NCBI GenBank assembly: GCA_005878385.1
Contig: VBMN01000073.1
Location: 1-51,074, forward strand
DNA: 51,074 bases
From: Methanobacteriota archaeon
GTDB lineage: Archaea > Thermoplasmatota > Thermoplasmata > RBG-16-68-12
Direction: 5' to 3'
The first letter of the stretch is position 1. The number at the start of each line of letters is the position of its first letter. The position numbers and the translations under genes were made by a program. Positions 1 through 51,074 of the stretch are shown here, piece by piece. Below the pieces are notes generated by a model that saw nothing but the letters and a program-made list of their open reading frames with translations, was not told the origin of the DNA and did not search any database.

Positions 1-127
1 AGTATTCCCCACCTGAGGGCAGATTATCCGCGTGTTACTGAGCCGTCCGCCGAGGTCTTGCACCTCTCGACTCGCATGTCTTAAGCGAACTCCCATAGCG
101 GTGCCCGCCGGCAGGATCAACCGGAGT
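1..127 (-). rRNA. rrs: 16S (SSU) rRNA, 5'-terminal ~127 nt; the gene continues beyond the left edge
   Basis: The reverse complement of 1-127 reads ACTCCGGTTGATCCTGCCGG...TAAGACATGCGAGTCGAGAGG...GACGGCTCAGTAACACGCGG. This is the conserved archaeal SSU 5' end (Arch21F primer site) plus the GCTCAGTAACACG block. Confidence 0.9.
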
Positions 128-371
128 TGATCCGTGCACGACGCGCTTGTGCCATCTTAAGGAATCTTGGCGAGGTAGCTCAAACATACCTCTGCCTTGA
201 TCGCGAACGTCGGGTTCGAGAGGGCACGCGCCCGGCAAAGAGCGCGGGGTTCTCAAACCTCCACAGTGTCGGCCGCATCAGAATGAGGCCCGTCACAAAT
301 CGGGGCCTTCGCCGGAGGCGGCCACCACGGACTCGGGCGACGGTGACTCGAAGAGTTTCGTCGCCTTTTCC

Positions 372-416
372 GAGTCTTTCGACAGATACCGGAGGGAGAT
401 ATATGAGTCTTTCGAC
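372..416 (-). promoter_or_regulatory. Candidate rRNA promoter: 12-nt direct repeat x2 flanking an ATATAT TATA-like box
   Basis: GAGTCTTTCGAC occurs at 372-383 and 405-416, 33 nt apart. The minus strand reads GTCGAAAGACTC-ATATATCT, with the ATATAT tract at 399-404. The element lies ~245 nt upstream of the 16S 5' end, in the only non-coding stretch between the Rieske gene stop (454) and the rRNA. Confidence 0.45.
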
Positions 417-453
417 CCGGCCGTTCCCGTACGTCCGGACTAGAAGGGACGAA

Positions 454-1221
454 TCAACAATACGTGTACCACCGCGGATCCGGCATGCCACCGTACAGTA
501 CGTTGTTGATCGGTCGAACGGGCACGACAGGCAAGCTGAACTTCCCCGGCCCGTGAACGATGCGCGCTCCCACGAAGGGGACCCCGTTGATCGGATTCAC
601 GTCCGCGGTAAGAAGGAGGGGGTCGTACTGTGCATCGTGACAAAGGCACCACACCGGATCCTGGCCGTAGACCGTCCACGTGGGCGGTGCCGCGCCGTAC
701 GTCCCGTAGTCCCTCGGAGGGACGATCGAACCGTCCGCGATGTGCCAGCCCGGATAGCAACACAAGTGGGTGCAACGGTCGAAGAGCACCACGATCCGGA
801 GATCCCGGGACGGGTCGTCGTAATAGAGGTTGTAACCTGACGGTATGGGATACGGCGCCGGATCGGGCGGACGGAAATAGGTGTTCTCCCGGATGATCCG
901 GATGAGGAGGACGGGGAAGCCCGTGTGTTCGACGTACGTTCCGTCTCGGAACAATCCCCGCCAGACCGCCGTGGCCCCTTGCCACACTTGGAAGTCCCCG
1001 GGTTGGACCGGCTGTCCCGCGCGATCGTCCCACCATTGCGGCGTCGGGAATTTGGTGTACACGAAATCTTCGCGGATCGTCCCGTTCGTCGGTGCGGGCG
1101 GGGCGAGGAGCGGAGCAATGACTTCCGTGCCCACGACGACACCAGCGCCGGCAGCCGTGCCCGCAATCACGCCAGCCTTAATCCAATCGCGTCGGGTCCA
1201 CGTTCGGGGGGGTGCAGACAT
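454..1221 (-). CDS. Rieske-type [2Fe-2S] protein with twin-arginine (Tat) signal, paralogue 1
   Basis: 255-aa ORF. N-terminus TRRDWIKAGVIAGTAAGAG (RR plus hydrophobic region). Cluster boxes CTHLCCYPGWH and CLCHDAQYD. A GGAG lies a few nt upstream of the ATG, and the upstream paralogue stops 12 nt away. Confidence 0.85.
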   Translation of the reverse strand: MSAPPRTWTRRDWIKAGVIAGTAAGAGVVVGTEVIAPLLAPPAPTNGTIREDFVYTKFPTPQWWDDRAGQPVQPGDFQVWQGATAVWRGLFRDGTYVEHTGFPVLLIRIIRENTYFRPPDPAPYPIPSGYNLYYDDPSRDLRIVVLFDRCTHLCCYPGWHIADGSIVPPRDYGTYGAAPPTWTVYGQDPVWCLCHDAQYDPLLLTADVNPINGVPFVGARIVHGPGKFSLPVVPVRPINNVLYGGMPDPRWYTYC

Positions 1222-1233
1222 CTTCTCGACTCC

Positions 1234-1995
1234 TCAGCAGTACTCGTACCATCGAGGATCGGACATGCCTCCGACCAGGACGGTGCCGTCGACACGAAGC
1301 GGCACGACGGGAAGGGCGCGCTGCGTCGGCCCGTGCACGTGCGTGGCCCCGACGTACCTCACGCCGCTCCTCGGATGGACGTTGGTCGTGAGGAGAAGCG
1401 GATCATACTGGGACCCGTGGCAGATGCAGAAGATCGGATCTTGCCCGTACACGGAATAGGTAGGCGAGGGGACACGGTAGTCTCGGTACGGCTTCGTGTC
1501 CGTGATCACGTGCCAACCCGGATTGCAGCAAAGATGGGTGCAACGGTCGACCACGGTGACCATCCGAATCTGACGCACTGGATCGTCAAAGTAGAAGGAG
1601 AACCCTTTGGGGGGAGCGAGGTCCGTCAACACTTGGAACTCGGGAGCGTCGTAGGGGACTCGAATCACCAAGACCGGAAAGCCGGTCCCTGGGACCCATT
1701 GTCCGTGGAGGAACAGCCCGCGCCACACCCCGGTGGCGCCCTGCCACTCCTGGAAATCGCTCACTTCGACCGCATGCCCCTGTCGCCCGTTCCACCAGGC
1801 CTCGGTGGGCCATTTCGTATAGTAGATCTCCTCTCGGAGATCGCCATCGAATCTCGCGGGTGGAGGCAGGAGCTGGCCCGAAACGGTTCCGCCGAGCGCA
1901 ATGACCGAGCCGACCGCTCCGGTCGCGATGGCGAGCTTCGCCCACTCTCGCCGAGTCCAACCACGACCGTTGGGCTCTTCGCCTTCCCATGGCAT
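1234..1995 (-). CDS. Rieske-type [2Fe-2S] protein with Tat signal, paralogue 2
   Basis: Track ORF 1234..2058. TRREWAKLAIATGAVGS signal, CTHLCCNPGWH and CICHGSQYD boxes. It aligns over its whole length with paralogue 1 and shares the C-terminal DPRWYxYC. I chose the ATG at 1995 because GGAGGG (2007-2002) sits 6 nt upstream; 2001 and 2058 are alternatives. Confidence 0.8.
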   Translation of the reverse strand: MPWEGEEPNGRGWTRREWAKLAIATGAVGSVIALGGTVSGQLLPPPARFDGDLREEIYYTKWPTEAWWNGRQGHAVEVSDFQEWQGATGVWRGLFLHGQWVPGTGFPVLVIRVPYDAPEFQVLTDLAPPKGFSFYFDDPVRQIRMVTVVDRCTHLCCNPGWHVITDTKPYRDYRVPSPTYSVYGQDPIFCICHGSQYDPLLLTTNVHPRSGVRYVGATHVHGPTQRALPVVPLRVDGTVLVGGMSDPRWYEYC

Positions 1996-2125
1996 GAGCA
2001 TCCCTCCGCGTCCGAGCCTGACGCGCCGCGAGGCCACTCTCCGGTGTGACTCCTTCAATGTGTCGTACGTATCGTCCTTGTCGCGTCGTGGTCTCGAGGG
2101 TCCGTTTGACCGATCCTACGCGATT

Positions 2126-2941
2126 CTATGGAGCCCAACCCCGCTGCCCGACGAACCGCCAGAGCATGAGGATGACCCCGAGCCCTTGGAGAATCGAGAG
2201 GAACAGGAGCAAGGCCCAGATGCGGCCCACCGTCGGGCGGCGCAGGAACGCCGCGTAGAAGATCACCTGTAAGCCGAGGAACGGCCAGAGTTCCGCCATG
2301 CCGTCGTATCCGGGCCCGTCGAAGGGGAACCACCGTTGGCTCCATCCGATCGCGAGGGCCGCGACGGACAGGACCTGCAGGAAGAAACCGAACAGGAGCG
2401 TGCGCGTCACACCGAAGCGGACGGCGAACGTCCGAATGCGGAAGGCCCGGTCGGCCGCATAGTCGGAGGCCGTCGTCGGTGCGTAGAGAGCTCCCAGGAA
2501 GAGCGCGATCGTCCCGATGAACCACCAAGCGAACGAGGCTAGCAAGAGCGTCTCTCGCTCGATGAGCCCCTGACCAATCAGCTCCTCCACGACCTGGACG
2601 TACTTCTTCCGGGGATTGACCCGGTCCGTCGTCTCCATGTCGCTGTAGACGTTCAGCAGGAGGGTGAAGGTCCCGAGCAGCGGGCCGATTACGATGATGC
2701 CGAGGACCACCCGCAGGTCGTCGATGAACAGATGCCGCCCGCCGGGAGGCTGGGCCAGGACCCACCCGATGTACAGAGGTGCAATGGCCACGATCCAGAA
2801 CTTCACGCCTCCGAGGCTCACGATGAGCTCGGTGAGGTCGCTCGGTGATACGCGGAGCTCCTTGGTGATCCGGATTCCGCTCTCCGCGGCCACGGACTGA
2901 TATCTGCTGCCCAAGATAATAATGACGCCTCCGAGGATCAC
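2126..2941 (-). CDS. UbiA-family aromatic prenyltransferase (integral membrane)
   Basis: 271 aa and multi-TM. Asp-rich motifs NVYSDMETTD and SDYAADRAF. The GTG start overlaps the MFS stop by 4 nt (GTGA). Confidence 0.65.
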   Translation of the reverse strand: MILGGVIIILGSRYQSVAAESGIRITKELRVSPSDLTELIVSLGGVKFWIVAIAPLYIGWVLAQPPGGRHLFIDDLRVVLGIIVIGPLLGTFTLLLNVYSDMETTDRVNPRKKYVQVVEELIGQGLIERETLLLASFAWWFIGTIALFLGALYAPTTASDYAADRAFRIRTFAVRFGVTRTLLFGFFLQVLSVAALAIGWSQRWFPFDGPGYDGMAELWPFLGLQVIFYAAFLRRPTVGRIWALLLFLSILQGLGVILMLWRFVGQRGWAP

Positions 2942-4098
2942 TTCGCGAGGGCCTCGAGCAGGATGACTCCTCCGACGAGGAGGAACAACGCGTACACGTC
3001 CCCGCCCAGGGACAGGATGGCCAGACCCGCGACGATCGCGACGGCGCGACCGAGGTTGATCGAGAATTCCCGCGACGCGGTCGCCCTCGGGATCGAATCC
3101 TCCATCCGATCAATCAAGATCGTATAGATGAACGAAGGAGCGATCGCGGCCGTCAGGGAGAGCCAACCGATCGCGAAGGCGAAGGTTCCCAGATCGCGGA
3201 CGGCGAACGCCAGAAGGCATGCCGGCACCGAGAGGATCGGCCCCAGGAACAAGAAAGGGCCGCGGGTTTTCGTCCGATCCGAAATGCGACCCAAGAGCAC
3301 GGCGGTCACCCCGGCCGCCAAGGAGAACAGGGAGAAGAGAAGGCCCAACTCGAAGGAGTCCGTCGTGAACCGGAACGAGCCCAGGGGCGTCGCGATCGTC
3401 AGGAGCCCATCCACGCCTCCCTGTCCCGCCAACGCCAAGACGGTCCGTGAATTCGCCGCTGGGAGGTCGATCGAGAATGCGAACGAAATCGCCGGATCGA
3501 CGAGAAGACGGACAAGGACCAGATTTCCGAGCACGATGGCTCCGCCCAGGGAAAAGAGGGTCCAGTACCCCGCGAGGTCCGCGATGTAGCCCCCGACCAC
3601 CGGTGCGACGACGCCGGTCGTGGTGAAGGCCGCCGTCAGGCCCGCGAGGCGGCCCGCCCGATTCGTCCGGTGCGTCTCCCGGACCAAGAGGCAATTCATC
3701 GGCAGCCAGAACGCCGGGACGTACGTGCCGAAGCAGACGCCCGCGACGAAGACGGCCGCGAGCGGGGGAAGGACGACGAACGAAAAATGGCCGACCGCCA
3801 CGGAAAGAATTCCGAGCGTCATGCTCCTCGCAGCCCGTATCGGTCGACCGCTCGAGAGAACGAGGACGACGAGAGCCGCGACGCCGAACGCGACCAGCCA
3901 CACGAGGACACCGACGTTGAAGGCAAGCGCCTGTGGCGCGCTCACCAAGTAGACGAGCCAGAAGCTGCCCGCCATTTGATTCCCGAAGAATTGGACCGAG
4001 ATGACGATGAGCAACGATCGATAGACCAAGCCGGAGGTCGGCGGAACGGCGGGCTGGACCACGGCCATTCGATTCGCGCGACACAACAGCGCATACAT
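2938..4098 (-). CDS. MFS-type transporter
   Basis: 386 aa, about 12 hydrophobic segments, with an MFS-like loop motif (RETHRTNRAGRLAG). An alternative start is M11 at 4068. Confidence 0.6.
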   Translation of the reverse strand: MYALLCRANRMAVVQPAVPPTSGLVYRSLLIVISVQFFGNQMAGSFWLVYLVSAPQALAFNVGVLVWLVAFGVAALVVLVLSSGRPIRAARSMTLGILSVAVGHFSFVVLPPLAAVFVAGVCFGTYVPAFWLPMNCLLVRETHRTNRAGRLAGLTAAFTTTGVVAPVVGGYIADLAGYWTLFSLGGAIVLGNLVLVRLLVDPAISFAFSIDLPAANSRTVLALAGQGGVDGLLTIATPLGSFRFTTDSFELGLLFSLFSLAAGVTAVLLGRISDRTKTRGPFLFLGPILSVPACLLAFAVRDLGTFAFAIGWLSLTAAIAPSFIYTILIDRMEDSIPRATASREFSINLGRAVAIVAGLAILSLGGDVYALFLLVGGVILLEALAK

Positions 4099-4128
4099 AG
4101 ACGCTTTGACCCGTGCACCGGAGAAAGC

Positions 4129-4137
4129 GTTAATAGA
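4129..4137 (+). promoter_or_regulatory. TATA-like box upstream of tRNA-Ser (possibly shared with the divergent MFS gene)
   Basis: GTTAATAGA is centred ~28 nt upstream of the tRNA 5' end at 4161. It is the only AT-rich element in the 62-nt divergent intergenic region. Confidence 0.4.
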
Positions 4138-4160
4138 CGGACCCCAATGGACGCGGGATT

Positions 4161-4243
4161 GCGGGGATCGCCTAGCCTGGTAGGGCGCTGGATTGCTAAT
4201 CCAGTGCGCTCTGCGCCCGGGGGTTCAAATCCCCCTCCCCGCG
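4161..4243 (+). tRNA. tRNA-Ser (anticodon GCU)
   Basis: Manual cloverleaf: acceptor GCGGGGA/TCCCCGC; anticodon arm CTGGA-TTGCTAA-TCCAG (GCT); long variable arm GCGC-TCT-GCGC; T arm GGGGG-TTCAAAT-CCCCC; discriminator G. No encoded CCA. Confidence 0.9.
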
Positions 4244-4255
4244 CGGGTGTCCCCG

Positions 4256-5200
4256 ATGCGAGTGCGAACCTACGACGAGATCCATCCGGACGATAGTTTC
4301 CGGCTCAGCTTCCTGGCCTTCGGCGAAGCATGGGACGAAGCCAAGGTCCGCCGGGTCCGATCGAGCGACAGGAGGTATCTCGAGGAGTTCGCCCTCTATG
4401 CGGAGGAAAGAGGTCGCGTTCTCGCGCAGGTCGTGCCGTTGCGCTTCCGGGTGCGGTTGCGAAGCGGTGTCGAGGAGGTGGGCGGTCTTGCGGGGGTCTG
4501 CTCGCATCCGGCCGTTTGGGGACGGGGGTACGCACGCCGACTCATGGACGCCGCGCATGATCGCTTCCGCGCGCTGGACCTCCGAATCTCGACCTTAACC
4601 ACGAGTCGCAACATCCGAGGCTATGGCGTTTATGCGAAAATGGGTTACGTGGACCTCGCGCCGTTTCGCGCGGCGGTGCGACGCTCGTCTCGGAGGAGAG
4701 CGCCCTACGGATATCGTCTCCGTACCGCGACAAAGACGGATGTGCCAAGAATGCACGACCTCTACCGAAAGCACACCCGAAACATGTTAGGATGGACGGA
4801 GCGACCCGCGGAACTCCTCCAGTGGGTCCTGCGGGAGAACCGAGACTATCTTTCGAAATACCGAGTCCTACTCCGTCAGGGCAAGGTGGTTGGATATCTG
4901 CGTACTCGCCCGGACGAGGGCATGACCATGGAAGAGGTCGTCGTACCGGGGCCGCGCGACTTCCGGGCTGCGGTGGCGCTCATGGAATCACGGCATCGGC
5001 GCGGAATGGTCACAGTAAACTGGATTACGGCGGCGGACGACGTCACCCGATTCCGGAGCCTCGGATACTCGGTGGACGGTCCAATCCCTGATGCGACCAT
5101 GGCGTTGTCTCTGACAAAGGAGGTTCGGGCGACCGACCTTCGCAGGCTCTTCGGCGGAACGTCTGGGCGCTTTGTCCAGTATCCAACGGACGATTTCTGA
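4256..5200 (+). CDS. GNAT-family N-acetyltransferase (two-domain, Eis-like size)
   Basis: Track ORF 4193..5200 begins inside the tRNA. The first ATG after the tRNA is at 4256. Acetyl-CoA binding-like motif VWGRGYARRLMDAA. Confidence 0.7.
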   Translation: MRVRTYDEIHPDDSFRLSFLAFGEAWDEAKVRRVRSSDRRYLEEFALYAEERGRVLAQVVPLRFRVRLRSGVEEVGGLAGVCSHPAVWGRGYARRLMDAAHDRFRALDLRISTLTTSRNIRGYGVYAKMGYVDLAPFRAAVRRSSRRRAPYGYRLRTATKTDVPRMHDLYRKHTRNMLGWTERPAELLQWVLRENRDYLSKYRVLLRQGKVVGYLRTRPDEGMTMEEVVVPGPRDFRAAVALMESRHRRGMVTVNWITAADDVTRFRSLGYSVDGPIPDATMALSLTKEVRATDLRRLFGGTSGRFVQYPTDDF

Positions 5201-5330
5201 ATTCCCATCGTCTTCGGCGAACCGCGAGAACTGTCGAATAATCCGACGGGTCAATTGCCCCCACACTCCGCGACATGAGAACCAAACGGAACGATTAAAG
5301 AAGGGGAATCGGACATGGAGTCGATCGTCG

Positions 5331-6158
5331 ATGGGCGCGGATTCGATGAAGTCGAAGATGGTCCTGCTCGGGGACGGCGGCGTCGGCAAGACCTCCCTGA
5401 TTCGAAGATTCGTGGTCGATCAGTACTCGGACGATTACATCACGACGATCGGCACAAAGGTGTCGAAGCGGAGCCTCAACGTGGGACATCCTGCAGCGGA
5501 AGTCGAGATGTCGATGCAGATCTGGGACGTCCTGGGTCAGAAGGGCTACAGCGGCGTCCAAGAGACGGCCATGAAGGGCGCGCAAGGCGTCCTGATGGTC
5601 TACGACGCCACGAGCGACGAGAGCCGGCGCAGCCTCGAAGACTACTGGATGCCCGCGGTGTGGCGGCTCGCGGGCCGAGTCCCGATGGTGATCGCCGGGA
5701 ACAAATCCGACCTCGTCGCGGACCGCGTCTGGGCGGAAGACTACCTCTATTTCCTGGCCCAGAAGTACAACTGCCCCGGAATCCTCACAAGCGCCCGGAC
5801 CGGGGACCGCGTTGAGCACTCATTCAAAGCTCTCGGCGAGCAGATCCTCGCCGCTGCCGGACATCCAATCCGACGAATCGCCCTCGTCACGCCGCCGCAA
5901 GAGCCGATTGACCGATTCATCCGCGTCACGGACAAGATCATGACCGACTTCTGCTACCAAATGGGCGGAGTGGAAACCGGCATGCCAATCGTAAAGCGAC
6001 AGCTGGGCCTCGCGGGCCTCGACGTGCGGGCCCCGAGCGACCAAACGATTCGAGACCTCATCGAGCGACTTGCGGTGGTCGAACGGGATTTCAAGGGTCC
6101 CGATGAGATCCGAGAAAATCGCGAGCGTCGGTTGGCGTGGCTGGGCGGGAGTGACTAA
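5331..6158 (+). CDS. Ras/Rab-like small GTPase with ~120-aa C-terminal extension
   Basis: G1 LLGDGGVGKTS, G2 ITTIG, G3 WDVLGQ, G4 GNKSD, G5 TSAR. The start is the ATG at 5331; in-frame ATGs at 5346 and 5358 are also possible. The track ORF starts at 5172. Confidence 0.8.
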   Translation: MGADSMKSKMVLLGDGGVGKTSLIRRFVVDQYSDDYITTIGTKVSKRSLNVGHPAAEVEMSMQIWDVLGQKGYSGVQETAMKGAQGVLMVYDATSDESRRSLEDYWMPAVWRLAGRVPMVIAGNKSDLVADRVWAEDYLYFLAQKYNCPGILTSARTGDRVEHSFKALGEQILAAAGHPIRRIALVTPPQEPIDRFIRVTDKIMTDFCYQMGGVETGMPIVKRQLGLAGLDVRAPSDQTIRDLIERLAVVERDFKGPDEIRENRERRLAWLGGSD

Positions 6159-6175
6159 TCCCAATCTGTTGCGTA

Positions 6176-6757
6176 TCAAACCTTCAAGGGGAAGTTCTTC
6201 TCTCCCGCGCGGATCGGTACGGTCAGCCAATTCTCCCGCGGCGGGAACGGGCACACGTAATCGTCGCTGTACGCGCAGTACGGATTGTATGCGAGGTTGA
6301 AGTCGAGCTCGTACTCGTCCGCCGGCTGTTCCTCGATGTCGAGGTAGCGGGCAGCTCCGTATGTGTCCTTGCCCGAGGTCGCATCTCGGAAGGGTATGAA
6401 TAGACTGCGGTCTTCGTGGTGATGACCGGGTGGCGGAACAGCTTTGAACACAGCGAGGCGTTGCTTCGTCCCCCCAATCTCGAATTCGAAGACACCGACA
6501 CGGAGCATGTCCCGAGGGATCCCTTTGGAGGTCGCGAGCACGACGCGCTCCGGGTTCGGATCTCGAACGAGGCGGGCGCGGATCCGATAATTCGGATCGA
6601 CGGGGAAATAGGACAGACCGGAGAACTCGGGTCGCAACCGATGCGGAATCGGGGACTCATGGTCTTCTTTGAAAAAATGGTCCTTCTCTCGACGCATCGC
6701 CTCGAGGTCCTTGACGTAGGTCTCGTCCGATTGTCGAGCCATTCGAAACTCGACCAC
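6176..6757 (-). CDS. DUF1684 domain protein
   Basis: 193 aa with blocks typical of the family: SPIPHRLRPEFSGLSYFPVDPNYR, FRDATSG.DTYGAARYL, AYNPYCAYSDDYVCPFPPRENWL. Confidence 0.7.
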   Translation of the reverse strand: MVEFRMARQSDETYVKDLEAMRREKDHFFKEDHESPIPHRLRPEFSGLSYFPVDPNYRIRARLVRDPNPERVVLATSKGIPRDMLRVGVFEFEIGGTKQRLAVFKAVPPPGHHHEDRSLFIPFRDATSGKDTYGAARYLDIEEQPADEYELDFNLAYNPYCAYSDDYVCPFPPRENWLTVPIRAGEKNFPLKV

Positions 6758-6781
6758 GCCGGCGACGGATAAAGTGTGCGC

Positions 6782-7099
6782 CTACATCGAGTACAGACTC
6801 TGCTTCGCCTTCGAGAGCAGGGCTTTCTCGTCATCGCCTAGGTGCGCAGGTGGAAGCTTGGCTTCCACGAGTCCGAGGATCTCAGTGGCGGCAGAAATCT
6901 TCTGCGCCTGGGTCGCTTGTTTGACGAGATCCGCTGCGAGACGGGCCTTGAGCTTCGACAGCCCGGCATCCTCTGGCGCAATCGCGAGCAATTCCTCGAT
7001 CAGTCTCAGCGACTCGTCGAAACGGCCGGTTTTCGCAAACGATTTGACCGCCCGTTCGAGCATCGCGAAGCGATGGACGGTCCCCGGGTCGAGGGGCAT
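6782..7099 (-). CDS. Hypothetical helical protein
   Basis: Track ORF 6782..7189 overlaps the upstream gene's stop. The internal ATG (M31) at 7099 removes the overlap. I recognised no motif; third-position GC is coding-like. Confidence 0.4.
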   Translation of the reverse strand: MPLDPGTVHRFAMLERAVKSFAKTGRFDESLRLIEELLAIAPEDAGLSKLKARLAADLVKQATQAQKISAATEILGLVEAKLPPAHLGDDEKALLSKAKQSLYSM

Positions 7100-7149
7100 C
7101 AGCGCGGCATGGCGGGAGAGGACGATATGCCTTTGCCGTCCGGTTCCGT

Positions 7150-8604
7150 TCAGTATCGAGGCATTTCGGGTTCGACTTTCTCCGCCCACTCGTCGATTCC
7201 GCCGACGAGGTTCCTCACCTTACGGAAGCCCAGCTCCCGGAGGAAGTTCGTGATGCGGGCGGAGCGGACCCCGGTCTTGCAGTACACGACAATGTCGTCC
7301 GCCGTGTTGAGTTCGTTCACGCGACCCGGGACCTGTGCCACAGGCATCAGCACGGCCCGATCCAAATGGGCGATCTCCCACTCCATCGGCTCGCGGACGT
7401 CCAGGAGGACGATCTCCTGGCGTTGGTCGAGTCGATCTTTCAGCGCGTCGACCGTGATCTGAAGTTCTTCACCGACTTGCTCGGAAGGCCCGCGAAGGCC
7501 GCAAAACTCTTCGTAGTCGATCAATTCTTTGATGGTCGGATTCGAGCCGCAGATGGGACATTCCACGTTCTTGCGGAGTTTCAACTCGCGGAACTTCATC
7601 TTCAAGGCGTCGAAGACGAGCAACCGGCCAATCAGCGTGTCCTCTTTCCCGAGAAGGAGTTTGAGCGTCTCGATCGCTTGGATCGAACCGATAATTCCCG
7701 GGAGGACGCCCAGCACGCCGCCCTCGGCACAGGACGGTACGAGTCCGGGCGGTGGCGGCTCGGAATACAGGCAGCGGTAACAAGGTCCTTTCCGCGCGTC
7801 GAAGACGCTCGCCTGTCCCTCGAAACGGAAGATCGAGCCATACACGTTCGGCTTATGGAGCAACACGGAGGCGTCGTTGACGAGATACCGCGTCGGGAAA
7901 TTGTCCGTCCCATCGATGACGACGTCATAGTCCTTCAGGATGTCCAGAGCGTTCTCCGAGGTGAGCCGCGTCTCGTATGTCTGCACGTCGACGTTCGGAT
8001 TGATCTGGGCGACCCGTTCTTTCGCCACCTCGAGTTTCTTCCGCCCCACGTCCTTCGTGCTGTACAGCACCTGCCGCTGCAGGTTCGATTCATCAATCAC
8101 ATCGAAGTCGACGATGCCGAGGCGGCCGACACCCGCCGCACTCAGATATTGGGTCAACGGAACGCCGAGACCGCCGGCGCCGATGATTAGGGCGGACGAC
8201 TGCTTCAGTTTTAGCTGGCCCGCCATCCCGACTTCGGGCAAAATGAGGTGACGGGAGTACCGCTTGATTTCGCCCGGTGACAAGACGTCCTTCCGTTTCG
8301 CCGCGAGACGATCCATCAGGGAGAAGGAACCTCCCGCGATGCTGGGGACGATCGAGATCGTATCGCCCCCTTTCAGAGCCGTTCCGTCCCGTTCCAAATA
8401 GCGGATGTCCTCCTCGTTCACGTAGACGTTCACAAAGTTTCGGAGGCGTCCATCCTCAGCGAAAAGATGGCGACGGAGCTGATCGTGACGTTCGACGAGA
8501 TCCGAGAGTGCTTCGCGGACGCTCTCCGCTTCGACCTCCACCGCATCTCGATTCCCGGCATATTGTCGAAGGGGAGTCGGGATGATGATCCGGACGCTCG
8601 CCAT
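7150..8604 (-). CDS. Fusion protein: ThiS/MoaD-like ubiquitin-like domain (ends in GG) + MoeB/ThiF-type E1 adenylyltransferase + rhodanese (MoeZ/UbaA-like)
   Basis: Residues 1-92 end in ...DTISIVPSIAGG (GG codons 8334-8329). The E1 follows: RYSRHLILPEVG, GAGGLG, CxxC pairs GPCYRC and ECPICG, PSCAEGGVLG. C-terminal rhodanese with YCKTGVRS. Confidence 0.85.
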   Translation of the reverse strand: MASVRIIIPTPLRQYAGNRDAVEVEAESVREALSDLVERHDQLRRHLFAEDGRLRNFVNVYVNEEDIRYLERDGTALKGGDTISIVPSIAGGSFSLMDRLAAKRKDVLSPGEIKRYSRHLILPEVGMAGQLKLKQSSALIIGAGGLGVPLTQYLSAAGVGRLGIVDFDVIDESNLQRQVLYSTKDVGRKKLEVAKERVAQINPNVDVQTYETRLTSENALDILKDYDVVIDGTDNFPTRYLVNDASVLLHKPNVYGSIFRFEGQASVFDARKGPCYRCLYSEPPPPGLVPSCAEGGVLGVLPGIIGSIQAIETLKLLLGKEDTLIGRLLVFDALKMKFRELKLRKNVECPICGSNPTIKELIDYEEFCGLRGPSEQVGEELQITVDALKDRLDQRQEIVLLDVREPMEWEIAHLDRAVLMPVAQVPGRVNELNTADDIVVYCKTGVRSARITNFLRELGFRKVRNLVGGIDEWAEKVEPEMPRY

Positions 8605-8624
8605 GTTCCTTTTGCCAATACGGT

Positions 8625-8636
8625 GTTATACTTAAG
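8625..8636 (-). promoter_or_regulatory. TATA-like box for the Ubl-E1 gene (near-leaderless)
   Basis: The minus strand reads CTTAAGTATAAC, centred ~26 nt upstream of the ATG at 8604. Confidence 0.4.
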
Positions 8637-8707
8637 GTTCGTCCCGCCGAAATCCCTCGATTAATCACTGCAATCTCAAAGGTAGCGTTCGGGGGGACGG
8701 GGCGCTT

Positions 8708-8737
8708 GAAAACTCAGCGTTGAACGAGCTCAACGCT
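8708..8737 (-). terminator. Hairpin plus U-tract after the JAMM gene (candidate terminator or processing site)
   Basis: Perfect 8-bp stem AGCGTTGA (8716-8723) / TCAACGCT (8730-8737) with a 6-nt loop. It overlaps the JAMM stop codon and is followed on the minus strand by GAGTTTTC. Confidence 0.3.
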
Positions 8738-9191
8738 TCGTTGCCTTGCGAGGCTTCCTGGAATCCACCTTCGCCGAGATTCGACGGACTTCTTCCTTCT
8801 CGAACCTTTTCGTCGGCTCATCGAACCGCCACGCTGCAATCTCTCGCGGATCGCGATCCACGATGCTCAGGATGAGGTACAGATACCACGGGGTGGCGCG
8901 GGATCGGTCGAATTCCGATGGCACCGCGGGATGATTGGGATGGCTGTGATAGATGCCGACCAAGTCCAGGCCTCTCTTCCGCGCCTCGTCGTCCGCGCGA
9001 AGTAGCTCCAGTGGATCGACCATGTACCGGCGGGCTCGGTCTTCCACGGCGACGTTCTTCGCTCGATGGGCCTCGATCACGCCCGTCCGTTCCCCAATGT
9101 GGCCAAGCAGGAACCCGCAACACTCCTCCGGGAATGCGCCGCGTGCATGGTCTTCGATGACCTTGGTTGCGGCCTCCCGAAGCTCGATCAC
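8730..9191 (-). CDS. JAMM/MPN+ metalloprotease (Mec+/HvJAMM-like)
   Basis: 153 aa with EECCGFLLG ... HSHPNHPAVPSEFD (the E / HxH / S / D JAMM signature). It overlaps the upstream cysteine synthase by 4 nt. Confidence 0.85.
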   Translation of the reverse strand: MIELREAATKVIEDHARGAFPEECCGFLLGHIGERTGVIEAHRAKNVAVEDRARRYMVDPLELLRADDEARKRGLDLVGIYHSHPNHPAVPSEFDRSRATPWYLYLILSIVDRDPREIAAWRFDEPTKRFEKEEVRRISAKVDSRKPRKATKR

Positions 9192-10159
9192 GATTCGCCC
9201 TCCCAGTAGCGCTCCCCCAGGTAGCGCTCGCCTCTGTCCGGGAAGATCATGACGACGTGTCCCTCCCCAATCCGCTCGGACAACCGAAGTGCGGCATCGA
9301 ACGCCGCGCCGCTCGAGGTGCCGACCAAGAGCCCCTCCTCCCGGGCGAGGCGACGCACGGCGACCTGCGCGTCCTCAGTCGCCACGGAGAGGATTTCGTC
9401 CGGAAGCTTCGAATCCCAGATGCCCGGGACGTGGGAGCTTCCGAGGTGCTTCACCCCCTCGATGCCATGGAACGGGCCGTCTGGTTGGACCGCGACGAGA
9501 CGGATCCTGGGATTCTTCGTCTTGAGATATCGGCCGGCACCGACGAAGGTGCCCGTGGTCCCTAAACAGGCGACTAGGTGTGTGATCTCTTGGCGAGTCT
9601 GCTGCCAGATCTCTGGACCGGTCGACTCGTAGTGCGCACGCCAATTTGCCTCGTTGTTGTATTGATCCAGATACCAGTACTTCTGCGGGTCGGAGAGGGC
9701 GAGGTCCTTCGCTACCTTCTGGGCTCCGTCGGTCCCGTCTTCCGCCGGCGTGAAGACCAGCTCGGCCCCGTAGGCCTTCAACATCCTCCGCCGATCCAAG
9801 GAGATGTTGGCGGGAACACAAAGTGTCACCGGGTACCCTTCCGCCGCGGCAAGCATCGCGATCGCGATTCCGGTATTGCCGGAGGTCGCGTCGAGGAGGG
9901 TACGCTCTTTCGTCAGGCCGGACTTCTGCGCTGCGCGAATCATCCCGAGGGCGGCACGGTCCTTCACGCTGCCGCCCGGGTTGTGCCACTCCGCCTTCGC
10001 AAATAACCGTACACCGGGCGCGACGTGAGCGGCCATCCGGTCCAGCCGCAACAAGGGCGTGCGTCCAATCAGGTCGGCGACGCGGGCGGCCTCGGGCGCC
10101 TTTTCGTCGGCGGGCATGGGTCCGCGGGCCTCAGGTCCGAACGGCCTTCGAGTCTCCAA
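9188..10159 (-). CDS. PLP-dependent cysteine synthase (CysM/CysK family)
   Basis: IGRTPLLRL, GGSVKDR (PLP lysine), TSGNTGIA, GTSSGA. The alternative ATG (M15) at 10117 would remove the 29-nt overlap with the upstream sufU-like gene. Confidence 0.85.
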   Translation of the reverse strand: METRRPFGPEARGPMPADEKAPEAARVADLIGRTPLLRLDRMAAHVAPGVRLFAKAEWHNPGGSVKDRAALGMIRAAQKSGLTKERTLLDATSGNTGIAIAMLAAAEGYPVTLCVPANISLDRRRMLKAYGAELVFTPAEDGTDGAQKVAKDLALSDPQKYWYLDQYNNEANWRAHYESTGPEIWQQTRQEITHLVACLGTTGTFVGAGRYLKTKNPRIRLVAVQPDGPFHGIEGVKHLGSSHVPGIWDSKLPDEILSVATEDAQVAVRRLAREEGLLVGTSSGAAFDAALRLSERIGEGHVVMIFPDRGERYLGERYWEGES

Positions 10160-10523
10160 GGGCGAGTCTTAGCACGTGGAGGGGCAAGAGAGCACACTTC
10201 AGGCGGACGACGCTCAAGGGAATCCCGAGTTTCTTCAGGAGCGCGTCCCGATCCAACGCCTCGATATCCGCCATGGATGACCCCTTCAACATCGTCGTGA
10301 GGATCGAGGCACTCGCCTGGCTGATCGCGCAACCCTGACCTTCGAACCGGACCTCCGAGGCGTGTCGGGAACCGTCGATGTTCAGATGAAGGATGACTTC
10401 GTCCCCACAAAGCGGGTTCGAGTCCCGGGCGTTCAAGGTCGCGTCCGGAAGCGGTCCCTTGTTCCTCGGATGTCTGTAGTGGTCCAGGATCTGCTCCTGA
10501 TACAGGTCGTACGAAGCAGACAT
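10131..10523 (-). CDS. sufU: SufU/IscU-type Fe-S scaffold or sulfur acceptor, copy 2 (short form)
   Basis: 130 aa with YQEQILDHYRHPRN and three conserved Cys (NPLCGD, GQGCAIS, LKCALL). Its start overlaps the sufS stop by 1 nt (TGATG). Confidence 0.8.
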   Translation of the reverse strand: MSASYDLYQEQILDHYRHPRNKGPLPDATLNARDSNPLCGDEVILHLNIDGSRHASEVRFEGQGCAISQASASILTTMLKGSSMADIEALDRDALLKKLGIPLSVVRLKCALLPLHVLRLALGDSKAVRT

Positions 10524-11788
10524 CAGGCGAAGACCTCTTGGACCCGCTTGATTCCGGCGACGAGCGCGTCGACGTCCTCAAGGTCGTTGTAGACATAGAA
10601 GGAAGCCCGCGCGGTTGCGGGCAAGTCGAACCGTTCCATCAGCGGCTGCGCACAGTGGTGCCCGGAACGGACGCAGATGCCTTCCACGTCCAGGATCGAT
10701 GCCACGTCGTGCGGATGGGCGTTGTCGATCGTGAATGCCAGGACCCCGGCTTTCTTCTTCACATCCTTCGGACCATACGTGTGGACGCCGTCGAGCCGCG
10801 CGAACTTCTCGAGCGCGTATTGGGTGACCTCCATCTCGTGGGCGCGGACCGCGTCCATGCCCAGCTTGGTGAGATAGTCGACCGCGACTCCGAGGCCGAT
10901 CGCGCCCGCGATGTTCGGGGTACCGCCTTCGAAGCGGTAGGGCACGTCGTTCCACGAGGCCCGGCCGAGATGGACCTCCCGGATCATCTCGCCTCCTCCG
11001 AGGAGGGGCTCCGTCGCGTCGAGGGCCTCCGGCTTCCCGTACAACACACCGATGCCCGTGGGACCGAGCATCTTGTGTCCGCTGAACGCGAGGAAGTCCG
11101 CATCGAGGTCTTGCACGTCAATCGACATGTGCGGTGCAGCTTGGGCGGCGTCGACGACGCAGACGGCTCCGACCTCGTGGGCCCGCTTTACAATATCCTT
11201 CACCGGGTTGATCGTGCCAAGGACGTTCGAACACAGCGTCACCGTGACAATCTTCGTCCGCTTCGTGAGGAGCTCGTCGTACTGTTCCATCCGCAGCGTC
11301 CCGTCGTCGTTCACATCCACGTACTTCAGGACCGCGCCTTTGTGATCTTTCACAAAGTGCCAGGGAACGTGGTTCGAATGATGCTCCATCACCGTGCCGA
11401 CGATCTCGTCTCCACTCTGAAGTTTCCCCTTCAGGCCGTACCCGTAGGCGACGACATTGAGGGATTCTGTCGTGGACTTCGTGAACACGATCTGGTTCGG
11501 AGACTTGGCACGGATGAACCCGGCGATCTTTTCGCGCGCTCCCTCGTACTCGCGGGTGGCCTCCTCTCCGAGTTCGTAGATGGCCCGATGGACGTTCGCG
11601 TTGTAGCGGGAATAGTAATCCGACGTCGCGTCAATGACCTGTTTTGGCTTCTGCGAAGTCGCGGCGCTGTCGAGGTAGATGAGGCGGCGGTCCCGGACTT
11701 TCCGCTGCAAGATGGGGAAATCGGCCTTGATGGCCGGGACGTTCAACAGCACCTTGGCAGGCTTTGCCATCCGGTTCCCTCGTACCAT
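10523..11788 (-). CDS. sufS: Cysteine desulfurase SufS (class V aminotransferase)
   Basis: 421 aa with DFPIL, YLDSAATSQKP, FSGHKMLGPTG (PLP lysine) and RSGHHCAQP (active-site Cys loop). An alternative ATG lies at 11770. Confidence 0.9.
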   Translation of the reverse strand: MVRGNRMAKPAKVLLNVPAIKADFPILQRKVRDRRLIYLDSAATSQKPKQVIDATSDYYSRYNANVHRAIYELGEEATREYEGAREKIAGFIRAKSPNQIVFTKSTTESLNVVAYGYGLKGKLQSGDEIVGTVMEHHSNHVPWHFVKDHKGAVLKYVDVNDDGTLRMEQYDELLTKRTKIVTVTLCSNVLGTINPVKDIVKRAHEVGAVCVVDAAQAAPHMSIDVQDLDADFLAFSGHKMLGPTGIGVLYGKPEALDATEPLLGGGEMIREVHLGRASWNDVPYRFEGGTPNIAGAIGLGVAVDYLTKLGMDAVRAHEMEVTQYALEKFARLDGVHTYGPKDVKKKAGVLAFTIDNAHPHDVASILDVEGICVRSGHHCAQPLMERFDLPATARASFYVYNDLEDVDALVAGIKRVQEVFA

Positions 11789-11845
11789 GACGAGCTGGCT
11801 ACTTGAGTCTTCTCGTACGGCTCGTTTGAGGCCCGCGGAGGCCGC

Positions 11846-13114
11846 TCATCCGATGCCGCCACTGAGCTCCAATTCGAGCAGTCGATCCACTTCCACCGCA
11901 TATTCGACCGGGATGCGACGCGTCGCTTCCGAGGCGATTCCCAGGACCACCATGCGGATCGCTTCGTCCGCTGGGACGCCCCGCGACGACATGTAGAAAA
12001 GCATCTCTTCGCCGACCTTGCGGACCTTGCCCTCTTGCCCAATCTCCGCGTCCGCCTCGTCCACTTCGATCGACGGATTCGTTTCCGCGCGGGATTCCGC
12101 GTCGAGCATGAGCGACGACCAGGTGACCGACGACACCGCCTCCGTCGCGCCGGTGGCCACCCGGACGCCCGATCGGAGGGTGGCCCGGCCCCCTTTCTTA
12201 ACAATCCCGTGGTTCACGATGCGTGACCGCGTGCGAGGCGCCAGGTGGACCATCTCGGCCCCGACGTCCTCGTGTTGGCCTCGGCCCGCGAAGGCGACGC
12301 CGATGAAATCCGCGTTGGCTCCGGGACCGACGAGGTTCGCCCGTGGAACTTTCCATGTGCGCCTCGAACCCAAGTTCACGTCGACCCATTCGAGGGACGC
12401 ACCGTCGTGGACCTGCGCACGCTTCGTCACGAGGTTGTCCACTTTCTTGGAGAAGTTCTGGAGGGCGATGTAACGGACGCGGGAGCCTGGCATCGCGACG
12501 ACCTCAATCGCCGAAAGGTGCAGTTCGTCCGCCGTATAGACCGGCGCGGTGCAACCCTCGATGTAGGTCACCTCCGCCCCGCGATCGGCGACGATCACAT
12601 TGCGTTCGAACGGTTCGACTTTCGTATAGTCTGCACGAATCTCCGCCTGGAGCGGGATCCCGACCGAGACGCCGGGCGGCACGTAGAGGAACGAACCTTC
12701 GGTCCAGAGGGCGGCGTTCAGGGCCGCGATTGGGTCGTCGTCCGGCGGGATGACCGAGGCCAGATACGTTCGCAGGGAATCCGGAATCCGCGCGAGGGCG
12801 GTTGGCAACCCGTAGAATCGGATGCCGCGGGACTCGAGATCGGTGCGGACCGCGCGATAGGCCTCCTCGGACTCTTCGAGGGCCCCGAGGCCGGGCTGAA
12901 CCGTGGAATCCCGAGGTGCGTTTGCTTCTGCGGGGGGTCCATCGGACGAAACGATCGCCCCGAAATCGATCTCTCGCAGGAAGGCGGCCCACGCGGGAAC
13001 ACCGTCGGACCGAACGAGGTCGAGTCCTCGCAGGCGCTGACGCAACATCCAGTTTGGCTCGCCGCGTCCCGCCGAGAGCTGGCGAACCAGGTCCTCGGTC
13101 GGACCGAGGTTCAT
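11846..13114 (-). CDS. Divergent SufB/SufD-family protein (second SufB-like copy)
   Basis: 422 aa, collinear with the SufB beta-helix core. It keeps YIEGCTAP and the C-terminal ...PVEYAVEVDRLLELELSGGIG. The N-terminal third is unlike the canonical SufB at 15836-17287. Confidence 0.7.
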   Translation of the reverse strand: MNLGPTEDLVRQLSAGRGEPNWMLRQRLRGLDLVRSDGVPAWAAFLREIDFGAIVSSDGPPAEANAPRDSTVQPGLGALEESEEAYRAVRTDLESRGIRFYGLPTALARIPDSLRTYLASVIPPDDDPIAALNAALWTEGSFLYVPPGVSVGIPLQAEIRADYTKVEPFERNVIVADRGAEVTYIEGCTAPVYTADELHLSAIEVVAMPGSRVRYIALQNFSKKVDNLVTKRAQVHDGASLEWVDVNLGSRRTWKVPRANLVGPGANADFIGVAFAGRGQHEDVGAEMVHLAPRTRSRIVNHGIVKKGGRATLRSGVRVATGATEAVSSVTWSSLMLDAESRAETNPSIEVDEADAEIGQEGKVRKVGEEMLFYMSSRGVPADEAIRMVVLGIASEATRRIPVEYAVEVDRLLELELSGGIG

Positions 13115-13175
13115 GGTGACCGGGGTCCCCTCTTCACCCGTCCGTCGGTCCGGGCGACGTCCGGGGTCGTCATCC

Positions 13176-13631
13176 TCACTCCAGCGACACGATCTCCTTC
13201 TTCGCTTGGATCGCGGCCTCGAGCGTGTGCCATGCCAAGCTCGCGCACTTCACTCGAACCGGGAATTCACACACACCCGACAGGACCGCGAGCTTGCCCA
13301 ACGACTGCGTGTCGACGGGATCGCCGGGCCGGCCGGTCACCATCCGGTGGAACTTCTCGAACAATTCATGCGCCTGCGTCTTCGACTTCCCCTTGACGGC
13401 ATCGGTCATGAGCGACGCCGAAGCCTTCGAAATCGCGCAGCCCTGCCCGACGAAAGCGACGTCCGCGATCGTGCCGTCCGTCAATCGCACGTAGACGGTC
13501 ACCCGATCTCCGCACAATGGATTGTGCCCCACGGCAGTGGCATTCGCGTCCGCGATCTCGTGGAAGTTCCTCGGCCTCTTGCTGTGGTCGAGGATCGTCT
13601 CCTGATAGAGCTCGCGGAGATCCGGCGTCAT
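13176..13631 (-). CDS. sufU: SufU-type Fe-S scaffold or sulfur acceptor, copy 1 (long form with SufU insertion)
   Basis: 151 aa with YQETILDHSKRPRN, NPLCGD, GQGCAIS, VKCASLAW. A ~20-aa insertion precedes the last Cys. Confidence 0.85.
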   Translation of the reverse strand: MTPDLRELYQETILDHSKRPRNFHEIADANATAVGHNPLCGDRVTVYVRLTDGTIADVAFVGQGCAISKASASLMTDAVKGKSKTQAHELFEKFHRMVTGRPGDPVDTQSLGKLAVLSGVCEFPVRVKCASLAWHTLEAAIQAKKEIVSLE

Positions 13632-13680
13632 GGAATCACTGTTCGGCAGCAGCTCCGTCCCAACCTATCCGGGTCGTGCT

Positions 13681-15021
13681 TCATAAGGTCTCTCCGACCT
13701 CGGCCCCTTTCGGCAACCGCGAGAGGATCAGTTGGTCGAGCTTGATTCGAATCGGGGCCACCTTCACCTGATTCACGACGTCCGAGGCGAACGCGTAGGT
13801 GAGGATGTGACGAGCGTTTTCCTCGTCGATCCCGCGGGAGCGAAGGTAGAACACCGCGTTCTCGTCCAGTTGACCGATCGTCGAGGCGTGACTGCACTTG
13901 ACGTCGTCCGCCAGGATCTCGAGACCCGGAGTGCTGTCGACGAAGGCCTCCTTCGATAGGAGGAGGTTCTTGTTCACCTGCCGCGCGACGGTCTTCTGGG
14001 CGTCCTTTCGGACGTAGATGTTCCCGTTGAACACCCCTCGGGACTTTCCGCCGAGGATGCCGCGGTACAGCTCGAGGCTCGTGCACGCAGGGGCTGCGTG
14101 GTCGATTCGCGTATAGTGATCCGATTGCTGTGCCCCGGAAGGCATGAACAGCCCGTTGAGGGCCACACTTCCTCCCTCGGCCCGGAAAATGGTGTGGACA
14201 TAGTTCCGGACGAGTGCTCCGCCGAAGGACATCGAGTGGCAGGTGACGGAGGAATTGCGGTCTTGGTCGACCGCCATCGTCGCGACGTGGAAGGCCGCCT
14301 CGGACTCGCGCTGGATCTTGTAATGCTCCAGGACGCAAGCCGGTCCGGCGACGATCTCCGTGACGGCGTTCGTGAAGGTTACCTCTGGGGCCCACCCCGC
14401 ATACGTCTCAATCACGGTGGCCTGGCTCCCCGCTCCGAGGCGAATCAGGTTGCGTGGATAGGCGACCGTGGGCCGGTCCCGGGACGTCGAGACGAAGACC
14501 AAATGGATCGGCTCGTCCACGACCGCATTCTTCGGGACGTCCACATAGGCACCGTCGATGAAGAAGGCCGTGTTCAACGCGACGAACGAATCCTCTTGGA
14601 AACGGGCGAACCGGGTGAGATCCTTTTCGAGGCTCCCGGGGTCCTGACGGAGGACCTCGGCGAGGGATGCGATCCGGACACCTTCCGGAAGCGGCCGGAG
14701 GTACGAAAGACGCGGTGCATACCGGCCGTTCACGAACACGAGTCGAGTCGTCTTCAAGATGCCGAATGCGAACGGTTCGAGCTTCTCTGCCACGACTCCG
14801 TCGGGCCCCCCGAGGATGGGGGGTTTGAACGGGACCCGAAGGAGCGGCGCGAGGTTCGTGAACTTCCATTCTTCGTGTCGTTGCGTGGGAAAGCCGAGGG
14901 CGTCGAACCGCTCGATCGCGGACCGGCGGATCCCGCGAAGCCACGACGGACCGGAGCGATCCGTCTCGGCGGACGCAAATTCCGCGACATACGTCTGCTT
15001 GGCGTCGAGGGCCACCGCCAC
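13681..15021 (-). CDS. sufD: Fe-S cluster assembly protein SufD
   Basis: 446 aa. N-terminus ...RRSAIERFDALGFPTQRHEEWKFTNL, beta-helix core, C-terminus ENAVFYLRSRGIDEENARHILTYAF. Confidence 0.85.
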   Translation of the reverse strand: MAVALDAKQTYVAEFASAETDRSGPSWLRGIRRSAIERFDALGFPTQRHEEWKFTNLAPLLRVPFKPPILGGPDGVVAEKLEPFAFGILKTTRLVFVNGRYAPRLSYLRPLPEGVRIASLAEVLRQDPGSLEKDLTRFARFQEDSFVALNTAFFIDGAYVDVPKNAVVDEPIHLVFVSTSRDRPTVAYPRNLIRLGAGSQATVIETYAGWAPEVTFTNAVTEIVAGPACVLEHYKIQRESEAAFHVATMAVDQDRNSSVTCHSMSFGGALVRNYVHTIFRAEGGSVALNGLFMPSGAQQSDHYTRIDHAAPACTSLELYRGILGGKSRGVFNGNIYVRKDAQKTVARQVNKNLLLSKEAFVDSTPGLEILADDVKCSHASTIGQLDENAVFYLRSRGIDEENARHILTYAFASDVVNQVKVAPIRIKLDQLILSRLPKGAEVGETL

Positions 15022-15035
15022 GATCTCACCGGGCC

Positions 15036-15806
15036 TCAGGCGCGAGCCGGCTGCGGCCTCGGCGCCTCCTCGACGATCCAGCCGTAGCCGTGCTTCTCCA
15101 GGTTCCGAGCCAAGTCCGCGTCGCCGCTCTTCACGATCCGGCCGTCCACGAGGACGTGGACGAACTCAGGGATCACATAGTCCAGGAGGCGTTGGTAGTG
15201 GGTCACGACGAGCATCGAGCGCTTCGGGCTTCGCATCGTGTTGACTCCGTTGGCGACGAGGCGCAAGGCATCGATGTCAAGGCCGGAGTCCGTCTCGTCG
15301 AGGATGCAGAACTTCGGCTCTAGGACCGCCATCTGGAACACTTCGTTCTTTTTCTTCTCGCCTCCGGAGAAACCTTCGTTCAAACCGCGCTTCATGAAGG
15401 TCTCGTCAAGGCCGAGCAGCTTCGCCTTGTCTTGGACAAGGCTCATGAAGTCCATCGCATCGATCTCCTCGAGCCCGCGGTATTTTCGAATCGCGTTCAG
15501 GGCCGCCTTCAGGAAATAGGCGTTGCTGACGCCCGGGATCTCGACCGGATATTGGAACGCCATGAAGACGCCTTCGCGGGCGCGGTCCTCCGGCTTCATC
15601 GCGAGAAGATCCTTGCCTTCGAACCGGGCCGTCCCTCCCGTGACCTCGTACGTCAGGCGGCCGGCGAGGACCTGAGCGAGCGTGGTCTTGCCGCTCCCGT
15701 TCGGGCCCATGACCGCGTGGACCTCCCCGGGTCCGATCGAGAGATCGATTCCTTTCAGGATCTCCTTTCCCGCCACCTTCACGTGCAGATTCTTGATCTC
15801 GAGCAT
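15036..15806 (-). CDS. sufC: Fe-S cluster assembly ATPase SufC
   Basis: The real start is MLEIKNLHV at 15806. Walker A GPNGSGKTT, signature FSGGEKKK, Walker B ILDETDSGLD. The rest of track ORF 15036..16685 is an out-of-frame overlap of sufB. Confidence 0.92.
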   Translation of the reverse strand: MLEIKNLHVKVAGKEILKGIDLSIGPGEVHAVMGPNGSGKTTLAQVLAGRLTYEVTGGTARFEGKDLLAMKPEDRAREGVFMAFQYPVEIPGVSNAYFLKAALNAIRKYRGLEEIDAMDFMSLVQDKAKLLGLDETFMKRGLNEGFSGGEKKKNEVFQMAVLEPKFCILDETDSGLDIDALRLVANGVNTMRSPKRSMLVVTHYQRLLDYVIPEFVHVLVDGRIVKSGDADLARNLEKHGYGWIVEEAPRPQPARA

Positions 15807-15835
15807 CGTCGTGTCCTCCCACTGCGGGGGCGTGT

Positions 15836-17287
15836 TCAGCCGACCGTTCCCTCGAGGTTCAGGCTCACACTGATCAGCTTCTGGGCTTCCACCGCGAACT
15901 CCATCGGGAGCTTCAGGAAGACCTGCTTGCAGAAGCCGTTCACAATCATGTTCGTGGCATCCTCCGGCGTGATGCCACGCGTCTGGCAATAGAAGAGTTG
16001 GTCCTCGCCGATCTTCGATGTCGACGCCTCGTGCTCCATCTGGGCCGTCGGCTCCTGGACCTGGATATCTGGGAACGTGAAGGCCGCGCACGTGGAGCCG
16101 ATCAGGAGCGAGTCGCACTGGGAGTAGTTCCGGGCGTTCGTGGCGCCTTTGTGGATTTGCACGCGGCCTCGATAGGTGTTCCGCCCGTAGCCCGCGGAGA
16201 TTCCCTTCGAGATGATCGTGCTCCGGGTGTTCTTCCCGATGTGCAGCATCTTCGTGCCCGTGTCGGCCTGCTGGTAGTTGTTCGCCAACGCGACGGAATA
16301 GAATTCGCCCACGGAGTTGTCCCCCTGCAGGATGCAACTCGGGTACTTCCAGGTGATCGAGGAACCCGTCTCGACCTGGGTCCAAGAGATCTTCGAGTTC
16401 ACGCCGAGGCACTTCCCCCGCTTCGTGACGAAGTTGTAGATCCCGCCCTTCCCCTGCTTGTCGCCAGGGTACCAGTTCTGAATCGTGGAATACTTGATCT
16501 CCGCATCGTCGAGGGCGATCAGTTCGACGACCGCGGCATGCAGCTGATTCGTGTCGCGGATCGGCGCCGTGCATCCCTCGAGATAGCTCACGTACGCGCC
16601 CGGGTCTGCAATGATCAGCGTTCGCTCGAACTGCCCGGTGTCCTGCGCGTTGATCCGGAAATACGTGGACAACTCCATCGGGCACCGCACCCCCGGCGGG
16701 ACGTAGGCGAACGAGCCATCACTGAAGACCGCGCTGTTCAGCGCGGCGAAGAAATTGTCGTTGAATGGCACGACGGAGCCGAGGTACTTTCGGACGAGGT
16801 CGGGGTGTTCGAGGACCGCCTCGGAGAAGGAACAGAAGATGATGCCCAGTTCCGCGAGCTTGTCCTTGAACGTCGTCGCGACCGAGACGCTGTCCAGCAC
16901 CGCATCCACCGCGACACCGGAGAGGCGTTCCTGTTCCTGTAGCGGGATGCCAAGCTTCGCGTAGAGAGACCGGATCTCGGGATCGACGTCCTCGAGGCTC
17001 TTCACTTCCTTCTTCGGCCTCGGAGCGGCGTAGTAGATGATGTCCTGGTAGTTGATCGGGGGATAGCGGACGTTGGACCACGTGGGCTCCTTCATCGTGA
17101 GCCAGTGGCGATAGGCCCGGAGCCTCCACTCGGTCATCCATTCCGGCTCCTTCTTTTTGTGAGAGATGAGCCGGACGACGTCCTCGCTGAGCCCCTTCGG
17201 AATCGTGTCCTCATCGAAGTCGGCGACGAAACCGTATTTGTACTCCTGCTTCGCCATCTGCTCTTGGAGTACGCTCTTCGAGACCAT
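15836..17287 (-). CDS. sufB: Fe-S cluster assembly scaffold SufB
   Basis: [65 protein letters not shown]. The ATG at 17287 is preceded by AAGGAGGTG (GGAGG at 17300-17296). Confidence 0.93.
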
Positions 17288-17323
17288 GCCACACACCTCC
17301 TTTTATGGGGAGGGAATGAGACA

Positions 17324-17345
17324 CTATAACGTCGTTATATATATC
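17324..17345. promoter_or_regulatory. AT-rich bidirectional promoter region between sufB and the IscA-type gene
   Basis: CTATAA (17324-17329) and TTATATATATC (17335-17345) are the only AT-rich tracts in the 167-nt divergent spacer. They lie 40-60 nt upstream of the sufB ATG. Confidence 0.5.
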
Positions 17346-17454
17346 TTTGGTCGTGAGTGAGTCGAACAACTCGGTGGATGATTCGCGGACGACACTCGCG
17401 GCGGAAGACTTAAGTCGCGGGCCCGCTTTCAAACGACTTGGAGACGCGATCGCA

Positions 17455-17799
17455 ATGATGGCTTCGGAGGAATTGCCGCTTGTCGTCACTGACAGCGCGG
17501 TCCACCGGATTCGCGTCTTGCAGCAGAAGGAGAGCCGGCCGGACGCGTCCCTGCGGCTTCGGATCATCGCGGGCGGATGTAGCGGCATGCAGTATCGGAT
17601 GGACCTCGCCGACGCACCGCGTACGAACGATCTGGTCGTGGCAGCCCAAAACGTCCGCGTGTTCGTCGATCCGAAGAGCATGACCTATCTGAAGGGCTCC
17701 AAGCTGGAATGGGAGGAGGACCTGTTCGGCGGTCAGTTCAAGATCACGAACCCGAACGCGAAACACTCCTGTTCGTGCGGTCTGAGTTTTACGATTTGA
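17455..17799 (+). CDS. HesB/IscA/SufA-family Fe-S cluster insertion protein
   Basis: LRLRIIAGGCSGMQY ... C-terminal KHSCSCGLSF (the CxC motif). The ATG at 17455 gives a typical ~114-aa protein; the track ORF starts at a TTG at 17347, immediately after the TATA tract. Confidence 0.85.
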   Translation: MMASEELPLVVTDSAVHRIRVLQQKESRPDASLRLRIIAGGCSGMQYRMDLADAPRTNDLVVAAQNVRVFVDPKSMTYLKGSKLEWEEDLFGGQFKITNPNAKHSCSCGLSFTI

Positions 17800-17809
17800 A
17801 TCCAACCCG

Positions 17810-18973
17810 TCACAACGCGTTCGCGAGCATCTCCGCGAGATCGACGATGCTCAGCGACATGTTCCTCTTCGACGCCACGTCTTCGAAGTGCAGTTCCGCG
17901 TGGGGGCACGTCGTCACGAGGCTCGGGGCGCCGGTGTCTTCCGCGGCGTCGAGACGTCTCTGGGCCACTCCGGCGGCCTGCTCCGGAAACACCGCGGGGA
18001 AGCCTCCGCCGGCACCCGAACACAGGGCATCTTCGTGGTGCGGGAGGATCTCAAGGACCTTGAGGTCCCGAATGAACTTCAACGCCTGCCGGGGCGGTTC
18101 GAAGACCTTTGAAACCCGGGACATGTGGCACGCGTCGTGGAACGCGACCTTCTGCGGGAGCGGTTTCGTGAACGCGATCCGCTTTTCACGAATCAGCTTC
18201 TCCACGTAGTGGGATATGTGGAACACGCTGAACGGCGGGTTCCCTCCCCACCGTTTGTAGTCGAGCGCAAAGGCCCGATAGCACTCCGCGCAGGCCGTCA
18301 CGAGGACCTTCGCCCCGGTCTCCTCGACCGCCTGAATGTTGTGGGGCATCAGCTCTTTCTTCGTGACTTCCTGGTATCCCATCCGAGCGAGGGGCGCACC
18401 CGTGCACCATTCCTCGGCCCCGAGGATCCGGTAGGGGACCTTCGCGGCGTTCAGGATCTTCACCATGGCGCGCGCGATCTGCTGCTTCTTATAACTCGCG
18501 GCGCACCCGACCCAGTACAGGACCTCCGGATTCGGCGACTGCACCGTCTCCGGGGGTAGCCATGAAGTCCGTTGGTCCGAAGGCTCCCCGTACAGGTTGT
18601 GGGTCTCTCGCACGTTCTCGAGATAGGGTTGGAGCTCCGGCCTCTCGTAGCCGGAGGAGACCATCCACGCCTTCACGTCATCCCAGAGGCGGTCGAACGG
18701 GATGTCGACGGGACAGATCTCCTCGCAGGCCCCGCAGCCTGTGCACTCCCACGAGTTCCGCGCGAACTCTTCGCCGGGTTTCACATGGCGGCGGAGCAGC
18801 AGGTCTAGGGGCCCGCGCATCTCGTACTGTCGAAGTGCGAACACCCGACCGCGGGGCGACGCGCCTTCCCAGCCTGCCTCCTGGTACGCGGGGCACACGG
18901 GCACGCAGTAGCCGCACATCGTACAGGCGTGGATATCTTCCTGAATGGAGGGCATCTTTGTGAGGCGAGGCAC
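17810..18973 (-). CDS. (Fe-S)-binding CCG-domain oxidoreductase subunit (GlcF/HdrD/LldE-like)
   Basis: 387 aa. Two ferredoxin motifs (CTMCGYCVPVCP, CTGCGACEEICP) and two Cys-rich CCG-type regions (YWVGCAASY..., FHDACHM...LCSGAGGG). Confidence 0.75.
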   Translation of the reverse strand: MPRLTKMPSIQEDIHACTMCGYCVPVCPAYQEAGWEGASPRGRVFALRQYEMRGPLDLLLRRHVKPGEEFARNSWECTGCGACEEICPVDIPFDRLWDDVKAWMVSSGYERPELQPYLENVRETHNLYGEPSDQRTSWLPPETVQSPNPEVLYWVGCAASYKKQQIARAMVKILNAAKVPYRILGAEEWCTGAPLARMGYQEVTKKELMPHNIQAVEETGAKVLVTACAECYRAFALDYKRWGGNPPFSVFHISHYVEKLIREKRIAFTKPLPQKVAFHDACHMSRVSKVFEPPRQALKFIRDLKVLEILPHHEDALCSGAGGGFPAVFPEQAAGVAQRRLDAAEDTGAPSLVTTCPHAELHFEDVASKRNMSLSIVDLAEMLANAL

Positions 18974-18991
18974 TCAATCCCACCTTCCCGA

Positions 18992-19576
18992 TCAGGTGCG
19001 GAGCTCCGCGAGCTGGCGGTCGGCCTGGAGGGCTTGGCCCTCGTCCTCGCTCGCGAGCTCCTCGAGGAGGGTGCGGGCGGGTCCCGCGACGTTGCCGGCC
19101 GACGCGCGGAACAGGACGGCGGATTGGCGGCCGGTTTCCGAGGCGATCTCCCAGGCCTTCGTCAGGGCGATCTCCTTCTCGAAGGCATAACGCGCGGCGC
19201 CGCAACTGGGACACGCGCTCGGCATCGCTTTCGTCTCGGCGACAAATCCGCACACGTAGCACTCGACCTTGGCGACGGCATCAAGCGGATAAATACCGGG
19301 CATCACGGCAGCGTGCGTCGCGTTCGATCCCGCAATCGCCTCGAGCTTCGCGAGCTGGGCCTTCTTCCGACGGCCCATGTCCTCGAAGGCCACCTTCACG
19401 CGCATTTCCGCCACGGCGGCGTTCGCAAGATCGTAGAAGGTGAGGCCCTCCACGACGGCTCCGATCGCTCGCGCGAGGGCGTCCGACTCCCTTCCAACCT
19501 TCGAGGTCAAGGCACCCGGCCACCCAGAATCCAATCGATTTCTGGATGCGGCCGAGAGGATATCAAGATTTGCCAC
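18992..19576 (-). CDS. Hypothetical protein with rubredoxin-like CxxC...CxxC zinc ribbon
   Basis: VECYVCGF...ACPSCGAARY. I set the start at the GTG at 19576 because anything further upstream overlaps sufT. The track ORF runs to 19876. Confidence 0.4.
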   Translation of the reverse strand: MANLDILSAASRNRLDSGWPGALTSKVGRESDALARAIGAVVEGLTFYDLANAAVAEMRVKVAFEDMGRRKKAQLAKLEAIAGSNATHAAVMPGIYPLDAVAKVECYVCGFVAETKAMPSACPSCGAARYAFEKEIALTKAWEIASETGRQSAVLFRASAGNVAGPARTLLEELASEDEGQALQADRQLAELRT

Positions 19577-19605
19577 TTGTGCCGCTGCGGTCGGCGCCGG
19601 ACAGA

Positions 19606-19914
19606 TCAGATGCCCCAGCCGAACTGCTTCTTCGCGGTTTCGGACATCATCTCGGGCGTCCACGGCGGGTCCCAGACGATGTTCACGACCGCTTCCTTGA
19701 CGCCCTGGAGTTGCTCGAGCTTTCGCTTCACGTCTTGGTGGATATATGCCGAGGCGGGGCATCCGGGGGCCGTCAGCGTCATGCGGACGTCGACCTTGCC
19801 CTCGTCCGGCTTGAGGTCGATGTTGTAGACCAGGCCGAGATCGTAGATGTTGATCGGAATCTCGGGGTCGTAGCATTTCCTCAGGATGCCGATCACTTCT
19901 TCCTTCGTGGCCAT
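19606..19914 (-). CDS. sufT: SufT/DUF59 (MIP18-family) Fe-S assembly protein
   Basis: MATKEEVIGILRKCYDPEIPINIYDLGLVY...MTLTAPGCPA. A GAGGT lies a few nt upstream of the ATG at 19914. Confidence 0.8.
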   Translation of the reverse strand: MATKEEVIGILRKCYDPEIPINIYDLGLVYNIDLKPDEGKVDVRMTLTAPGCPASAYIHQDVKRKLEQLQGVKEAVVNIVWDPPWTPEMMSETAKKQFGWGI

Positions 19915-19953
19915 GGGCGGTACCTCAATTAATCCCACGTGGCCCGCGGGATA

Positions 19954-20415
19954 TTAACGTTCCGATTGGGTGGGGAGGGCCTTTCGGCCCGCGAACCCGC
20001 TCCCGAGGGTGTGCCACCATGCAATCCGGTCCTCGCCCCGCTGCCAACACAGGTAGACGACCTCGTTGCCGATCCGCGCGGGGAAGTCGACGAGTCCGCG
20101 ATGGAGGTCCTTCACCTCGCAGCCGAGGGCGAGCACCGCGTCGATGTCAGCTTGGACCGAACGATCGAGGTCTGCCTGGGCCTGCAGCAGGTCCGCGTAC
20201 GACTCGCGGTCCGTCGCAGGCGCACCGGTCAGACCCTCGCCGTAGTACGCCTCGGAATCCTCGACGAGATCCTTGAGTTCCCGCAACCGGGCGAGCTTTG
20301 GATCGAGGAGGAGGAAGATCTCTTCCAACTGGGGGATGAGCGCGTTCGCCTCCTCTTCCGTGAAGAGACGCAAGTTCGCGTCCGAGTGCAGTCGAACGTC
20401 CGCCGGGCCGCCCAT
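19954..20415 (-). CDS. DUF2203 family protein
   Basis: RLFTEEEANALIPQLEEIF...GCEVKDLHRGLVDFPA...VYLCWQRGEDRIAWWH. The ATG (M28) at 20415 avoids overlapping the metE stop. Confidence 0.6.
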   Translation of the reverse strand: MGGPADVRLHSDANLRLFTEEEANALIPQLEEIFLLLDPKLARLRELKDLVEDSEAYYGEGLTGAPATDRESYADLLQAQADLDRSVQADIDAVLALGCEVKDLHRGLVDFPARIGNEVVYLCWQRGEDRIAWWHTLGSGFAGRKALPTQSER

Positions 20416-20464
20416 ATTTCTGACCTCCAGACATCCATTGCCGCCGAGGGACTTTACCTTTGTC

Positions 20465-21436
20465 CTAGGTGAGTCCTCGAGCCTTACGGACGGCACGTGC
20501 CGCCGCGACCATGTTCCGCAACTTGCCCTGCGCCTCCTCGACGCTACGCGTCTTGAGGCCGCAGTCCGGGTCGATGTAGAGCTTCGCGGGCGAGAAGATC
20601 GTGAGGGCTTTCTCGATCCGCTCTCGGATCAAGGATTCCGGTTCGATCACATGGCTGTGGACGTCCACGACGCCGAAGGCAATCTCCTTTTTGAGCGGCT
20701 CCCGCTTGAAACGTTCCAGCAGGTCGAGCCCGGAATTCGACATCTCGAGATCGAGCTGGTCCACGGGAAGCTGGTTGAAGTAGTCGAAAATCTCGTTGTA
20801 GTTACCGTAGCAGGTGTGCAAGACCGTCTTCGCCGTGAGCCCCTTCGTCACGATGCCCACGGCCTTCACGAGGAGCGGCAACTCATCGAAACGGGTGGAG
20901 AGGGCGGGCTCGTCGACTTGGACGACCTTGGCCCCCGCGGCCTCGAGGGCGACCGCCTCCTCGTGGAGCAGTTTTGCGAAGGCGAGACAGGCATCCGCCC
21001 GCGAACCGTAGTATTCGTCGAACGACCAGTCCATCATCGTGTACGGCCCGGTGATCATCCCCTTCACCGGTCGTTCCGTCTGGGCCTGGGCGAAGGTAAA
21101 CCAATCCACGCTGATGGGGCCACGTCGCTTCAGCTCGTCGACGATGATCGGCTTCTTGTAGTATCGGTTCCCATAAGACCGTACGAGCCCGGAGATTTCG
21201 GTTCCCTCGAGGTTTTCCGCGAAGTACGTCGCCATGTCACCACGGTATTGCTCGCCGTCGACGAGGATGTCGATCCCGATTTCTTCTTGGAACCGGATCC
21301 ACTCGGAGGTCGCCTTTTCCTCGAGGGTCCGCAAACCATCCGAGGAAAGCCCTCCCTTCGAAGCCTTCGTCCGCGCGCGCGTCAGGTATTCCGGTTTTGG
21401 AAAGGACCCGACGCTGGTCGTTAGGAGGGCGCTCAG
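20465..21436 (-). CDS. metE: Cobalamin-independent methionine synthase, catalytic (C-terminal MetE-type) half; apparent non-canonical CTG start or frameshift junction
   Basis: Zn-site and substrate motifs: LHTCYGN, DVHSH, IDPDCGLKTR. The conserved N-terminal block LLTTSVGSFPKPEYL lies upstream of the first canonical start (TTG at 21334). The only plausible initiator is the CTG at 21436, which overlaps the upstream TGA (CTGA). Confidence 0.7.
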   Translation of the reverse strand: MSALLTTSVGSFPKPEYLTRARTKASKGGLSSDGLRTLEEKATSEWIRFQEEIGIDILVDGEQYRGDMATYFAENLEGTEISGLVRSYGNRYYKKPIIVDELKRRGPISVDWFTFAQAQTERPVKGMITGPYTMMDWSFDEYYGSRADACLAFAKLLHEEAVALEAAGAKVVQVDEPALSTRFDELPLLVKAVGIVTKGLTAKTVLHTCYGNYNEIFDYFNQLPVDQLDLEMSNSGLDLLERFKREPLKKEIAFGVVDVHSHVIEPESLIRERIEKALTIFSPAKLYIDPDCGLKTRSVEEAQGKLRNMVAAARAVRKARGLT

Positions 21437-22410
21437 GCACCCACCCCCACTTTCTTCGCGGCGGCGCGGAGGATCCGAAGTTTCTTTCGGGCCCGGTCCC
21501 GGGGAAGGAATTCGAGGCCGTTCGAAGGGGACAAGTAGGAGGACTTCAGGTCGATTGCTGACTTCAGATCCAAAGCCTTCTTCGCAATCGCGGCAGGATC
21601 CTCCTCTTTCGTATTCCGCGCGTCAACCAAGCCGAGGACTAGGGGCTTCGTCGAGCCGTGCTTCGCGAGGGGAGTCCACGTGGCCGATCCTTGCACCAGA
21701 TCAAGGCCAAGGATGTCCGCGGGCACTTCGGCGAGATCTTTGTAGATCGTGGCGACATCGCCGAAGAATGTGAACAGGGTCAGGGTCGCGCTGGACTTGT
21801 GAGATCGGATCCGTTCGAGGCTTTCCGAGACGAGAGATAGGTCGTTCGGATGGCGGGTGAGGATCGGCTCATCGATCTGGACGTGAGACGCACCTGCCTG
21901 GACGAGCGTTCCCACTTCTTCCCCGATTGCCGTTGCGAGATCGAGAGCGAGCGTCTTCTTGGACCGATAGTGTTTGTCCAGCGCCAGAGAGGCGAGAGTC
22001 ACGGGCCCAGTCAGGACCGCCTTCACGGGAGCCTTGGAGTTCGATTGAGCGAACTTCCATTCGTCCACGAATACGGGCTCCTTCCACCCAACCGCTCCGC
22101 TGACGACCGGTTGTCGATAGTACGTGTTCGTGTCGAAGTACCGCACAAGCCCGTTGATCTCGATGGACGTGAGTTTCCCCGCGAAGTGGCTCTGGCTGTC
22201 GTACCAGGAGATCTGCCCATCCGTGACGAGGTCGATGCCGATCTCATTCTGCTCACGAAGGACGTCCCGAACCGTATCTCGCTCGACGACCTGGAGGTCG
22301 GCCTCACCGATTTCGCCTCGGTCTAGGCGCGCGATTCCCCGTCGGAGGGCCTGCTCTTCGAAGGTCTCTCCGATCCGAGGATACGTTCCGACGACGGTCG
22401 TTTGCACCAT
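21433..22410 (-). CDS. MetE N-terminal-domain-like protein (non-catalytic half of split methionine synthase)
   Basis: 325 aa. MVQTTVVGTYPRIG..., QIDEPIL, LVDARNTK, but no H-x-C or C-terminal Cys Zn ligands. It sits directly upstream of the catalytic half. Confidence 0.75.
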   Translation of the reverse strand: MVQTTVVGTYPRIGETFEEQALRRGIARLDRGEIGEADLQVVERDTVRDVLREQNEIGIDLVTDGQISWYDSQSHFAGKLTSIEINGLVRYFDTNTYYRQPVVSGAVGWKEPVFVDEWKFAQSNSKAPVKAVLTGPVTLASLALDKHYRSKKTLALDLATAIGEEVGTLVQAGASHVQIDEPILTRHPNDLSLVSESLERIRSHKSSATLTLFTFFGDVATIYKDLAEVPADILGLDLVQGSATWTPLAKHGSTKPLVLGLVDARNTKEEDPAAIAKKALDLKSAIDLKSSYLSPSNGLEFLPRDRARKKLRILRAAAKKVGVGA

Positions 22411-22424
22411 GCAAGCTTCCTCGA

Positions 22425-22463
22425 GTGACTCGGACAGTCACGCATGTTCGGGTGGGATAAAAG
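22425..22463 (-). promoter_or_regulatory. metE upstream region: TATA-like CTTTTATC plus palindrome GTGACT-N5-AGTCAC in the leader
   Basis: Plus-strand GATAAAAG at 22456-22463 lies ~50 nt upstream of the ATG at 22410. There is a perfect 6-bp inverted repeat at 22425-22430 / 22436-22441. Confidence 0.35.
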
Positions 22464-22507
22464 CCTTGCAATTCCAATCGGAATACTGAGATGAATCGCC
22501 CGCGGCC

Positions 22508-23350
22508 TCACTTCTCGACCTGCTCTTCGAGGAGCTTGACTTCGCCTTGAAGGTTAATGTGGTAAAAGCCATCGAGGTCCTTGTAGCCAATCTCCTCCAT
22601 GTGGAGACAGTCGACGGGACAGACGTCGACGCATTGTTGGCAGCCGATGCACTTCGTGTAGTCGAACTCCGGGATCACGATCGGCTTTCCCTTTCGGTCG
22701 TTCGGACCGTCGAGCATGTCGATGCAACGAGTCGGACATTCCCGCTCGCATTTCTTGCATCCGATGCACACGTCCGCTTCCAGAATCGGATGTTCCCCGA
22801 TACGGTTGATCAGGACGATCTCCTTGTCCGAGTTCTCCTTTGGCATGCGCAGCTCGTCCGCGCGGTAGTATAGGTCTTCCCGTGCGTAGTCCGCGAGCTC
22901 GAACTCCTGCGTGAAGTTCCACGCGTCCGTGGGACAGTACTCCATGCAGTTCCCGCAGAACAGACAGTGTCCGATGTCCACCGCCGGCCGCCGGATCACT
23001 TTCTTCATCTCGTCCAGCTGCGCGCGGCTCGGATGAAGGAACTCCGACGTGGGTTCGACCTCGTAGAACTCGAAGTAGATGCATTCGTTCGGGCAGACCT
23101 TCGCGCACAACTCGCACCCAATGCACTTGAACCAGTCGATGCTGTGCTGACCACGGTATGCAAGAGGGAGCTCGACCTTCTGGTACGGATAGAGATGGGT
23201 AACCGGCTTCCGGCCGCCGGGGACAAGGCGGTTGATGCCGGGCATCGTGACGAGGGCTTGTTTGATCGTCGCGATGAGGGGACGGACGGTCCCGCCGATC
23301 GTGCCGACTTTGCGGCGGCGGGGCTCATCCTCGGACTTGGGGGACTTCAT
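22508..23350 (-). CDS. NuoI-like polyferredoxin (four CxxCxxCxxxCP motifs)
   Basis: N-terminus KPVTHLYPYQKVELPLAYRGQH followed by CIGCELCAKVCP and CLFCGNCMEYCP (a NuoI-type core). An extra C-terminal 2x[4Fe-4S] domain carries CIGCKKCERECP and CIGCQQCVDVCP. Confidence 0.75.
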   Translation of the reverse strand: MKSPKSEDEPRRRKVGTIGGTVRPLIATIKQALVTMPGINRLVPGGRKPVTHLYPYQKVELPLAYRGQHSIDWFKCIGCELCAKVCPNECIYFEFYEVEPTSEFLHPSRAQLDEMKKVIRRPAVDIGHCLFCGNCMEYCPTDAWNFTQEFELADYAREDLYYRADELRMPKENSDKEIVLINRIGEHPILEADVCIGCKKCERECPTRCIDMLDGPNDRKGKPIVIPEFDYTKCIGCQQCVDVCPVDCLHMEEIGYKDLDGFYHINLQGEVKLLEEQVEK

Positions 23351-23990
23351 ACGTGTACTCGCCCTTCTGCATGTCCATCAGCTGGCCCTCGCGCGCGCTC
23401 ACGAGGCGGCCCTTTTTCGTTCGGACCCATCCGCCCCGCTCCGCCTTGATCTTCGCGCTCAGCTTCAGAAACCCGTCGATCAGCGCCTCCGGCCGGACCG
23501 GGCATCCAGGGATGAAGATGTCCGTCGGAACGAACGTGTATGAGCCCTTCACGATGCTGTAGGAGTCGTAGTACGGGCCGCCGCAAATCGTACACTCGCC
23601 CATCGCGATCACCCACTTCGGCTCGGCCATCTGTTCGTACAGCCGACGGACGGCCGGTCGCAGCTTCAACGAAATCGGGCCGTTCAGCAAGAGCACATCG
23701 CATTGCCTCGGGGACGAGCGATAGATCACGCCGAAGCGTTCCACGTCGTACCGCGGATCCGAGGTCGCGGCCATCTCGATCGCGCAACACATGATGCCAA
23801 AGTGCAAGGGCCACGTGGAGTTTCGCTTCGCCCAGTTGAAGAACTCGCCGACGAGGCCGCCCTTGAGCGTGTCGAGCAGGGCACCACCGGGGCCGCGCTT
23901 CATCGGCGCGTCGATGTTCTCTTCGACCCACTTCACGAAATCCTTCGAACGGAGGCCGACGATGTTCGACTGTTCTGCCCGCTGAATCAT
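23325..23990 (-). CDS. nuoB: NADH-quinone oxidoreductase subunit B-like (NuoB / 20-kDa / hydrogenase small-subunit fold)
   Basis: WPLHFGIMCCAIEM, VIAMGECTICGG, IPGCPVRPEA (the four N2-cluster Cys). GGAGG lies 11-15 nt upstream of the ATG at 23990. It overlaps the NuoI-like ORF by 26 nt. Confidence 0.85.
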   Translation of the reverse strand: MIQRAEQSNIVGLRSKDFVKWVEENIDAPMKRGPGGALLDTLKGGLVGEFFNWAKRNSTWPLHFGIMCCAIEMAATSDPRYDVERFGVIYRSSPRQCDVLLLNGPISLKLRPAVRRLYEQMAEPKWVIAMGECTICGGPYYDSYSIVKGSYTFVPTDIFIPGCPVRPEALIDGFLKLSAKIKAERGGWVRTKKGRLVSAREGQLMDMQKGEYTYEVPQVRG

Positions 23991-24165
23991 TAGCTCCGGA
24001 CCTCCGTCCCGTACGCGGCGGGTCGCTCCCGGTCGACTCGAATATCGGGGTCGCTCTTAACCCTTCGTCCGCAAATGTTCACGACCGTTTCGCCTCCGGG
24101 TTTCCGACCGATTCCGCGTGATGAAATGTACCCCCCGGCGGACTTAAAGGTTGGGCCCCTACGAC

Positions 24166-25776
24166 TCACATCGGCGTTCGGGACTCGAGCCCGCCCCAGG
24201 AGGCCCACCACGGCGCATCGGAAAACAGGACGCCGGGATTCAGGAGGCCCTGCGGGTCGAAGGCCTTCTTGGTCGCGCGCATCACCTCGTACACCTCTCG
24301 TCCCCATACTCGCGGTAGGGTCTCGGCTCGTAGGCGACCGATCCCATGTTCGCCGGACGGCGCGCCATGGAAGCGGTCGAGGACCGCATCGTCGAATTCC
24401 TCCCGCAATGCGCGCATCCGTTCAAAATCCGCCGGGTCCGTGGGATCGAACAAGGGTCGGTAATGCGTGTTCCCATCGCCAATGTGGCCGTAGATCCCCG
24501 CGACGGTCGCATGCCTCTGTGTGAGTCCCACGAGGAACTCGATGAATTCCGGAACCCGGTCGCGCGGCACGATGGGATCCTCCACGAAGCCCCAGGCCTT
24601 GCGGGCTCCGGGGCGCTGAATGATTGTCGGGAACACAGACCGGCGGAGCTTCCAAAGGCTCGCTTGAGTCTGTGCATCTTCGGCGACGTCGGCGGTGCGA
24701 CTCAATCGGTATCGAGAGGCGATCGTCCCGACCACGGTGGCGACGACGGCATCGAGATCGCCCTCGTCGAATTCGACGAGGAGCATGACCTCCGCGCCCG
24801 CAGGCACGCCGTGAACCTCGCGGCCAATCAGATCCAAGGAGGCGCCATCGATGGCCTCCATCGCGCTCGGGCTCAGGGCGAGGAGATCCGCGACGAGCGA
24901 GCCGAGTTCCCCGAAGCGATCGAGATACAGGAGCACGGTGACGCGCCGGGGAGGGATTGGGAGGACGCGGAGGGTGACCTCCGTCACGATTCCAAGTGTC
25001 CCTTCGCTGCCGACGAAGAGCCCCGCGAGCGGGAAGATCCCGCGGGAGAGCGAGTCCGCGATCGTCGCCAGGTCGTAGCCGCAGGAATGCTTCCGGATGG
25101 GACGGCGGCTCGAGAGGATGGCCTCCCGATGCCCTTCAATCTCTGCGCGAACGCGCTCCAGACACGGAGACTGCTTCGTGGCCTGCTTCCATTCCCGACC
25201 GTCGATCATCAGGTCGCGAGCGGTCAGCACGGTCCCATCGAGGAGGGCGACTCGGAGGGAAAGGACATGATCTCTCGTTTGACCGTATTTCACGCTCCGA
25301 TATCCGGAGGCGTTGTGTCCGACCATCCCGCCGATTCGACACAGGTCTTGACTCCCGGGATCGGGAGCGATTCGAACGCCTCGTTCGGCTAGGTACGCAT
25401 TCAATTCGGCAAGAAGGATCCCCGGTTGGACCGTGACGCACTGCCTAGTCGCGTCGAATCCGATGATCCGGTTGAAGCGCGTCGTGTCCAGGACGACCCC
25501 AGGGCCGATGGCCGCGCCAGATAGGGAGGTCCCTGAGGCACGTGGCGTCAGAGGGATCCGGAGGTCACGACATACCCGCAGGACGGCGAGGACGTCCGCC
25601 TCGCTCGCGGCGAATACGACCGCGCGCGGTTCCACGGCACACGGACTCGCGTCCGTCGAATAGGCGTGCCGACTCCCCTCGTCCGTTCGGACCTTTTCGG
25701 CTCCAAGCGCGAGGGTGAGCGAACGACCGAGTGTCGCCTCATCCGTGGATGCCATTCTGTCGGCCAGCGAATCCAT
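24166..25776 (-). CDS. FAD-linked oxidase (GlcD / D-lactate dehydrogenase family)
   Basis: 536 aa. FAD_binding_4-like N-terminal half (PRASGTSLSGAA) and C-terminal HIGDGNTH, GAPSGEHGIG, KAFDPQGLLNPG. Confidence 0.85.
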   Translation of the reverse strand: MDSLADRMASTDEATLGRSLTLALGAEKVRTDEGSRHAYSTDASPCAVEPRAVVFAASEADVLAVLRVCRDLRIPLTPRASGTSLSGAAIGPGVVLDTTRFNRIIGFDATRQCVTVQPGILLAELNAYLAERGVRIAPDPGSQDLCRIGGMVGHNASGYRSVKYGQTRDHVLSLRVALLDGTVLTARDLMIDGREWKQATKQSPCLERVRAEIEGHREAILSSRRPIRKHSCGYDLATIADSLSRGIFPLAGLFVGSEGTLGIVTEVTLRVLPIPPRRVTVLLYLDRFGELGSLVADLLALSPSAMEAIDGASLDLIGREVHGVPAGAEVMLLVEFDEGDLDAVVATVVGTIASRYRLSRTADVAEDAQTQASLWKLRRSVFPTIIQRPGARKAWGFVEDPIVPRDRVPEFIEFLVGLTQRHATVAGIYGHIGDGNTHYRPLFDPTDPADFERMRALREEFDDAVLDRFHGAPSGEHGIGRLRAETLPRVWGREVYEVMRATKKAFDPQGLLNPGVLFSDAPWWASWGGLESRTPM

Positions 25777-25828
25777 GGGAGGCGTTTCTCATTTTCGGGA
25801 GCGGCGGTCGGTCGCACGGGGAACAACG

Positions 25829-25834
25829 TTTATC
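25829..25834 (+). promoter_or_regulatory. TATA-like box for the TrmB-family gene (leaderless GTG)
   Basis: TTTATC lies ~27 nt upstream of the GTG at 25860. Confidence 0.4.
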
Positions 25835-25859
25835 TCGGCCGTCGTCTTCGAAGGATTCC

Positions 25860-26699
25860 GTGCCGATCAACCAGGAGCGCGTCCGAAAGTTGATGGACCA
25901 CGGGTTGACGGAGTACCAAGCCCGCGTGTATCTCACGCTCCTCGACCTCGGCGCGGCGACCGCGAGCCAGATTTCGCCCCTGTCGAAAGTCCCTCGAACC
26001 CGGATCTATGGAACGATGCAACAGCTCCACCAGAAAGGGCTCGTGCAGATCCTACCGGAGACCCCGCTGCGGTACGAACCGGTCGCGTTTGACGCCTACC
26101 TGCGGGCCCTCGGCGAGGACCTCCGATCGCGAGCGAAGCAGATCGACGCAGGCCTCGACTCCTTCGCGCGGGAGTTCGCCATCAACGCCCAACGGGAGCC
26201 GGAGTCCGTCGGTCGGTTCGAGGCCATCTACGGGCGGAAGAATGTCCGGGAGCGCTTGCTCCGGATGTACGCGATCGCCTCGCGGGAGGTGATCGGGATC
26301 GGGACGACGAGGAGTCCGGGTCGGATTCTCGGGGCGTTTCGGCCCAGCATCGTCGAGAAGGCGACGCAGGGAGTGCGATTGAAATACGCCTTTTGCTTCA
26401 CGCCCGAGAACCGCGACGACGTCCGAATGCTCCTGAAGCACGCCGAGGTCCGTCACATCGACTTCCTCATGCCCGTCTACATGCACAACGTGGATGGGAA
26501 GGAGTTCCTCATGAGCCATCCCATCCCGGACGACGATTCTTCTTACCGAGGCGATGACATCGCGATCTGGACAAACGATCCCGCGATCGCGGACGCAATG
26601 TCGGAGATGTCCGAGCGGATCTGGGAGATGGGGAAGCCGGCGGCCGACGTGCTCGAGGAGCCGCGACCGACAAAACGAGTGGCCCTCACGCGCCCTTGA
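25860..26699 (+). CDS. TrmB-family transcriptional regulator
   Basis: N-terminal wHTH: [53 protein letters not shown] chose the GTG at 25860 (the ATG at 25893 is an alternative). The track ORF start at 25731 overlaps the divergent gene. Confidence 0.8.
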
Positions 26700-27669
26700 A
26701 CGTCATCCGCTCGATGAGTCGGGTAAGATCCGTCCGCGGCTCGCCGTTCGGCCCCGCGATCGACTGCAATGCCGGCGGGCTGTCCATGTAGGTCGGGACG
26801 CGTTGCATGATCCGTTCCTCGAAGGTGGGGACGTGTTCGCTCTTGAAGAACACGCCGATCGGGATGCGATCCCCCCACTCGAGCGCCTTCTCCAGCGCCT
26901 GCGTGGCCTTCTTCTCGAGCTGGGACGGTTCGTGGACGACCGGATCGTAGCCTTCGTCCTCGAGCTTGTAGACCCGCGGAAGCGATCGGCCGTTGTTCGT
27001 CTCCTTCCGATCTTCGCCGCCGTACCATTCCTTGGTGTTGATGTCGTTGTACGTGGGGCAAGGTTGCAGGACATCGAGGAAGGCGTACCCCTTGTGCTCG
27101 ATTCCCTGCTTCAGGAGCGAGACCAGGTGCTTGATATCGTAGGAATATCCACGGCCGACCCAGGTCGCGCCCGCGGCTAGGGCGAGCCAAATCGGATTCA
27201 CCGCGTCGTTGATGTTCGGGTGCGCCAGGGACTTCGTCTGGACGCCGAGCTTGAGGGTCGGCGCCGCCTGTCCCTTCGTGAGGCCGTACACGCCGTTGTC
27301 ATGGATCACGTACAACATGTCCAGGTTCCGTCGGCCCGCATTTACGAAGTGACCGCCGCCGATTCCGAGACCGTCTCCGTCCCCGCTGAGACACAGGACC
27401 TTCAGTTGCGGGTTCGCGAGCTTCACCCCGGTCGCGTACGGAAGCGCCCGCCCGTGCAAGGTGTGCACCCCATATGTCTTCACGTAGTGGATCGTCTTCG
27501 CGGAGCAGCCGATCCCCGAGACGATCGTCACCCGGTGCGGCTCCATCCGAAGTTCGGCGAGGGCCATCTGGATCGTCCGAAGGATGCCGAAGTCCCCGCA
27601 TCCCGGACACCAGTCGTTGTGGACTTCCGTTGCAAAGTCCGACGGCTTCATCACCTGTTCAAGCGCCAC
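26686..27669 (-). CDS. 2-oxoacid:ferredoxin oxidoreductase, beta subunit (TPP-binding)
   Basis: [44 protein letters not shown]. Confidence 0.9.
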
Positions 27670-29632
27670 GGGTCAGCACCGTCCTCTTCTCGGCCTTGCC
27701 AGCGAGCACGGAACGAAGGGCGTCGTACAACTCCGTGTTCGACATCGGCCGACCGTTGTATTTCAGGATGAAATGGGTCATCTCGATCCCCGTGTGTTCG
27801 CGAACGACGCCGGCCAACTGGGCGCCGAAGTTCATCTCGAGGCCGATGCGCCGCTTCGCCTTCGCCAAGAACTTCCGAACTCCGTCGACGGGGAACGGGT
27901 TGATCAGCCGCATGTGGAGATAGCCAATCTTTGCACCTTCCGCCCACAGGCGGTCCAGCGCGTCGAGGACGGCCCCCTTCGTCGAACCCCATGAGACAAT
28001 CACGGTGCCGGCGTCCTTCGGGCCGAAGTAGTTCATCTTCACATCGGCAGGGATCTCGCGAGCCGCCAGGTCCAACTTCGCGAACCGCTTCTCCATCATG
28101 GCGTTCCGCAGGCCGGGATCCTCCGTGATGTGCCCCATCTCATCGTGCTCGTCCCCGGTGTTCCAGAAAATCGTTCCTTCCTGTCCGAGCAACGCACGAG
28201 GGGACACAGGTCCGTTCCCGAGGTCGAACCGCTTGTACGGGTCCTCCTTCGAGTAGCCGTTGTTCGCGAGGGCGAGGGCACCGCGTTCGATCCGAAGATC
28301 GGAGAGGTCCGGCGGCGCGATCGTCGCATAGCTGTTCGCGAGGGCCTTGTCGACCAAGTGGATGACGGGCATCTGGTATCGCTCCGCATAATTGAACGCG
28401 AGAAACCCGTCTCGGATGCACTCCTCGAAGTCGCCGGACGCGAGGACGATCCGCGGGCTTTCGCCGTGCCCCGCGTGCAATGCGAACCGGAGGTCGCCCT
28501 GTTCGTGCCGCGTCGGCATGCCCGTGCTAGGACCGGCCCGCTGGTAGAGCGTGATCACAAGGGGGACCTCATTGATCGAGGCCCATCCGATCCCCTCCAT
28601 CATCAGAGAGAAGCCGGGCCCCGACGTCGCGGTGGCAGACCGGGCTCCCGTCAAGGCGGCCCCGGTGGCCATCGTGACCGCGGCGATCTCGTCCTCGGTC
28701 TGCACGACCAACATGGAAGCGCCCTTCTCCTTGCCACCGGTCTCCGGGACCAGGCCATGGCCGTTCAGGTCGAGGATTTCGTTCTCCTCGAGGAACTCGC
28801 TCTCGTCGGAGGCGGGGGTAATCGGGTAGTATGTCTGGAACCGCATGCCTCCATAGAGCTTGCCCAAGGCGGTCGCCTGGCTGCCCGTGAGGAACAACCG
28901 AGGCTCCTTCTGAGCCACCTTCTCAAGGCGATACCGGAAGTCCGGGACGAGCGATCGCGCGAGCGCGTACGCTTTCTGTGCACCCGCGGCGTTCATGTTC
29001 ACGATCTTGGCCTTCGCCCGGAAGACCTCCTCGAGGGAACCCCGCATCATCGCGAAGTCGAACCCGAGCAAGCCGAAGGACGCGCCGACCGCGAGCATGT
29101 TCACGACCCGCGAGATCTTGCTCAGCTGGTCGACCTGAAACTCGTCGGCGATTTGCTCCAGGAGCTCCTTGAACGGAATGGGCACGAGGGCGACGCCCCG
29201 TTGCTTGGAGGCGGCCAGCATGTCGTCCAGCGTCTCGCCGACGCCATGCGAAATGAGATAGGTCTTGAGGTCGGCGGCTAGCCGCTTCTCGATCGTCGGG
29301 ATATCCGAGAGTCGAGTCTTGGCCAACGACGGATCGTAGACGATGGCCCCGTCATCCGTGACCGCCCGGGCATGGCGGAACAACGTCTCCGCCTCGAATG
29401 TCGCGAGGACATTCACCGCATCGATGTGGGACCGTACCAGATTCGTGTGGGCACGGAGGGCAAAGTAGGAATGCTCTCCCATGATGTTTGAATAGAACTC
29501 GCGCTTGCCGAAGACGTTCAGGCCGCCGGCGGCACACGCCCGCGCGAAGACGTTCGCGGACGAATCCACGCCGCTCCCTTGCGGACCTCCAATGAGCCAC
29601 GAAAGATCGTTGACTAGAATCGGGGGAGACAT
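27659..29632 (-). CDS. 2-oxoacid:ferredoxin oxidoreductase, alpha subunit (fused gamma-alpha, two-subunit type)
   Basis: 657 aa. N-terminal gamma-like [14 protein letters not shown], then the alpha core [10 protein letters not shown] and [12 protein letters not shown]. It overlaps the beta gene by 11 nt. No delta-ferredoxin gene is adjacent. Confidence 0.9.
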
Positions 29633-29669
29633 GAGTCCCTCACGCGGACGCCGAAAGGCGGGAGCCTTC

Positions 29670-29691
29670 TTGGGGATTTAGCAATTCCCAA
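29670..29691 (-). promoter_or_regulatory. Imperfect inverted repeat with embedded TATA-like GCTAAAT upstream of the oxidoreductase operon
   Basis: TTGGGGATT (29670-29678) / AATTCCCAA (29683-29691), 8 of 9 positions complementary, with a 4-nt spacer. It lies 40-60 nt upstream of the ATG at 29632. Confidence 0.3.
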
Positions 29692-29791
29692 CGGATTCCG
29701 CCCCTGGATTCGACCACACAAATGGGACGCAAGCGCACCTTATCAAACCTTTCCTCCCGGTTCTGTCGAACGCGAATCGGACGTCGACGAA

Positions 29792-30778
29792 CTAGGGAGA
29801 GAGTTGGTTCCCCGTGCCAACCTTCGGCGCGCGACCGCGTGGCAGAGTGAGCTGTTGCATGAACCCTTCCATGAACTGGAAGCGGTTGCGCAACGTCACC
29901 TCGCTCACGCCCGCAATTTTCGCGATCGCCTTTTGCGGACGGCGTTCCCCGGACGCCAAGGAGGCCAAATAGATGGCGGCCGCGGCGGTGCCCGACGGCG
30001 AGAGCGACATCGAGTTGTCGATCTTCTCCAGCTCCTTCAGAATCTTCTGTGATTCCGCCTCCACCGCGATGCTCAAACCGAGTCGAGAACAGAAGCGGCT
30101 CACGTAATCAGACGGCCGGGATGGGGGGACGCGCAGCGTGAGGGTGCGGAGCAGCGCACCATACGCCTTTCCGATTGTCTTCTTCCGGACGCCGGTCACC
30201 TGCTGCAGCTCATCGAGAGTCCGAGGCACCCCATCGATCCGGCATGCGGCATACACCGCGGCAGCCACGATCGCCTCGATGGAGCGCCCCCGCACGAGGC
30301 CTTTTTCGAGCGCCTTCTTGCAGATGAAACCGGCTTCGTCCTTGACGGGCCGCGGCAGGCCCATCAGGGAGGCCACGCGATCCAAGGATCGGATCGTCTC
30401 GGGAAGGCTCCGCTCGCCGGGACGAGAATGGCCCGAATGCCGCTGGAGCTTCCGCATGCGGTAGAATTTCTCCCGTTCCCGGAGAGGAATTGTGTTCCCG
30501 CGGGCGTCTCGGTTCGCAAGGGGGATGACCGTAGTAAGGCCGGACGCGCCCGCGACGGAGCTTCGAGGGGCGCCGGTCCGGGCGAGCCGGTCGTTCTCTT
30601 CGACCGAATAGGCAGCCCATTCGGGCCCTTCGTCGATCGCACTCTCGCTGATCACAAGGCCACAGGAATCGCAGACTAGCTCTCCGCGCGCATAGTCGCG
30701 CACGAGGTGCTCGCTGCTGCACTCGGGACAGACCCGGTCTTCTTCGACCACCGGATCCGCCGGCGTCGTGGTTGGCAT
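29792..30778 (-). CDS. tfb: Transcription initiation factor IIB (TFB)
   Basis: N-terminal Zn ribbon CPECSS...CDSCG, B-finger/linker region and two cyclin-like repeats (RGRSIEAIVAAAVYAACR..., AAAAIYLAS...). Confidence 0.93.
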   Translation of the reverse strand: MPTTTPADPVVEEDRVCPECSSEHLVRDYARGELVCDSCGLVISESAIDEGPEWAAYSVEENDRLARTGAPRSSVAGASGLTTVIPLANRDARGNTIPLREREKFYRMRKLQRHSGHSRPGERSLPETIRSLDRVASLMGLPRPVKDEAGFICKKALEKGLVRGRSIEAIVAAAVYAACRIDGVPRTLDELQQVTGVRKKTIGKAYGALLRTLTLRVPPSRPSDYVSRFCSRLGLSIAVEAESQKILKELEKIDNSMSLSPSGTAAAAIYLASLASGERRPQKAIAKIAGVSEVTLRNRFQFMEGFMQQLTLPRGRAPKVGTGNQLSP

Positions 30779-30817
30779 GGGCTACTTCCCTTGCCCGCGG
30801 TGGGTCTTCAGGTCGCC

Positions 30818-30840
30818 TAAATATAACGCGTTTATATTAT
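30818..30840. promoter_or_regulatory. Back-to-back divergent TATA boxes (TFB promoter and a plus-strand promoter)
   Basis: TAAATATAA-CGCG-TTTATATTAT. The minus strand reads TTATATTTA ~44 nt upstream of the tfb ATG (30778). The plus strand reads TTTATATTA at 30831-30839. Confidence 0.6.
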
Positions 30841-30843
30841 ACC

Positions 30844-30865
30844 TTGTCACCGTGCTCAGTGACAA
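30844..30865 (+). repeat. Perfect palindrome TTGTCAC-N8-GTGACAA immediately downstream of the plus-strand TATA box
   Basis: 30844-30850 pairs with 30859-30865 (7 bp). It overlaps the expected transcription start ~25 nt downstream of the TATA. Confidence 0.6.
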
Positions 30866-31089
30866 CTTACGGGTAACCGTTTGGATAGGGAGAGGAGGGA
30901 GACCGTCGGGACGAGACACGTCCTAATGCCCGGTGACGACCTCGTGGGGCCGTCGAAGGGCTTTGGGCGTGTCGAAGCCACGACCCTGGCCCGGCTTTGG
31001 ACCGTACCGCTCCAAGCCTCCATCGAGGTACGTACGCATCATTGACAAGCTTAATGTTCCTCTTGTTCTGTCGTCCGAACGCACATCCT

Positions 31090-32508
31090 ATGACCGACTA
31101 CCGCATCGAAAAGGACTTCCTGGGAGAACTGAAGGTTCCGAAGGAGGCCTACTGGGGCGCCCAGACGCAACGAGCCATCGAAAACTTCCCGATCAGTGGG
31201 ATCCGCTTCGGGCGGCGCTTCATCTACGCGCTCGGCCTGATCAAGATGGCCGCGGCCCAGACGAACATGGAGCTCGGTCTGCTCGACTCGAAAATCGGGA
31301 AGGCGATCGTCCAGGCGTGCCAGGAGGTCATGGACGGCAAGCTGGATGCCCAGTTCCCGCTCGACGTCTTCCAGACCGGGAGCGGCACGTCGACGAACAT
31401 GAACGCGAACGAGGTGATCGCGAACCGCGCGAATGAGATCCTCGGTCACCCGCTCGGTGAAAAAGGGCCCGTCCATCCGAACGACCACGTGAACATGGGC
31501 CAGTCCTCGAACGATGTGATTCCGACCGCGATTCACGTCGCGGCGCTGATGGAGATCGACCACAACCTCCTCCCCGCTCTCCGCGAACTCGAGGATAGTT
31601 TGGCGAAGAAGGCGAAGGAGTTCGATCCGATCGTGAAGTCGGGACGCACCCACTTGATGGACGCGACCCCGATTCGACTCGGTCAGGAGTTCTCCGGGTA
31701 CCAGTCCCAGATTGACCACGGGATCCGGCGTGTCTCCTCCTGCCGGGCGGCACTTGCGGAGCTGGCGATCGGAGGGACCGCCGTTGGAACCGGGATCAAC
31801 GCGCACCCGGAGTTCCCTGGGCGCGTCGTCGAAAAGATCAGCGCGGCCACGAACACGAAGTTCCGTGTCGCGGAGAACCACTTCGAGGCGCAGGCGTCCC
31901 AGGACGCCCTCGTCGAAGCGAGCGGGGCGATTCGGACCGTCGCCGTGTCAATGATCAAGATCGCGAACGACCTCCGGTGGCTGGGCTCGGGGCCTCACAC
32001 GGGCCTGAGGGAGCTCAATCTTCCTCCGGTCCAGCCCGGTTCGTCGATCATGCCGGGGAAGGTGAATCCGGTCATCCCCGAGGCGGTCATGCAGGTGGGC
32101 GTCACGGTGATCGGCAACGATGTCGCGATCGCGGTGGCAAACTCCCATTCCAACCTCGACCTGTGCACGATGATGACGGTGATGTCGCAGCGCCTCTCGC
32201 AGAACATCGAGCTGCTCGCGAACGTGTCTCGGGTATTCGCGCATCGATGCATCGAAGGGATCAGCGCGAACATCGACGTCCTGCAGCGGTACGCGGAATC
32301 GAGCCCCGCCATTGCCACGACCCTGAATCTCCTGATCGGGTACGAGAAGGCCGCGGAAATCGCGAAGGAGTCGGGCCGGACCGGGAAGACGGTGAAACAA
32401 CTCGTGATCGAGAAGGGCATTCTGTCGGCGGAGGAAGCGGAAAAGGTATTGGACCCCAGGCACCTCACGACCCCGAGCAAGGATCTGCTCGGGGGCGGTG
32501 GCGGCTGA
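31090..32508 (+). CDS. Aspartate ammonia-lyase / class II fumarate hydratase family enzyme
   Basis: MTDYRIEKDFLGELKVPKEAYWGAQTQRAIENFPISG, signature GSSIMPGKVNP. It has features of both AspA (KVNPVIPE) and FumC (WGAQTQR), so I leave the subfamily unresolved. The start is the ATG at 31090. Confidence 0.85.
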   Translation: MTDYRIEKDFLGELKVPKEAYWGAQTQRAIENFPISGIRFGRRFIYALGLIKMAAAQTNMELGLLDSKIGKAIVQACQEVMDGKLDAQFPLDVFQTGSGTSTNMNANEVIANRANEILGHPLGEKGPVHPNDHVNMGQSSNDVIPTAIHVAALMEIDHNLLPALRELEDSLAKKAKEFDPIVKSGRTHLMDATPIRLGQEFSGYQSQIDHGIRRVSSCRAALAELAIGGTAVGTGINAHPEFPGRVVEKISAATNTKFRVAENHFEAQASQDALVEASGAIRTVAVSMIKIANDLRWLGSGPHTGLRELNLPPVQPGSSIMPGKVNPVIPEAVMQVGVTVIGNDVAIAVANSHSNLDLCTMMTVMSQRLSQNIELLANVSRVFAHRCIEGISANIDVLQRYAESSPAIATTLNLLIGYEKAAEIAKESGRTGKTVKQLVIEKGILSAEEAEKVLDPRHLTTPSKDLLGGGGG

Positions 32509-32519
32509 CCGATCGACGA

Positions 32520-32864
32520 GTGAAGAATCCCTCGGAAATCGTGGTGTTGTTCAAGACTCACCTGCGCGCGGGCGCTGACAAGGAAGAGTACGCAAAGACG
32601 TCACGCCGGATGCACGAGCTCGTCGAAACCATCCCCGGTTTCATCTCGATCAAAGGGTACATGGGGGAGGACGGCGACGAGATTGATATCGTCCGGTTCA
32701 AGACGGAGAAGGCGCTTGAGGCATGGCGGACGCAAGCGGAGCATCGAACGACGCAGGAACGTGGGCGTGAGGAGTTCTACGACCATTATTGGGTCCAGGC
32801 TTGCCGGGTGTTCCGCGAATACGAGTTCTGGTTGGGGCCTCACCCGGATTCAGGGGGAGCCTGA
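32520..32864 (+). CDS. Antibiotic-biosynthesis-monooxygenase (ABM)-like small protein
   Basis: 114 aa starting at the GTG at 32520. Ferredoxin-like pattern IVVLFKTHLR...GFISIKGY...IDIVRFKTEKALEAWR. It occupies the 3' part of an otherwise out-of-frame track ORF (31977..32864). Confidence 0.55.
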   Translation: MKNPSEIVVLFKTHLRAGADKEEYAKTSRRMHELVETIPGFISIKGYMGEDGDEIDIVRFKTEKALEAWRTQAEHRTTQERGREEFYDHYWVQACRVFREYEFWLGPHPDSGGA

Positions 32865-32867
32865 CGG

Positions 32868-34364
32868 TCATCCGCCGGTGAGCTTCGCGGTATCAATCTG
32901 GGCTCGTTGGAGCCGCCCGGAATAGTCCACGTAGATCGTCTTCCAATAGGTGAACTCGTCGAGAGCCGTCGTCCCTGCCTCCCGGGTATCGGTGGGTCCG
33001 GTCTCCTTCACACCGCCGAACGGCAATTGCACCTCCGCCCCGATGGTCGGGGCATTGACGTAGGTGATGCCCGCCTCAAGCTCCTGCATTGCGCGGAACG
33101 CCCACCGCAGGTCATTCGTGTAAATCGATGAGCTGAGGCCGTACTTGACCGAATTTGCAATCGCGACGGCGTCGTCGAAATCCTTCGCTTTCAGGACGCT
33201 GAGGACGGGCCCGAAGATCTCCTCCAGCGCGAGGCGCTTCCGGCGGTCGACGGCAAAGACGGTCGGGGCGATGAAGAACCCTTTGTCGTATACGCCTCCG
33301 GCGAGCTTTTTCCCGCCCGTGATCAGCGTGTCGCCCTCCTTCCGGCCAATCTCGATGTATTCGAGGACCTTCTTCTCCTGGTCCGCGGAGGCCACGGGAC
33401 CCATGTCCGTCTTTTCATCGATCGGATTCCCGACCCGTAGTTTCTCAGCCCGTTTCGCGAGATCGTCCACTACCTGATCGTAGATTTTCTGATGGACGAT
33501 GAGACGCGAGGACGCGGTGCACCGTTGTCCCGCCGTTCCAAAGGCGCCGAACATCACACCGTCCATAAGGAGCTCGAGGTTCGCGTCGTCCATCGCGATG
33601 ATCGGATTCTTGCCTCCCAACTCCAGTCCGACTTTGATCATCTTCTTCGCCGCGGTCTCGTACACGTGCCGACCGGTGTCGACACCGCCCGTGAAGGAGA
33701 TGACCCGAAGGTCGGGATGGGCCACGAGCCCGTCCCCAACGACGGAGCCGCTCCCAGTTAGCAGGTTCACCACACCTGGCGGAAATCCCGCTTCGTCGAG
33801 CACCTCGACGAGCTTCGCCGCACAGAGTGGGGTGAGGCTCGACGGCTTGAGGACGAAGGGACATCCCGCGATCAACGCGGCCCCGCTCTTCCACGCGGGA
33901 ATCGCCATCGGGAAGTTCCATGGCGTGATCAGGCCGACCGGGCCGACCGGCATCCGGACGGTCAGGCACATCTTGTTCGGCAACTCGGACGGGACCGTCT
34001 CGCCGAACATCCGGCGGCCCTCGCCCGCGGCGTACTCATAGAAGTCGATCACTTCCTGGACGTCGCCACGGCCTTCGGCGATTACCTTTCCCATTTCCGT
34101 CGTGACGACTCGCCCCAGTTCCTCTTTCTTCCGTCGAAAGATCCGGGCCGCTTCGAGGAGAATCTCACCGCGCCGTGGGGCCGTGGTCTTCCGCCATTTT
34201 TCGAAGGCCCCCTTCGCGGCATGAGCCGCCCCACCCAATTCGTCCTTCGTCGCGAGCGGGAACGTGGCGAGGACTTCGCCGGTCGCTGGGTTCCGAGTCT
34301 CGAACCGCTTGCCCTCGGACTTCCTCCATTTCCCGTCGATGAACAGTCCGTACTCCTGGACCAT
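32868..34364 (-). CDS. NAD(P)+-dependent aldehyde dehydrogenase
   Basis: ITPWNFP, FTGGVDTGR, LELGGKNP, FGTAGQRCTA (catalytic Cys). The ATG (M9) at 34364 gives the usual MVQEYGLFIDGKW N-terminus. Confidence 0.9.
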   Translation of the reverse strand: MVQEYGLFIDGKWRKSEGKRFETRNPATGEVLATFPLATKDELGGAAHAAKGAFEKWRKTTAPRRGEILLEAARIFRRKKEELGRVVTTEMGKVIAEGRGDVQEVIDFYEYAAGEGRRMFGETVPSELPNKMCLTVRMPVGPVGLITPWNFPMAIPAWKSGAALIAGCPFVLKPSSLTPLCAAKLVEVLDEAGFPPGVVNLLTGSGSVVGDGLVAHPDLRVISFTGGVDTGRHVYETAAKKMIKVGLELGGKNPIIAMDDANLELLMDGVMFGAFGTAGQRCTASSRLIVHQKIYDQVVDDLAKRAEKLRVGNPIDEKTDMGPVASADQEKKVLEYIEIGRKEGDTLITGGKKLAGGVYDKGFFIAPTVFAVDRRKRLALEEIFGPVLSVLKAKDFDDAVAIANSVKYGLSSSIYTNDLRWAFRAMQELEAGITYVNAPTIGAEVQLPFGGVKETGPTDTREAGTTALDEFTYWKTIYVDYSGRLQRAQIDTAKLTGG

Positions 34365-34459
34365 GGGCCTCGCCCGTGTGCGTGTCAAGGTCCCACGAGG
34401 CTAATACCTTACTCCCTCTCTCGGGCGACGCGACCCGTTCGAACGAGCCCGAGGTTCTC

Positions 34460-35743
34460 TTAGCCCGTGCGTTTCAGAATGGCCACGGCAGCCTTTCGAA
34501 GATCGTCCGCGATGACGTCCGGCGACCAGGGATGCACGTCCGCCTCGAATCGCTTCCGCCAGGATGGGGGACCGACCCAGGCGGTGTGGCATCCGAAGGC
34601 GCGGCCGGTCTGCACATCGAGCGGCTTGTCGCCGACCATCCACGCGTTCCTCGGCCGCACGCCGAGATCGCGCGCGGCGGCGAGGAGCATTCCGGGACGC
34701 GGCTTACGGCACGCGCACTCCGAGAGCACGTGATGCGGACAATAGTAGATCTCGGAAATCCGGATGCCTTCCGTTCGAAGGGAAGCAAGCATGCGGTCGT
34801 GGATTCGCCTGAGTTGGCGTTCGGGCACCAACTTCCACCCGGACGCATCTTGATTCGTCACAATCACGAGGCGCCAACCATGCTCCTGGAACAATCGCAT
34901 GCCCGCAATCGCACTGGGCAGAAACTCGAACTGCTCCGGGGTGCGGACGTATCCGGGGCGTCCGCGATTGATCACGCCGTCACGGTCCAGCAACACGGTC
35001 GGCACGTCGGCCGGTTTCGTCCTTTCCGACAACCCGTGGCGCTTCACGTGCAACGCTCGCCGGGCCACCGGAGATTGCAAGAAGAAATCCACGAGTCCCC
35101 ACTTCGCGAATGGGTTGCGGGTCAGGGTCAGTCCCTTGTCCACTGTGAACCAAGCCGCCTCCTCGATCTCGTCCGCCTTGAGTCGAAAACGGTCCGACTT
35201 GAGATGACCTTTGTACACGAAGCCCAACGTGTACGCCGGCTTTCCCGGAAATCCGGACACGTAGACGTTCAGGAGACCGTCGAGCACGACTTGGGTCCCG
35301 ATCTCCTCCTTCGCCTCCCGTTCGACCCCTGCCTCGGGCCCCTCTCCATAATCCATGAAACCACCGGGGATGTTCCAATGCCCTTTCGAATATCCGCGCA
35401 CGGCCTTGACCATCAACACCCGCGGTCCTTTCGAGAGGATGACTTCGGAGACGCAACGGATCATCGTCGTGTAGATCGCGCGTTTCACGAGCGGGTCGAC
35501 GTCGGTCCGTTCGAACACGGAATCCCGTCCCATCCACTCTTCGGGATGGTGGTCGAGCCGCGGCGTGCGCTTCACGACACGGTCCTCACCGAAGTCCATG
35601 ACGCCGTTCGGATCCGTGCGGAATGGGAGGCTCTCTTCCCCTCGGGGAAAGCGATATTTACCGCGGTCCCGGACCAGGAAGACCTGCCCGTCCGTCTCGA
35701 CGAACACGTGCTCGCGCCTCCGCCTCTTGGCCATTCCTCCCAA
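34460..35743 (-). CDS. Fusion protein: N-terminal unknown region + NUDIX hydrolase + HAD-IIIA phosphatase (GmhB / histidinol-phosphatase-like)
   Basis: Nudix box GGFMDYGEGPEAGVEREAKEEIG. HAD part: LLDRDGVIN, IVTNQ, Zn-loop YYCPHHVLSECACRKPRPGM, MVGDKPLD. Confidence 0.8.
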   Translation of the reverse strand: MGGMAKRRRREHVFVETDGQVFLVRDRGKYRFPRGEESLPFRTDPNGVMDFGEDRVVKRTPRLDHHPEEWMGRDSVFERTDVDPLVKRAIYTTMIRCVSEVILSKGPRVLMVKAVRGYSKGHWNIPGGFMDYGEGPEAGVEREAKEEIGTQVVLDGLLNVYVSGFPGKPAYTLGFVYKGHLKSDRFRLKADEIEEAAWFTVDKGLTLTRNPFAKWGLVDFFLQSPVARRALHVKRHGLSERTKPADVPTVLLDRDGVINRGRPGYVRTPEQFEFLPSAIAGMRLFQEHGWRLVIVTNQDASGWKLVPERQLRRIHDRMLASLRTEGIRISEIYYCPHHVLSECACRKPRPGMLLAAARDLGVRPRNAWMVGDKPLDVQTGRAFGCHTAWVGPPSWRKRFEADVHPWSPDVIADDLRKAAVAILKRTG

Positions 35744-35824
35744 CCATGCCTGTGGGCCATATTAAATGCTCACGGGAAGCCACTCGCGAACCCGTGTCTC
35801 AATCGGCCAGATCGATCCGAGATC

Positions 35825-36499
35825 TCAGTCTCGAACTTTTGCCGCGATCGACACACCATCGCGGAGCGGCACGATCGTCGCAATCATCCGCGGGTCCTTC
35901 GCCAAGCGCTCGTTGTAGGTTCGGATCGCCGTTGTCTCTGCGGACTGGACCTTCCGGGCCACGTCCCCATTCCACAAGACGTTGTCCGTGACCAAGAGCC
36001 CACCGATTCGGAGCCGCTCGATACACGGCTCGAGGACCGCGGGATAGCCGGCCTTGTCGATGTCGTTGAAGATGAAATCGAATGGGCCTTTGAGGTCGCG
36101 AAGGATTCGATCTGCGGACCCCACCAAGATTCGCACCTTCGGCGTAACGCCCGTCTTCTCGAAATTTTTCTGAGCGAGAGCCGCGGTCTCGGCATCGTGC
36201 TCAACCGTCACGAGTTCTCCCCCGTCGGCGAGGGCGCGGGCCAGCCAGGTCCCCGAGTATCCGATCGCGGTACCGAGTTCCAAGATTCGCTTGGCCCGAA
36301 CCGACCGCGCAAGGATATGGAGGAAACTCCCCTCGGCCGCGCCGACGATCGGCCAGTCGTCCTTCATGCCCTGCTTCTCGACCGCCATCAGCGCGGCATC
36401 GCCGCGGTTCGCGAGGTCATCCATGTACCTGTCAATCTCGTCGTATACGATTCCCGGAGGCAATCGATCACCGTGCGACGGAGCGCGGTTCGCGGGCAT
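35825..36499 (-). CDS. Class I SAM-dependent O-methyltransferase (caffeoyl-CoA OMT-like)
   Basis: ILELGTAIGYSG (motif I), FDFIFNDIDK, GGLLVTDNVLW. I chose the ATG at 36499; the track ORF begins at a TTG at 36523. Confidence 0.8.
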   Translation of the reverse strand: MPANRAPSHGDRLPPGIVYDEIDRYMDDLANRGDAALMAVEKQGMKDDWPIVGAAEGSFLHILARSVRAKRILELGTAIGYSGTWLARALADGGELVTVEHDAETAALAQKNFEKTGVTPKVRILVGSADRILRDLKGPFDFIFNDIDKAGYPAVLEPCIERLRIGGLLVTDNVLWNGDVARKVQSAETTAIRTYNERLAKDPRMIATIVPLRDGVSIAAKVRD

Positions 36500-36559
36500 G
36501 AACCTTCTCTGCGTCGTTGACAAACGCTTATCCCGGCGAAGGCCTCATCGCGCTGTGGG

Positions 36560-36712
36560 ATGGGACCCATGTGCAAGCTTACGAAGACGGACAGCGCCGT
36601 CCTGTCGTGGTATCTCGAGACGCAATACGTGAATGAAATCGCGGAGCGCGGTTATGCGCTCGCCCCGAATCTGGACGTGCCGACGCCGTCGCGCACGAAG
36701 CTCACTCGTTGA
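36560..36712 (+). CDS. Candidate small ORF (50 aa), unknown function
   Basis: MGPMCKLTKTDSAVLSWYLETQYVNEIAERGYALAPNLDVPTPSRTKLTR. It is below the track's size cut-off and has strongly G/C-biased third positions, like the surrounding genes. It lies in an otherwise unassigned gap. Confidence 0.3.
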   Translation: MGPMCKLTKTDSAVLSWYLETQYVNEIAERGYALAPNLDVPTPSRTKLTR

Positions 36713-37010
36713 GGGGTGCGCTGACCCCGGGCCGGCTCACCCCGTCCAGATCGTCCGCCCGGCGTTCCATCTGGTCTGCCTTCGACCGGAGGTGCCGACA
36801 GCGCTCCTCGAGGTGGTTTGCCTTCAACCGCGCCTTCGCGGCCCGGTGTCGGAGCTTGGCTGCTTTCGCGCGATCCTTCAGCTCGTGCTCGGGTCCCCGC
36901 CGGGCAGACCGCGGAAAGACCGGCCTCGTCTCCCGTGGCGGAGTCGCTGACGGCGGTACTGGGTGCTCGGGCCCGGGCTCCATGGTCGTCTCGAACGCAG
37001 ATTCGGACAT
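36702..37010 (-). CDS. Candidate small charged coiled-coil protein (102 aa)
   Basis: This is the 3' part of track ORF 36702..37580, taken from the ATG at 37010 (MSESAFETT...). The region KDRAKAAKLRHRAAKARLKANHLEERCRHLRSKADQMERRADDL is heptad-like. Third-position GC is coding-like. The rest of the track ORF is antisense to the MtaB-like gene. Confidence 0.35.
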   Translation of the reverse strand: MSESAFETTMEPGPEHPVPPSATPPRETRPVFPRSARRGPEHELKDRAKAAKLRHRAAKARLKANHLEERCRHLRSKADQMERRADDLDGVSRPGVSAPLNE

Positions 37011-37067
37011 AAGAGTTGCGCCCAGGACCTCACAACCCGAAAATACCGGCACATCCATCGGCGGATC

Positions 37068-38354
37068 GTGAAGGTCTTCGTCGAGGCGCATGGTTGCACG
37101 CAAAATTACGGAGAGGCGCGCCTCATGCAGGAGGCGTTGGTCGGCCAAGGTCACGGCGTCGTCACCTCCGAACACGACGCCGACGCCCATGTCCTGGTCA
37201 CGTGCACCGTCATCGAAACGACGGAGCGGAAGATGATCCGCCGCATGACCGAGTTGGCGGCGTACGGGAAACCCCTCATCGTCGCGGGCTGCATGGCGGC
37301 GGCCCAGCGGCAACGAGTCCTGGAAACAGTCCCGAGGGCCAAGCTCCTTCCCCCGCGGAAATGGCCACAAATCGTGGAGCTCCTCGACGCCGGGACGGTG
37401 TGCGGCGACCGGTCCGCGGACATCGAATCGCAATCGTTCGGGTGGCACGATGCGATCGTACCGATCGAACAGGGATGTGTCGGTCGATGCACGTACTGCA
37501 TCACGCGGGTCGCCCGCGGGCGAGTTTCTTCGTATCCGATCGAGTTGGTTGTCGACCAAGTTCGTCGAAATGTGGGCCATGGAAGAAAGGAAATCAAACT
37601 CACCGGCCAGGACACGGCGGCGTACGGGCTCGACGCGGGGACGAACCTCGCGATTCTGCTACGGGCCGTCGACGCACTTTCCGGAGATTTTCGGGTCCGG
37701 GTGGGCATGGCGGACCCCTTGACCGTTTACCCGATCATGGACGAACTCGTGGAAGCCTACCACTCGGACAAGATCTTCAAATTTCTTCATCTGCCCGTCC
37801 AAAGTGGAGACGATGCCATCCTTGAGGCCATGCGGCGAGAATACAGCGTCGCGCAGTTCGAGGAAATCGTCCACATGTTTCGTCGGGCGTATCCTCGCAT
37901 CACGCTTTCGACCGACGTGATCGTGGGTTTCCCCGGAGAGGATGAGGAGCAGTTTGGAAGAACGATGGATCTCATCGGACGGATTCGCCCCGACATCGTA
38001 AACGTCACCCGTTTCTCGCCGCGCACCGGCACGCCCGCGGCCCGAATGCCGGACCCGATCGTCGGATGGCGCGTGAAGGAACGGTCGCGCCGGCTCACAC
38101 GAATGCGGTTCGAGATCGCGCAGAAGATTCACGAGGCCTTCGTCGGCGAGGAGGTCGAGGTCCTTCTCACGGAACTGGGCAAGGAGACGACGATCTTGGC
38201 CCGTACTCCCGAATACAGGCAGGTCGTCCTCCCGGGACCCCTGCCGCTCGGAGTCTTCGCCCACGTTCGGATCGAGGAGGGCCACGCGACCGACCTCCGT
38301 GGCACCCTCCTGAACATCCCGACCGAGTGTTCCCAGTTGTCGTCGCCTTCGTAA
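37068..38354 (+). CDS. mtaB: Radical-SAM methylthiotransferase, MiaB/MtaB (CDKAL1-like) family
   Basis: UPF0004 domain Cys residues (HGCTQN, TCTV, AGCM), radical-SAM CVGRCTYC, C-terminal TRAM-like region. The GTG at 37068 gives the usual (M)KVFVEAHGC N-terminus. Confidence 0.8.
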   Translation: MKVFVEAHGCTQNYGEARLMQEALVGQGHGVVTSEHDADAHVLVTCTVIETTERKMIRRMTELAAYGKPLIVAGCMAAAQRQRVLETVPRAKLLPPRKWPQIVELLDAGTVCGDRSADIESQSFGWHDAIVPIEQGCVGRCTYCITRVARGRVSSYPIELVVDQVRRNVGHGRKEIKLTGQDTAAYGLDAGTNLAILLRAVDALSGDFRVRVGMADPLTVYPIMDELVEAYHSDKIFKFLHLPVQSGDDAILEAMRREYSVAQFEEIVHMFRRAYPRITLSTDVIVGFPGEDEEQFGRTMDLIGRIRPDIVNVTRFSPRTGTPAARMPDPIVGWRVKERSRRLTRMRFEIAQKIHEAFVGEEVEVLLTELGKETTILARTPEYRQVVLPGPLPLGVFAHVRIEEGHATDLRGTLLNIPTECSQLSSPS

Positions 38355-38428
38355 AAGCGGAGGCGGACGGCTTCCGCCAACTCGACCCCTTCACCGTTCG
38401 GCAGCACGGATCTCTCCGACACAATGGG

Positions 38429-38437
38429 CTTTATACA
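38429..38437 (+). promoter_or_regulatory. TATA box for tRNA-Gln (and probably pcc1)
   Basis: CTTTATACA is centred 27 nt upstream of the tRNA 5' end at 38460. Confidence 0.6.
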
Positions 38438-38459
38438 TCAGGGGAAATCCGTGCGCCGC

Positions 38460-38532
38460 AGCCCCGTGGTGTAGTGGTCAAGCATTCGGGTCTTTGGAAC
38501 CCGCGACGGCAGTTCGAATCTGCCCGGGGCTA
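38460..38532 (+). tRNA. tRNA-Gln (anticodon UUG)
   Basis: Manual cloverleaf: acceptor AGCCCCG/CGGGGCT; anticodon arm CGGGT-CTTTGGA-ACCCG (TTG); T arm GGCAG-TTCGAAT-CTGCC; discriminator A. No encoded CCA. Confidence 0.9.
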
Positions 38533-38537
38533 TCCTC

Positions 38538-38795
38538 ATGAAGTCCGCGGTGCGCCTCACCCTGGGATTCGACGACATCGAATCAGCCCTCGCAGTCGCC
38601 GCCGCGGTCGCGATTGATGATGACCGGTACATCCGAACGACTCGCCGCGGAAGGAACCTCATCGCTGAGGCGACCGCGGACGGACCGATGAGCCTCCTCC
38701 ATACGCTGGACGACTACCTGGCGTGCATCAGTGTGGCAGAGCGGACGGCAAAGGAGGCACGCCCTCGCGAACGTGCGCGGCGACGCCGCGCTTGA
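38538..38795 (+). CDS. pcc1: KEOPS complex subunit Pcc1-like
   Basis: 85 aa with a Pcc1-like pattern: RLTLGFDDIESALAVAAAV...GRNLIAEATADGPMSLLHTLDDYLACISVAE. The ATG is 5 nt after the tRNA-Gln 3' end. The basic tail overlaps tgtA. Confidence 0.6.
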   Translation: MKSAVRLTLGFDDIESALAVAAAVAIDDDRYIRTTRRGRNLIAEATADGPMSLLHTLDDYLACISVAERTAKEARPRERARRRRA

Positions 38796-40683
38796 ACGCG
38801 AGCATCTCCCGCCGATTCATCGACGATTGGGCGACCGCGCACAGTTCGTCGTCGGGCGAGACCACGAGTGACTCGTCCCCGGGTCGGAGTTCCGGATCCG
38901 CCTCCCGAACGAACTTCGCGAAGACGTTCTTTCCTTCCCGAACGAAGGGGACCGCGTCCGATTCGATGACGACGCGAAGACGGGGCGCTTGGAACGCTCC
39001 ATGCAGGCGTTGAGCCCCCGCTGCTTTCAGGGTGAACAGCCCATCCTCGGCCCGCAGGGAGAGGACGTGGTCTCCATCCACCACGACGTTACGGACTTTT
39101 CCTGTGTTCTTCGATATTACATAGGAGATAGTTCCGCGAAGCAGCGCCTCGGCCGCGCCTCGACCGAACTGATAGTCCGCGGTCGCTCGGACCCGCGAAG
39201 CGTTCCAGTCGACCGTCCGGTTCCCGGGGGCCCGGGCGCGAAGTTCCTCGAGGCTGGAATCGCCCTCCCACAAGAGTCCGAACGGATAGCCGGCGCCCGC
39301 GGCCCATTCACGGAAGAAGACGTCGGCGGCCTCAAGAGACTCGAGTTCCAGCGAATCGGGCACCACCGATTGCGCCATGGGCCAAACTTGATCGAGCTCG
39401 ACCGGAACGGGACCCCAGATGGACTTGACGACGGCGTGGACGTCCGCGCTTGCCATGACGCGGGCAAGCACTGGGGCATACCCCTCCATGAACGGTCGGC
39501 GATGCTCTGGGAGCACGAGCAGTCCCTTTGCTGGCGGCGACTGATATCGCTCCAAGAGCCTGTGCCGGAACCGGTGCAAGATCGGGCGATGTGCGGTCTC
39601 CGGGCCCACGTAGTACAGAGCACCACGCCGGTCGACCGGTTCGAACTCCTCGAGGAATTCGTTGTGAAGCCGAAGTTCTCGCAGAGAGACCAGAAGGGCC
39701 GGATGGGCCCGGGCGCGACGTTCGACCAGCTCCCACAAATCCCCGTGCGCGATCGCGCGACGCACCTCGCGGATTGCGGCGAAGCAGACGTGGAGGTTGT
39801 GCTCCGCGAGGAGGGTTTCGTTCTGGGAAATGTCTTTCATCGGATGGTCGCTGCATACCGGACACGGGCAACCGCTCTCCCGGAGCTCCGCCGCGTGTCG
39901 AGTGCCATCGGAGAACAGCATCCGGCCGTCCCGTGCGTACTTCGCATACGACGCGGAATCGAACAGATCGCATCCGAGGAGGGCGGCGAGTGGGAACACG
40001 AGCGGGTGGCCCGCCCCGAAGAGATGGACGGGCTTCGACGGATCCAAGCCTTTCTTCGACGCGATGATGACACGAACGAGGTCTTGGAAGCGATAGGACT
40101 CAAGCAAGGGAACGACGCCGCCGATGGCGCAGACGGAGACCCCGAGTGTGGAGACCTCCTGCGCGCATCGTTCGCGGAGGTCGGTGTGAAGTCCTCCCTG
40201 GACCGCTCCGACGAGCGCCATATCCTCGCGGAGGGAGTCCGCCTCTCGCGCGCGACGAATCGTTTCGTCGACGTCCTTTGTAGCTCGAGCGCGGTCGTGT
40301 GATGGCTCGGAAAACACATCGAGCATCGTGCCGAGGTCTGCGCCGATCCGCTTCTGGAAGTCGATCACCTCGGCGTTCGTCACATTCACGTCCCCGTACA
40401 CATGGGATTGGAACGCGCCTGAATCCGTCATGACCGCACCCGAGAATCCAAGGAACTCGTGGACGCCCTGTCGAAGGACGGAGTCCCGGTGTGGCCCTCT
40501 CCCCAAGATGTACGCGTTCGTGATCAGGATCTCCGCATGGAATCGGTTCGCAAGGTCTGTCGGAGGGATGATGGGTCGGTTCGGGTTCACGACCGGCAGC
40601 AGGGCGGGCGTCGTAACTCTCCCGTGACGCGTCTCCATCGTACCGATGCGAGCAAGCCCGTCGCGCTCCCGGAACTCGAACAC
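38728..40683 (-). CDS. tgtA: Archaeosine tRNA-guanine transglycosylase (ArcTGT) with C-terminal PUA domain
   Basis: 651 aa. FEFRERDGLARIG..., VMTDSGAFQ, GGVVPL, Zn site CPCPVC...H, C-terminal PUA (VFAKFVREADPELRPGDESLVVS). Confidence 0.92.
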   Translation of the reverse strand: MFEFRERDGLARIGTMETRHGRVTTPALLPVVNPNRPIIPPTDLANRFHAEILITNAYILGRGPHRDSVLRQGVHEFLGFSGAVMTDSGAFQSHVYGDVNVTNAEVIDFQKRIGADLGTMLDVFSEPSHDRARATKDVDETIRRAREADSLREDMALVGAVQGGLHTDLRERCAQEVSTLGVSVCAIGGVVPLLESYRFQDLVRVIIASKKGLDPSKPVHLFGAGHPLVFPLAALLGCDLFDSASYAKYARDGRMLFSDGTRHAAELRESGCPCPVCSDHPMKDISQNETLLAEHNLHVCFAAIREVRRAIAHGDLWELVERRARAHPALLVSLRELRLHNEFLEEFEPVDRRGALYYVGPETAHRPILHRFRHRLLERYQSPPAKGLLVLPEHRRPFMEGYAPVLARVMASADVHAVVKSIWGPVPVELDQVWPMAQSVVPDSLELESLEAADVFFREWAAGAGYPFGLLWEGDSSLEELRARAPGNRTVDWNASRVRATADYQFGRGAAEALLRGTISYVISKNTGKVRNVVVDGDHVLSLRAEDGLFTLKAAGAQRLHGAFQAPRLRVVIESDAVPFVREGKNVFAKFVREADPELRPGDESLVVSPDDELCAVAQSSMNRREMLAFKRGVAAHVREGVPPLPSALPH

Positions 40684-40781
40684 CCGCGGCCCATCGGACC
40701 ATTCCGGTTAAGGTTTCCCGCGGCTTCGCCCACCTCTTCCTGGAACGGATATGCCCCAGAGACCGTGTCCGCAGCTCTCCC

Positions 40782-41573
40782 ATGATCCGCGAGACGTTCG
40801 TCCATGTCGTGGGCGTCGGGTACCGGACCGAGGAACGGATGTGGCGTTCGGGCATCCGCACTTGGGACGATTTCTCCGTGGCACACCGACCGCCGCGAAT
40901 CGGCCTGCTCCTGGCACAGCGAATCAAGGACGAGATCGAACGGTCCGCAGAGGCGCTGCGCACGGCCCGCCATCGATACTTCGCACGGAAGCTGCCCTCG
41001 CGGGACCAATGGCGCGCGTTCGAGGCGTTTCGTCGACAGGTCGTGTACCTCGACATCGAGACGACCGGGTTCTCGATCGGACGACACGCCGTCACCGTCG
41101 TCGGCACCTACGACGGGAGGAGGAAACGCTCGTTCGTCCAGGGCGACAACCTCGAGGACCTCCCCGCTGTCCTCCGCCACGCCAAGCTGCTCGTCACGTT
41201 CAACGGCTCGCGCTTCGATGTCCCTTTCCTTCGGAAGGCGTTCCCGCGGATGGCGCTGGACCAGATCCACATAGACGTGCTCCATCCTCTTCGCCGCCTC
41301 GGTTTCGTGGGAGGCCTGAAGGCCATCGAGGCGGAGATGGGCATCTCTCGCAGCGATGAGACGTCCGGCCTCCGGGGCTTCGATGCGATCCGGCTATGGC
41401 ACGCCTATGAAGCGGGCAACGACGAAGCATTAGATCTCCTCCTCGCGTACAACATGGAGGACGCCGTGAACTTGGAGCCGCTGGCGGAGTTTGCCTACGA
41501 AACGCTCCGATCCCTGTGCCTGGAGCGCGGTTTCGTCACGGCGGACCGATACAGGCCGGATCGCCATTCATAG
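40782..41573 (+). CDS. RNase H-like (DEDD-type) exonuclease-fold protein, YprB/COG3359-like
   Basis: 263 aa with VVYLDIETTG, LVTFNGSRFDVPFL, LAYNMEDAVNL. Confidence 0.65.
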   Translation: MIRETFVHVVGVGYRTEERMWRSGIRTWDDFSVAHRPPRIGLLLAQRIKDEIERSAEALRTARHRYFARKLPSRDQWRAFEAFRRQVVYLDIETTGFSIGRHAVTVVGTYDGRRKRSFVQGDNLEDLPAVLRHAKLLVTFNGSRFDVPFLRKAFPRMALDQIHIDVLHPLRRLGFVGGLKAIEAEMGISRSDETSGLRGFDAIRLWHAYEAGNDEALDLLLAYNMEDAVNLEPLAEFAYETLRSLCLERGFVTADRYRPDRHS

Positions 41574-41677
41574 TCGGTTCGACATGTGTCGCTCGATCCT
41601 GCGCGAAACGAGTTCCGTCTCCTTTCTGTCACGGCCCAAGGAACGCGGCGGGTCTCCTTGACCGTCTTCCAGATGGC

Positions 41678-42022
41678 TCAACGCGCCCGGCCCCGATATC
41701 GGTCGGGCGGATACTTCGCCTCGTCCTTCTTCAGCTTCGCGAGCATCGCCTCGGAGAGATCCACCTTCAGCACGTTGGCCAGGCTGAATCCGTAAATAAG
41801 GACATCCGCCAGTTCCTCCTCGACGGCCAATCGATCCTCGGACGAAAGGTCTGCCAGCGTCGCGGATTCTCGCCATAGGAACACCTCCAACAGTTCGGAT
41901 GCCTCGATTGAAATCGCCATAGCGAGGTCTTTCGGCGAATGAAACCGCTCCCAATCCCTCGCGTGAACGAACTGACGCACGTGCTCCCGGAGCTCACCGA
42001 CGGACGTCGTCGCGTCAACCAT
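41678..42022 (-). CDS. MazG-like nucleotide pyrophosphohydrolase (all-alpha NTP-PPase)
   Basis: 114 aa with FVHARDWERFHSPKDLAMAISIEASELLEVF...EELADVLIY. Confidence 0.8.
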   Translation of the reverse strand: MVDATTSVGELREHVRQFVHARDWERFHSPKDLAMAISIEASELLEVFLWRESATLADLSSEDRLAVEEELADVLIYGFSLANVLKVDLSEAMLAKLKKDEAKYPPDRYRGRAR

Positions 42023-42146
42023 GAACGCGGATAATCCCGAATCGGCGGCTCAGTTCCAGCGCGGACACGGACTGTTCGAAGGTCCCCATCAAGATCCGGG
42101 CGGAATACTCGTCCATCACGGTCTGGCTCAGTTGCAACGGCAACAT
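42015..42146 (-). CDS. Candidate 43-codon ORF resembling the first half of a winged-helix HTH
   Basis: MLPLQLSQTVMDEYSARILMGTFEQSVSALELSRRFGIIRVHG. It starts 6 nt after the CheY-like stop and overlaps the MazG start by 8 nt. Third positions are G/C-biased. It is below the track's size cut-off. Confidence 0.3.
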   Translation of the reverse strand: MLPLQLSQTVMDEYSARILMGTFEQSVSALELSRRFGIIRVHG

Positions 42147-42151
42147 GGTGT

Positions 42152-42556
42152 TCAGTCCCCCCGCAGTGCGAGGATGCGCGAAACGAGACTTGTGATCTCG
42201 TCCGCCTCGAATGGCTTGTTCACGTACCCGATCGCGCCGCGGCGTACGCTCTCGATCTCCGTGAAGCTGTCACCGAACGCGGTCATCAGGATCGCCCGCA
42301 GGTGGGGTTTCATGCGGCGAGCGGATTCGATCAACTCGACTCCGTTGGGTCCCGGCATGCGGTAGTCCGTGAGCAGCAGATCCACGTCGCCCTGGGCGAG
42401 TTTCTCGATGGCCTCCGGGGCACTCGCCGCCGTCACGACGGAGTAACCGACCACCTCGAACAGCTCAGCGAGGTTTTCGCGCACACCGTCGTCGTCATCG
42501 ACGATCAGGATGCACCCGCCTTCGATTGTCGTCTTTTCCGGCGCCAGGATCATCAT
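42152..42556 (-). CDS. Single-domain CheY-like response regulator
   Basis: ILIVDDDD, DLLLTDYRMPGPNG, AILMTAFGD, GYVNKPF (all canonical receiver residues). The ATG at 42556 lies downstream of the TATA palindrome. Confidence 0.88.
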   Translation of the reverse strand: MMILAPEKTTIEGGCILIVDDDDGVRENLAELFEVVGYSVVTAASAPEAIEKLAQGDVDLLLTDYRMPGPNGVELIESARRMKPHLRAILMTAFGDSFTEIESVRRGAIGYVNKPFEADEITSLVSRILALRGD

Positions 42557-42586
42557 CGTCCTTCCTGAGACGACGGATGGAGGCGC

Positions 42587-42602
42587 GGCGATATATATCG
42601 CC
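42587..42602 (-). promoter_or_regulatory. 16-nt perfect palindrome GGCGATATATATCGCC containing the TATA box of the CheY-like gene
   Basis: The ATATATAT core (42591-42598) is centred ~38 nt upstream of the ATG at 42556. The flanking GGCG/CGCC are exactly complementary. Confidence 0.5.
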
Positions 42603-42655
42603 CAGTTGAGCCCGGTTGACAAGCGCCGCGCGGGCGCGCGAAGCCTGTCAGTCCT

Positions 42656-43720
42656 TCATGATTTTGATATCAGCAATGAGGGAGACTTGTGCTCGGAGAG
42701 CACGCGTACGACGTGCCATGCTCGTTGCCCCGCGTCGGTAACGGAGTACCGTCCCGCGTCGACCTTGGTCAGCAGTCCGTCCGATTGGAGCTTCTGCAGA
42801 TGGAACGAAAGCTTCGACGACGAGTCCACGAAGCTCTTCTTCAGGATCGCGGAATACGCGACGGGTCCGGAGGCGAAGACAAAGCCAACGACGGCTCGGC
42901 GTATCGGGTTCGCGAGCGATTCGAGCATCCCCTGACGGACGTCAGGAGAAGCGCCCGCACCCGAGTCACCACCGACCTCGGAGGCGACCTCGGCGTCCAG
43001 CGACCGAAGGACCAAGGTGCCCCCCTTCGCGGCGCACTTCCCGCTCATGTGGCGGATCCAGGCTCGGAGGTCTTCCCGACCGTGAACGGCCTCGATCATG
43101 GACAGATCGTCCGCATAGACGACGGGGCGCTCGTTCGCGCTCAAATGCGTTTCGATCGCGCTGTTCAACTGGTACAGTTGCGCCGGCGCGAACACGTTCG
43201 GCGACGCGCCTTTCGCCGCGATCCGAAGGACCCGCGAAGCGCCAGGCGGAGGTCTTGCACGAGGCCCGAGGATCGCCAGCAGCGCACCACGCTTCGCCGC
43301 CTCCGATACGATTCCGGAAATGTCCGATTCGGTTCGCGTCGCGCCGAGCAGTGCTCGGGCGGTCCGCTCCTCCTCGACCATCCGCAAAGTCCGCCGGAGG
43401 ACCTCGAGGTCGTACGGCTTTTCGACGAAGTCGACCGCGCCGCCCTTCATCGCTTCGACCGCGGCGTCGATCGTGCCCTCGCCGGTGATCATCACCACGG
43501 CAGTCTCCGGCCTCACGACCCGGAGACGATGGAGGACATCGAGGCCGGTGGCTTTCGGCATCCGGAGGTCCAGGAGGGCCACATCGAACGACTCGCGCTC
43601 GACCGTGCGGAGCGCCTCGCCTCCGTCCGCGACGGTGACGATGGCGTGCCCGTCCTCCCGGAGCAGGCCGGCAAGCTCTTCCCGAAGGGTCGTGTCGTCA
43701 TCCGCGACGAGGATCTTCAT
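42656..43720 (-). CDS. Response regulator: receiver + DUF835-like (degenerate KaiC/RecA-like) domain + C-terminal ArsR-type winged helix
   Basis: Receiver: KILVADDD, DVALLDLRMP, VVMITG, FVEKPY. Middle: RVLRIAAKGASPNVFAPAQLYQLNSAIETHL...PVVYADDLSMIEAVHGREDLRAWIRHM. C-terminus: LANPIRRAVVGFV...LSFHLQKLQSDGLLTK. It overlaps the kinase stop by 4 nt (ATGA). Confidence 0.75.
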   Translation of the reverse strand: MKILVADDDTTLREELAGLLREDGHAIVTVADGGEALRTVERESFDVALLDLRMPKATGLDVLHRLRVVRPETAVVMITGEGTIDAAVEAMKGGAVDFVEKPYDLEVLRRTLRMVEEERTARALLGATRTESDISGIVSEAAKRGALLAILGPRARPPPGASRVLRIAAKGASPNVFAPAQLYQLNSAIETHLSANERPVVYADDLSMIEAVHGREDLRAWIRHMSGKCAAKGGTLVLRSLDAEVASEVGGDSGAGASPDVRQGMLESLANPIRRAVVGFVFASGPVAYSAILKKSFVDSSSKLSFHLQKLQSDGLLTKVDAGRYSVTDAGQRAWHVVRVLSEHKSPSLLISKS

Positions 43721-46113
43721 GCCGTCTCCGCGCGAGGAAGGAGGACCGTGACCGTAAACCCGCGCCCCGCCTCGGAGGTGACCTCGAGGGTGCCCCCATG
43801 CTCGGTCACGATATGCTTCGCGAGGAGAAGACCCAAACCGATTCGCTCCCCGTGCGCCTTCGTGGTCGAGAAAGGATCGAAGAGGTGAGCCAGGACCTCG
43901 GGGCTCACCCCGCTCCCCGTGTCCGAGACAACAATCGCGTACGCGCGGGGACGATCCTCGATGCGAACGCGGACGAATCCCTTCGTGGTCGAGTCAATCG
44001 CATTGTCAAGGAGGGTGACGATCACTTGCTGGATCTGGAGGGGGTCGACCTTCGTCAGCGCGGCGATTTCTCCCAGCTCGACCTCGAGGGTCACGCCTTT
44101 CTTCGGCTTCCTCCGAAGTTGTTCGACCGCGGATTCGGCGACGGATCGCAGGTCGGTCTCGATGGCATTGACCTGGCGACTCTTCGAAAGGCTCAGCAAC
44201 TCGCGGATGATCTCTGCCGCGCGACGTCGCTCCGTGTCGATCTTGTTGAGCTTGTCGAGTACGACCGGATCTTTCGCTCGTTTGCTTGCGGCGGACGTCA
44301 AGAGGGAAATGCTCGTGAGGGGTGTATTCAACTCGTGGGCAATGAAACCCGCCAAGTGGCCCATCGTGGCGAGCCGCTCCGCGTCCAAGAGGCGTTCTTG
44401 GCCACGCTTCCGGTCCATCGCCATCGCGACCTGCTCCGCCACGAAGTTCAAAACGCCCTTGTCCTCCTCGCCGAAGCGCACCCCCTCCGCATAGCTCTGG
44501 ACCACGATCACGCCAATCGTCTTCCCTTGGCTCACGAGCGGAGCGCCGACCCAGTCGACGGATGGGGGTCCGACGGAAACGACCTCTCCGTCCCGCACGA
44601 GGCCCTCGAAGACTTCCGGAGAGGCCAGGAGCGGGCGTCCCGTCCGAAGCACGTATTCGGTCAGGCCGCGCCCCAGCTCTTGCCGGGAAGGGGCGCTTTC
44701 CTCTTCGTCCACGAAGTACGGAAAATCCAACGCCTCTGCCGGTTCGTCGTACAAAGCGATGTAAAAGTTCGTGGCGGGCATGAGACCGCCGACGACTTGG
44801 TGAATCTGACTGTACAACTCGGGAAGGTCCTTCGCCGAATTCGCGGCTTCCGAGATCCGATAGACGGCGGACTGGATTGCCTCGGTCTTGCGTCGTTGGG
44901 AGACGTCCATCGCGGAACCGATCACCCTCACCGGGTGTCCGGTCGCATCGTGGAGGACGTAGCCTCGGTCCACGAGGGTCGCATACGTCCCGTCGCGCCG
45001 CCGAAACCGGTACTCCGCGTTCCACACGAAACCGCCGCTGCGGACCAGCTGGTCGATGCTCGTGACGACGCGCTCCTGGTCCTCCGGGTGCAGGTGTTCC
45101 GTCCACCAGGCTCCCGTCGGTTCAATTTCCTCCGGAGGATAGCCGAACACCTTCGAGACATTCTCGTTCACCCACAGGCCGTCCGTCTGGAGGTCCCAGT
45201 CCCATACCACGTCGTTCGTCGCACGGCCAAGGAGCCGGAACCGTTCCTCGCTCCGTCGGAGGGTCTCCTCGGTGCGCATCCGCTCGGACACGTCGAAGGC
45301 GACGCCGATCGTCCCGAGGATCGCGCCCTCCGAGGAACGGAGGGGTTCGAGGTGCACATCATACGTGCGGCCTTGCCAATCGATCTGCGTCGCGACGCCT
45401 TCGCCTGCCAAGGCCCGCCGGTGCGACGCGATCGGCTCCAGGTCGTCGTCGGGGATGTTGAAGTATTCGAAGAGGGTGAGGCCCCGCTCCCGGCTCCGAG
45501 ACGTGTCCAGGGTCCGGAATCCGCCGCCCATCGCGGACGTGACTCGAAGGTCCCGATCCGTGCTCCACAGGAGGACCGGCGCCTGCTGAAGGATCATCCG
45601 GAGGCGCGTCTCGCTCTGAGAGAGGCGCTCCTCGGCCGTCTTCCGTTCCGTGAGGGCTTGCGCCTGGGTCTGTTCGGTCTCGGCGAGGCGACGTCGGTTC
45701 GCCGCCTCCACGATGTGTTCCTGGACGATCGCGGGCAGGAGCTCCGTGTACCGCGGCGTCTTCACGATGTACGAGGTCGCGCCGTACCGGATGGCCTGCA
45801 GGGCGGCTTCCTCCCCGTCCGGCGGAACGACGAAGATCTTCGGGATCTCGGGGAACCGCTCGGCGAGGAGGTGGAGGACCTCGATCCCCGTCGCGTCGCG
45901 GAGCTTGCTGCCAATCACGAGCGCGTCGAAGCGCTGCGTCATCGCCAGATGCAGCGCCTGTTTCCCCGACGCGGCGGTCCGGACCAAACAGCCCTGCCGG
46001 GTCAGGGCAGCCACGCTGAGAATCTGGTGCTCTTCGTTTCCGTCGGCCACGAGGACGGCGAACGGCGTTTCGCCTTTCGTCCCCGCGACCTCGGAGGGAG
46101 TGGTCTGGGCCAT
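43717..46113 (-). CDS. Sensor histidine kinase: N-terminal receiver-like (apparent pseudo-receiver) + 2 PAS + GAF + HisKA + HATPase_c
   Basis: H-box FIAHELNTPL. N/G boxes LLDNAIDST, SDTGSGV, GLGLLLAK. PAS-like WSTDRDLR... and VWDWDLQTD.... GAF-like region ATNFYIALYDE.... The ATG at 46113 (M37 of the track ORF) is the first start downstream of a TATA-like box. Confidence 0.85.
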   Translation of the reverse strand: MAQTTPSEVAGTKGETPFAVLVADGNEEHQILSVAALTRQGCLVRTAASGKQALHLAMTQRFDALVIGSKLRDATGIEVLHLLAERFPEIPKIFVVPPDGEEAALQAIRYGATSYIVKTPRYTELLPAIVQEHIVEAANRRRLAETEQTQAQALTERKTAEERLSQSETRLRMILQQAPVLLWSTDRDLRVTSAMGGGFRTLDTSRSRERGLTLFEYFNIPDDDLEPIASHRRALAGEGVATQIDWQGRTYDVHLEPLRSSEGAILGTIGVAFDVSERMRTEETLRRSEERFRLLGRATNDVVWDWDLQTDGLWVNENVSKVFGYPPEEIEPTGAWWTEHLHPEDQERVVTSIDQLVRSGGFVWNAEYRFRRRDGTYATLVDRGYVLHDATGHPVRVIGSAMDVSQRRKTEAIQSAVYRISEAANSAKDLPELYSQIHQVVGGLMPATNFYIALYDEPAEALDFPYFVDEEESAPSRQELGRGLTEYVLRTGRPLLASPEVFEGLVRDGEVVSVGPPSVDWVGAPLVSQGKTIGVIVVQSYAEGVRFGEEDKGVLNFVAEQVAMAMDRKRGQERLLDAERLATMGHLAGFIAHELNTPLTSISLLTSAASKRAKDPVVLDKLNKIDTERRRAAEIIRELLSLSKSRQVNAIETDLRSVAESAVEQLRRKPKKGVTLEVELGEIAALTKVDPLQIQQVIVTLLDNAIDSTTKGFVRVRIEDRPRAYAIVVSDTGSGVSPEVLAHLFDPFSTTKAHGERIGLGLLLAKHIVTEHGGTLEVTSEAGRGFTVTVLLPRAETA

Positions 46114-46183
46114 GGGTGATCGGTGGGCGGGTGAACCGTCGCGACGAGGGCGCCGCGCGGACCGGATGCCATCCCACCGGCCC

Positions 46184-46193
46184 GTATAAAGGC
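46184..46193 (-). promoter_or_regulatory. TATA-like box upstream of the histidine kinase gene
   Basis: The minus strand reads CCTTTATACG, ~75 nt upstream of the ATG at 46113. It lies downstream of the track ORF's earlier Met codons, which argues against those starts. Confidence 0.35.
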
Positions 46194-46264
46194 CTACCGG
46201 GGACATTCGCGGTTTCGACACTATAGGGCGGGAGGACGGGAGCCGCGATCGGATTCGAACCTCA

Positions 46265-47065
46265 CTATGACGTCCCGGTGACGGCGCGGGTGACCTCGAA
46301 GCCGCCTTCCTCGAACGAGAGGGCGTAGTATCCGGTCTCGTGCTTCGTCGACCGCATCTTCACGACCCGGAGGCGTCGCTGGACGAAGAGGTCGGACGTG
46401 GGATGCATCTCAAGGGCGATGATGCCGTCCGCCAGGTAGGCCTCCTCCGGCGGGGCCGTCCCGCCCCCGAACGTGAGCGGTCGCTCCGAGATCAGGAACG
46501 TGAGCGGGCCGAGGTCCCGCAGCCACTCGAAGAGGAAGTACAACTCGGCCCGGCGGTCTTGCATCTTCGCCATCGTCTCGAGGACGTCGAGGGAATCGAC
46601 GACGAGGACGGAGATCGAATCCGCCTTCATCACGTTGTTGCAGTACATCTTGAAAAGCTCGAGCCAGGTGCCCCGCCCCTGGAGGTAGTTCAAGTTCTTT
46701 CGGATGCTCCCCATGTCGAGGGTCGTGATGTGTCGGGACGCGCGCTCGTCGGCCATGCCCAGGGACGCCATGTGTTCCAGCGTCAGGTCCTTCCCCTGCT
46801 CCAGGGTGAAGTACGCGGACTTGCGGCCGTCGCGGAGAGCGTTCTGATAGAGGATCGAGTAGGCGAAGGACGACTTCATCGTCCCAGGAGCGCCGTTCAG
46901 GAGGACGACGAATCCATCCGGGATTCCGCCGCCAATCACATCGTCCAGGCTTCGCGCGTACGTCTTGATGCGATTCCGCTCCGTCGGTCGACCTCCGAAA
47001 GGCGGATGCAGGGGCCCGACACGTAAGCCTTTCCCTCCCGTTCGCGCGTTGCGCACAATCTTCAA
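46265..47065 (-). CDS. KaiC-like / RecA-superfamily ATPase (single domain) with atypical Walker A
   Basis: SLDDVIGGGIPDGFVVLLNGAPGTMKSSF (Walker A with Met where the last Gly is expected), Walker B VLVVDSLD, C-terminal VVKMRSTKHETGYYALSF. The start is the TTG at 47065 or the GTG at 47056. The track ORF's N-terminal 180 aa are spurious. Confidence 0.75.
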   Translation of the reverse strand: MKIVRNARTGGKGLRVGPLHPPFGGRPTERNRIKTYARSLDDVIGGGIPDGFVVLLNGAPGTMKSSFAYSILYQNALRDGRKSAYFTLEQGKDLTLEHMASLGMADERASRHITTLDMGSIRKNLNYLQGRGTWLELFKMYCNNVMKADSISVLVVDSLDVLETMAKMQDRRAELYFLFEWLRDLGPLTFLISERPLTFGGGTAPPEEAYLADGIIALEMHPTSDLFVQRRLRVVKMRSTKHETGYYALSFEEGGFEVTRAVTGTS

Positions 47066-47071
47066 ATAGAC

Positions 47072-47713
47072 TTGGACCGGTGGTGCCGCGCGTTGGCGGA
47101 CGATGTCCTTGGCGCCATCGCCGCGACGGCGCGTGTGATCGGGGCCCTCGTGCTCCTGTTCTTCCTTCCTGGCTACCTGCTGATCAACGCCCTCTATCCG
47201 CGAAAAGGGGAACTGGACCGGGAGTACGATGGGCTGTACCGACTCACCCTCGGCATCGTCCTGTCGATCGCGGTGACGGTGTTCTGGTCGTTCTTGCTGA
47301 ACTCGTTCGGCGTGAACGGGTCGACGGGACTCGGGTATGTCGTCGGGCCGAACATCGCGGGCGGGCTCATCGGACTCTCGGCGGCGTTCTTCGGCCTCGG
47401 GTGGTGGCGGGGAGCGTATCCCTGGATGGCTCGCCTCCACCCCGCCCTCGCGCGGGTGCCGAAGCCGGGGCCTGGTGAACTGCTCACGGAAGAGGAGAGG
47501 GACCATCGCGTCCGCTTGAAGCTGCAAGAGCTCGCGGAGAAACGAGAGAGTTTGCGGCGGGCAATCAAGGATGCAGAACGCCGGATGCGGATGCAGTCCT
47601 CGGACGCGCGGACCCATTACGAAGAGGTGCGCGACCGCTCCCGCGTGGAACTGAAAGCGGTCGAGGCGAAGCTGAAGGAGCTCGAAGAGGAACGGGCCGC
47701 GGAGCTCTATTGA
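47072..47713 (+). CDS. Membrane protein (DUF1616-like N-terminal TM region) with C-terminal coiled coil
   Basis: TM segments (VIGALVLLFFLPGYLLINALYP..., LTLGIVLSIAVTVFWSFLL, IAGGLIGLSAAFFGLGWW) followed by the charged heptad-like RLKLQELAEKRESLRRAIKDAERR...LKELEEERAAELY. The start is uncertain: TTG at 47072, TTG at 47093 or GTG at 47135. Confidence 0.5.
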   Translation: MDRWCRALADDVLGAIAATARVIGALVLLFFLPGYLLINALYPRKGELDREYDGLYRLTLGIVLSIAVTVFWSFLLNSFGVNGSTGLGYVVGPNIAGGLIGLSAAFFGLGWWRGAYPWMARLHPALARVPKPGPGELLTEEERDHRVRLKLQELAEKRESLRRAIKDAERRMRMQSSDARTHYEEVRDRSRVELKAVEAKLKELEEERAAELY

Positions 47714-47724
47714 GGGGCGGGCCC

Positions 47725-48078
47725 ATGGAGTACAAGCTCGTAATCGCGGTGCGCTCCGACCTCGAGCTGTCGCGGGGCAAGCTGGCGGTCCAGGTCGCCC
47801 ACGCCTCCGTGATGGCGGCCTTCGACGCGAAGGCCCGTCACCGGAAATGGTTCGCGGAATGGTGGGCGGAGGGCCAGAAGAAGGTCGTTGTGAAGGGCGG
47901 CACCCTCGCCGATCTCCACGCCCTCCGGACCAAAGCGCGGTCGATGGGACTCACGACCGCGCTCGTGGAGGACGCCGGCCTCACGGAGCTCCCTCCCGGG
48001 ACGGTCACTTGCTTGGGGATCGGTCCCGGTCCGAACGCGATCGTGGACCAGGTCACGGGCGGCCTGAAGCTGATGTAA
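47725..48078 (+). CDS. pth2: Peptidyl-tRNA hydrolase, archaeal/eukaryotic type (Pth2)
   Basis: MEYKLVIAVRSDLELSRGKLAVQVAHAS...QKKVVVK...VEDAGLTELPPGTVTCLGIGP. Confidence 0.92.
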   Translation: MEYKLVIAVRSDLELSRGKLAVQVAHASVMAAFDAKARHRKWFAEWWAEGQKKVVVKGGTLADLHALRTKARSMGLTTALVEDAGLTELPPGTVTCLGIGPGPNAIVDQVTGGLKLM

Positions 48079-48650
48079 TGAAGGCGAAATCCCGGTTCCT
48101 CGGGATCGACGACGGGCCGTTCCATTTCTCCGACGAATCCGTGCCGATCGTCGGTGTCGTCGTGCAGGCTCCGTCGTACATCGAAGGCGTCCTGACGACG
48201 GTCGCGGAGGTCGACGGCCACGACGGGACGGACCGGATTGCCGCGATGGTGGCCGGCTCACGCCATCGAGCGGGCCTCGCACTCATCATGCTCGACGGAA
48301 CCGCAGTCGGCGGGTTCAACGTGATCGACATGGATGCCCTCCATGCGAAAGTCGGCCGCCCGGTCGCGACGATCACCCGACACAAGCCGGACCTGGCGGC
48401 GATCGAGAGAGCCCTCCGTCGTCGCTTCGACGACTGGGAGGACCGGTTTCGGATCATGCGCCGTCACCAGGTCGAAGGAGTCCGAGTACGCCAGGGAACG
48501 CTCTGGGTTTCGTACGTCGGGACGGACCGAGCTGCGGTGCAAGAGGCCCTCGCCTTGACCACGGTCCGCGGGGTCCTCCCGGAGCCGCTCCGCATCGCGC
48601 ATCTCATCGCGGGAGGCATCACGCGAGGGGAATCGCGTGGCCGGGCCTGA
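48078..48650 (+). CDS. DUF99 (UPF0215) family protein
   Basis: MKAKSRFLGIDDGPF...IVGVVV...ITRHKPD...PEPLRIAHLIAGG. Its ATG overlaps the pth2 TAA by 1 nt (TAATG). The upstream part of the track ORF is out of frame over pth2. Confidence 0.7.
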   Translation: MKAKSRFLGIDDGPFHFSDESVPIVGVVVQAPSYIEGVLTTVAEVDGHDGTDRIAAMVAGSRHRAGLALIMLDGTAVGGFNVIDMDALHAKVGRPVATITRHKPDLAAIERALRRRFDDWEDRFRIMRRHQVEGVRVRQGTLWVSYVGTDRAAVQEALALTTVRGVLPEPLRIAHLIAGGITRGESRGRA

Positions 48651-48685
48651 GTCGACCCTGTCGTGACGAGGACCCGCATCATCGG

Positions 48686-49573
48686 TCAGCGATCGTCATG
48701 GAGGCGGAGGAAATTGCCGACCACCTGCATGTACCGATCCCGTTCCTCCCACATGGGAAGGTGCGAGCTCTTCGGGAAGATGACAAGTTTCGAGCCCCGG
48801 ATCCCTCGATGCAAGGTGCGAGCAATTCGCGGCGTGATCTCGTCATAGCGACCGCCCGTGACCAGGGTGGGCGTGCGGATCCTGGGAAGTTGATCCGTGA
48901 TGTCCCAGTATCGCAGCGAGCCATGGACCGCGAACTCGCTGGGCCCCCACATCGTCCGGTATACAGGGAGACTGAGTTCCGCCATCGATTTCGTCAGCTC
49001 GGGTGGCCAGGTCCGAAGGCGACAGATGTGGCGTCGGTAGAAGACCATCGCCGCCCGCTGATAGGCCGGATCGTCGAAGGCCTCTTGTCGTTCCAGCCGA
49101 GCGATCGTCCGCTGCACTCGGGTCGGCAACTGGGTCACCAGGCGGCGGAGTTCGGCGTTCGCCACCGGGACGCTCGGAAGTCCGCTCGCGATGACGAGGC
49201 TCCGCAGGTGCCGTTGGTACTTGAGGGCATAGGCGATCGCGAGCATGCCCCCGTAGCTGTTCCCCAGGAGATGGATCTTGCCAAGGCCCAAGGCTCGGCG
49301 GAATCCCTCCACCTCTTCGACGGCCCGTTCGATCGTGAAGAGGGACGTGCCTTTCGGTCGGTCGCTCGTCCCACATCCGAGCTGGTCATAGAACACGACC
49401 CGGTAGCCGAACCGCGCGAGGTCCGCGAGGCAGGTGAGGTATCCGTGCGGCACGCCCGGACCGCCATGGAGACAGAGCAGGGTGCCCCGATCCGCTGCGC
49501 CGAACGCCTCCCAGGCCAAGCGATATCCCAGGACCTCGGCGCGGCCTTTCGCGGATGGTCGAACCGTTCCCAT
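48686..49573 (-). CDS. pip: Proline iminopeptidase (alpha/beta hydrolase, S33 family)
   Basis: LLCLHGGPG, YDQLGCGTS, nucleophile elbow LLGNSYGG, C-terminal SSHLPMWEE. Confidence 0.8.
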   Translation of the reverse strand: MGTVRPSAKGRAEVLGYRLAWEAFGAADRGTLLCLHGGPGVPHGYLTCLADLARFGYRVVFYDQLGCGTSDRPKGTSLFTIERAVEEVEGFRRALGLGKIHLLGNSYGGMLAIAYALKYQRHLRSLVIASGLPSVPVANAELRRLVTQLPTRVQRTIARLERQEAFDDPAYQRAAMVFYRRHICRLRTWPPELTKSMAELSLPVYRTMWGPSEFAVHGSLRYWDITDQLPRIRTPTLVTGGRYDEITPRIARTLHRGIRGSKLVIFPKSSHLPMWEERDRYMQVVGNFLRLHDDR

Positions 49574-49627
49574 GGGGATTCGGCCGCGGCCATCGCGGCC
49601 ACCGGGCTATAGTTTTCGGGCCGACCG

Positions 49628-50662
49628 TCAGCGGATGGCGAACCGGAGCAAGGCGGCGATGCCGCCGAGCGCCTCGAGCTTCTGTCCGGCTTCGTGGTGT
49701 CGGCTCACGAGGACGACGGTGCCGCGAGCCGACTCGACGGTCCTCATCATCTCCTCGATCCCGGGATCCCGCACGACCGCGTCGCTCACGAGGAGGGTCT
49801 CAATGGCTCCCGAGTCCGCGGCTTCCTGCACCTCCGCCGGACCGTACGCAACGGGCCGGTCCGTCGCGATCGCCTCCAGGAGTTTCTCGACCAGACGCGT
49901 CTCGATGCCGACGCGGCTGTCCCCGAACACCTTCGCGCCGACGCCGGCCTTGAGGGCTTCCTGGATCCCTTGCATCCCCGGATGGGCGGTCCCGTGGACG
50001 TGCACCTTCGCCGCGAGACCGGGATCGCGGGCCTTGAGAAACTCGACGAACGCCTCGCGGGTGAAACCGGGTCCGACGACCACGAGAGCCTCGCCCAAAT
50101 CGGTCGCCCGGAGCGAGGTCAGGATGTCCTCGAAGAAGGCTGTCCGCGCGTCCCCGGTGGGGAACATCTTCCCGTGGCTCGGAGCGCGGACGGTCGCGAG
50201 CTCCCGCACGCCATACTGGCGCAATTGGGCGGTGAGGGCTTCCTCGTCGTCGAGGGCCAGGAACGCGACGAGCGGCTTCTGTGCCGCCGCGACGGCCTCG
50301 TCGATCCGACGGAGTTCATGCGGCTTCCACGTCTTGAGGATCGAGAGCACGTCCTCCACGCCGATGTTCAGAGTGTGATGGCGACCCAGGTCTTGCGGCC
50401 CCTCGACGATCACGCCCGTGATCCGGATGCGGTCGGAGAACGCCTGGAACTCGACCCCCTCGACCCGGATCGTGAGCGTGACGCGGACCTTCTCCCCGCG
50501 TTCCGGCCGGACCTTGTCCGACTTCACTTCCTCCCGACGGGTCGTGGAGGCGCGCACCAGGTCCCCGGGGAGCAGGAGGTTGTGGAGATGCCACAGGTCA
50601 TCCGGGTTCTCCACGCGGAGCTTGATCTCCCCCGTCTTCGGGTCGCGGTGGAGGACGCGCAT
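49628..50662 (-). CDS. pelA: Pelota (Dom34-like mRNA surveillance / ribosome rescue factor)
   Basis: MRVLHRDPKTGEIKLRVENPDDLWHLHNLLLPGDLV, central VVGPGFTRE, C-terminal eRF1-domain-3-like region. The ATG at 50662 is M24 of the track ORF. Confidence 0.9.
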   Translation of the reverse strand: MRVLHRDPKTGEIKLRVENPDDLWHLHNLLLPGDLVRASTTRREEVKSDKVRPERGEKVRVTLTIRVEGVEFQAFSDRIRITGVIVEGPQDLGRHHTLNIGVEDVLSILKTWKPHELRRIDEAVAAAQKPLVAFLALDDEEALTAQLRQYGVRELATVRAPSHGKMFPTGDARTAFFEDILTSLRATDLGEALVVVGPGFTREAFVEFLKARDPGLAAKVHVHGTAHPGMQGIQEALKAGVGAKVFGDSRVGIETRLVEKLLEAIATDRPVAYGPAEVQEAADSGAIETLLVSDAVVRDPGIEEMMRTVESARGTVVLVSRHHEAGQKLEALGGIAALLRFAIR

Positions 50663-50722
50663 CGACCTCGGGCCATGGAGGGAGACCGTATTTCTGGATA
50701 TCGAAGGTGGACGGAGGCACGT

Positions 50723-50738
50723 CGTTAGCATGCTAACG
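50723..50738. repeat. 16-nt perfect palindrome CGTTAGCATGCTAACG upstream of pelota
   Basis: Exactly self-complementary, 61-76 nt upstream of the pelota ATG. It contains the ATG that the track used as an ORF start. Confidence 0.6.
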
Positions 50739-50785
50739 GCGTCCGTACCAGGCGGATGCTCGCTCGGTCGGGAGGACCCGGGGTA

Positions 50786-50808
50786 CTTTCACCGACCCCA
50801 AGTGAAAG
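50786..50808 (+). repeat. Perfect palindrome CTTTCAC-N9-GTGAAAG abutting a TATA box
   Basis: 50786-50792 pairs with 50802-50808 (7 bp). It lies immediately 5' of the TATA element at 50809-50821. Confidence 0.6.
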
Positions 50809-50821
50809 GCTATAATATAGC
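50809..50821 (+). promoter_or_regulatory. TATA box (palindromic GCTATAATATAGC) for the leaderless gene starting at 50839
   Basis: Centred 24 nt upstream of the ATG at 50839. Confidence 0.5.
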
Positions 50822-50838
50822 TACACCTATAGAAATGC

Positions 50839-51074
50839 ATGGCGGAAGCACACAGAAGCTCGGATTCCTCGACGGAGACGACCGTCCTGCTGTCGTATGA
50901 CGTGGACGGGAGGGCGCGAGCGCTCTCGGTTCGTGTGGCGCAGTTGATCTTCGGTCGGTCGGATGCGGGTCCCGATGCACCTCCGCCGTTCATCGCACGG
51001 CCAGGGGTCTTGTGGATCGGCCAATCCGTCTTCTTGATGCCATCACCGGTGGCCATGGACCTTGCGGACAGACT
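50839..51074 (+). CDS. Hypothetical protein, 5' partial view (ORF runs off the right edge)
   Basis: The frame is open from the ATG at 50839 to the window end (78+ codons): MAEAHRSSDSSTETTVLLSYDVDGRARALSVRVAQLIFGRS...GVLWIGQSVFLMP. Third positions are strongly G/C-biased. It is absent from the track because it has no stop codon. Confidence 0.5.
   Translation, partial: MAEAHRSSDSSTETTVLLSYDVDGRARALSVRVAQLIFGRSDAGPDAPPPFIARPGVLWIGQSVFLMPSPVAMDLADR

Follow-up and report, generated by a model that had tools for sequence, protein, structure and literature searches.

A single gene in the archaeal sequence studied here (the window, meaning the whole stretch of 51,074 nucleotides) encodes a CysO-like ubiquitin-like sulfur carrier (Ubl) joined to an E1 and a rhodanese, and it lies beside genes for a JAMM metalloprotease and a CysM-like cysteine synthase (Table 1). 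All four modules are identified, and their catalytic residues are intact. With moderate confidence, we favor a reading in which the fusion is a pro-protein that is cut after its Gly-Gly (GG) by the neighboring JAMM and then enters chemistry of the type carried out by CysO, CysM, Mec+, and MoeZ in Mycobacterium tuberculosis. This processing reading is backed by retention of the GG over a range of 40 to 91% identity, by a variable linker that is predicted to be disordered, and by linkage to a JAMM in eight of nine divergent lineages.

Table 1. Features of the fusion locus and its surroundings, in window coordinates
Feature	Position	Strand	Basis
DUF1684 gene, downstream of fusion	6176-6757	-	
105-aa helical protein, downstream of fusion	6782-7099	-	weak TPR matches
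Fusion gene, 484 aa, ATG start: CysO-like Ubl + MoeB/MoeZ-type E1 + rhodanese	7150..8604	-	
Rhodanese domain, residues 384-475, active-site Cys442 (YCKTGVRS)	7180..7455	-	Pfam Rhodanese (PF00581, residues 384-475, E 7.6e-20), alignment
E1 adenylation domain, residues 116-350	7555..8259	-	Pfam ThiF (PF00899, residues 116-350, E 1.3e-83), Foldseek, alignment
Junction and linker, residues 93-115, SFSLMDRLAAKRKDVLSPGEIKR; proposed cut Gly92/Ser93	8260..8328	-	
Ubl (β-grasp) domain, residues 1-92, C-terminal VPSIAGG, Gly91-Gly92	8329..8604	-	Pfam ThiS (PF02597, residues 6-92, E 7.8e-14)
Intergenic gap, 125 nt, JAMM stop to fusion start	8605..8729	-	sequence read
JAMM/MPN+ metalloprotease, 153 aa	8730..9191	-	Pfam Prok-JAB, E 6.4e-26
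PLP-dependent cysteine synthase, CysM-like	9188..10159	-	Pfam PALP, E 1.2e-72; contains SVKDR
SufU/IscU-like scaffold	10131-10523	-	NifU_N, E 8e-26
SufS cysteine desulfurase	10523-11788	-	Aminotran_5, E 2e-150

The fusion protein and its gene neighborhood

The motifs quoted in the original prediction (VPSIAGG, GAGGLG, GPCYRC, ECPICG, PSCAEGGVLG, and YCKTGVRS) are all present in the translation of the fusion ORF, with the GG codons at 8334-8329, and the Pfam profiles for all three expected domains match. The ThiS profile is covered over its full length (1-76 of 76) and ends exactly at the GG; together with a CysO fold by Foldseek, this bears out the assignment of the N-terminal 92 aa as a β-grasp domain. 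Among solved structures, CysO proteins come closest to the Ubl domain, both by sequence (PDB 4n6e_B, 5e-15; 3dwg_C, 3e-13) and by fold (Foldseek best matches 4n6e_B, TM 0.88/0.91, and 3dwg_C, 0.86, with SAMP1 next), and on this ground the analogy originally drawn to the M. tuberculosis CysO/CysM/Mec+/MoeZ pathway is sound. The AF2 model of the full fusion has a mean pLDDT of 90.3, and the Ubl domain modeled alone reaches 92.6.

Residues 106-484 are matched by MoeB and MoeZ models (NCBIfam), and the E1 fold aligns with MoeB 1jw9_B (Foldseek TMt 0.95, rmsd 1.7). The E1 carries the Arg finger RYSRH, the GAGGLG P-loop, Asp234, the loop cysteine Cys292, and Zn-binding CxxC pairs at 275/278 and 349/352; across a 70-sequence alignment, D234, C292, and the rhodanese C442 never vary, and C275, C278, and C349 hardly do. 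Only one MoeB model reaches its own equivalog cut-off, all others (NCBIfam) falling below theirs, and the matches to the SAMP1 and UbaA models are sub-threshold.

Upstream, the JAMM and SVKDR-containing synthase genes overlap by 4 nt (9188-9191), as first described. The JAMM motif E...HxHx7Sx2D is intact (EECCG; HSHPNHPAVPSEFD; E22...H82-x-H84-x7-S92-x2-D95), the closest PDB entry is 2kcq_A (E 3e-26), and the score against the desampylase model is 94.1, under its cut-off of 130 (NCBIfam). This protein is a candidate both for processing the fusion and for hydrolyzing the CysO-Cys adduct. The synthase is best matched by TIGR01138 cysM (E 3e-105), with a score of 351.8 that is under the curated cut-off of 394.2, and it stays below the equivalog cut-offs of both CysM and CysK (NCBIfam). 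In the PDB, it comes nearest to E. coli CysM (2bhs, 4e-71), followed by M. tuberculosis CysM (3dwg_A, 1e-55), and it has Lys where E. coli CysM has Arg210. Given the greater nearness to E. coli CysM and the sub-cut-off scores, orthology with the mycobacterial enzymes is not established. The true start is more likely ATG 10117 than TTG 10159; the orthologue in a relative, L002, has 309 aa.

The SufU/IscU-like and SufS genes lie directly upstream of the cysteine synthase on the same strand, an order kept in L002 and a second relative, L003, and the suf operon of the Thermoplasmata archaeon ends with the cysteine synthase-JAMM-fusion cluster. The 105-aa protein and DUF1684 genes likewise lie downstream of the fusion in both relatives. 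In the gap between the JAMM and fusion genes, TTAAGTATAA at 8626-8635, 22-31 nt upstream of the fusion ATG, may, judging by its letters, be an archaeal TATA box, and the fusion gene may have a separate promoter of its own. We counted the length of this gap and the possible promoter against the processing reading; in L002, the gap is 51 nt.

The junction and its conservation

In the AF2 model, pLDDT stays below 50 over three or more consecutive residues at one place only, residues 89-104, and the Ubl-E1 junction is accordingly predicted to be exposed, flexible, and disordered. The linker, counted from the GG up to RYSRH, the first motif of the E1, measures 22 aa rather than the roughly 15 aa first estimated. 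Across lineages, the GG-to-RYxR distance ranges from 10 to 33 aa and the linker sequences are unrelated, but the GG is retained.

The same three-domain architecture is shared by at least 120 protein clusters at 78-91% identity, which rules out an assembly or frameshift artifact. AGG stands at the junction in 119 of the 120 close clusters listed (PSIAGG in 115 of those 119). Among the best 150 50%-identity representatives, 19 carry the Ubl domain, and 18 of these, at 40-63% identity to the window protein, have [A/S]GG exactly at the domain boundary. The GG and the four residues preceding it are invariant in a further alignment, and the GG persists under other domain orders, namely Ubl-Rhd-E1 (P0129) and JAB-Ubl-E1-Rhd (P0162 and P0148). 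Judged from these sequences, the junction GG is under selection.

Profile offsets place the canonical MoeZ N-terminus at about residue 97 (Met97), some four residues past the GG, and Met directly follows the GG in the P0162 and P0187 fusions; the two observations suggest that the fusion was born by loss of a stop codon. A small residue, Ser or Ala, follows the GG in 14 of 17 fusions; it is Ala in nine, and the window clade has Ser. In the M. tuberculosis pathway, cysteine follows the GG of the Mec+ substrate, and the Ser or Ala side chain is near cysteine's size.

We surveyed linkage in nine fusion lineages, each at most 63% identical to the window protein. A JAMM is linked in eight, by adjacency in six and within the same polypeptide in two; the P0130 lineage has no JAMM on its contig, which is just 3.7 kb long. 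A CysM-like gene occurs with the fusion in six of the nine, in one case after an Rrf2-family regulator. Two JAMM-linked lineages lack a nearby cysteine synthase: in one, ThiG lies downstream, and in the other there is a SrpI-like encapsulin gene, with divergent genes for a cysteine desulfurase and a PP-loop ATPase upstream. A Mec+-type role cannot account for the JAMM in these two lineages, and JAB is absent from classical thiamine operons (PMC1779556). Adjacency alone is nonetheless no proof of a processing role, because split CysO/E1-rhodanese operons also carry JAMM genes (PMC1779556, Table 1 rows 4a-4d).

Proposed processing route and alternatives

We propose that the 484-aa protein would be made as a pro-protein whose carrier is chemically inert for want of a free carboxylate on Gly92. 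The JAMM encoded upstream would cut the exposed, disordered junction at Gly92/Ser93, giving a CysO of 92 aa whose GG end is free, plus an E1-rhodanese of canonical length. The E1 would then adenylate Gly92, and the adenylate would be converted to CysO-COSH through a persulfide on rhodanese Cys442, its sulfur drawn from sulfide or possibly from the adjacent SufS, although drawing on a cysteine desulfurase would be futile next to a module that itself makes cysteine. CysM would combine the thiocarboxylate with a PLP-aminoacrylate formed from O-phosphoserine or O-acetylserine, and, once an S-to-N acyl shift has taken place, the JAMM would act a second time, hydrolyzing CysO-GG-Cys to cysteine and recycled CysO. 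We infer that cleavage occurs and that this JAMM is its agent, as we do the sulfur source and the amino-acid substrate; the literature searched gave no case, by experiment or structure, of cleavage of any Ubl-E1 fusion.

It is unlikely, in our estimate, that the Ubl is never released and serves in cis as a docking or regulatory domain, for instance by covering the Ubl-binding face of the E1 or by recruiting CysM, while the E1-rhodanese activates ThiS/MoaD-family carriers encoded elsewhere. One E1 serves several Ubls in many archaea (cf. H. volcanii UbaA), and such sharing would suit this arrangement. On the 788-kb contig of an 84%-identical orthologue, a free ThiS-family gene lies about 7 kb from the fusion, where it adjoins an aldehyde:ferredoxin oxidoreductase; the 51-kb window showed no ThiS/MoaD gene other than the fused domain. 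The former favors an unreleased Ubl and the latter does not, and the relative's free ThiS has a 14-aa extension past GGG that would itself need processing. Moreover, docking needs no GG, yet the GG is kept (18 of 19 representatives; AGG in 119 of 120 listed clusters), the junction is predicted to be disordered rather than packed, and the JAMM accompanies the fusion even where the cysteine synthase is missing.

A slimmer chance attaches to a module that is built as proposed but yields something other than free cysteine, or whose Ubl is also conjugated (sampylation); the thiocarboxylate could then pass to Fe-S assembly, tRNA thiolation, or a cofactor, or the PALP enzyme could use it for a specialized thio-amino acid. 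The position at the end of the suf operon would fit, as would the PALP scores, which miss the equivalog cut-offs of CysM and CysK, the sub-threshold SAMP1 and UbaA matches, and the settings of related fusions, which lie beside ThiG, beside an encapsulin that has a desulfurase and PP-loop ATPase close by, beside a PKS in one relative, and beside a lanthipeptide dehydratase in another. Against these stand the best models of the PALP enzyme, which are CysM and CysK at 350 bits, the CysM-like gene found with the fusion in six of nine divergent lineages, and the CysO proteins as closest solved relatives of the Ubl.

Least likely is separation of carrier and E1 without the neighboring JAMM, whether by a general cellular protease, to which the disordered linker would be open, by internal initiation at Met97, which sits at the canonical MoeZ start 12 nt downstream of a GGAGGT overlapping the GG codons and would add free E1, or by self-cleavage through an N-to-O acyl shift at Gly-Ser, for which the window clade has the Ser. 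A non-specific protease gives no exact GG end and leaves the JAMM linkage and the JAB-Ubl-E1 megafusions unaccounted for; internal initiation gives free E1 but never free carrier, the 84%-identical relative (GG codons GGC GGA) has no GGAGG-like sequence, and the linker lacks Met in most other fusions; and self-cleavage requires Ser, Thr, or Cys at a position that is Ala in nine of 17 fusions.

Relation to known systems

Processing of the fusion by a JAMM would have parallels. QbsE/QbsD is one case of Ubl release by a JAMM. Release of fused ThiS/MoaD domains by JAB was proposed in 2006 by Iyer et al. (PMC1779556), and Ubl-MoaE fusions demonstrate it: HvJAMM1 cuts a linear SAMP1-MoaE fusion exactly after the GG, in a GG-dependent manner, and thereby activates it (PMC4443979); MoaX of M. 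tuberculosis is active only once cleaved (PMC4326299); and a natural MoaD-MoaE fusion of D. radiodurans is cut by DRJAMM (PMC8832034). As in these proteins, a GG-ending β-grasp carrier is N-terminal to a pathway partner and a JAMM is on hand to free the carboxylate of the GG. The partner in the window is, however, the activating E1-rhodanese rather than the sulfur-accepting synthase MoaE.

With the M. tuberculosis pathway (operon types 4c and 4d of Iyer, Burroughs and Aravind 2006, PMC1779556), the locus has in common a β-grasp carrier that ends in GG, an E1 followed by a rhodanese domain, a JAMM, and a PLP enzyme of the CysM type. It differs in that the carrier is translated as the N-terminal domain of the E1, without a free C-terminus, the host is archaeal, the genes end a suf operon, CysM is nearer the E. 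coli enzyme, and the MoeZ and CysM equivalog cut-offs (NCBIfam) are missed. The fused carrier-activator is best seen as a tidy variant of a known pathway that has precedents, and the idea of JAMM release dates from 2006.

Fusions with the Ubl N-terminal to a MoeB/ThiF-type adenylating domain were also known, as ThiS-ThiF in δ/ε-proteobacteria and Firmicutes (PMC1779556) and as Ubl-E1-TBP in Thaumarchaeota (PMC2948915, 2010). These were only listed, without a described rhodanese, JAMM, or CysM context, and some of the operons hold a second, solo ThiS; the family in the window is instead CysO-like and rhodanese-bearing, with the GG kept and a consistent JAMM link. The earlier reports, like the 2006 proposal of JAB release, reduce the unusualness originally claimed for the arrangement.

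The SAMP/UbaA/HvJAMM1 system of Haloferax volcanii likewise combines an archaeal Ubl, E1, and JAMM with potential for both sulfur transfer and conjugation, and after CysO the window Ubl resembles SAMP1 most in structure. The window proteins nevertheless miss the UbaA, SAMP1, and desampylase equivalog cut-offs, and UbaA has no rhodanese. In a further difference from Haloferax, the nearest relative of the window fusion found beyond the Thermoplasmata clade is a protein cluster that includes a member from Gemmatimonadales. Bacterial sources of the Ubl-carrying representatives include Gemmatimonadales, Clostridia, Pseudomonas, and Teredinibacter. To call the arrangement unusual in an archaeon thus overstated the case, since the fusion is widespread in bacteria, and the archaeal module was probably acquired from them.

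A carrier fused to its own E1 at the end of a suf cluster

MoeB, ThiF, and Uba4 require a free carboxylate for adenylation of their carriers. In the 484-aa protein translated from the fusion ORF of the window, the Gly-Gly of the ubiquitin-like (Ubl) carrier domain (residues 91-92) is not C-terminal as encoded: it is followed by 392 further residues and would be free only after processing. Thus, the encoded fusion cannot charge its own Ubl domain. The original prediction had described this protein as a sulfur carrier joined to an E1 and a rhodanese, next to a JAMM protease and a cysteine synthase, and the description is correct in its domains, motifs, and gene order. All motifs quoted for the ORF were found in the translation, with the Gly-Gly codons at 8334-8329, and the ThiS, ThiF, and Rhodanese profiles of Pfam were all recovered. 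Directly upstream on the same strand, and overlapping each other by 4 nt, are the genes for a SVKDR-bearing PLP (PALP) enzyme and a JAMM protein whose catalytic motif E...HxHx7Sx2D, read directly from the sequence and aligned to 2kcq_A, is intact. In a PDB search, the PALP enzyme matched E. coli CysM (4e-71) better than M. tuberculosis CysM (1e-55); at the single position looked at, it has Lys where E. coli CysM has Arg210.

Domains of the fusion protein and genes of the cysteine module and its surroundings in the window
Feature	Position	Strand	Remarks
ThiS domain of fusion	residues 6-92		Pfam; whole profile matched, last column on Gly92
ThiF domain of fusion	residues 116-350		Pfam E 1.3e-83
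Rhodanese domain of fusion	residues 384-475		Pfam E 7.6e-20
DUF1684 protein	6176-6757	-	after fusion gene
105-aa helical protein	6782-7099	-	after fusion gene; weak TPR matches
Ubl-E1-rhodanese fusion	7150-8604	-	
Prok-JAB (JAMM) protein	8730-9191	-	Pfam E 6.4e-26
PALP enzyme	9188-10159	-	contains SVKDR; top NCBIfam model CysM, below its cut-off
SufU	10131-10523	-	suf cluster
SufS	10523-11788	-	suf cluster
Second SufB/D protein	11846-13114	-	suf cluster
SufB/D protein	13681-15021	-	suf cluster
SufC	about 15036-15800	-	suf cluster
SufB	15836-17296	-	suf cluster

The three domains recur together in at least 120 listed clusters at 78-91% identity, whose sources name them 'Thermoplasmata archaeon' or 'Methanobacteriota archaeon'. 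An assembly or frameshift artefact is ruled out by an architecture kept in more than 120 clusters and on many independent contigs. We are highly confident of the identity of the module and of the reality of the fusion.

The solved proteins closest to the Ubl domain by sequence are CysO proteins, which aligned with it end to end in a PDB search (A. orientalis CysO 4n6e_B, 5e-15; M. tuberculosis CysO 3dwg_C, 3e-13). An AlphaFold model of the domain by itself (pLDDT 92.6) superposed in Foldseek on 4n6e_B with TM scores of 0.88/0.91 and an rmsd of 1.5 Å and on 3dwg_C with a TM score of 0.86; SAMP1 was the next-best structural match. With these matches by both sequence and fold, the assignment of the N-terminal 92 aa as a beta-grasp domain stands.

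The model of the E1 part superposed in Foldseek on MoeB 1jw9_B (TMt 0.95) and on ThiF. An alignment of 70 sequences showed no or almost no variation at the P-loop glycines, at Arg115 and Arg118 of the MoeB Arg-finger motif RYxR, at Asp234, at the loop Cys292, at the zinc cysteines 275/278/349, or at the rhodanese Cys442. The E1 enzyme of the fusion looks fully competent. Among the NCBIfam models, the fusion passed one for MoeB (PRK08762, 454.8 against a cut-off of 449) and fell below the equivalog cut-offs for MoeZ (480 against 647) and UbaA (338.6 against 450). The equivalog cut-offs for SAMP1 (53.6 against 60), for the desampylase, with the JAMM protein as query (94.1 against 130), and for CysM were likewise missed.

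The window (62% GC) is archaeal; among its products are TFIIB, a PUA-domain TGT of the archaeosine type, a member of the eRF1 family, and TrmB. The cysteine module terminates a long co-directional suf cluster, and a 788-kb contig (L002) with an orthologue of 84% identity has the genes in the same order. Three SufB/D-family paralogues lie at 11846-17296 on the minus strand; the orthologous cluster in L002 includes two NifU_N scaffold genes. The Suf system is thus an expanded one, and it is directly coupled to the cysteine module. The genes for the 105-aa helical protein and DUF1684 also come after the fusion gene in L002 and in the related locus L003. The gap between the JAMM and fusion genes is 125 nt in the window and 51 nt in L002. 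Within the 125-nt gap, a TATA-box-like TTAAGTATAA at 8626-8635 on the minus strand, 22-31 nt upstream of the fusion ATG, is a possible sign that the fusion gene is transcribed from a promoter of its own, with a very short leader.

The ORF 5172-6158(+), immediately downstream of the DUF1684 gene but on the other strand, strongly matches a small-GTPase domain of the Ras family (Pfam Ras E 1.7e-33; Roc E 1.5e-24), and the ~60 aa listed at its N-terminus are probably an over-extended TTG start. Four ORFs of 352-714 aa had no Pfam match at E <= 1e-4 (925-2049(+), 2055-3113(-), 20273-21424(+), and 34376-36520(+)); these may be a mixture of real genes and of shadow ORFs on the strand facing real genes.

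Conservation and predicted structure of the Gly-Gly junction

The original prediction expected orthologues to keep the Gly-Gly at the domain boundary, and on this point it stands. We searched 1.84 billion 50%-identity representatives exhaustively with HMMER and listed the 150 best matches (P-numbered below), 19 of which carry a Ubl domain by a Ubl-domain HMM. The Gly-Gly is kept in close and divergent relatives alike: [A/S]GG lies exactly at the domain boundary in 18 of the 19 divergent representatives, the sole exception being the divergent P0141, and AGG is at the junction in 119 of the 120 listed close clusters (PSIAGG in 115). By comparison, the stretch from the Gly-Gly to RYxR, 10-33 aa long, is unrelated in sequence between lineages. 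Of 17 fusions, 14 have Ser or Ala directly after the Gly-Gly.

Conservation of the Gly-Gly extends to proteins with other arrangements. It is kept in P0129, where the order is Ubl-rhodanese-E1, in P0162 (Pseudomonas sp., 619 aa), a JAB-Ubl-E1-rhodanese megafusion, and in P0148 (Teredinibacter waterburyi, 634 aa), which has JAB, Ubl, rhodanese, and E1 in one chain.

AlphaFold modeled the full-length fusion with a mean pLDDT of 90.3. Only one segment at least three residues long falls below pLDDT 50, at residues 89-104 (SIAGG and the start of the linker), which predicts a flexible, exposed junction. The NCBIfam MoeB and MoeZ profiles align from residues 106-108 at profile positions 11-13, an offset that puts the canonical E1 start at about residue 96-97, and residue 97 of the protein in the window is Met. 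The Gly-Gly is directly followed by Met in P0162 and P0187. This pattern fits a fusion that arose when cysO, paired with an adjacent moeZ, lost its stop codon.

Spread of the fusion and its gene neighborhoods

The self-contained arrangement had been proposed as unusual for an archaeon. It is indeed present in one, but the same fusion also occurs in bacteria: cluster names place members in Gemmatimonadales, Evtepia (Clostridia), Pseudomonas, and Teredinibacter, a patchy picture that comes from these names and from contig look-ups. Among the 150 best matches, the nearest relative outside Thermoplasmata is a cluster with a Gemmatimonadales member (63% identity overall, 73% in the E1 core), which suggests a bacterial origin for the archaeal module. 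Fusions fell into 13 groups interspersed with non-fusions in a crude NJ tree of the E1 core, which was built on p-distances and in which the odd N-termini of some 'non-fusions' may be mis-called genes. The different domain orders are the only solid evidence for more than one fusion event. Beside the nearest non-fused E1-rhodanese, P0123, there is no Ubl (the order is JAB, an unknown 289-aa protein, E1-rhodanese), and this context is uninformative on the fusion event.

We compared neighborhoods in nine fusion lineages, all at 63% identity or less. In six of the nine the JAMM gene immediately precedes the fusion gene, and in two it is fused; in the ninth, P0130, no JAMM was seen on a contig of 3.7 kb. 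A CysM-like PALP gene adjoins the fusion in six of the nine, once after an Rrf2-family regulator. P0187 and P0162 share a neighborhood of GntR, EamA, JAB, Ubl-E1-rhodanese, PALP, a hexapeptide-repeat protein, and an AlaX-like protein, with JAB as its own gene in P0187 and fused in P0162.

Two neighborhoods lack a cysteine synthase. P0128 (L006:1389-4223) has JAB, the fusion, and then directly ThiG (thiazole synthase). P0133, with an Evtepia sp. member (L009:377-3281 and L010:1418-6644), has JAB, the fusion, and an SrpI-like gene (family 2 encapsulin shell); in L010, genes for a class-V aminotransferase (cysteine desulfurase-like) and a PP-loop ATPase lie divergently upstream. Because neither P0128 nor P0133 has a cysteine synthase nearby, the JAMM there cannot serve to hydrolyze a CysO-cysteine adduct. 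According to Iyer et al., classical thiamine and MoCo operons lack JAB (PMC1779556); since it nevertheless travels with the fusion, it is most simply a processing enzyme. Given the same JAB-free classical operons and the adjacent ThiG, the fused carrier appears to be put to a thiamine-type use in P0128, and P0133 raises a possible link between the thiocarboxylate carrier and an encapsulin/desulfurase system.

The megafusion genes are at L001:6001-7860 (P0162) and L012:5001-6905 (P0148). The latter adjoins a gene for a lanthipeptide-dehydratase C-terminal domain, genes for ABC/MacB-type transporters, and LuxR/LuxI genes, neighbors that hint at involvement of the Teredinibacter protein in a thio-natural product.

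Proposed maturation, alternatives, and known systems

The best-supported model is that the fusion is a pro-protein that the adjacent JAMM would cut between Gly92 and Ser93. The subsequent steps are modeled on the M. tuberculosis pathway: Gly92 would be adenylated by the E1 and thiocarboxylated via the rhodanese persulfide, the thiocarboxylate would be added to aminoacrylate in a CysM-catalyzed reaction, and after an acyl shift the JAMM would release cysteine. Experimental precedents exist for JAMM proteins cutting linear Ubl fusions exactly after Gly-Gly. HvJAMM1 cleaves SAMP1-MoaE in vitro and in vivo in a reaction that is Gly-Gly-dependent and needed for activity (PMC4443979), cleavage of M. 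tuberculosis MoaX is required for activity (PMC4326299), and a natural D. radiodurans MoaD-MoaE fusion is cleaved by DRJAMM (PMC8832034). We consider JAMM-dependent cleavage of the fusion probable, with moderate confidence.

If the cleavage model is true, the family is a compact natural system (three genes, or one polypeptide in some bacteria) for testing how one JAMM can mature a ubiquitin-like sulfur carrier and also recycle it, and whether the carrier-E1 fusion controls stoichiometry or activity. A more speculative extension, which we regard as doubtful, is that the fusion is a zymogen-like licensing device, in which the uncut Ubl would occupy or block its own E1 in cis and leave the carrier inert, a single JAMM cut would activate carrier and E1 together at strict 1:1, and the same JAMM would later regenerate the carrier from the cysteine adduct. 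The protein-thiocarboxylate cycle would then have one protease as its gate at both entry and exit, a minimal prokaryotic analogue of ubiquitin-precursor processing and deubiquitinase recycling in eukaryotes, in an arrangement assembled repeatedly, up to JAB-Ubl-E1-rhodanese single chains.

Alternatively, the Ubl could remain uncut as a docking or regulatory domain, and the E1 would then serve free carriers; the original prediction also allowed that the E1 uses a Ubl encoded elsewhere. Neither an HMM of 17 fusion Ubl domains run on the six-frame translation nor a phmmer search of six-frame ORFs for a counterpart of the free ThiS of L002 found a second CysO/ThiS/MoaD gene in the 51-kb window, and tblastn gave only weak chance-level matches; both searches, which recovered only the fusion itself, cover these 51 kb, with more distant Ubls beyond their reach. 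The Thermoplasmata relative L002 does have a free ThiS-family gene (L002:18217-18516(-), 99 aa), ~7 kb from the fusion orthologue and adjoining an aldehyde:ferredoxin oxidoreductase (AFOR) gene. Its product, however, ends in ...FVPIVGGG followed by a 14-aa extension, YSALAIRRSKKGVD, and would itself need trimming; such trimming suggests that JAMM-type maturation is general in this lineage. As an uncut Ubl explains neither the conservation of the Gly-Gly, the disordered junction, nor the JAMM linkage, we think this reading unlikely. That the product is something other than cysteine would suit the suf context and the varied neighborhoods of related fusions, but a CysM-like enzyme and a CysO-like carrier favor cysteine here, and we judge another product quite unlikely.

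Separation of carrier and E1 by other means, whether internal initiation or self-cleavage, is improbable: Met97 is accompanied in the window by an SD-like GGAGGT, but the 84%-identical relative does not keep this motif, the linker of most other fusions contains no Met, and an internal start can never give a free carrier, while Ala after the Gly-Gly in 9 of 17 fusions rejects intein- or pyruvoyl-like cleavage at Gly-Ser as a general mechanism. We therefore dropped Met97 as a mechanistic start and treat it, with GGAGGT, as a relic of the ancestral E1 start.

The module is close to systems already described. It resembles the CysO/CysM/Mec+/MoeZ pathway in its CysO-type carrier, its MoeZ-type E1-rhodanese with catalytic Cys, and the JAMM in the operon, and differs in that the carrier has no free C-terminal Gly-Gly as encoded. 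With the JAMM-processed fusions SAMP1-MoaE, MoaX, and DrMoaD-MoaE it shares a conserved Gly-Gly at the partner boundary and a JAMM encoded in the same operon (here adjacent). It is unlike SAMP/UbaA/HvJAMM1 in missing the UbaA, SAMP1, and desampylase equivalog cut-offs. Sampylation by the latter system is not known to require an E2 or E3.

Operons of the ThiS/MoaD, E1-rhodanese, JAB, and cysteine synthase type appear in a 2006 catalogue (PMC1779556, rows 4c and 4d of Table 1) that also lists ThiS-ThiF fusions, and Makarova and Koonin mentioned Ubl-E1-TBP fusions in Thaumarchaeota (PMC2948915). The chemistry, the components, and the processing idea were all established or proposed earlier, and current understanding stands; our literature search found no paper characterizing a natural Ubl-E1 fusion. 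The novelty is thus modest: a defined family of CysO-type Ubl-E1-rhodanese fusions with a conserved junction Gly-Gly and consistent JAMM linkage, reaching single-chain JAB-Ubl-E1-rhodanese proteins and, in Thermoplasmata, the end of a suf operon. A bacterial-type thiocarboxylate cysteine route attached to an Fe-S assembly operon in uncultured Thermoplasmata would bear on how these archaea get cysteine. Public annotation names these fusions plainly 'MoeB', and because the label hides the carrier domain, surveys of free ThiS/MoaD/CysO genes undercount carriers.

Follow-up and report, generated by a model that had tools for sequence, protein, structure and literature searches.

Gene content of the locus

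We analysed a window of 51,074 nucleotides of archaeal DNA (Methanobacteriota archaeon, contig VBMN01000073.1, a member of the Thermoplasmata). Between positions 42152 and 47065 it carries four consecutive, co-directional minus-strand genes, which encode a KaiC-like ATPase, a histidine kinase, a REC-DUF835-wHTH response regulator and a stand-alone receiver (Table 1). An earlier note, made from the sequence, had described these genes and their domains, and Pfam profile searches taken together with the ORF coordinates bear out that description.

Table 1. Genes, domains and control elements at the locus
Feature	Position	Strand	Basis or remark
Stand-alone receiver, 134 aa	42152..42556	-	Response_reg 93.9 bits; CheY-like fold
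TATA box of stand-alone receiver gene in perfect 16-nt palindrome GGCGATATATATCGCC	42587-42602	-	Sequence
TGTCAAC-N6-CTCAAC element, candidate operator	42605..42621	-	Directly upstream of receiver-gene TATA
REC-DUF835-wHTH response regulator, 354 aa	42656..43720	-	Pfam and hhalign; ATGA overlap with kinase
Regulator wHTH	42713-42925	-	DUF7347 28.8 bits; sub-threshold HTH_20
Regulator DUF835-like domain	42965-43345	-	Pfam 15.2 bits, below cut-off; hhalign 98.2%
Regulator REC domain	43385-43714	-	Pfam REC 97 bits
Cytoplasmic histidine kinase, 798 aa	43717..46113	-	Pfam domains above cut-offs; start from orthologs
Kinase pseudo-receiver	45730..46056	-	Response_reg 49.8 bits; phospho-acceptor Asp to Gly
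TTTATA box of kinase-regulator unit	46185..46190	-	77 nt upstream of kinase ATG
GCGAAT element	46205-46210	-	Upstream of TTTATA; conserved
KaiC/RecA-like ATPase, single domain	46265..47065	-	Pfam PF06745; conserved backbone gene, outside variable cassette
DUF1616 membrane protein gene	47072..47713	+	Pfam PF07760, 42.8 bits; divergent from KaiC-like gene; invariant backbone neighbour

The KaiC-like protein (266 aa, starting at TTG 47065 or GTG 47056) has one domain, as the earlier note had read it: it matches PF06745 at 107.3 bits (cut-off 26.6) over profile positions 1-227 of 231, and PDB KaiC chains match it with E = 3e-25 to 1e-9. The NCBIfam circadian KaiC models are not reached (78.6 bits for a cut-off of 408 and 30.8 bits for a cut-off of 546). 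Its Walker A motif is deviant, GAPGTMKS as against the canonical GxxxxGK[ST], with Met in place of the second Gly; this Gly is replaced in 17/17 orthologs (by Leu in one). The Walker A Lys and Ser are retained and invariant among the orthologs, as are the Walker B D157 (VLVVDSLD) and the catalytic E89 (TLEQ). Its orthologs are 66-92% identical, compared with 52-87% for those of the regulator, a higher conservation that is expected of a core gene.

The mechanically called kinase ORF spans 43717-46221 (minus strand). Translation most likely starts from the ATG at 46113, because orthologous ORFs begin at MAQTT, at the pseudo-receiver. Every domain ascribed to the kinase was recovered above its Pfam cut-off: an N-terminal Response_reg domain (the pseudo-receiver), PAS_4, PAS_3, GAF_2, HisKA and HATPase_c. 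Alignment with CheY places G, G and V/P at the positions of CheY D13, D57 and T87 in the N-terminal receiver, and about 72 of 80 orthologs have G, A or S in place of D57.

A predicted DNA-binding regulator with a diverged DUF835 domain

The regulator is translationally coupled to the kinase through the ATGA shared by the kinase stop and the regulator start, which the earlier note had also seen and which lies at 43717-43720. Its canonical receiver residues D8, D9, D51, T79 and K101, which align with the catalytic residues of CheY, are invariant in 40 sequences, and the family as a whole has a mean column identity of 73% over the same number of sequences.

The identity of the middle domain is less direct. 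The Pfam DUF835 profile matches the window protein at 15.2 bits (cut-off 33.1; E = 0.019) and matches only 9 of the 40 family members at E < 0.1; we judged this direct score insufficient and based the assignment on a search of cluster representatives coupled with a profile-profile comparison. Distant homologs of the middle region pass the DUF835 cut-off (34-65 bits, E 1e-8 to 1e-18), and hhalign aligned the middle-domain profile of the regulator family with that of these DUF835-passing relatives over 84 columns at 98.2% probability (E = 6e-14). On these comparisons the middle domain is taken to be a DUF835 domain that has diverged, so that this part of the earlier description fails by direct Pfam search and holds by profile-profile comparison, and its REC and wHTH parts hold by Pfam itself.

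A whole-chain fold search proved uninformative on the middle domain, as it was dominated by the receiver (top matches NtrC1, NtrX and LuxO, receiver-driven, TM about 0.33), and the domain was therefore re-modelled alone. The resulting model (pLDDT 87.5) has RecA, KaiC, FlaH and Rad51 as its best PDB fold matches, all of them weak (E = 0.014-0.2, TM 0.43-0.53). No GK[ST] motif was seen on reading the sequence of this domain, which is accordingly predicted to lack a Walker A motif and to be unable to hydrolyse ATP.

The C-terminal domain of the window regulator scores 28.8 bits with DUF7347 (cut-off 27.6), and both DUF7347 and HTH_20 match 40/40 family members (best E about 2e-8). Profile matches thus predict a DNA-binding response regulator with an ArsR-like winged helix.

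The last gene encodes a receiver with the canonical D, D, T and K residues (by alignment with CheY). Its identity as a chemotaxis CheY was rejected (NCBIfam CheY_Halo, 52.6 bits for a cut-off of 200), and no che genes were found in the window neighbourhood or in the related loci; the product is better termed a stand-alone receiver than CheY.

Promoters and a candidate operator

Sequence conservation points to two separate TATA promoters, one for the kinase-regulator pair and one for the stand-alone receiver. The spacer between the KaiC-like gene and the kinase gene (151 bp) carries the first of these: TTTATA is present in 56/56 distinct spacers downstream of KaiC in relatives, with GCGAAT upstream of it in 41 of them, and variants of the locus that have no kinase carry the same TTTATA promoter in front of the regulator. 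Transcription may also read through from the KaiC-like gene into the kinase gene: a sigma-70/intrinsic-terminator scan, of a type that is not applicable to an archaeon, picked out no terminator in this spacer.

At the receiver gene, the palindromic TATA box described in the earlier note is present. The box is kept in relatives and the palindromic flanks of GGCGATATATATCGCC are not, and we rejected the palindrome as a conserved operator; the conserved feature is the TGTCAA upstream of it. Among 29 distinct regulator-receiver spacers of relatives, 25 have TGTCAA starting exactly 24 nt upstream of the TATA box, and the longer TGTCAAC-N6-CTCAAC has its sole match in the window here (0.01 expected by chance). 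We regard this element as a candidate operator; so sharply conserved a candidate offers a direct handle on DNA binding by the regulator.

A variable cassette in a syntenic block

The block Pelota-PTH2-DUF1616-KaiC...RNase_H_2-TGT is syntenic in more than 100 related Thermoplasmata loci, and its variable part is solely the cassette between KaiC and RNase_H_2. Among 40 loci that span both of these genes, which like the other loci counted here are of metagenomic origin and not independent of one another in phylogeny, 25 have the full cassette. The kinase is absent from seven; the DUF835 regulator is absent from another seven (two with a kinase fragment only, three with the kinase only and two with kinase and receiver); and one has lost the cassette altogether, leaving 14 bp between KaiC and RNase_H_2. 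No related locus lacks the KaiC-like gene, however much of the cassette it carries, and most lineages retain the cassette beside that gene. The kinase and regulators are thus a dispensable signalling cassette beside a backbone KaiC-like gene.

Among the relatives, some kinases are truncated, some regulator ORFs are split and single genes have been lost, which would fit a cassette that is decaying and has ceased to function in the window genome. All three cassette ORFs of the window are nevertheless intact, with catalytic or phospho-acceptor residues in place, the regulator family is as strongly conserved as noted above and the promoters are conserved, and we consider decay very improbable.

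We also examined the surroundings of 47 distant REC-DUF835-wHTH loci. Of these, 37 extend far enough upstream to be scored, and 33 of them have a kinase gene immediately before the regulator gene, in many cases overlapping it by 4 bp. A true KaiC-family gene occurs anywhere nearby in only 4/47, the single adjacent one scoring below the Pfam cut-off; this count stood at eight before a Pfam check removed RadA and RadB recombinases that had been taken for KaiC-like neighbours. The unit conserved across the wider family is therefore the kinase-regulator pair, not KaiC. As a class of archaeal regulators, REC-DUF835 proteins are not new: Galperin et al. (2018, PMC5847659) had catalogued them, in a paper that also calls DNA-binding response regulators rare in archaea. 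The present survey points to the REC-DUF835-wHTH regulators as a broad, kinase-coupled, predicted DNA-binding family of uncultured Thermoplasmata and Hadarchaeota.

Is the KaiC-like ATPase part of the circuit?

The earlier note had suggested that the state of the KaiC-like ATPase may be read both by the kinase and by the regulator DUF835 domain, by analogy with KaiC-CikA/SasA-RpaA. On this view the ATPase would be the upstream input of the system, with its nucleotide or oligomeric state sensed by the kinase through the pseudo-receiver and by the regulator through DUF835. Several observations are compatible with this. In the window, as in most relatives, the four genes stand side by side in one orientation; weakly significant fold matches relate DUF835 to RecA and KaiC, and PMC5847659 lists it as inactivated KaiC, as the note had assumed in calling it a degenerate KaiC-like module; and in Pseudomonas, KaiC homologs virtually always adjoin histidine kinases (bioRxiv 10.1101/2022.01.26.477890). 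In the seven kinase-less variants the regulator follows KaiC at a distance of 125 bp and keeps its phospho-acceptor site intact, which leaves room for a link between KaiC and the regulator.

Other observations weigh against the proposal. The adjacency of KaiC and the cassette is seen only in a clade in which about 15 kb of housekeeping genes around it are syntenic, and is for that reason uninformative on function. KaiC is kept where the cassette is partly or wholly missing, distant relatives of the regulator pair with kinases rather than with KaiC, and a conserved promoter separates KaiC from the kinase. The profile of the regulator DUF835 and wHTH domains shows no significant similarity to the neighbouring KaiC family (2% probability, the Walker-B strand alone being aligned). 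In the six related loci with Pfam-labelled genes no KaiB gene was called up to about 8-9 kb from the cassette, no SasA-type thioredoxin-like domain was found in the kinase by Pfam, and the DNA-binding domain of the regulator matches DUF7347/HTH_20 and not Trans_reg_C (OmpR type).

Linkage in related genomes, the test that had been set beforehand, fails in our survey, and we judge such a KaiC input unlikely; the locus data give no support to a clock-like circuit. Had it held, the locus would have been a concrete case of the proposed archaeal KaiC signalling hub. A narrower version, in which the P-loop-less, RecA-like DUF835 domain would dock onto or co-assemble with KaiC-like rings so that the ATPase state gates DNA binding by the phosphorylatable regulator, seems to us highly unlikely. 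If true, it would constitute an archaeal circuit joining KaiC-type and two-component signalling, with the kinase-less variants as its minimal form.

The cassette is instead probably an ordinary kinase-regulator set lodged between two convergent backbone genes, those for the KaiC-like ATPase and RNase_H_2, in a soil Thermoplasmata lineage, the KaiC-like gene being maintained independently. The adjacency to KaiC would then reflect the location of the cassette and not a demonstrated coupling.

The KaiC-like gene may have a partner on its other side. All related loci long enough to show this flank, including the one without a cassette, have a divergent DUF1616 gene next to it, and the predicted starts of the two genes are 6 bp apart, suggesting overlapping divergent control regions. 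The ATPase and the DUF1616 membrane protein could thus form a module of their own that has nothing to do with the two-component cassette. We hold this to be possible but doubtful: housekeeping genes such as PTH2 and Pelota are just as constant in this neighbourhood, so that the pairing may reflect plain synteny, and no accompanying DUF1616 gene was seen with the KaiC-family genes of the distant loci. In either case the KaiC-like gene, with its strongly conserved product, its deviant Walker A motif and its DUF1616 partner, is an uncharacterised core gene of the lineage.

A proposed mechanism for the cassette

For the ordinary kinase-regulator set favoured here, the domain content suggests the following scheme. 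The PAS and GAF domains of the kinase would detect a signal from inside the cell, perhaps under modulation by the N-terminal pseudo-receiver, and the kinase would autophosphorylate on the HisKA histidine and pass the phosphate to D51 of the regulator. Phosphorylation may alter self-association of the putatively RecA-like, P-loop-less DUF835 domain and hence DNA binding by the ArsR-like winged helix. The TGTCAAC-N6-CTCAAC element, at its fixed distance from the receiver-gene TATA box, is one possible target; the stand-alone receiver could be the second protein to accept phosphate, as a sink or as the start of a separate branch, which would give feedback.

Comparison with known systems

Cyanobacterial circadian KaiC consists of tandem CI and CII domains (about 500 aa) and is accompanied by KaiB (and KaiA) genes. 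SasA is a kinase with a KaiB-like (thioredoxin-like) N-terminal domain, CikA is a GAF-containing kinase with a C-terminal pseudo-receiver and RpaA is of OmpR type. At the coarsest level the parts list of this clock output, as drawn up in the earlier note, can be recognized in the window (a KaiC-family NTPase, a kinase with GAF and pseudo-receiver domains, and a DNA-binding response regulator), whereas the wiring from KaiC through kinase to regulator does not follow. The window KaiC-like protein has one domain rather than two; KaiA and KaiB are present in the cyanobacterial clock and none was called nearby in the related loci here; the pseudo-receiver is N-terminal in the window kinase; the DNA-binding domain of the regulator is of ArsR/DUF7347 type; and linkage to KaiC, which would be expected of a SasA/CikA-RpaA type of output, is not conserved here beyond the synteny block.

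The window regulator resembles NtrC-type regulators (REC, AAA+ ATPase, HTH) in having a receiver, a central domain of P-loop fold and a C-terminal HTH, but its central domain appears to be RecA-like rather than AAA+ and to lack a Walker A motif. To our knowledge, sigma-54 is absent from archaea.

KaiC-like loci of Pseudomonas (bioRxiv 10.1101/2022.01.26.477890) likewise combine a KaiC homolog, a histidine kinase and a single-domain receiver. The window KaiC differs from them in being single-domain, separated from the kinase by a promoter and unlinked to the kinase across the wider family. A hub role in archaeal signalling has been proposed for KaiC-like ATPases (Makarova, Galperin and Koonin 2017, as cited in PMC5847659). 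The window fits this proposal in having a single-domain KaiC-family ATPase beside signal-transduction genes and a KaiC-derived domain fused to a receiver, and departs from it in that backbone synteny explains the adjacency and the cassette comes and goes while KaiC stays.

FilI-FilR1/FilR2 of Methanosaeta harundinacea, in the outline given in PMC5847659, is similarly composed of an archaeal kinase, one wHTH DNA-binding regulator and one stand-alone receiver. The domain order of FilR1 is given there as wHTH-DUF1724-REC, as opposed to REC-DUF835-wHTH in the window, and the middle domains are unrelated.

Table 2 of PMC5847659 lists the REC-DUF835 regulators, under the entry 'DUF835 (iKaiC)', for Methanomicrobia and Thermoplasmata. 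The window regulator shares with this class a canonical N-terminal receiver followed by DUF835, a Thermoplasmata host and an adjoining histidine kinase; it differs in that its DUF835 domain has diverged to below the Pfam cut-off and that it carries an ArsR/DUF7347 wHTH, a domain absent from the 2018 table.

Gene content of the locus

Judged from its sequence, the locus is an archaeal two-component system of a known kind that lies beside a KaiC-like gene belonging to the conserved gene backbone. The earlier note had proposed that the state of the KaiC-like ATPase is read by both the kinase and the regulator; the parts list of that interpretation stands, and its KaiC circuit is not supported. 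The ORF list and a Pfam scan bore out four consecutive minus-strand genes in the window, which comes from an uncultured soil Thermoplasmata archaeon.

Features of the KaiC-like gene and the adjoining cassette in the window
Feature	Position	Strand	Description
Stand-alone receiver	42152-42556	-	canonical catalytic residues
TGTCAAC-N6-CTCAAC	42605-42621	-	upstream of stand-alone receiver TATA box in regulator-receiver spacer
Response regulator	42656-43720	-	canonical receiver, DUF835, C-terminal winged helix
Histidine kinase ORF	43717-46221	-	Response_reg, PAS_4, PAS_3, GAF, HisKA, HATPase_c (Pfam scan)
KaiC-like ATPase	46265-47065	-	one KaiC domain, PF06745 107 bits

The KaiC-like ATPase is indeed single-domain; its matches in a PDB comparison include solved KaiC chains as well as PH0186, PH0284 and SSO2452, which are archaeal proteins with one domain. 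Its Walker A motif is GAPGTMKS (46872-46895, minus strand; residues 58-65), with Met for the second Gly; this Gly is replaced in 17/17 orthologs examined (by Leu in one), an unusual form of the P-loop in a protein of very high conservation. The predicted start of the gene is TTG 47065 or GTG 47056, divergent from that of DUF1616 (TTG 47072), leaving a gap of about 6-15 bp, and either each promoter lies within the coding region of the other gene or one start is mis-assigned. The KaiC start also varies between gene calls in relatives (products of 224-276 aa).

We placed the kinase start at ATG 46113 because orthologous ORFs begin at MAQTT, which gives a protein of 798 aa containing all the domains that had been read for it. 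When its N-terminal receiver-like domain is aligned with CheY, Gly occupies the position of the phospho-acceptor D57, and D13 and T87 are also lost; about 72 of 80 orthologs have G, A or S at the D57 position, so the claimed pseudo-receiver is real and conserved. Kinase length varies among related loci through repeated PAS/GAF expansion, reaching 1,467 and 1,764 aa (L086 9847-14250; L087 9848-15142). The 1,012-aa kinase of related locus L001 (4966-8004) has no N-terminal pseudo-receiver, and in one lineage (L004 6340-6615; L005 508-783) the kinase has shrunk to a 91-aa HATPase_c fragment, with KaiC, regulator and stand-alone receiver all intact.

The kinase stop and regulator start share an ATGA overlap, and the regulator receiver is canonical, both as previously read. 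The stand-alone protein, earlier called CheY-like, is likewise a canonical receiver, with no equivalog match to chemotaxis CheY. In several related loci it is followed by a small HTH_20 (ArsR-like) gene (L001 9587-9910; L004 8191-8556; L086 15804-16169; L087 16717-17070), which is missing from the window, where a MazG-like gene (41678-42022) comes directly after the receiver.

The regulator and its middle domain

Two domain assignments in the regulator needed qualification. The winged helix, described as ArsR-type, scores just above the Pfam cut-off for DUF7347 and just below that for HTH_20. The DUF835-like middle domain falls short in Pfam (15.2 bits versus a cut-off of 33.1), and among 40 close homologs of the regulator just 9 have a DUF835 match at E < 0.1. 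Searching the C-terminal 234 residues against 1.8 billion cluster representatives returned a wide range of proteins some 340-400 aa long. Eight matches with a receiver were scanned with Pfam, and six of them have a REC-DUF835-DUF7347 architecture, with DUF835 above the cut-off (34-65 bits). When the middle domains of the close clade and of these distant proteins were compared by local hhalign, the probability was 98.2% (E = 6e-14), from which we conclude that the domain in the close clade is a diverged DUF835. A model of this domain by itself has a confident fold (pLDDT 87.5) whose best PDB matches are RecA, KaiC, FlaH and Rad51, at E = 0.014-0.2 only; these matches to a predicted model are consistent with 'inactivated KaiC', the label used in PMC5847659, but do not prove it. 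No P-loop motif was seen on reading the DUF835 sequence, and the profile similarity between the regulator C-terminal region (DUF835 plus winged helix) and the neighbouring KaiC family is not significant.

Synteny and cassette variation

Synteny was compared in two sets of loci, one anchored on the regulator and one on the KaiC-like protein. The closest loci come from metagenome-assembled genomes labelled Thermoplasmata or Methanobacteriota (isolates EA_x, RBG_16_67_27 and others). The entire block is syntenic (Pelota, in some cases Endo_dU, PTH2, DUF1616, KaiC, cassette, RNase_H_2, TGT), and KaiC-kinase adjacency is therefore no stronger evidence than the adjacency of PTH2 and kinase. One further backbone slot is variable, since the Endo_dU-Pelota gap holds an alpha/beta-hydrolase gene in the window (48686-49573, minus strand; Abhydrolase_1, 124 bits) and is empty or holds a glyoxalase-like gene (L001) in several relatives.

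We scored cassette content in the 40 KaiC-anchored loci that reach both KaiC and RNase_H_2; near-duplicate contigs make the counts approximate, although every class but the empty one has at least two contigs. Kinase, regulator and receiver, with or without MazG, occur together in 25 loci; seven have regulator, receiver and MazG without the kinase, three the kinase only, two a kinase fragment only, and two a kinase with one or more receivers but no DUF835 regulator. In the single empty locus (L088), 14 bp separates convergent KaiC and RNase_H_2. All 40 loci retain the KaiC-like gene in highly conserved form; its orthologs share 66-92% identity, a higher level than the 52-87% of the regulator.

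In the kinase-less variants (L106, L148, L149, L154, L158, L162) the regulator lies about 125 bp 3' of KaiC, the cassette promoter is kept, and D8, D9, D51 and K101 of the regulator are intact, which implies either that a kinase encoded elsewhere phosphorylates it or that its role is independent of phosphorylation. It is mainly these intact-receiver regulators beside KaiC that leave KaiC-DUF835 cross-talk, in its strongest form, a very small chance.

Distant relatives of the regulator (21-42% identity) were found by genome scan at 56 loci in Thermoplasmata, Hadarchaeota and Hydrothermarchaeota, 47 encoding REC-DUF835-wHTH proteins and nine short REC-wHTH proteins without DUF835. Upstream sequence of 1.5 kb or more was available for 37 of the REC-DUF835-wHTH genes; in 33 of these the gene immediately upstream, on the same strand, encodes a histidine kinase, and the two genes often overlap by 4 bp. 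An iterated KaiC/RecA profile had a flanking hit at 8 of the 47 loci; four of these hits are RadA or RadB recombinases by Pfam. A KaiC-family or GvpD-like gene remains in 4/47, three at a distance of 1.9-6.3 kb and the fourth 79 bp 3' of the regulator, scoring 20.9 bits, under the Pfam cut-off. By these gene neighbourhoods, it is the kinase rather than KaiC that is conserved as functional partner of regulators of this type. The earlier note built its circuit on the presence of these part types at one locus; with the whole block syntenic, the cassette varying beside a constant KaiC and distant regulators paired with kinases, linkage to KaiC does not serve as evidence for it.

At distant locus L031 (2305-4787, minus strand), three tandem KaiC-family genes lie on the opposite strand, 4.6-6.3 kb upstream of the kinase-regulator pair. 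The short regulators (about 213-231 aa; L036, L038, L039, L042, L044, L045, L055, L065, L075), mostly from Hydrothermarchaeota, have a KLSFHL-type winged helix as in the regulator, and at L065 a bona fide KaiC gene (189 bits) lies 1.1 kb 3' of one.

Promoters and proposed mechanism

The 151-bp KaiC-kinase spacer (46113-46265, minus strand) has TTTATA at 46185-46190 and, before it, GCGAAT at 46205-46210. TTTATA recurs in 56/56 distinct KaiC-downstream spacers of relatives, with GCGAAT 5' of it in 41, and in kinase-less variants it stands directly before the regulator. It is followed by a conserved leader, some 50 nt long, with an inverted repeat in relatives (e.g. CGCGAGGGCATCCTCGCG). In the regulator-receiver spacer, the distance from the start of TGTCAA to the TATA box is exactly 24 nt in 25 of the 29 distinct spacers compared among relatives. 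The full TGTCAAC-N6-CTCAAC element has a single match in the 51-kb window (0.01 expected by chance); it is a candidate binding site of the winged-helix regulator. The palindromic TATA of the earlier note is real as a 16-nt palindrome (42587-42602); its palindromy is not conserved in the relatives' spacers. The two conserved spacers, with TTTATA and with TATA/TGTCAA, point to what are probably three transcription units (KaiC; kinase and regulator; stand-alone receiver), and read-through from KaiC into the cassette may occur.

At sequence level, catalytic and phospho-acceptor residues are intact, kinase and regulator are translationally coupled, the cassette has its own promoters, and kinase-regulator pairing is family-wide. 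In the mechanism that we propose, the kinase would sense a cytoplasmic cue through its PAS and GAF domains and pass phosphate to D51 of the regulator; the P-loop-less, RecA-like DUF835 domain would act as a phosphorylation-controlled self-association module that sets the winged helix on DNA, with the TGTCAA...CTCAAC element as a candidate target, and the stand-alone receiver could be a second phosphate acceptor that gives feedback.

Comparison with known systems

The suggested parallel with cyanobacterial clock output fails on every defining feature tested: the KaiC of the window has one domain, the kinase has no SasA-type domain and carries its pseudo-receiver at the opposite end, and the regulator is ArsR-type rather than OmpR-type; no KaiB gene was called in the related loci examined. 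NtrC-type regulators have a similar layout (REC, P-loop-fold domain, HTH), in form only, and the NtrC1, NtrX and LuxO matches of the whole regulator in a fold search are driven by its receiver. DNA-binding response regulators are rare in archaea (PMC5847659), and Galperin et al. 2018 (PMC5847659) list REC-DUF835 regulators, with DUF835 as an inactivated KaiC, from Methanomicrobia and Thermoplasmata; the idea of KaiC as a hub is that of Makarova et al. 2017, in the form summarised in PMC5847659. Histidine kinases virtually always adjoin the KaiC homologs of Pseudomonas, and single-domain regulators often do (bioRxiv 10.1101/2022.01.26.477890), so that a set of KaiC, kinase and single-domain receiver is not new in itself.
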